64,000 bases of DNA from contig OZ024759.1 of assembly GCA_964016885.1 (NCBI GenBank), forward strand, positions 13,826,001 through 13,890,000. Direction: 5' to 3'. The DNA comes from Eledone cirrhosa (Eukaryota). The position numbers and the translations under genes were made by a program. Shown one piece after another: positions 1-64,000 of this stretch. Position 1 is the first letter of the stretch. Each line of letters begins with the position of its first letter. The notes under the pieces were generated by a model that had not been told where the DNA came from, did no database searches, and saw nothing but the letters and a program-made list of their open reading frames with translations.

Positions 1-523
1 CCACTTGAGGCAAAATTGGTCGTCTCGCTCGTATAAGACTGTCTGGCAGGTTTTCTATGGCTGGATGCCCTTCCTATCACAAACCACATTTACAAAATAT
101 AAAACAATCAAATTTTTGTTCGAAATTTGATTGTTTTATATTTTGTATCCCTGCTTTGTAATACATCAGATAATTTACATTAAGCTTTTTCTCTAACTGG
201 TAATTGGGTAGTGCTTAGTACTACCCTTTCATATTTATAATTATATATAACTCATATATAAGTGTAAATAATCATCATCATCATCACCGTTTTACGTCCG
301 TTCTTCCATGCTAGCATGGGTTAGACGGGTTGTCCTGTTGTGGGCAGTGTCTGGTCGGCTGACCATGCCTTGCTCATACAGGAACTGATTTTGGCTTGAT
401 TTCTACAGCTGGATGACCTTCCTAACACCAACCTCATTTACAGTGAGTGCTGGGTGCTTTTCCCGTGGCACCTCCACGACCACCTTGCAGTGGGAGGGTG
501 TGGGGGCATATTGTCTATATGCT

Positions 524-985
524 TCAGCTTGTACCCATGGGAGGTTGCGTACTCTGTATTACTGCGTGACGCCAGAGGTCACGGTCGTGTGTCATCACCT
601 TTGAGAGGTGTAATTGGGTAAGGTCGGCTTTTATCACCTCATCCCAGGTCTTCTTGGGTCTCCCCACTCCGCGGTTTCCATTGACTTCTAGTGCTCTGCA
701 CCTTTTTATGCAGCTGTCATCCTTCATACGCATCACATGTCCATACCAATGCAACTGCCTCTCCTGCTCACAGCATTTGATTCCTCTTATGCTCAGTCTC
801 TCGCTCAATTCATTTATGCTTTGTCGTTTGCGTATATTACTATTACACATCCATTGGAGCATGCAAGCTTCATTTCTTTCTAATCTACGCAAGTCTACAC
901 ACAGCGCCCAGGTCTCACTAGCATGTAACATTGCTGTTTGTATGCACGCATCAAACAGTCTGCCTTTCATTTTGAAGAAAAGCAT
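524..985 (-). mobile_element. RTE-clade LINE 3' fragment
   Basis: [11 protein letters not shown]...GRPKKTW C-terminal RTE motifs. Confidence 0.85.
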
Positions 986-2759
986 TTTGCAGCTAGCAGT
1001 GGCAGTAGCTCCTTGAACTTCTTATATATATATGTGTGTGTGTGTGTGTTAAGTATTTCTGTAGAAAAGGTAAAGGAAAGAAGAAAGCTATTTACTTACA
1101 TAATAAACAACACAATATAATTATTCCATTACAAAAGGTTTCAGGAGACTAAACGATCCTTACAGAAACATCCGGCCGGTTCATCAGATGAATGGGCCGG
1201 ACGTTTCTGTTAAGATCGTCTAGTTTCTTGAAACCTTTGGTAATGGGATAATTATATTGAGTTGTTTATCAGGTAATTAAATGAAATATATATATGTATA
1301 TAAAGTTGTAGTTCCTGTCTGTTTGTTTGTTTGTTCAAGAACTCCTCCTATGGTTTTGGAGATAGACCTCCATAACCATATATATTCTGAAACTACATTG
1401 CCCAGGGTACTTGCATAAGTATATTTCATTTTAATCAAAGGTTCCCCGGGGGCACAAACCCCCGCTGAAAATGTTTCCCCTTCGATTTATATGAAATTTA
1501 AACCATAGGTATGATGCCTATTCACAAAAGTTTTGAATTGATATTTTGAAAAAGATTATTTACAAGAAAGAAAATAAGAATAAGCTTTAATAATGTAATT
1601 TTGATTTGATATATTACAAAAAATAATGTTTTCCAATTTTTCATGCATTACATTTGACATTGAGTAATATTGAAATGCAGAGTTTTTCTCCATGGGATTG
1701 GCAGTATCGGTTTGAGGGTCGGGCGCCATGCTTTGCAGCATAAAGTTACGGTCCTTTGTAGTCTGAGTTCAAATCCCGCCGAGGTTAACTTTGCCTTTCA
1801 TCCTTACGGGGGTCGATAAAATAAAGTACCAGTAATTCGCTGCGATAATTGCTGGCCTTGTGCCAAAAGTATAAACTATTTTCTTACAAAAGAAATGTGT
1901 GAAACGCAGCAAGGCGCGGATATATATATAAAAAAAAAGGATCGATTGACTTTCGTCAAATCGGACCGAGGAAACAATGTTTACGTCGGTCTTTTCAGTT
2001 GCTAATACTATTTATCGGTCGCAACTCCAGGTAGAAGGCGCAACGTGAAATAAAGTGTCTTGCTCATATAAAGTGACTGGCTCATATATATATATATTTA
2101 TGTATTTTAAATGTAAACAAATTCTCTTACTGTGAGCTGTAGAGCCGTTTGGTGAAACTTGTAATGAGATATTTACTGATAACTGATTTTGAAAGGTCCC
2201 AATAAGGGGTCAAAACATTCGTAAATCAATATTTAATGTAAAAACGTATTTGGTAATTACTTTAATGAATAAGTTACTTCATGCATAATTATTATTTTTA
2301 ACACAATAGGATTTTTTTACACATGCTTGTTTGAAATATCTTTAAAAAAAAGTATGAAAAAGCCTTTTGTACGGGTTATTATAATAAATTACTGTATTTT
2401 GAGCTGCTTTTAACTTCACCTACCTCCTTCCAATTTTTTTATATTGTTTTTATAAAAAAACGATATTTTTTTCAAATATATATATGTATACGTATATATA
2501 TATACATATACAGTTCAAGGAGACAACAAACAGAAGTACAAACAGTCTTATGAGTTTCACACTTTATATTGGAAAGAGGAAAGAAAGTTTAATGTGTCAG
2601 GCTTAAGCCCTTCTTCATGGGTACAAATAGAGACAGGATCACAATGGAGAAACATAAAAAAGGTCCAGTAAAGACAAGAAAAATTGATTTATATATACCA
2701 TATTTCCCGGCGCCGTTAAGAAGTCGAGCTGAAGTGGCAAATACTTGACAGTTGTGCTT

Positions 2760-3995
2760 TGTCCCCGTGATCACCTCACCAAAATGGAATGTCCACTGTC
2801 CCAGTTTTTGTGAAAGAGATGGGCTCCATTGGTGAGGAGATCCATCTGCTGCCAACACCCTTCTAACAGGGAACAGGGAATGCTATGGCTGATGATGCGC
2901 AAACACTCCTTGAGGCTATGCCATTTCGAAGTATTCTTGACTGGTGAACTAGTGTGGTCGTTGTTCATGAGACAAGCTCTTCCACAACTCATCTCGCTAA
3001 CAGAGCTGCAGTCCTGGGTCAAGCAAATACCGAAAATGGGCAACTGGCACCTAGAATGCACTCAGGCACTCACCACAGTCCTCTATCTGGTGGAAACGAC
3101 AATCAGTTGAAACTCCATGTCAACATTCTATAGGAGATTAGTGGTGGATAAGTGCAACAATGTTCTCCAGGAGACTCTGGGCATTGAAGAGGACAAACTG
3201 GCAAGTCGGTTCAGGAGAACTTTCTGTCTAGGGCCTATGGATAACTACCAGATGTCTCTGTCCTGGCAGTGCCACTGAGAAGCTCTACCCAGTTCGAGAT
3301 AAACTCTACAGGCACAGACACCTTGGTAGGGATCCTGCAAAAAGGACCTGTCCAATATGCGAGCAGAACATTGAAACCGTTCTGAATGCAATTGTTCAGT
3401 GCCCAGGAGTTACTGACCTGTGAAATTATGTCGAGCAGCTACTATTGCATGTGGGATGAATCCAGTAGTCAGCCGAGTCCATCGGAAGGATCACCCCACC
3501 GCCTTCATTTAACACCAAAGGAGAGGCAGTTTTCCTCCGCCTGGTGGCTATGATGAAAAAAGTGATATGGTGGACGAGACTGAAAGGACTGAGGGCAAAC
3601 ACCTTCCTTTCTGGACAACAACTCATCCCCTTCTTTAAATATTACTTCAAAAGGAAGGTGAGAGTGGAGAGAGAGGTGTTGCACTCCAATAAATTTGCTG
3701 AAAGGTGGTTGAATGTGGCGAAAATGGCCCAAGTGAATGGGCCTTCTCTGTATATAAACCTGTAAGTTGAAGAAGACAAAAGGGAGAAGACGGGAACACT
3801 TACAAAACATGCTTCTGGTGTTAATGGTTGTTCTATTTACGGGGTATAAAACAACCCCGCAGTAATGTTCCTCTCTATTGGGGATTTTGATTGTTCAATT
3901 CAACTGTTAAATTTGTTTACATGATTATATGTAAAATCCCCTCCATATGTCTTTGTATTGTCCCATTTCTTGTGCACCCTTGTGGCAAATAAAGA
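2760..3995 (+). mobile_element. Decayed L1/Tx1-like LINE 3' end
   Basis: Frame-broken C-terminal segments (VRDKLYRH...CPICEQNIET, FKYYFKRKVRVERE, ERWLNVA), then AATAAA and a microsatellite tail. Confidence 0.6.
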
Positions 3996-4235
3996 AATCT
4001 ATCTATCTACCTAGTCATTCATCTATCTTTCTCTCTATCTAGTCATTTATCTATCTATCTATCTCTCACCCCCCCCCCCCCCCTCTCTCCTATTGATTTC
4101 TGTGATCTAACTTTAATGTTTCTTTACATTCCAGTGATGAAAAGCCATTGGCTGACCTAGGGCCAAACAACAACAATAGCAACAACGAATGGAGGTGAAG
4201 GGTTAACTGCTCCTCCCATTCAGTGAAGAGTAACC

Positions 4236-4576
4236 ATGGTTCTCAACCCACAATTTTCACCAAAACAGAGCTATGATAATTTGGCATTCGGAGATGATGC
4301 TGACGGTGTTAATCTGCAGGAAGTACGAAAACCTTCCTCCCCAGTTCAACAAGATATGTCTCTACCACCACCAGTTGGACAAGGTGTGTTTCCACCATCA
4401 CCAGTTGGAAAAAATATGTTCCCACCACCACCAGTTCAGCAAGATATGTCTCCACCACCACCACAACAACAATTTTTACTGAGGCAACGACCACCACCAG
4501 TTCAACAAGATATGTCTCCACCACCACAACAATTTTTACTGAAGCAACCACCACCACCACTACTACAGACAAATGA
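4236..4576 (+). CDS. CHS: CHS coding exon 1 (Pro/Gln-rich N-terminus)
   Basis: accATGG start with in-frame TGA at 4224 upstream; likely acceptor ttccag at 4134; GTAAGT donor at 4577, phase 2 matching exon 2. Confidence 0.72.
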
Positions 4577-7307
4577 GTAAGTAGAAGACCTTTCTCTCTC
4601 CACCCCAAAATTCAAAACACAATCATAACAAGAAGCTGGCAGAATCAGTAGAACATCACTGCAGTGAAATTGTGTCACTAATTAGGTCGCAGACAGTGTG
4701 CCAAAAATATTGACTCCAAGAAATAAATGACGAATATAAAGTGAAATTAAGTTTTTGTGTTTTCCAATTGCTCCTCCGCCATGTAATTGCTTTTCTGGGG
4801 CTTTTTTCTGATTTTTATCTCTTTCTTTCTTGTTTAGCAGTTCTACATTCTTGGACTTACTGCATCTCTTTTGTGCTCACACTTTCTAAATTATGGTTCA
4901 CACTGTTAAACCAAGTCCACCTGAATTTTTAACATTTTAAATTCTACTTCACACCCTGTTTCCTTCACTCTCTAAATTCTGGTCTATACACTATATCAGC
5001 TCTCTAAATTCTAGTCCACACATCATATCAACTCTCTAAATTCTGGTCTATACACTATATCAGCTCTCTAAATTCTGATCCACATACTATATATTTTTGC
5101 TGTATTTTTCACTTCATAAATTTTTCCATTTCAGTGATTCCAAGTCTTCATTGGATTGGGATGCTTTCACAGAAACTTCAAGAAGTAACTTCCGTCATGG
5201 CAATATCATATTGGCGCAAGTCCTTAAAATCCTCTTCAAACTATTTTGTGCCAACATCTTACTGATTATGATCTTCTCACTGGCTGTGACCAATAGGCTA
5301 ACCTTAATAAAACTAACCCATTCTTTACGAATTCAGGAAAACTCGACCATAGCCTGCATAAACAAAGTAACAACAAATTTCACACCTTCCTATGGGAAGA
5401 ATACAACAATGACCACCTCTAGCATTGTCAAAGAAAACCATACTTCCAATGTGTGTCCTTACATTAAAGATGGCAATCGCAAAATAAATGCTTCATGGAT
5501 CTGGGCTGTTCTACTTGCCATCTGTTTCCCTTACATCTATGATTTTACTATAAACATGTGGAGAATAATTTTCAAACACGAATTTCAGCTGAAATTGAAA
5601 TGGTTTTTCATAGTATGTATAGAAACGTAGTTGTTGTTACTGTTGTTGTTGTTATTGTTTTTGTTACTGTTTTTATTTGTCGTTGTTGTTGTTACTGTTA
5701 TTGTTGTTGTTACTGCTGTTGTTTTTGTCATTGTTACTGTTGTTACTACACAAGTGCCCGCCCACTGCCATATGTTAGTGTATTCATGTGCAGGTGAATG
5801 TGGGTGGGCAAGTGGGTGAAAGTCTTCAGGGATTGTAGAGAGTGGTGTGCACATGGATGCACATGTAATATGCGTAGGTGTTGGCCTGATGGAGTGTAGT
5901 GCCACATGGTGCTAGTTGAAGTGGATGGGAAGGATACAAGTAGTTGGGCAGCAGAGTTGTGGAAGCCAGTAGGCACTAGATGTGTTCATGTACAGATACA
6001 AAGGGGTATTATTGTATCCATGTGCTGGTGGAAGAGTTTGTGTGTAGTTGGGGTGGTTTGTGGGTGCATGAGTGGAAAAGTGATGGATGTGGTGAAGGTG
6101 TTAGCTAAGGGAAAAGTGGTGGTACATTTAGGCCAGGTGAGGTAAAGGTTTGGAGAGTGCTTTTCCCTCCTGAAGTGTGATTCTTGTGGTCCAGTTCACA
6201 CAATGAGGCTGAAAATTGTGAGGTGGTCAGTTGAGTGTCAGGTGGAGCAGAAATATTGGGGGATGGTAAACGGGCTGCTTAGTTGGATGCTCCAGAAGTG
6301 CTCAGTGAATCTGTTTGCCAAACATCGGCCTGTTTGGCCAGTATAGGGGGCATCACATAGCATCACATGATAAGCAGTGTATTGTCTTGTAGTGTGGGGG
6401 GAAGAGAAGGTTTTTAGCTAGAAAGCGGTGTTATAGTTACGGGTTCGAATATTAAGTTATTTTATAGTGAGAGAATTTAGCTTTTAGTTTGTGGTTGCAG
6501 TATAATGATCGTTCAATTCTATCGTTAAGTAGTTTGTTTTTGGATTTTAATATATAAAAGAGCTCAAGGTTACATAACCTGCAGTACTTCAATCCACTCC
6601 GACTGACAAACTAAAAGCTAAATTCTCTCACTATAAAATAACTTAACATTCGAACCCGTAACTATAACACCGCTTTCTAGCTGAAAACCTTCTCTTCCCC
6701 CCACACTACAAGACAATACACTGCTTATCACTATACATGGTAACTCAGTGCAATTCCTAGATTACTACTACAAACCCAAAGTTCACTCACCACACAAACT
6801 TTGTCTGTCCCCTCTCTACCTATCTCTCTCTACATCCATTACACTCTCTCTCTCTCTCTCTCGCCTTTGGTCTACCTCCCTCTCAACATCTATGAACCTG
6901 CCCTCTGGGGCAATAAATAATTCCGACCTTAACTATCAACGCATCTCTCCAAAAGTAACCAGTATAATAAAACCCCTACCATAACATTTTGATTAAGATA
7001 TCTACAAGCCACTCTCTCCTACTTCTCCAACCCCTGCATATCTTTCTTTCTCTCTCCATCTTCCCTACTTTTCTCTCTTCCTTTTCTACTCTATCTTCCC
7101 CAACAACCCCACTTAAGGGTATTTACATTGTACATTTTACCATTCTGCTCTGAGGAAACAGTGGTCACAGCATTGGATATTTGAGTTCTGCAAGTACTTG
7201 TGAATCTGCACGTAGCATAACTAGGCTGCAGTACCACCGTGGAAACACTTGTAAGCACACGGAATAAATTACCTTTTTATGATGTCTACCTGTTATTATT
7301 CATTCTT

Positions 7308-7341
<34 letters not shown>

Positions 7342-7478
7342 TACATATATATATATATACACATATATACATATATATATATATACACATATATACATAT
7401 ATATATATATACACATATATACATATATATATATACACATATATACATATATATATATACACATATATACATATACAC

Positions 7479-7543
<65 letters not shown>

Positions 7544-7739
7544 TATATATATATATATATGTATATATGTGTATATATATATATGTATATATGTACATAT
7601 ATATATGTATATATATATATATATGTATATATATATGTATATATATATATAGGAACGAGTAGGACCCCGACGGCTGAGCTCAAGCCGTTTTGACGGCTAA
7701 TTCTGTATATATATGTATGTATGTATATATATATTTATG

Positions 7740-7804
<65 letters not shown>

Positions 7805-7875
7805 TGAGCTGATGATCCGTTTGAGGTGAAACATTGTTCTCGGAAATGGTATATTAACTGTTCTGGAACTACTTA

Positions 7876-7925
<50 letters not shown>

Positions 7926-10900
7926 TATGTATATATATTATATATATGCATATGTATATATATTATATATATGCATATGTATATATATATGTCATTTTTT
8001 TTTCTATTTTCTTAAAGTTTTATATAATTCTTTTTTGATTTGCAGATTTGGGTAACAGAATCTCTTCATACCATAGGTTTGTGGATTCTTGTGTTTGTCC
8101 TGCTTCCAAACGTGGGACCCCTGCACTCAGCACTTATAATATATGGTGTCACATTCTTCCCTTGTGGATTAGATATCCTTGCATCTATCTTATCACGAAG
8201 CAATTTTAGTGATTTGACCAAAATCTCTTTACCCAGAGCAATCTTGACTGTTGGGATTTTTATTTCCACCATCGCGTTAATCATCATCTACACATATTCC
8301 CAATATGAATGCAAACCTTGCATAGTCTACCTTTTCACTCCTCTTTCGCTAATACTCATATCAATTCAATGGTGGGAATCTTATGCAGACATCATTGAAT
8401 GGGAATCTTTAAAAAAATATTTATCAGCAATCAGTTCAAACAAAGCAGGAAGCGTTATTTTCACATCACCATTAAAGATTGGACTCAACATTTTACTAAC
8501 GGCTATTTATTACAAGATCGATGGAGACTGCATGGATGTTTTGTTTCTCACAAAAAAAACCTCTACCAATTGTGGACTATCAAATGTAATTCTGACAGCA
8601 GATTCCTTTCTTACTGAGCCATTTATGATTGCAGGTGTGAACATCGTGACATCGTTTTTGTGTTTCCATTTTGCAAAGGTTGCTTGCAAACTGATGCTAC
8701 AAAATATATCATTTTCTCTTCCTTTGATCTTTGTGGGCCCAGTTTCTTTCTTCTTTGTAGCTTACCTTGAGATTGATAGCCCGTGGCTTTTAGATATAAA
8801 GTCAAACCACAGTGATTTTACATACTACATTGAACCATTTCAAGAATTCGGCAAGAGTTGGTCGAGTTACATAGCAATTGGATTCTTCTTTGTTTATGCA
8901 CTAACCACAAGACATGTATGGTTCCCTAAAGTTGAGAGACTTGCCAAAGACAAAAAGTAAGCATGAATTTTTGTTGTTGTTGTTGTTCTTTTATTTTGTG
9001 GTGGTGATGGTGGTGGGGGTGGAAATGAAGACAAATTGTCAGTAAGTGAACATATATATATATTGGTGCTTCATGCATGTGAGGTCTCCACACACATTTA
9101 TAGTTCGGCATGTTGGTTACCATAAATATAGCTACTAACACTAACAGTAACCCTAAAACTAACACTAACCCCAACCCTAACCTTAACACCAACCCTAACA
9201 CCAACCCAAACACCAACCCTAACACTAACCTTAACCCCAACCCAAACATTAACCCTAACACTAACCCCAACCGCAACGCTAACACTAACCCAAACCCTAA
9301 CACCAACCCTAACTCAGTAGATATGTATAGTGTACAGTGTACACTGTACACTAAAGAACCAAATTTATATTATTTTTTTTTGTTTTGCAACAAATTCAAA
9401 CTTTAAAGTTTTAACAAGATAAAACCGTTTTTGATATATTTTCTTATCAATCTATTAAATTGTAATTATATCTGTTTAATGTATTGTAATTACTCCTGTA
9501 AATCGTTTCTTTGATTTATGAATTCAAATGATATATTTTCCCGACAAAAGAAAACAAAAAGGAATAACAATGAAACATCTCTGCTTCAGGTTATTCTGGA
9601 AACTGAGTTATTGTGGAATTCTGGTGGATCAAGATCTTCTTCTGAATAGGAAACATGATAAAGAAGAGAAAGTGAATAAACGTGTAAGAACATATTTATC
9701 ATCTATTACACAGGTTCTCAAAGTGGGCATTACCGCTCCCCAGGGAGGTATTGAGAAGGACCAGTGGGGGCTGGAGCCTAAGGGGGTAGGGGGGGGGGTA
9801 GAGATAATATAATAGTATATTAAATATCAAATGATACATATTATATATAAATATAGTAAAATACAAAATATATATTTATTTATACATAGTATATATATTA
9901 TATATTAATTTTATTTATTATATATTATTTACAATTTGCGTGTAGGCAGGTCTCTCTGGAAATAGGGTTGGATGGGGGAGGGGGGTTTGAGGGTATTACG
10001 TGGCTGTGTGTGTGGGAGGGGGGGGGGGGGGGGCTGTGGCCCAAAAAGTTTGAGAACCTCTGGTATATTATGTTGTTGTGATGATCCCTGGCTTAGTGGG
10101 TAGACAATTGTATTCGCAATCAGGAAATTTGTGAGTTCAAATCCTGGGTTAGGTGATGTGTTAGGCCTTTGAGCCAGTTATGTATTCCTGGGGTAGAGCT
10201 ATACACCTAAAAACAATTTTGTCAGTGAATTATGAACATCTTCACTCCCAAAAATCATAGAAGCAATATGCTTATACTTTGAGCAAGACATTTTATTTCA
10301 CATTGCTCTTTCTGCCTGAAGTTGTGACTGGTAGATAGTATCAGCAATGGAAAGACCAATGGAAACATTGTTACTTTGGTTCCACTTCACTCCAGTAAGT
10401 ATATGATGTCTGAGATCTTGTTGCTCATATCATAACTTCAAAGCTAGATAGGGTTACTAGTTTATTGATGTGACGTTTGTCAATAGAAATAATCATTTTA
10501 CTGAATAAAAAAAACAACAGCACAGCAACTGTAACTGTATAAAAAAACACACAGCAGTCAACAGATTAATCATCCCACAATATTGTATGTTGTCTGAGAT
10601 CTTATTAATCCTCCCATAGTATTGTATGGTGTTGATTTATATACCAAAATGGCTAACTTAGCACACAGTTGCTTCTTCCCCAAACATTTTTTTTTGTTTT
10701 TTCCCTTTCTCATTCTTGACTATTTTTCTTTTTCTTCCTCATTTTATCTTCTGATGAACGACTGACATCCAAAACGTCAAGAGTCTTTTAATACTATATC
10801 AAGTGCTAAACTAATATATATCTTCATTATACTGTATTGTTTTACAGTGTTGTTTATCCACCTACTTTTCGCATATATATCATTTATATATACATACATA

Positions 10901-10963
10901 TACACATATATACACACATATATAAATATACACATATATATATATACACACATATATATATAT

Positions 10964-11012
<49 letters not shown>

Positions 11013-11698
11013 TATATATATATATATACACATATATATATACATATATATATATACATATATACATATATACACATATATATATACATATATATATATA
11101 CATATACACATATATACATATACACATATATATATACATATATATATATATACATATACACATATATATATACATATATATATATATACATATACACATA
11201 TATATATACATATACACATATATATATACATATACACATATATATATACATATACACATATATATATATACATATATATATACATATACATATACACATA
11301 TATATATACATATATATATACATATACACATATATATATACATATATATATATATACATATACACATATATATATACATATACACATATATATATTCATA
11401 TATATATATATACATATACACATATATATATATTGTTACACTTTGGGAGGGTCATGTTGCTAATAAGAAACACACGCACCAGTTGCTTTCACTTCAATTT
11501 ATTATATATTTATAAATTTATAAATTTACAAATCTACAAATTTATATATATTGGCAACATGACCCTCCCAAAGTATAACAATATCGGTTTCAACACACGA
11601 TTTCAGATAAAGAATCTTGCTAAACAAATTCTGAAACGACATATATATATACATATATATATATATACACATATATATATATACACATATATATATAC

Positions 11699-11767
<69 letters not shown>

Positions 11768-12113
11768 TATACATATATATATACATATATATACATATAC
11801 ATATATATATACATATATATACATATACATACATATATATACATATATATATACATATATATACATATATATATACATATATATACATATATATACACAT
11901 ATATATACATATATATACACATATATACATATATATACACATATATATACATATATATACACATATATATACATATATATACATATATATATACATATAT
12001 ATACATATATATATACATATATATACATATATATATACATATATATACATATATATACATATATACATATATATACATATATATACACATATATATACAT
12101 ATATATCATATAT

Positions 12114-12172
<59 letters not shown>

Positions 12173-13824
12173 CATATATACATATACACATATATATATA
12201 CATATATATATACATATAAATATACATATATATATACATATAAATATACATATATATATATATACATATATATACATATATATATATATACATATACATA
12301 TATATATATTCATATATATACATATATACATATATATATATACATATATATATACATATATATATATATACATATATACATATATATATACATATATGTT
12401 CGATATGAAGAAAAGGAACTGGCATAAATTCTATAAAATGCACACAATGCAGATCCTGGGTACACAAGAGATGTAGCGGGATAGCAGGTAAACTAACAGG
12501 TAGGGAGAAATATGTGTGCAGTAGATGTACAGGGAAATTAGACAGTAGAAGTCGGATTGATAGACATGTTTTTCAAATGCAAGAGGGCGCTATAGAAGTG
12601 GTGGATAGCTTCCGGTACCTAGGAGATCAGATTAGCATGGGAGGAGGGTGTTCCGAGGCGATAGTATCTAGAATAAGGAGGGGTTGGAAGAAGTTTAGGG
12701 AGCTGCTTCCTCTGTTGACGAAGAAGGGTTTCTCCCTGCGTACGAAAGGCCGGTTGTATGATGCCTGTGTGAGGAGCGCGATGCTGCATGGTAGTGAGAC
12801 ATGGGCAGTAACTGCAGAGGACATGCGATGGCTGGAGAGAAATGAGGCAAGCATGCTCCGTTGGATGTGCAGTGTAAATGTGCGTGTACGACCCAGCATA
12901 AATGTGTTGAGAGAGAAACTGTGTCTGAGAAGGATAGAATGTAGTGTACGGGAGAGGAGACTGAGGTGGAATGGACATGTGATGCACATGGAGGATGACC
13001 GATGGGTGAAGAAGTGCCAGGAATTGCCAGTTGAAGGAAGACGTGGTAGAGGTAGACCACGAAAAACATGGACGGAGGTGGTGAGAACAGACCTCAGATC
13101 ATTGAAGCTCACGGTGGAGATGACGAGGGACTGTGACGAGTGGAGAGATGGTGTGCTGAATAAGACCCGTCCCACCCTTGCAAGTAGGGAAAAGCGGACG
13201 TAAAATGATGATGATGATGATGATGATGATGATATATATATACATATATATATATATATAAAATAGAATTAGAATTTAGCTTTGAGCATAGTTGTATACA
13301 GATATGTATTGGAATTTTGTATTTCTAAAGAAATGTGGTATGTTTATAAATAAACATTTAGAAAGGCATAGCTATGCAAATACACCGGCAGCTATCAGAA
13401 CCTGGCGGTGTCGAGCAGAAGCAAGGGGGACGATCATCAATGCATTTCGGACAGAACTGGTTCTTGTCAGGACGATAGCTCCCACTCATGCAACTGCTGG
13501 ACTTTGAAAACAGACAAGAATATATACCTTGCATTTGGGACCTACATGAAAATATACCCAGTACACTCTGTAAAGTGATTGGTGATAGGAAGGGCATCCG
13601 GCAGTAGAAAACCTGCCAAACGAAGGGTTGGGAGGACCCTTCAGTTGTGTCAAAGACAAATTCTCCTGTGCACTCGGTAGAATGTTATACCATACATAAG
13701 TGAGATACAGACCCCAGACCCCACTGACATGTCAGGGAGGTCAGTAGCTCTGCTTCAGTACTGACATAGTCAATGTAGAGCCATCCAACCCTTGCTAGCA
13801 GGGAAAGCAGTTAAAATGACGATG

Positions 13825-13856
<32 letters not shown>

Positions 13857-14576
13857 TAAAATAACAGATTAAAGTTTAAGCAAAGAATCAACACCAGGAT
13901 TCTTTGCTTAAACTTTAATCTGTTATTTTAATAAATATTTGCTTTACGGTTCTTATATATTTGATATATATTTATCCTTATCGAGCCCTCTTTGGATTTT
14001 AGTCTTCAAATTTATTATTATTACTATATATATATATATATACATTATCATCAGCCACCTAGAACCAACAACTGTAATTGCTGGCCCCCTGTATCATAAA
14101 ATCTTTGAAGTAGTTTGAAATTGTTTGTTTAAATATTTTATATCATCTGACAAGCTCAGGCTGAGAGATTGGGTAGGAAGAACATTCCCTAGTCATCGAT
14201 TCCAGCAAAATATATATCATGTATATAGAAATAACCTTACATACAACTGCTTATGGCTTTCACTGTATTTAATATTCTCTCTCCCTCTCTATGTATATAT
14301 ATCCCTCCCCAAAACATCTCTCCGCAAGTCCCCAGCCTACATATATGTGAAGGCGCATGGCTTCATGTATGTACATAGCTATGCATTTATACATTTGTAT
14401 ATATACATGCATTTATATTTAAGTGTGTAAGGATGTTGACATGATTTTTTTTGGTAAGGAGTAAATTTTTGTCTCCAGATTTTATTACCTAGGGAGATTA
14501 AATACCACAGCTCTGGCTGAAAGCTGACCAGGTTCTCAACCTCATCAAACACTAACGCCGGCCGGTGTGTATATAC

Positions 14577-14642
<66 letters not shown>

Positions 14643-17600
14643 GTATGCATGCATGTGTGTGTATGTTCGTATACACCCACACCTTTCACCACCATTGCTT
14701 CTTTTTGTTGTCATTTCTGTTGAAGTTGTTCTTGTAACTGTTGTAAAAGTTGACGTCCTTATTTTCATTTTCTTTGATTTCTTTTGTTTTTCTTTTATCC
14801 CCATAAGGAATTTGGGCATACGTCAAAACGGGCGGTCAGAAAAGTGAAAGTAAATTTATTTTGATTTTCGAACGTCGTGTTTACATTTTGTGTGTGTGTT
14901 TAGATCTAAATTAGTGTCGTTTTAACTGATTATATATATATGTATATGTGTGTGTGTGTGTGTAGTTGACGGTTGAGAGAAGACTACTCAACACCGAAGT
15001 AATCTTGTAATGAGGCTTGCACATGCTGGCGACGAAGCTTCTTCTTTGCACGGCTCCATGTCTTCTATATGAGCTGTGTGTGCACATCAAGGTCCGCAGG
15101 ATCTACAAAGTTCCGTTCGTGCACCACAACATCATGAACGTAAATCCCACCTTCAATTTCCAAATAGGAAGCCCAACCATCGGAGATGATGCGGCTGCCT
15201 GGCAAAATCCCTGCTGAATGATGGGGACGAGAGAGTCAGAGCTTCGATTTGGGACTTCTACAAGGCAGCAGCGTCCAGAATGGCGGACTCACCATTCTGC
15301 AAGCCTCATTACAAGATTACTTCGGTATTGAGTACTCTTCTCTCAATCGTCAACTACACACACACACACACACATATACATATAATCAGTTAAAACGACA
15401 CTAATTTAGATCTAAACACACACAAAATGTAAACACGACGTTCGAAAATGAAAATAAATTTACTTTCACTTTTATGACCGCCCGTCTTGACGTATGCCAG
15501 GAATTCGTTGACAAGCTTCTTTTATTTATTTTCTTTGTTTTCTTCATTCAAATGCATTCACACTGGCGGTCGAAGAGACGTACACATATGACTTATAAAT
15601 CTTACCAAACTAAAGGGACTTCCAGTGCACCTCCAGCACCCCCAAATCATCAAACGCCCCCCTAGAGTTACAAAACGCGTCGGGAGTTGAAGTGGTTATG
15701 ATGGCGACGATATAGCGGAAGAGCAACTTTGAAAAAAAGTCAATTTTAAATTATTTATTTTTACGAAATTGAGTAGATAAATTATGTAATATTCATTCAT
15801 AAAATAAAGTACCAGTAATGCACTGAGTAATTGCTGGCCTTGTGCCTAAAGTAGAAACAATTAAATTGCTGGCCTTGTGCCTAAAGTAGAAACAATTATT
15901 TATTCAAAGTAATCCAACTTATTTTACAAACGTGATAAAAAATAATAACCGTACGCAATCCCACAGACCTTTCTTTATTATAGTTTAGATTTACTATTAT
16001 ATTTTCATGGTAAATACTTTATTTCACATAATTATCTCACATAATATTGAATCTATGAGATTTTAGTATTATTTATGTTGAGAACAATACCTTAATATGA
16101 GTACAACTGGTTTAACTGGTTTAAACAGAAAAAGGTGAGAGAATTCTGGCCAGATATGGCCGGTTTAAATGCTAAAGGGTTAAGCGGTAACCCTTATGTT
16201 GAGTCAGAACCAACTGTAAACTGAGAGTCCTCAAACCATGTTACTCAGACTTATAAACTCAAGTAATAGAAACTGATTACTAGTATACCTATATATACAG
16301 GCTGTCCCAAAAAATGTATACACAGTTTGATTAACTGTACAGGCAATATTTATTAGAATGCACAGCTTTTTTGTATACATGTTTTTGGGACACCCTATAC
16401 ATATGATTAAGAAGAATTGAAATTAATGCATAGATAATTTCACAGCTCTAGCATCACTCCTTCATAGCCAGCCTATGAATGTTTCAGCTCAACCTCGTAG
16501 ATGTGGATATCGATAGTAATTTTGAATGTTAAACAGTTAAAGTAAAATGAAATATACTTACAGGAACTGGTAGACTCCTTCTCAGATAAGTCCTTAAATC
16601 CTGGCAATATTAGGTAATAATAGTGGCGGTGGATTGGCAGTATCGGTAGGGGGTCGGACGCCATGCTTTGATGCATAGAGTTACGGCCCTTTCCATTCCG
16701 AGTTCAAATCCCGCTGAGGTTAATTTTGCCTTTCATCCTTATGGCGTCAATAAAATAAAGTACCAGTAATGCACTGAGTAATTGCTGGCCTTATGCCAAA
16801 AGTAGAAACAATATTAGGTAATAAAATTCCGTTTAAAGTGAAGTTTATGTTGTTGGTCTTGCTTAGGGGATCCAGCCAGATAAATTAGAGACGGTTGCTT
16901 CTAACAGGACCCACTCCCTGGGGAGACGTGTTGGAGGACTCTCCCCTCACGACTATTGTAGGAATGAAAAGATGAAGAAGACAAGATGTGTAAACCACAC
17001 ACAAAAGATGTGTAAACCACACACACAAGGTGTGTAAACCACACACACAAGGTGTGTAAACCACACACACAAGATGTGTAAACCACAAACACAAGATGTA
17101 AACCACACACACAAGATGTGTAAACCAAACACACAAGATGTGTAAACCACACACACAAGATGTGTAAACCACACACACAGGATGTGTAAACCACACACAC
17201 ACGTGGCAGTATTCAATTTTCACATCTCAGTGTTTGTGAAATTTGTTTTGGCTGTTAAAGTTTGTGAAGAGATCAAATGTTGTTTAGAGTGTGTAACTGG
17301 AGATAAACTGTAAAATTGAGATGTGTTGTTGTTGGTAAATAAGTTGCATAGCTCTTCTATATTTGCTATAGATAGCTTGTGGTCAACAGTTGTTTAATGG
17401 CGATAGTTAGGTGCGGGTCAACAGTTGTTCTATTGTGGTTATAGTTAGCTTGTGGTCAACAGTTGTTTAGTGGCGATAGTTAGCTTGTGGTCAACAGCTT
17501 GTCTATTGTGTATATAGTTAACTTGTTGTCAACAGTTGTTTAGTGGCGATAGTTAGCTGGTGGTCAACAGTTGTTCTATTGTGGCTATAGTTAGCTTGTG

Positions 17601-20600
17601 GTCAACAGTTGTTTAGTGGCGATAGTTAGCTTGTGGTCAACAGCTTGTCTATTGTGGATATTGTAGTCAAAATTGCTTAATTATAATGTACTTTACTTCA
17701 TTGACCACACAGTTTGTCCACAAAGAAGACTGTATGTCTGTTGAAAGCCCACAGAGAAAAAGTGTAGACAAAATCCACAGAGAAATGTACACAGAATCCA
17801 CCCAGACGACGTGTATGAAAAAAGCCTGTAATAAACAAACAGAATGGTTGGAAACGACTTCCTTTTATAAGCTCTAACAGAAGAGTCTGTTTTCTGTGGA
17901 GTTCATTGGTAGAGTTACTTACTCCTGAACAGATATAAATTTGGCGAACCAGGTTCAAATTCTGCAACAAGTAGTTCAACAAAAAATATTTCATTTTTTC
18001 TTCCTTTTAATATTGTTTTATTTTTATTAGAGGCATACGTCAAGACGGGCGGTCTGGAATGTGAAAGTAATTTTTGACACTGAATTTTTTTTTATTTTTT
18101 TTAAACAACAGGTCTCAATAGTGTAATTTACGATACACACGCAATTGTATGGATTTCTTTATATATATATATGTGTGCCCGTCTTGACGTATGCCATATA
18201 TATATATATATGTATGTATATTGAAAGATTACTAAAAACTGGACATCGATTGATATTAGTTAGATGTAGCAAGGGCTCTGTGTATGGCGAGGACAGAAGT
18301 AGACTTTTTAAATAACTATATATATAACTATATATATAACTATATATATATATTACCTAATATATGAAGGCGTGTGGCGGAGTGGTTAGAGAATTGGATT
18401 CGCAATCATAAGGTTGTGAGTTCGATTCCTGGACCAGGCGATGCGTTATGTCCTTGAGCAAGACACTTTATTTCACATTGCTCCTTCTACCTGGAGTTGC
18501 GACCGATAGATAGTATTAGCAATTGGAAAGACCAACGGAAACATTGTTCCCTCGGTCCGATTCGACGAAAGTCGATCGTTCCTATATAAATATATATTAG
18601 ATATTATAATTCGGTTCTTCCTAGTTAGACGTTCAAACGATGTAATAGTATAGGGTTTGTTTTCTCATAGTTCTGACTTATAATGATGTAGTGAGAGACA
18701 GTAGATTGTAAACAAATATATAAAGAAAAACACACACATTATATATACATATATATACACACATATATATATACATACATATATATATTTATATATATAT
18801 GGCATACGTCAAGACGAGCACATATATATATTAAGAAATCCATACAATTGCGTGTGTATCGTAACTTACACTATTGAGACCTGTTGTAAAAAAAAAAAAA
18901 AAAAATTCAGTGTCAAAAATTACTTTCACTTTCCAGACCGCCCGTCTTGACGTATGCCTTTATTAGATACTGCTCAATAATTTTGATGTAATTATAATTA
19001 TTATATATGTGGAGGCACATGGCTTAGTGGTAAGTGCATTGGCCTTGCAATCGAAAGGTTGTGAGATCAATTCTCAGACCGAGTGATGTGTTGTTTCCTT
19101 GAGCAAGACACTTTATTTCACATTGCTCCAGTTTACTCAGCATAGAAATGAGATGATAGGACTGGAGTCCCTATAATTCCAAATGAGGTTGGTGTTAGGA
19201 AGGGCATCCAGCTGTAGAAATCAAGCTAGAATCAGTTCCCGTCCCACCCTTGCAAGCAGGGAAAAGCAGACGTAAACTGATGATGATGATGATGATTATA
19301 TATAGCATCATCATCATCTTCGTTTAATGTCCATCTTCCACGCTAGCATGGGTTAGACGGGAGTTGTCCCACTTGAGGCAAGGTAGGTCGGGTGACCGTG
19401 TCTCGCTCATATAGGACTATCAGACAGGTTTTCTACGGCTGGATGCCCTTCCTAACACCTACCACATTTACAGTGTGGAACTGGGAACTTTTTACCATGT
19501 TACCTACACGGCCACATTACAGTGTGGACTGTGTGTTGTTTTGTTGTGACACCTACACGATCTTGATCTCAATCTCATTATTTCATTTATTTGGACTGGA
19601 TGTTGTGGTACCAACTTTACAGAGAGAGGGTGGTGTTGGTGGAAGTGGGAGGATATGGTAGGGATAGTGGATTGAGGTGTATATTTGGTTAAGAGGTGCC
19701 TACTCACTGTAGGTTTCGCTTTGTACATAGGCAAGGCGGGTCTTTTGTATTAATGGGTAATCTCGGTCCAGTGACATTGTCTTAGAGAAGTGTAAGGTCG
19801 GAATTTATCAGATCATCCCAGGTTTTTCCATCAATTTTGATTGCCCTGCACTTTTTTATATATCTTTCATGCGCATCACATAACCATACCAACGTAGTCT
19901 TCTCTCAAGTAAACAGCATCTGATCCCTCTTATTCCTAGTTTCTCACTTAGTTCATTTATGCTTTGCTGTTCACATGTATTACTATTACACATCCAACGG
20001 AGCATGCATGCTTTGTTCCTTTCCAGTCTGTGCAGGTCCTCTGCACACAATGCCCATGTCTCACTGCCATGTAGCATTGCTGTTCGTATACAGGCATCAT
20101 ACAATCTGCCTTTCATTTTTAGAGAGAAACCTTTTGTGGCCAACAGCGGTATAAGCTCTCTGAACTTTTTCCATCCCGTTCTGACTCTGGCTATTGTAAT
20201 TTCCAAGCACCCTCCACCACTGCTGATTTTGTCACTGAGGTAACAGAAAGTGTCCACTATTTCTATAGAACCATCTGGGCAATAGTTTACCTGTGATCCC
20301 ACTACATCTTTTATGTACCCATAGTTTGCATTTGGGACATAAAAGAGAATTTCTGCCTACTCCTTTCCTACACACTGAGCATGGCCATTTCCCTGAGGGC
20401 ACTTGTGCCCTATTTTCCTTTCTACAAACTAGAAATTTTGTCTTAGACAAGTTAACTTTAAGGCCTTTTGATTCCAGGCCATGCTTCTATGTTTGGAATT
20501 TCTTCTCTAGTTCAGCCATAGATTCAGCTATGAGAGTTAGATCATCTGCGTATAGGAGTTCCCATGGGCAGCCGGTCTTAAACTCCTCTGTTATAGCCTG

Positions 20601-23600
20601 AAGGGCAATAATAAATAGGAGGGGGCTAAGGACAGAGCCTTGATGAACACCAACTGTTACACTAAATTCTTCTCAATATTCATTGTTAATTTTAACCTTA
20701 CTGACTGTTTCTTTATACATGGCTTGTATAGCTCTCACAAGCCATTCATCTACACCTAGTTTTCTAAGAGCCCACCAGATAATGGAGTGGGGGACTCTGT
20801 CAAACGTTTTCTCCAAGTCTACAAAAGCTAAGTAGAGGGGTTTACTTTTAGCTACTTCTCCTGTAGTTGTCGTACAAGGAAAAGAGCGTCTGTGGTACTT
20901 TTACCTGACACAAACCCAAACTGCATTTCATCTAGATTAATTGTGCTATAACTCTTTCTGTGACCTTCATGACCTGGTCAACTAACTTAATGCCTCTATA
21001 GTTTCCCCTATCTAGAGCAGGCCCTTTACCCTTGTAGCAGTTAATGATGATGATGCTATGCCAGTCTTTTGGTATGACTCCATTCTGTATTACTTGGTTT
21101 ACTATCCGGGTGACCATAGTGTGTCCCACCATTCCAGATGCCTTCAACATCTCAGCAACTATCTCCGAAGGCCCAGCTGCCTTGCCTGTCTTCATATCTT
21201 TGATTGCCTTACTTATTATACTACCTTTAACCTGCACTGCTGGACCTTCTATTGGATTGATTTGGGACAGACTATATTTTTCCCATTTATTCTCCTCATT
21301 TAATAGTCTCTCGTAGTGACACTTCCAAGCTATCTTCTTATCAGTATCAGTGAGGGAAAGTACACCATTATCATTATGGACACACTGCTCTCCGACAATA
21401 TCATGGTTTTCCTTGACACATTGTCTAGCAATCCTGAACACCTCACGTTTTTGGTCCTCACGTTGCTTGAACTTTTTATCCTCTGCTTCCTTTTTTGCAA
21501 GGTACACTTGTCTCCTAGCTTCTCTCCTGGCCACCTGATAGTGTTCTCTACCTTCCCCCATCCTGCCATACTTTTCAAGCCTGCTTTTTGGCCTTGATTG
21601 TCTCTTCCATCTTACTGTTCCACCACCAAGTTACTCTCCGCCTGCCAATAGGTCTGCTCCAGCCACAGATTTCATCCGTCGCTTTCAGCAGGTTCACTTT
21701 CAAGAATTGCCACTGTCTCTAATTGCTCTTCCTTATTGTCAAAGGCATCAAGTAATAAGCTTTTAAATTTATATATAAATATATATATCCAGGGAGTGTA
21801 ATAGAAGTTACTCTAGGTTCACCCAGGTGAGCACTCAATGTTTAGGTTCACGTCAGTGGCAAGATGTAAAGCTAGACAGAGTGTAATATAATAATTCAAG
21901 GATGATTTGTTAAGCCTTCATTATGTTTATTGATTGGTGATGTGCATTTTGCTATTGATCAACTCGTTGACCTCTGTTGCAGTCATTACTACAACAGAGG
22001 TTCGATGATCTTTGGAATCCAGAGTCGGGCCAGATCGATACACATCAAATCCTGAGCTGATCAATAGCGAAACGCACGTCACCAATCAATAAATGTAATT
22101 AAGGCTTAACAAATCATCCTAGTATTATTGTATATATATATATTGACAGTTGATCGACAAGATCCCAAACCTCATTTGCTTAACGAGTAGGGTGGAGCTT
22201 GTCAAATCAGACAGAGGAAACAATGTTTCCATTGGTCTTTCCAATTGCTAATGCTATCTATCGGTCTCGATCCTGTATCATGTCGATTGAGAGGTTCAGC
22301 TGAGCCAGGTCAGACTTTATCATTTCATCCACATCTTCCTGTCTTCTTCTTCCAAGGCACCCTACAATGTCAAGCACCCAACACCTTTTAATACATCTGT
22401 TATCCTTCATGTGCATCACATGTCCATACCACTACAGTCATCTCTCCTGCACACAGCATTTGATCCTTCTTATGCCCAGTTTCACTCTCAATTCATTTAC
22501 ACTTTGCTGTTCATGGACACACTAAAGTTACATATCCATTGTAGCATTTAGACTTCATTTCTTTCCAATCTCCATAGATCCTCGTCATTCAGTACCTATA
22601 TTTCACTTACTTGCTGTGTGCACACAGGCATCGTACAGGTTGTCTTTTAACTTGAGTGAGAAACATTTTGTAGTTAGCTGCAGCAGCTGCACCCTGAACT
22701 TTTCCATCCTGTTCTTACTATGGCAACTGTACTTTCGGTGTATCCAGCTTCGCTGCTGATATGGTTACCCAAGTAGTAGAAGCTATCAGCTAATTCTATG
22801 GAGTCTTCTGTGCATTTAAAGAGGGTCTTTGCTTACTGCCCCTGTGCAACAGCCACATATGATGTTTGTTTTGTGCTAGCCTGCCTGATTTCCCACTACA
22901 TTCTTGTGTACCCATAATTTGCATTTAGGACACTGGTTTGAGTTTCTACCTACTCCTTTCCTGCATACAAAGCAGAGCCATTTCCCTGAGGGTACTAGAG
23001 CCCTGTTTTCTTTTCTGCTTACTAGGATTTTGGTTTTTGTCAGGCTGATTTTAAGGCCTTTTATTTCCAAACTGTGCCTCCATGTCTGAAATTTCTTCTC
23101 TAATTCAGTCATAGATTCAGCTATGGGAGTCAGGTTGTCAGCGTATAAGAGTTCCCATGGACAATAAGCATTAAATTCCTCTGTTATAGCCTGTAGGATA
23201 ATAATGAAGAGGAGGGGGTTAAGAATGGAGCCTTGGTGGACCCCACTTGCACACTGAATTCCTCACTAGTCATTTTTAATTTTGACCTCTCCATACATGG
23301 CTCTCACAAGCCACCCATCTATACCTTGTTTTCTGAGGGCTCACCAGATTATGGAGCAAGGAACTCTGACAAAAGCTTTCTCTAAGTCTACGAATGCTAA
23401 GTAGAGTGGCTTGCTTTTAGCTAAGTACTTCTCCTGCATTTGTCTCACAAATGTATCTATTATTATTACTATATCTACTTAAAGCTACAAAACTACACCT
23501 GATGTACCCCTTCCCTATACATGCACACATGTATATCATGACTCATGCACTGTTCATTTTCCTGACGTTTGTACATTACCCTATACATACACATTTTGAT

Positions 23601-25258
23601 GAGTTGTAGTGCACCTGAGCACTGTACACAATATTTCATTATTATTATTATTATATATATAGAGAGAGAAAAAGTGGAATTGGAAATAGCACAAAAAGTA
23701 TATTTAAAGGATCTGTTTTTCTTTTTTTTCTTCTTTGATTCGTCAAAGTGACATTATCGAAAACATGAGAGGAACAGGTTTTTTTAAAAAAGGAGTTTTA
23801 TAATGTATATAAAATATATAAAATATAACTAGTTTCGATGTATCAGTGTAATCCATCTTATCAAATGTTGAATATTACAATTAAAAAGAATTAAAAATTA
23901 AAGATTTAAAATTAAGTGTTGAAGCAGGTTTGTTCACCTTTCTATATATATATATATATATAGTAATAATTGTTTCTACTTTAGGCACAGGGCCAGCAAT
24001 TACCCAGTACATTACTGGTACTTTATTTTATCGACCCCGTAAGGATGAAAGGCAAAGTTAACCTTGGCGGGATTTGAACTCAGAATGGCAAGGACCGTAA
24101 CTCTATGCGTCAAAGCATAGAGTCCAATCCTCTACCGATACTGCCAATCCACCGTAATAATAATAACTACAAAGACCAAAATCGAGATAAGACTCAATAA
24201 GGATTGTATATATATATAAACCCATAGAGCAAATATTTATTACTAGCTGGCCCGTCCGGCTGGCGCCCGTCTAGGTATACCAGCATTTTATTTTTTCAGG
24301 AATCCCCCCTACACTCCAGTGCAAAGGTACTGCATGCCCTCTCAAGTCAGCGAGGGGGGGGGGGGGGCGTTTAACGTGCTCTGATGTTGGGTTCGAATAG
24401 TTTTTAGGATTCCCCATTTCAGCAGCCAGTACGTAAAAGAAAATTGATAGTTACAACAATAAAGGCTGAACAGAGAACACATTTTTTAACAAACAATAAT
24501 TTGTACATCCATAATGGAAATTCCAAGTAACAGAAAATATTTAAATTACATTGTTAGAGCCTCAGAGTATACAATATTTTTTGTTCGGCTCTCCGGAGCA
24601 AAGATGAAGAGATTTTTTGGCAAGCTCACCCTAGAGCATCCTACATACAATTGACCATGGGAGAATCACTGATTTCATAGCTCGTCTCGCGGAGAGGCTC
24701 TGTAGACATTGACCTCTGGACACTCCTGTCAGGAGCAGGTAAGTTGTAGTGACTTAGAGGCCTACCACCAATCTCCAGGACACTGTTTTCAAGACAAATG
24801 AGCGCCTCATTGAAAACGACATCGTATGTTGCGTTTGGATGTCCTCAGCTAGACTTTCACGGTGGTTGTTCCACAGTTTGAGAGGGTCGGCGAGATCGCA
24901 GTTGTGCAGTATAATAGCAAAAAGTTTTTGCAGCTGAGAAGGGGCTTTAGCAGTTGCTGTTTCTTGCAGGGTGAGGTGCCAATGGCTGTCATCGTGTAAC
25001 ATACCACGCATCTGGCAAGCCAAACGGTAAGTGGAACATTGATGGAGGATGACCATTGGGTAAAGAAGTGCCAATAAATGCCAGTAGAAGGAAGACGCAG
25101 TCGAGGAAGACCACGAAAAACATGGGCGGAGGTGTTGAGAGCTGACCTCAAATCACTGAAGCTCACAGAGGAGATGACGAGTGACCGTGACAAATGGAGA
25201 GATGCCGTGCTAAATAGGACCTGTCCCACCCTTGCAAGCAGGGAAAAGTGGACATAAA

Positions 25259-25300
<42 letters not shown>

Positions 25301-27577
25301 ATGATGATTAAAATTTTAAGCAAATAATTTCTGCTTTCACCCTAAGTGGGATCATCTGAAAATATTTATATATACATATATTTTTTAGGATATCATAAAT
25401 GCTGTGAGAAATCAAAACACAGATGATATCAATTTAATCAATATGGGGTCAATACCAAAGATATATGCATGTGCTACAATGTGGCATGAAACAGAAAATG
25501 AAATGTTGCAGTTATTGAAATCTATTTTCAGGTATTCTTTATTTTTTCTGTTGGAGGTGTTGTGTTGCTATTGGTGGTGGTGGTTGAGATTTATAACATA
25601 TTAAAACCACTGTTAAAATGTTATAATGTATTAACCCTTTAGCATTTACATTACTCTATATATACTATTGTATTTTCATGGTAAAGACTTTACCTCACAT
25701 AATTATCTCACATAACATTTACATTACTCTATATTTACTATTGTATTTTCATGGTAAAGACTTTACCTCACATAATTATCTCACATAATATATGAGATTT
25801 TGATATTATTTATCTTGAGAACAATACCGTAACATCATTATAAGTGGCCCGTTTGAACAGAAAGAGGTGAGAGAATTCTGGCCAGATATGGCTGGTTTAA
25901 ATGCTAAAGGGTTAAAACCAGGAACAAACTTATAAGTTATAGCAGCGTTTTAGTTTTAACAGTTTTCATACTAAACTGCTTGCTTCTATAATACAAAACT
26001 GTTCATTTTGAAGTGTTTATATTTATCTAAAAATATTCCACCATATTCCATCAAATTTTTTATAAGAACATTTGTTAAGTTATGTTCCAAACACCACCTC
26101 AATATTACTAAATCCCTTTAAATTCTTGATTCATTAGAATTATGGTATTGAAAGGGTTAAAATGTTTACATTCAATCTTGCTTTTTACTTTTCTTACAGA
26201 ATGGATGAAGATCAATCCACGCGAACTTTCATGCGGAACACAATTGGTATTAATGACAGAGATTACTATGAATTTGAAGGTTCTTATTCTGTTTTTAAGT
26301 CTTTACATGTTTTTTTGTTTTTTTTATATATTTTTCTTTGGCTTATAATTTCATATTAGAAATAGAAGCTTTCATTGTATTTTTTTACTAAATAAATTTT
26401 AGCTTGATAGTGGGGTTTAGAACACTCTCAGAAATGGAAAAAGATGAGTATTGATGTACATAATTCATACTTTGTATCTCACATTGCTGTAAACCAGCAG
26501 TTCACAATCCCTGGTTGTCTGCAGAACTGAGATCTGTGAGATACGCTAAACAATTTCAGCTAGTTTGTGAAAAACATAATATATCCACACTCTTTTGGGA
26601 CTCTCTCACCTTATTATATTTCGTCATAATGACAGCAGGTCCTTCTTTGAGATAGATCATAGATTTTATGATAATTATGACAGGTCCTATGTTTTATCAT
26701 ATTGGTTGTAGGTAGAGGTGTAACTAGAGAAAATAATGCCTATGGCATGAAATTGCAGCGCTGCCCAAACATAATTTATTTAATGATCCAGCTAATATTG
26801 TGCTTCTCGCTTATGGTAGTTAAAAACCAACCATACATCTGAAGAAGTTTTTATTTTTTCTTCTCCTATTATAGCTTATATGACTTTAACCCTTTAACGT
26901 TTACATTACTCTATTATATATATTGTCATACAGCTAAGATAGCTCATGTATATTGTCCTACTACCAAGATATATCATATATATTGTCATACAGCTAAGAT
27001 ATATCATACATATTGTCATAAAGCTAAGATAGGTCATGTATATTATCATACAGCTAAGATATATCATATATATTGTCACACAGCTAAAATAGGTCCTGTA
27101 TATAGCTAAGATATATCATATATATTGTCAAACAGCTAAGAGGGTTCATGTATATTATCATACAGCTAACATATATCGTATATAATGTCATATAACTAAG
27201 ATATATCGTATATATTGTCATACTACCAAGATATATCATACATATTGTCATACAGCTAAGATATATCGTATATATTGTCATACTACCAAGATATATCATA
27301 TATATTGTCACACAGCTAAGATATATCATATATATTGTCATACAGCTAAGATAGGTTGTGTATTTTGTCTTACTAGTGAAGAAAGTCATGTATTTTCTTT
27401 TCATATTAAATGCAGGCCATATACTTTTTGACGATGCTTACAAACGAGATCACCATGGCAATATTCAATTTAATGAATATGTTGATTGCTTACTACGTTT
27501 GGTAGAGAAAGCAGGCAGGTAGGTTTGCTTCACTTAATGTTATGTGTGTATGTGTGAAGGAATATGTATGCATGTGT

Positions 27578-27636
<59 letters not shown>

Positions 27637-30600
27637 TATATATATACTGTATATATATATATATATATATATATCCTCCTCCTCCTCCTATCTCTCTCTC
27701 CTTCCTCCTCTCTCTCCCCCTCCTCCTCTTTCTCCGCTCTCTCTTTTTCTCTATTCAAGAGATATCCACGACAATGTGACTATTAAGAAACCAACAATAT
27801 GTGAAACACCATACGGAGACCGACTGGAATGGATCCTCCCTGGGGATAATAAGCTGGTAGCCCACCTCAAAGATAAAAATAGAATAAGACACAGGAAGCG
27901 ATGGAGCCAGGTAAAATCATATATTTATTGATTTATTGATTCAGAGAATCAGTAGAGCATCAAACAAAATATTTTGCAGCAGTTCTGATACTGCCTTTCA
28001 TTGTTCCAGGGTCAATAAAATATCAGTAATGTACTGGGGTTAATGTATTGGACATTCCATATATATATATATCATCATCATCATCATCATCATTTTACAT
28101 CCGCTTTTCCCTGCTTGCAAGGGTGGGACGGGTCTTATTCAGCACAGCATCTCTCCACTCGTCATGGTCCTTCGTCATCTCCACCGTGAGCTTCAATGAT
28201 CTGAGGTCTGTTCTCACCACCTCTGCCCATGTTTTTCGTGGTCTACCTCTACCACATCTTCCTTCGACTGGCATTTCCTGGCACTTCTTCACCCATCGGT
28301 CATCCTCCATGCGCATCACATGTCCATACCACCTCAGTCTCCTCTCCCGTACACTTCATTCTATCCCTCTCAGACACAGTTTCTCTCTCAACACATTTAT
28401 GCTGGGTTGTTCACGCACATTTACACTGCACATCCAACGGAGCATGCTTCTCCTCATTTCTCTCCAGCCGTCGCATATCCTCTGCAGTTGCTGCCCATGT
28501 CTCACTACCATGCAGCATCGCGCTCCTCACACAGGCATCATACAACCGGCCTTTCGTACGCAGGGAGAAACCCTTCTTCGTCAACAGAGGAAGCAGCTCC
28601 CTAAACTTCTTCCAACCCATCCTTATTCTAGATACTATGGCCTCGGAACACCCTCCTCCCATGCTAATCTGATCTCCTAGGTACTGGAAGCTATCCACCA
28701 CTTCTATAGCGCCCTCCTGCATCTGAAAAATGTGTCTATCAATGCGACTTCTACTGTCTAATTTCCCTGTACATCTACTGCATACATATTTCTCCCTACC
28801 TGTTAGTTTGCCTGCTATCCCGCTACATCTCTTGTGTACCCAGGATCTGCATTGTGTGCATTTTATAGAATTTATGCCAGTTCCTTTTCTGCATATCTAA
28901 CATGGCCATTTCCCTGACGGATTCAGAGTTTTGTCCTCTTTTCTACTCATCAACACTTTTGTCTTAGCTAGGTTCACTCTCAGTCCTCTTGCTTCCAACT
29001 GCTGTTTCCATAGCCAGAATTTATTCTCTAGCTCCTCTACTGATTCTGCTATAAGAACCAGATCGTCAGCATAGAGAAGTTCCCATGGACAGCCAGTCTT
29101 AAACTCCTCTGTTATGGCTTGGAGGACTATAATGAACAAGAGCGGGCTGAGGACTGAACCTTGATGTACTCCTACTTGTATCTGGAATTCCTCACTAAAC
29201 TCCATTCCTACCCTCACTTTACTGAGAGTACCTCTGTACAAAGTTTGCACTGTCCTCACAAGCCATTCCTCAACACCTAGCTTCCTTAGGGACCACCAGA
29301 TGACAGATCGGGGTACCCTATCAAAGGCCTTCTCTAGGTCAACAAAGGCTAAGTATAGTGGCTTATTTTTCTCTAAGAACCTCTCTTGCAATTGTCTCAC
29401 CAAGAAGAGGGCATCTGTTGTACTCTTCCCAGGCCCAAAACCAAACTGCATCTCATCTAGTTTGACCATTTCTCTAATTAGTTGTGCTAATATCCTTTCT
29501 GCCACTTTCATAACCTGATCCATCAGTTTTATACCCCTATAATTGCTCCTCTCCAGAGCATCCCCTTTACCTTTGTAGCAATTTATGAGAATACTGCTGC
29601 ACCAGTCTTTGGGTATGACACCACCATATATAGCCTGATTGATGTTGCGTGCAACCAGTTTAGTGCCTACGTCCCCTGATGCCTTCAGCATCTCAGCAAC
29701 TATTCTCGATGGTCCAGCACCCTTACCATTTTTCATTTCCCTAATCGCCTCTTGGACCCTATATTCGTCAATCTCAATAGCTGGTCCCTCTGTCGGATCT
29801 ACTAAGGGTAATTCCTCTCTCTCCCATTCGTTCTCCACATTCATCAGTCTCTCATAATGACATTTCCAGGCCTCCTTTTTCTGATCATTCGTGACACTAA
29901 GTACACCGGCATCATCCCGGACACATTTATCTCCAACAATATCCTGATTTGCATTGACACACTGCCTTGCAATGTGGAACACCGCACGCCTCTGATCTTC
30001 CCATCGCAGAACATTGGCAAACCTCCTACTCTCCGCCTTCCTGCGTGCTAAGTACACCTGACGTCTAGCTTCTCTCTTAGTGGCTGTATATTCTTCCCTA
30101 TTCCCACCCTTTTTCCAAGCCTTCCATGCTAGTCTTTTGTCTCTAATGGCCTTATCTACTGTGCTGTTCCACCACCAGGTCACTCTCTGTCTGGTTGGAG
30201 CTCTGCTCCAGCCACAAGTTTCATCAGTAGCCTGCAGCAAGTTGTCACATAAGAAATTCCAGTTATTATCTATGTCATACGTCTCTAAATCGACTTCTTT
30301 TTCGTCATATACATCTTGAAGGGCTTTCCTAAATTTGTATTTTATTGAAAGGTCTTTTAGCTTCCAGACCTTTCTTCTCCACATATATAAATGAAAATAG
30401 AGAAATTAATGTAAGCAAGAAGCCAACAGTAATTCAGACATATAAGTGACTTTAACATCAAGATGAAAAGTATTTAACGTAAGATATGGGAAAATAATTC
30501 AATCTTAATTCAAAACAAGTCAAGAAGAAAAATTTTATCCTCAGACTTTATATAAATTTTATCCTCAGACTACATATATATTTCCTTAGTAACCAAACTC

Positions 30601-33051
30601 CATCTGTTGCTATTTCCTTAGTAACCAAACTCCATCTGTTGCTATTTCCGTAGTAACCACACCCCAATTGATGCTATTTCCTTAGTAACCACACCCCAAT
30701 TGCTGCTATTTCCTTAGTAACAACACTCCATCTGTTGCTATTTCCTTAGAAACCACACTCCATCTGTTGCTATGTTCTATCTAGGTTATGTATATGTACT
30801 ATTTCCTTAGTAACCAAACTCCATCTGTTGCTATTTCCTTAGTAACCACACTCCATCTGTTGCTATTTCCTTAGAAACCACACTCCATCTGTTGCTATGT
30901 TCTATCTAGGTTCTGCATATGTACTATTTCCTTGGTAACCACTCTATCTGTTGCTATGTTCTATTTAGGTTATGTATATGTACTATTTCCTTGGTAACCA
31001 CTCTATCTGTTGCTATGTTCTATTTAGGTTATGTATATGTACTATTTCCTTGGTAACCACTCTATCTGTTGCTATGTTCTATTTAGGTTATGTATATGTA
31101 CTATTTCCTTGGTAACCACTCTATCTGTTGCTATGTTCTATTTAGGTTATGTATATGTACTATTTCCTTGGTAACCACTCTATCTGTTGCTATGTTCTAT
31201 TTAGGTTATGTATATGTACTATTTCCTTGGTAACCACTCTATCTGTTGCTATGTTCTATTTAGGTTATGTATATGTACTATTTCCTTGGTAACCACTCTA
31301 TCTGTTGCTATGTTCTATTTAGGTTATGTATATGTACTATTTCCTTGGTCATAAAATTGCCGCGTTGTCTGGCAGTGCAAAAAGGAAAACCCGAAGATTA
31401 CACAATACATTTCTGCTCGCTTTAGACGGGGATGTGGACTTTGAGCCATCGTCAGTTCTACTTTTAATAGACAGAATGAAGCGAAACCCTGTTGTTGGGG
31501 CTGCTTGTGGCAGAATTCACCCAATTGGGAATGGTAAGCTATTTTTGTTCTCTTATCTTTCAAAACAAAGATGTTTAGACTGAAGGTTAACTGTTTAAGA
31601 TGGGATACTGACTGAACCCACATCATCTTCTATCATCGTCATCAACGTTTATGAACCATTTTTCATGCTTGTATAGGTTAGATGGCAGTCACATGCTAAG
31701 GCTTGACTGGTCAGGTAACTAGGTCCTGCTCATACATTCTGTTTTGACTTGGTTTCTATGGCTGGATGCCCTTCCTAACACCAACCGCTTTACAGTGTGT
31801 ACTAGAAGCATATTATCATGACACCGACAATAACACATTTTCAGTAAAGTATATCAGTAGAGTATAGGCATTTTTATTGATGATTTATGAATGAAACTTT
31901 TCTAGTTCTGTAGAAGTCATTTCTATAATAAAACAAAGATATATATCATCATCATCAGCATCATCCCTGTTTAACGTCCATTTTTCCATGCTAGCATGGG
32001 TTAGACAAGTTGTCCCATTGTGAGACAAGCCAGATCAGATGATCGTGTCTTGCTCATATAGAACTGATTCTGGCTTGGTTTCTACAGCTTGATATCCTTC
32101 CTAACACCAACCACATTTTCAGTGTGGACTTGGTGCGATTTGTCATGGCACCTACGCGACTACTTTACAGTGTGGACTGGGTTCTTTTTGTTGTGACACC
32201 AACAAACCGCTTTACAGTTTCGGCTGAGTGCTTTTTATCACAACACCAACACGACCACTTTACAGAGTGGACTGTGTGCTTTTTGTCATGGCACCTACAT
32301 GACCACTTTACAGTGTGGGCTGGTAGCTTTTTTTCATGAGACCAACAAGACCACTTTACAGGTGGACTGGGTGCTTTTTGTCATGGCACCTACACAACCA
32401 CTTTACAGTGTGGGTTGGGTGCTTTTTGTCACAACACCAACACGACTATTTTACCGGGTGGACTGGGGGCTTTTTGTCGTGCCACCTAAATAAACAAATA
32501 TCAATCTATATATTAGGACAATACAACAGTTTTATGACACTACAAATAGCAGAAAAAAAATCATTTAAATCTAAACAATGAAGAAGTAGCCAATATCAAT
32601 TAAAAATTATACATTTTCAGGCCCTATGGTGTGGTACCAGAAATTTGAATATGCAGTTAGTCATTGGCTCCAGAAGTCTGCTGAACACATGACTGGATGT
32701 GTTCTGTGTAGTCCCGGCTGCTTCAGCCTTTTCAGGGGCTCAGCCTTAGTAAAGCCTAATGTCCTGAAGAGATACACAACATTACCTACTGAAGCTAAAC
32801 ACCACGTACAGTATGATCAAGGTAATTATAAACACACACATGCAAATACACACACACACTCATGTGTATAGACATACACATGCACATTATTACATGCATG
32901 CACACATTTACACATATACATGCATACACCTACATATGTACACACATATGTGGAGACACATACATATGTGCATGTATCTATAAATATGTATGTGCATAAA
33001 TATATACACACATGCACACACATATGTATATGTAAATGTGTATATATATAC

Positions 33052-33091
<40 letters not shown>

Positions 33092-33730
33092 GGGATAACA
33101 AATTATCGTTATAGGTAATCCAGTTAGAGGTTGTGAATACTCCGTATTGTGGATAGTTTTAGTGTACAGCATTGTTTGACTCAACAAGAGGTTTCCTTAG
33201 GTAGCGAGTTTGTGAGTTCTCGGGAGTTCCTATGCAAGTTAATCTTGGAGTAATAATAGTGAAAGAGTGAAGGATATTTAAAATTGAGTGACACAACTTC
33301 AAGTGATTAGCAATTTTTAGACAACTTAATCAATGAAATAGTTGTTAATACTGTAAATAAAACCCTTTTTGTACTGTTGACCATGTTATTCTTCACTCTT
33401 TCACTATATATATATATAAAATAAGGGAAAGGTAATACAGAAAAAAATTTTAAACAAATTACCACCGTTTCAGATCCCAAAACAAATAGAAAGTCCAAGC
33501 GGATTTCCATTGAGAAGGAGATCCTCATCAGAAGGAGAATATAAAATCTCGGAGAATATAAAATTGCCGAGTTCAAAATACAAAACTGCCCCAGCAAATG
33601 AATGATGAAACAATTTTGTCTAGTATCATGTGCAAAGACTGACTGAAAGCAAGGTGGACAGGTCAATCTCTAAAAATAACAGCTGTTCAAATGACCAAGG
33701 GTTTAATTATTATATATATATATATATATA

Positions 33731-33790
<60 letters not shown>

Positions 33791-36641
33791 ACAATGAGTT
33801 ATATGGTTTGTTGATTATCTTTCAACAAAGTTAATTTTATAACTAATTTGAAGCACTCTACAGTTTTTATCTGGAGTATTATTAATATTAATAATATTAA
33901 TAAATGGGAAATATCTTTATAATACCATATTTATTTTATTATACGTATTTCAAGGACACAAAATTTTAGTATGCTTTCATCAGATAAAATATAATATTTG
34001 GTGTTAATATACCTTAGGCATAGACTTAATAGTATAAGCTCGTTAACGGCAGTGAGGTAAAAATTCAAAATCACAAGGGTTATAAGTTAACAAGTATACA
34101 CTAAAACAGAAAAGGACCATTATTATAGGCGCTAGAAAAATTTTGAAAAATATATATATATAGGAAAAGAGTCACATGTACGTGTTGCTGGTTCGAAGTC
34201 CCAGGTGCGAGAGAGAGATTTTCTTCAAATCTTCGCGGGTAATTTCTCTCTCAGGACGCGTAGGGATACATCCTCTTCTGCTGGCGCTGATTGGCTGAGC
34301 TGAGCTAAATCACGCACAGAGAATGCATGTGAGCCCGCGGAATGTAGGTCACTACACTGCCCCATATTGGTCACCAATAGAGTGAATTGGTCACAGGGTT
34401 ATTTACTTTGGTAAACGCCACTGCAGGCCAACCACTAATTAAATTCGATACAGATATAATAAGGTTAACAAACTTACTCGTGAGTGAACTGACCGAGAGC
34501 CGGTCGCCAAATAATCAGCATGGTAAATTAAATGTTATTGAGACACGAGTAACATAATAATGATGTCAACAGCAGAAATTAGAGATGAAATGTATGTTAT
34601 TTTTGTTGTAGCACAAATAATGTTGGTTAACTTGTATGGTTGAAGACATAAAAATGAGGTTACAAAAGGGAATGTGTCATTGCGCCGGAAAGTCAGCAGG
34701 TTAAGGTGCAAAATCTCACCGTCACATGTATGTGTTGCTGGTTCGAAGTCCCAGGTGTGAGAGAGAGATTTTCTTCAAATCTTCGCGGGTAATTTCTCTC
34801 TCAGGACGCGTAGGGATACATCCTCTTCTGCTGGCGCTGATTGGCTGAGCTGAGCCAAATCACGCACAGAGAATGCATGTGAGCCCGCGGAATGTAGGTC
34901 ACTACAAATTTATTTGCTATAACATATGTTTCTGTATTTATTATAAAATGTTCAACATATGCTGACTACAATATATATTGTTCAATCATATGCAATACTT
35001 AATTATTTATTCCACTTCATCAAAAACCCTATAATAGTGGAATTCAACTATTTACTACATTTTTGTTTGATCAGGTGAAGACCGGTGGCTGTGCACCCTC
35101 CTACTACAAGCAGGCTCTCGTGTCGAGTACTGTGCAGCATCAGACGCCTTGACATACTGCCCGGAAAGTTTTGATGAGTTCTTCAAGCAGCGCCGACGCT
35201 GGGCTCCATCAACAATGGCTAACATCATTGATCTATTGATTGACTGGCGCCATGTTCGTGAAGTCAACACCAGCATCTCTTTGCCATACATTATTTACCA
35301 GTCTGGTTTGATGATCGTCTCAATCATAACACCGGCAACCATCTTCTTGCTAATTGTTGGGGCTTTAAGTGCTGCTTTTCCTACAATATCCCTGACGTCT
35401 TCATTAATTGCCAACCTTGTTCCAGTTATAGCCATGCTCATCCTATGTTTTATCGCCACAGAAGACACGCAAGTACGGATTGTCACATGTTTCTATTCTT
35501 TTACTATTTCACTGTGTTGCTTTTTACACTACTCCATAAATTTGCTTTGTTGTGGTTGTTGTTGTTGTTCCTCTTCGTCTTCCTCTTCTTATTCGTCTTC
35601 TTCTTCGGATGCCATGCTTTGCAGCATAGAGTTACAGTCCTTTACGAACTGAGTTCAAATCCCACCGAGGTTAACTTTGCCTTTCATCCTTACGGGGTCG
35701 ATAAAATAAAGCCCCAGTAATGTACTGGGTCGATATAATCGACTTTCCTCTCCTCCAAATTACTGGCCTTGTGCCTATACTAGAAATTATTATTACTATT
35801 ATTATTATTATTATCATTTCGCTTTTGCATCATGGTTTTTACCAGAGAGATATAAACTAACATTCCATACTCTTGATGCTTCAACTTGCTCAACAAGGGC
35901 TTTATACAGATTAAAGTGTTATCTGACCTCTCTGCATCACAAATCATTTGTAATAAAGGTCCTCATGCACAATTCTTCCAATAGTGTGCCTCAAAACCGT
36001 GAGCTCCTTAACAATGGTGCTAATCGACTTTCTGGGGTACTTATTGATAATTTTCTGCATCTTTCATATGAATTTGGGTGTTCTGATGGTATTAGGACAC
36101 TTAGCAGGCATTTTATGTGTGGTTATTGTTGTAGAATATTTGTCAATGATTTCCAGCATTTCACAAACATTGACAAGAAATAACTGTGCAACTTTCAGGA
36201 AATGAGAATCTCTAAATCCTTCTGCTCTACCTTTAAGGTAACAATTACAGCGTGCCTTTTCATTGGTTGATTTAGCTTGCTGTCTGTCATCATTTATCTG
36301 AAAAGAAATGATATTCTGAACAAGCCTAGCAAAAAGTTAGAGCTTAACGGTTCAAATTATCCTTGGATAACTATCCAAGGATAACTTGAACCGTTAAGGT
36401 ATATTCTCCTTGGTTATGTCAAAATTTATAAAACACACTTTGTATTTTATCTGATGATAGCGTACCAAAATTTTGGTACCCTTGAAATATATATAACAGA
36501 ATAAATGTGGTTTTATAAATATAGTTTCCATTTATTTAATATCATTGTATATTATACTCCAGAAAACCTGTAGAGTGCTCTGAATCAGTTATAAACATTT
36601 ATATTTGTTGAATTACCAACAAATTGAATATCCCTTTCGCT

Positions 36642-36705
<64 letters not shown>

Positions 36706-36766
36706 AACAGAAAAAATTAAACGAAATTTCATTTCTCACTCTCAGTACGGCTGTTACGTATACATA

Positions 36767-36825
<59 letters not shown>

Positions 36826-39800
36826 TATCGAGAATCGGAACCTCGGCCCACGAAATAACGAAACACAATCTTCGAAATGTGTGGCAAAGTGCTCAATAGT
36901 TTGGATAAACCAGAGCTATAACTAACGTTTAAATAGCAACACACTGAGACGATGCTTAAACAATCATTCGCACAACCGAAAACACGACCAAGAAAATTTG
37001 GGTCAGAAAAATAAAAATATATATGATATATATATATTTATGTATATATATACATACATATATATATATATATATATCATCATCATCATCATCATCATTA
37101 TCGTTTAACGTCCCTGTTCCACGCTTGCATGGGTTTGGACAACACATCACCCGGTCTGAGAATTGAAGACCGGGTGATGTGTTGTTTCCTTGAGCAAGAC
37201 ACTTTATTTCACATTGCTCCAGTTTACTCAGCTGTAGAAATGAGATGATAGGGACTGAGGTCCCTATCATTCCACTGCAAAGTGGTCGTGGAGGTGCCAC
37301 AGCAAAAAAGCACCCTGCACTCACTGTAAATGAGGTTGGTGTTAGGAAGGGCATCCAGCTGTAGAAATCAAGCCAGAATAAGTTCCCGTCCCACCCTTGC
37401 ATATATATATATACATATATATATACATATATATATATACATATATATATATACACATATATATATATACACACATATATATATATACACCCATATATAT
37501 ATACATATATATATGTGTGTGTATCATCATCATCATCATGTTTAATGCCTATCTTCCATGCTAGCATGATATATATATATACATATACACACATATACCT
37601 ACATGCACCTATTTTATTTTTGTTTTCCAGTTGAGATTTGCCTCCTTACTAACACTATTTTATACTCTAACAATGATGCTTGTCTTTGTCGGCTTGATGA
37701 AAGAAATAATTGAGTATAAGTTCTGTTCGACAACAGCAATATTCTTCACATTTGTTGCCAGCATATTTCTCTTATCTGCATTGACTCATCCTCAAGAATT
37801 CAGCTGTATTTTACATGGACTTCTGTACTTCCTCTTTGTACCTTCCACTTCCATCCTCCTCATGGTTTATGCATTGGGAAATCTTCACAATATTTCCTGG
37901 GGAACAAGAGACACCAAACCCGAAGTTTCAGTTGAACCGGTAAAACCTGTACCTGATGTCAAGAAAAAGAAGACAGCTTTTAATCAACTGTCAGGCATTT
38001 TATGGTCAACTGTTAATTCTAATAAGGAAAAACAATCGGAGTATACTTTTTCTTGTGGAAACCTCTGTCAATGTCTCTGTTTGCCGAAAGAGAAATCAAA
38101 CAAAGAGTTAACACTCCTGACAAAAATAATGGGAAAAATTGAAAACTTCACAAATCCAAAACCCTCAACAATAGCAACTTCGGAAGAGAAATCTTCCTTG
38201 TTATCTTCAGCTAACAATGAAGAAAATGCTGAGAAAGAAAAGCAAGAACTTACGAAGCAACAAGAAAAGGCTCAACAACAACAGGAAACACAACCAGTAC
38301 AACAGCAGCCACAGCAACAACAGCAGCCACAGCAACAACAACAACAGCAGCCACAGCAACAACAACAGCAGCCACAGCAACAACAACAACAGCAGCCACA
38401 GCAACAACAACAACAGCAGCCACAGCAACAACAACAACAACAACAGCAACAAACGCAATGCTACATTCGTCGTACAGGTATAGTGACATAATTCTATTTA
38501 TACAAGGCTGTCATAAAGTTGCTACAATTCCATCCCATACTTCAAAATGGTTAACTCCCTTAGAATTTCATATGATGAGATTTGGTGAGTTCAAATCCCG
38601 CCGAGGTTAACTTTGCCTTTCATCCTTACGGGGTCGATAAAGTACCAGTAACGCACTGGGTAATTGCTGGCCTTGTGCCAAACGTAGAAATAATTATTAT
38701 GGTGGATTGGAAGTATCAGTAAAGGGTCAGACGCCATGCCTTGCAGCATAGAGTTATGGACCTTTACATTCCGAGCTCAAATCCCGCCAAAGTTAAATTT
38801 GCTTTTCATCCTTACAAGGTTGATAAAATAAAGTACCAGTAATGCTCTAGCGTAATTGCTGGCCTTGTGCCAAAAGTAGAAACAATTATCATAAGAGAAT
38901 TGTTAAATTTGATTTAACGTCAGGGGAGTTAACTGTTGTTAGGTTACTGGCCAAAAGTGTAATGTGTATGGATATCTTTCTTCAAGTTGTCTTAAATGTG
39001 AACAGCTGGTTTTTTTTATACTCATTTTCTCCTTTTATCTACCGTTTATTTCACTTAAACATTGATTTGATTGTTTTATGTTCTTTTTATTATTCAGATA
39101 GCAAAAATAAACCCAAGCACTGGCTGGAACATGAATATGTCAAAGATCTGAAACCAGGAAAGATTTCCAATAACGAACAAATATTTTGGAAAGAACTTAT
39201 AAAACAATACCTTTTTCCGCTTCAAAAAGATGAGAATAAAGAAAAAGCAATGCTAAAAAATTTGATTGAACTTCGTAACAACGTCTGTCTGGCATTCTTT
39301 ATAATAAATGCCTTATTTGTTACGGTTGTATATGCCATTGAATATAATATCCAAACCAGTAATGTCATCAGTTTGGAAATACCATGTGATGGTGCTTCAA
39401 AAAAGGTGAATGTCATCTCATTTGTCTTTACACTCGTCTTTGGTTTCTCGCTCGTTATTCAATTGATTGCTATGTTGTTCCATCGTTATGGTACATTCAT
39501 GCATATCCTATCAACAATTAAGTTGACGTTCATGCCAGTCAACAAGGAGACTGTAGATCAGTGTCGCCTGACCTTGCTTTCAAGAAAGCTCAGCAAAAGT
39601 GACAGTAATGTAACAACCTGCTCTGTGGATAGTTTTTCTACTGATTGGAAGAAACTGCGAAAGGAAATGCCGAAAAATTGGAGGAAAAGGAAAACTTCAA
39701 ACCAGTTCAAAAATCTTCAGGAGAAGGTTGAGGCAAAATTGGTTGAAATAGTGGACGAGGTTGAAAATCCAACACTAGAAACTAAGACAAACACATTTTC

Positions 39801-64000: not shown

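Follow-up and report, generated by a model that had tools for sequence, protein, structure and literature searches.

Minisatellites that span exon-intron boundaries, known as mirages, have been described in lancelets. According to two reports (PMC3087553, PMC3902484), they occur in Adh3, in the globin genes BflGb6 and BflGb9, in troponin C, and in PGBD5, where they carry AG and GT splice signals and leave splicing undisturbed as judged by RT-PCR. Comparable duplications are known from human genes. In the CBS variant 844ins68, the cited text reports use of the distal acceptor and a normal mRNA (PMC2630376), with G runs between the two acceptors steering splicing to the distal site (PMC1802585). 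On the donor side, the 37-bp VNTR of F7 intron 7 presents five to nine identical sites, and the cited portion of that study reports that only the one at the normal exon is used (PMC1557585). Finally, RS-exons of recursive splicing are described as having an AG|GT followed by a second donor nearby (PMC8605326). Our search of the open-licence literature (PMC, bioRxiv) found no published mollusc case of a mirage-type array.

Here we describe an array of this kind in an octopod. The window, a stretch of 64,000 nucleotides of Eledone cirrhosa (GCA_964016885.1, contig OZ024759.1, positions 13,826,001 to 13,890,000, forward strand), contains what reads as an intact, octopod-like chitin synthase gene; the enzyme presumably serves in the beak, the radula, or structures of the gladius type. 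The exon ends of our 13-exon model were set by hand from tblastn. The modelled product retains all of the catalytic motifs (CATMWHE, LDGDVDF, QKFEY, EDR, QRRRW, SWGTR) and is 56% identical to an O. bimaculoides protein (P0005) over 1720 columns. The array precedes and enters exon 9, which is 80% identical to its counterpart in Octopus vulgaris (P0003) and 79% identical to that in O. bimaculoides (P0005), the highest values among the 120 matches listed. The join of exons 8 and 9 is conserved as RWSQ|VMYMYY. Among the best 120 matches of each of two exon 9 protein searches (628 and 282 matches), there was no transcript-derived protein of the same species, and top identity was 80%. The features are as follows, in window coordinates:

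4236..40581, + strand: whole chitin synthase gene, 13 modelled exons, 1813-aa open frame, start codon assumed
27760..27910, + strand: exon 8, with a phase 0 end at RWSQ; the 3412-nt intron 8 starts from its donor
30579..30738, + strand: five 32-bp units, each a 12-nt exon-like motif plus 20 nt of intron, without the acceptor block; TRF period 32
30739..30799, + strand: degenerate 61-bp unit with a decoy acceptor, exon-like start at 30785
30800..30863, + strand: two more 32-bp units
30864..30924, + strand: second degenerate 61-bp unit, decoy exon-like start at 30910, two substitutions
30925..31337, + strand: seven identical 59-bp units, with perfect decoys at 30969, 31028, 31087, 31146, 31205, and 31264 plus the real acceptor at 31323
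31289..31322, + strand: 3' end of intron 8 before the real exon, with a predicted branch A at -31, a short pyrimidine tract, and AG
31323..31533, + strand: exon 9, 211 nt (VMYMYY...LDGDVDF...GRIHP), of which the first 27 nt are the copied part

Several other features of the gene were observed. The exon 6 donor, AAG|GTTCTT (26277-26285), is unusually weak in the model, at 5/9 by a crude consensus count. A proline/glutamine-rich 30-bp coding repeat in exon 1 (4341-4559) and a polyglutamine-rich coding tract in exon 12 (38273-38452) are both unaligned to the O. bimaculoides protein. Introns contain reverse transcriptase ORF fragments, which we take to be from an RTE-like LINE, at 28897-30405 (-) in intron 8, 12409-13203 (+), and 19856-21630 (-).

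A single array runs from 30579 across the exon 9 acceptor, and its 32-, 61-, and 59-bp units form one family. When cut at their common 12-nt motif, the units follow in the order of five of 32 bp, one of 61 bp, two of 32 bp, one of 61 bp, and seven identical ones of 59 bp, which lead directly into the exon. An earlier note on this DNA had placed the start of the array at 30770, behind an upstream 31-bp satellite; both statements need correcting, as the satellite is the 32-bp part of the same array. Periodicity at 59 bp is perfect from 30917 to 31349, TRF on 30738-31349 returns a period of 59 with 10.2 copies (score 975), and a 21-nt unit pattern has 16 matches in the window, all within 30578-31298, compared with none in 100 shuffles. 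What each 59-bp unit repeats is the last 34 nt of the intron together with the first 25-27 nt of the exon, without variation. The acceptor block is present in 9 of the 16 units (eight decoys plus the real site) and absent from the seven 32-bp units. Exon-like starts after AG thus lie at 30785, 30910, 30969, 31028, 31087, 31146, 31205, 31264, and 31323, each opening with GT (AG|GT); every one of these positions, including the degenerate 30785 and 30910, agrees with what had been noted before, as does the perfect 59-bp repeat. It had also been claimed that every decoy ends in G|GTAACC, which holds for seven of the eight but not for the one at 30785 (A|GTAACC). A transcript joined at the real acceptor would continue as GGTCATAAA, and one joined at a decoy as GGTAACC. 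The seven units adjoining the exon are identical, and those at the far end have diverged.

Short reads indicate that the repeat is real. We examined four of the seven listed runs on 31225-32100, which covers two units, exon 9, and the downstream intron. Both runs examined from sample S1 (X1 and X3) yielded an exact 89-nt contig at 31261-31349 with 0 mismatches, a length (59 + 30) that denotes a 59-bp cycle at 31-letter words. Depth of this cyclic contig was 23.5 in X1 and 54.3 in X3, versus 4.53 and 14.5 for the single-copy contig at 31320-31769. The resulting ratios to flank were 5.2 and 3.7, or 4.1 +/- 0.8 when pooled, versus 6.8 expected from the assembly; the error is a rough Poisson estimate with an assumed read length, and contig depth is not a copy number. 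The tandem junction is therefore present in DNA in several copies, with seven being the assembly count. Since X1 and X3 may derive from the source sample of the assembly, the repeat is shown for that DNA and not for other individuals. In another sample (X4), the contig starting at 31289 was 260 nt long and showed no loop, but its depth of 2.3 is too low to be informative, and a RAD-seq run (X5) had zero depth on 31225-31644. In the downstream intron, a high-copy element predominates and crowds the joint and loose-end tables. Separately, contig depth in X1 and X3 was about double that of the flank over 31345-31404 of exon 9, perhaps reflecting an allele or a close paralogue. It could be argued that the array was made or much inflated by the assembler: its seven units are perfectly identical, short-read depth suggests about 4-5 copies rather than 6.8, and none of the listed pieces spans it. 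Yet the earlier note had named raw reads as the check for an artefact, and the exact cyclic contig at several times flank depth, found in both S1 runs, together with the structured 32- and 61-bp variants upstream, makes this explanation very unlikely. A modest over-count of units is possible and would leave our main reading unchanged.

The array resembles the lancelet mirages in four structural features. Its tandem unit spans the intron/exon boundary, as in BflGb6, which is likewise reported to copy the 3' intron end and exon head. Splice signals occur in a good part of the units though not in every one (here 9 of 16), and unit lengths of 32, 59, and 61 bp fall within the reported 10-160 bp (PMC3087553). 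Furthermore, a homogeneous core is flanked by divergent outer units, in the manner of concerted evolution. In contrast, the host is a mollusc rather than a cephalochordate, and the array is a composite of 32-, 61-, and 59-bp units; for the lancelet mirages, normal splicing and length polymorphism are reported as demonstrated. CBS 844ins68 likewise duplicates a short stretch (68 bp) across the acceptor junction of an intron and exon, but it has one extra copy compared to eight here; CBS-type G runs are absent, with 0 GGG in 30579-31349. The F7 VNTR is likewise a minisatellite across an exon boundary with identical splice sites, although it lies on the donor side, where the first site wins, while the last is predicted to win in the array described here. 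With recursive splice sites as described in the cited text (PMC8605326, PMC6224609), the decoys have in common the AG|GT and, after it, a short pseudo-exon that is out of frame and ends at a second donor 25 nt on. They differ in a weak rebuilt donor that is set by a Val codon, in their repeat origin, and in an intron that at 3412 nt is not long. Nor is there conservation as a splice element: the GT, which 33 of 37 homologous loci have (best 80 of 182), belongs to the Val codon. Finally, intron gain by tandem duplication, as outlined for the Rogers model (PMC3265369), also involves a duplicated AG|GT that is removable by splicing, but here an existing acceptor was copied inside an existing intron and no new intron arose.

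The internal structure of the array hints at how it may have formed. At its left edge, 11 of 12 bases agree with +16 to +27 of the exon, and the 61-bp spacing is that of the older unit; no other 11/12 match was found among 63,216 plus-strand positions outside the array. The differing base of the 12-nt motif is A in nine of nine upstream units and G in seven of seven proximal ones. Under the proposed sequence of events, a first 61-bp duplication would have occurred between two near-identical 12-nt motifs, followed by the 32- and 59-bp variants and a recent homogenisation of the seven units beside the exon. Microhomology-seeded expansion, as proposed earlier, with crossovers between two motifs that were already there, is compatible with the edge match, but a truncated exon-derived copy explains the match equally well. 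The head of exon 9 also contains a 13-nt run of alternating purines and pyrimidines, the longest of 12 exon heads (others 4-7), which is a possible seed for slippage, a suggestion that draws on two events.

Such arrays are not confined to this gene copy. We compared the best 80 of at least 182 homologous loci, all metagenome contigs, of which 77 were parsed and 3 were not. The intron position was present in 37 of the 77 (27 clusters). Among these 37 intron-bearing loci from the best 80 of 182, the exon starts with GT in 33 and an upstream copy is absent in 35. An acceptor-spanning array occurred in one of the 27 clusters (best 80 of 182), namely in two loci with 85% identical flanks, where 42-bp units cross the same acceptor in 7 copies (L044:1201-1512) and 22 copies (L062:551-1512). 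Their exon is 87% identical to a beetle protein (P0099), marking an insect-type gene. Because the 42-bp array shares only the exon head with the unit in the window, its origin was separate. Four of the 11 head copies detected in L062 keep the AG, and three of those four are in frame and stop-free; none of the six in L044 keeps it. Being frame-preserving, the L062 array could not serve as the same decay switch. As a donor-side control, a 26-bp array repeating the donor was found in one of 26 clusters (best 80 of 182), with 4.5 copies running to the contig end (L051:1540-1656). The frequency of junction-spanning arrays at homologous junctions is thus a few percent (best 80 of 182 loci), and such frequencies are likely lower bounds given that short-read contigs break at these repeats. 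A second array at the same junction exceeds what a uniform process requires, albeit with n = 2.

The local supply of minisatellites is also large. About 10 arrays, picked by hand from TRF output, lie in the 36-kb gene span, and with 10 arrays we put the crude chance of one source unit spanning a splice site at 0.34. Minisatellites abound in this genome. Downstream of the gene, for example, there is a perfect 48-bp array at 53815-54310 (10.3 copies, 100% matches) and a 3.6-kb array of 23-25-bp units at 57445-61055. Four of eight intronic minisatellites end no more than 150 nt upstream of an acceptor (4968-5092, 26912-27353, 30579-31322, 32103-32488); this proximity (P about 0.01 under a within-intron null) was noticed post hoc and includes the array itself. 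With mirages already described, arrays recurring, and the L062 array preserving frame, the earlier suggestion of an unusual or regulatory device is not supported.

Which acceptor is used matters for the product. A full-length protein is obtained only through the acceptor at 31323, and all eight upstream acceptors lead to a premature stop. Translation bears out what had been worked out by hand: the decoys from 30910 to 31146 reach a TAA in the third unit, and those at 31205 and 31264 meet a frameshift stop within exon 9. The decoy at 30785 ends at a TAG at 30872. Decoy products would end at 796-820 aa, with the stop 108-659 nt ahead of the next junction, on exons of 270-749 nt; the long internal exons in this gene range from 398 to 911 nt, so exon length alone does not exclude the decoys. 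It had also been proposed that each decoy defines a 25-nt pseudo-microexon, but the donor this would require is weak and coincides with the next branch point. Specifically, for each following acceptor, and for the real one as well, the best candidate for a branch point is found at -31, within a GTAAC (5/7 to the consensus), and the same GTAAC resembles a weak donor (5.5/9, crude count). As a result, a 34-nt intron inside one unit is not workable, and we judged the microexon route unlikely because donor and next branch point use the same bases. Inclusion of one or two 25-nt pieces would truncate the protein (785 and 817 aa), and inclusion of three would restore the frame (1838 aa).

Since the acceptors are locally identical, the choice among them must come from outside the unit. 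We propose selection by downstream context, in which 31323 would be favored as the only acceptor that has the whole of the purine-rich exon body after it and the donor of exon 9 at a distance of 211 nt. Purine fraction is 0.53 in the unique exon body versus 0.36 in the unit. Exon definition would thus favor 31323; after a decoy, 27 nt of exon lead straight to the next branch point and its acceptor. Experiments with duplicated acceptors provide partial guidance. For a globin substrate carrying a duplicated acceptor and a short stub of exon, distal over proximal use was 25:1, or 6:1 if splicing was coupled to transcription, a result ascribed to a stub without enhancers (PMC1450099). Another study reports exclusively distal but very inefficient splicing with stubs of 14, 55, or 205 nt (PMC5389562), and with such inefficiency the array may carry a real cost. 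Use of the proximal copy was found in an early study of a globin duplication, as cited in PMC1557585.

RNA structure was considered as the selector and rejected, as the real acceptor is no less covered by predicted hairpins than the decoys are. The array has a fold z of -2.6 (1 of 100 shuffles as good) and single units have z of -1.7 to -2.4; an Rfam search gave 0 matches. Neighbouring copies of the exon head are predicted to pair at 31268-31337 (z -2.4). A-to-I editing is extensive in this lineage, and such paired copies could be an editing substrate at the exon head or at the AG.

The evidence is best explained by a mirage-type minisatellite that copied the junction of intron 8 and exon 9, likely as a product of slippage or unequal crossover, and that is likely near-neutral, with the last acceptor predicted to be used. 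We hold this reading to be probable. Use of 31323 is likely, judging from the open reading frame and the mammalian and lancelet analogues. The earlier view that the last acceptor is selected stands as the likely outcome: the frame is intact only via 31323, and the duplicated-acceptor studies and CBS favor the distal site. A minority of transcripts may be spliced to a decoy during transcription, acquire a stop, and undergo nonsense-mediated decay, which would be a small cost and not a function.

Alternatively, the share of decoy splicing could grow with the number of units, so that nonsense-mediated decay would make alleles differ in output and expose array length to selection. The premature stops of all eight decoys, well upstream of a junction, fit this idea, but such stops follow automatically from a 59-nt unit. 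With a single decoy, coupling of splicing to transcription is reported to have brought the proximal share up to 1 in 7 (PMC1450099), and the pooled depth of 4.1 +/- 0.8 versus 6.8 could reflect two alleles of different length. Against this, the upstream units have decayed or have no acceptor block, the parts of the lancelet reports cited here describe mirages without aberrant mRNA (PMC3087553, PMC3902484), and the 42-mer arrays behave otherwise, with three of four AG-bearing decoys in frame and stop-free in L062 and none of six heads with an AG in L044. We therefore regard regulation by copy number as unlikely. A related scenario allows decoy splicing to correct itself. Joining exon 8 to a decoy would rebuild a donor (CAG|GTTATG) that could be re-spliced to a later acceptor, restoring a normal mRNA. 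The AG|GT with a weak donor 25 nt on matches the RS-exon anatomy (PMC8605326), and the rebuilt donor scores 6/9 by crude count, compared with 5.5 for the decoy donor and 5 for the real donors of exons 2 and 6; moreover, the Drosophila exon junction complex is described as appearing less able to repress recursive splicing (PMC6224609). Yet the rebuilt donor has no +5 G, the intron is 3.4 kb and not long, and the GT belongs to a conserved Val codon, with 33 of the 37 intron-bearing loci (best 80 of 182) opening this exon in GT. The same junction exists in normal mRNA; re-splicing there would cost exon 9 and leave a protein cut short at 790 aa, so the rebuilt donor must be mostly inactive. Self-correction of this kind is quite improbable.

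A broader combination is hardly more promising, and we consider it a long shot: a length-variable control of output with partial rescue by re-splicing, at a junction that would be a recurrent birthplace of arrays across phyla by way of its self-complementary 13-nt Met-Tyr-Met-Tyr head. Least probable of all is that decoys take most of the splicing and have effectively silenced this gene copy. Eight competing acceptors do lie upstream of the real one, and the predicted stem of neighbouring exon heads also encloses the real acceptor (z -2.4), but the 1813-aa frame is open with every catalytic motif kept, and the analogues are reported to retain normal splicing (PMC2630376, PMC3087553, PMC3902484).

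Our findings extend mirages from lancelets to an octopod. On the most likely reading, the array is one more minisatellite that spans a splice site, probably harmless and of little significance. Together with the arrays in L044/L062 and L051, it suggests that mirages touch a few percent of invertebrate junctions, which bears on genome annotation and on models of intron evolution. More generally, seven identical acceptors in a row are a natural substrate for a choice that the spliceosome would make by position only, the acceptor-side mirror of the F7 VNTR. If it were true that output tracks copy number, the array would be a mutable expression dial on chitin synthase.
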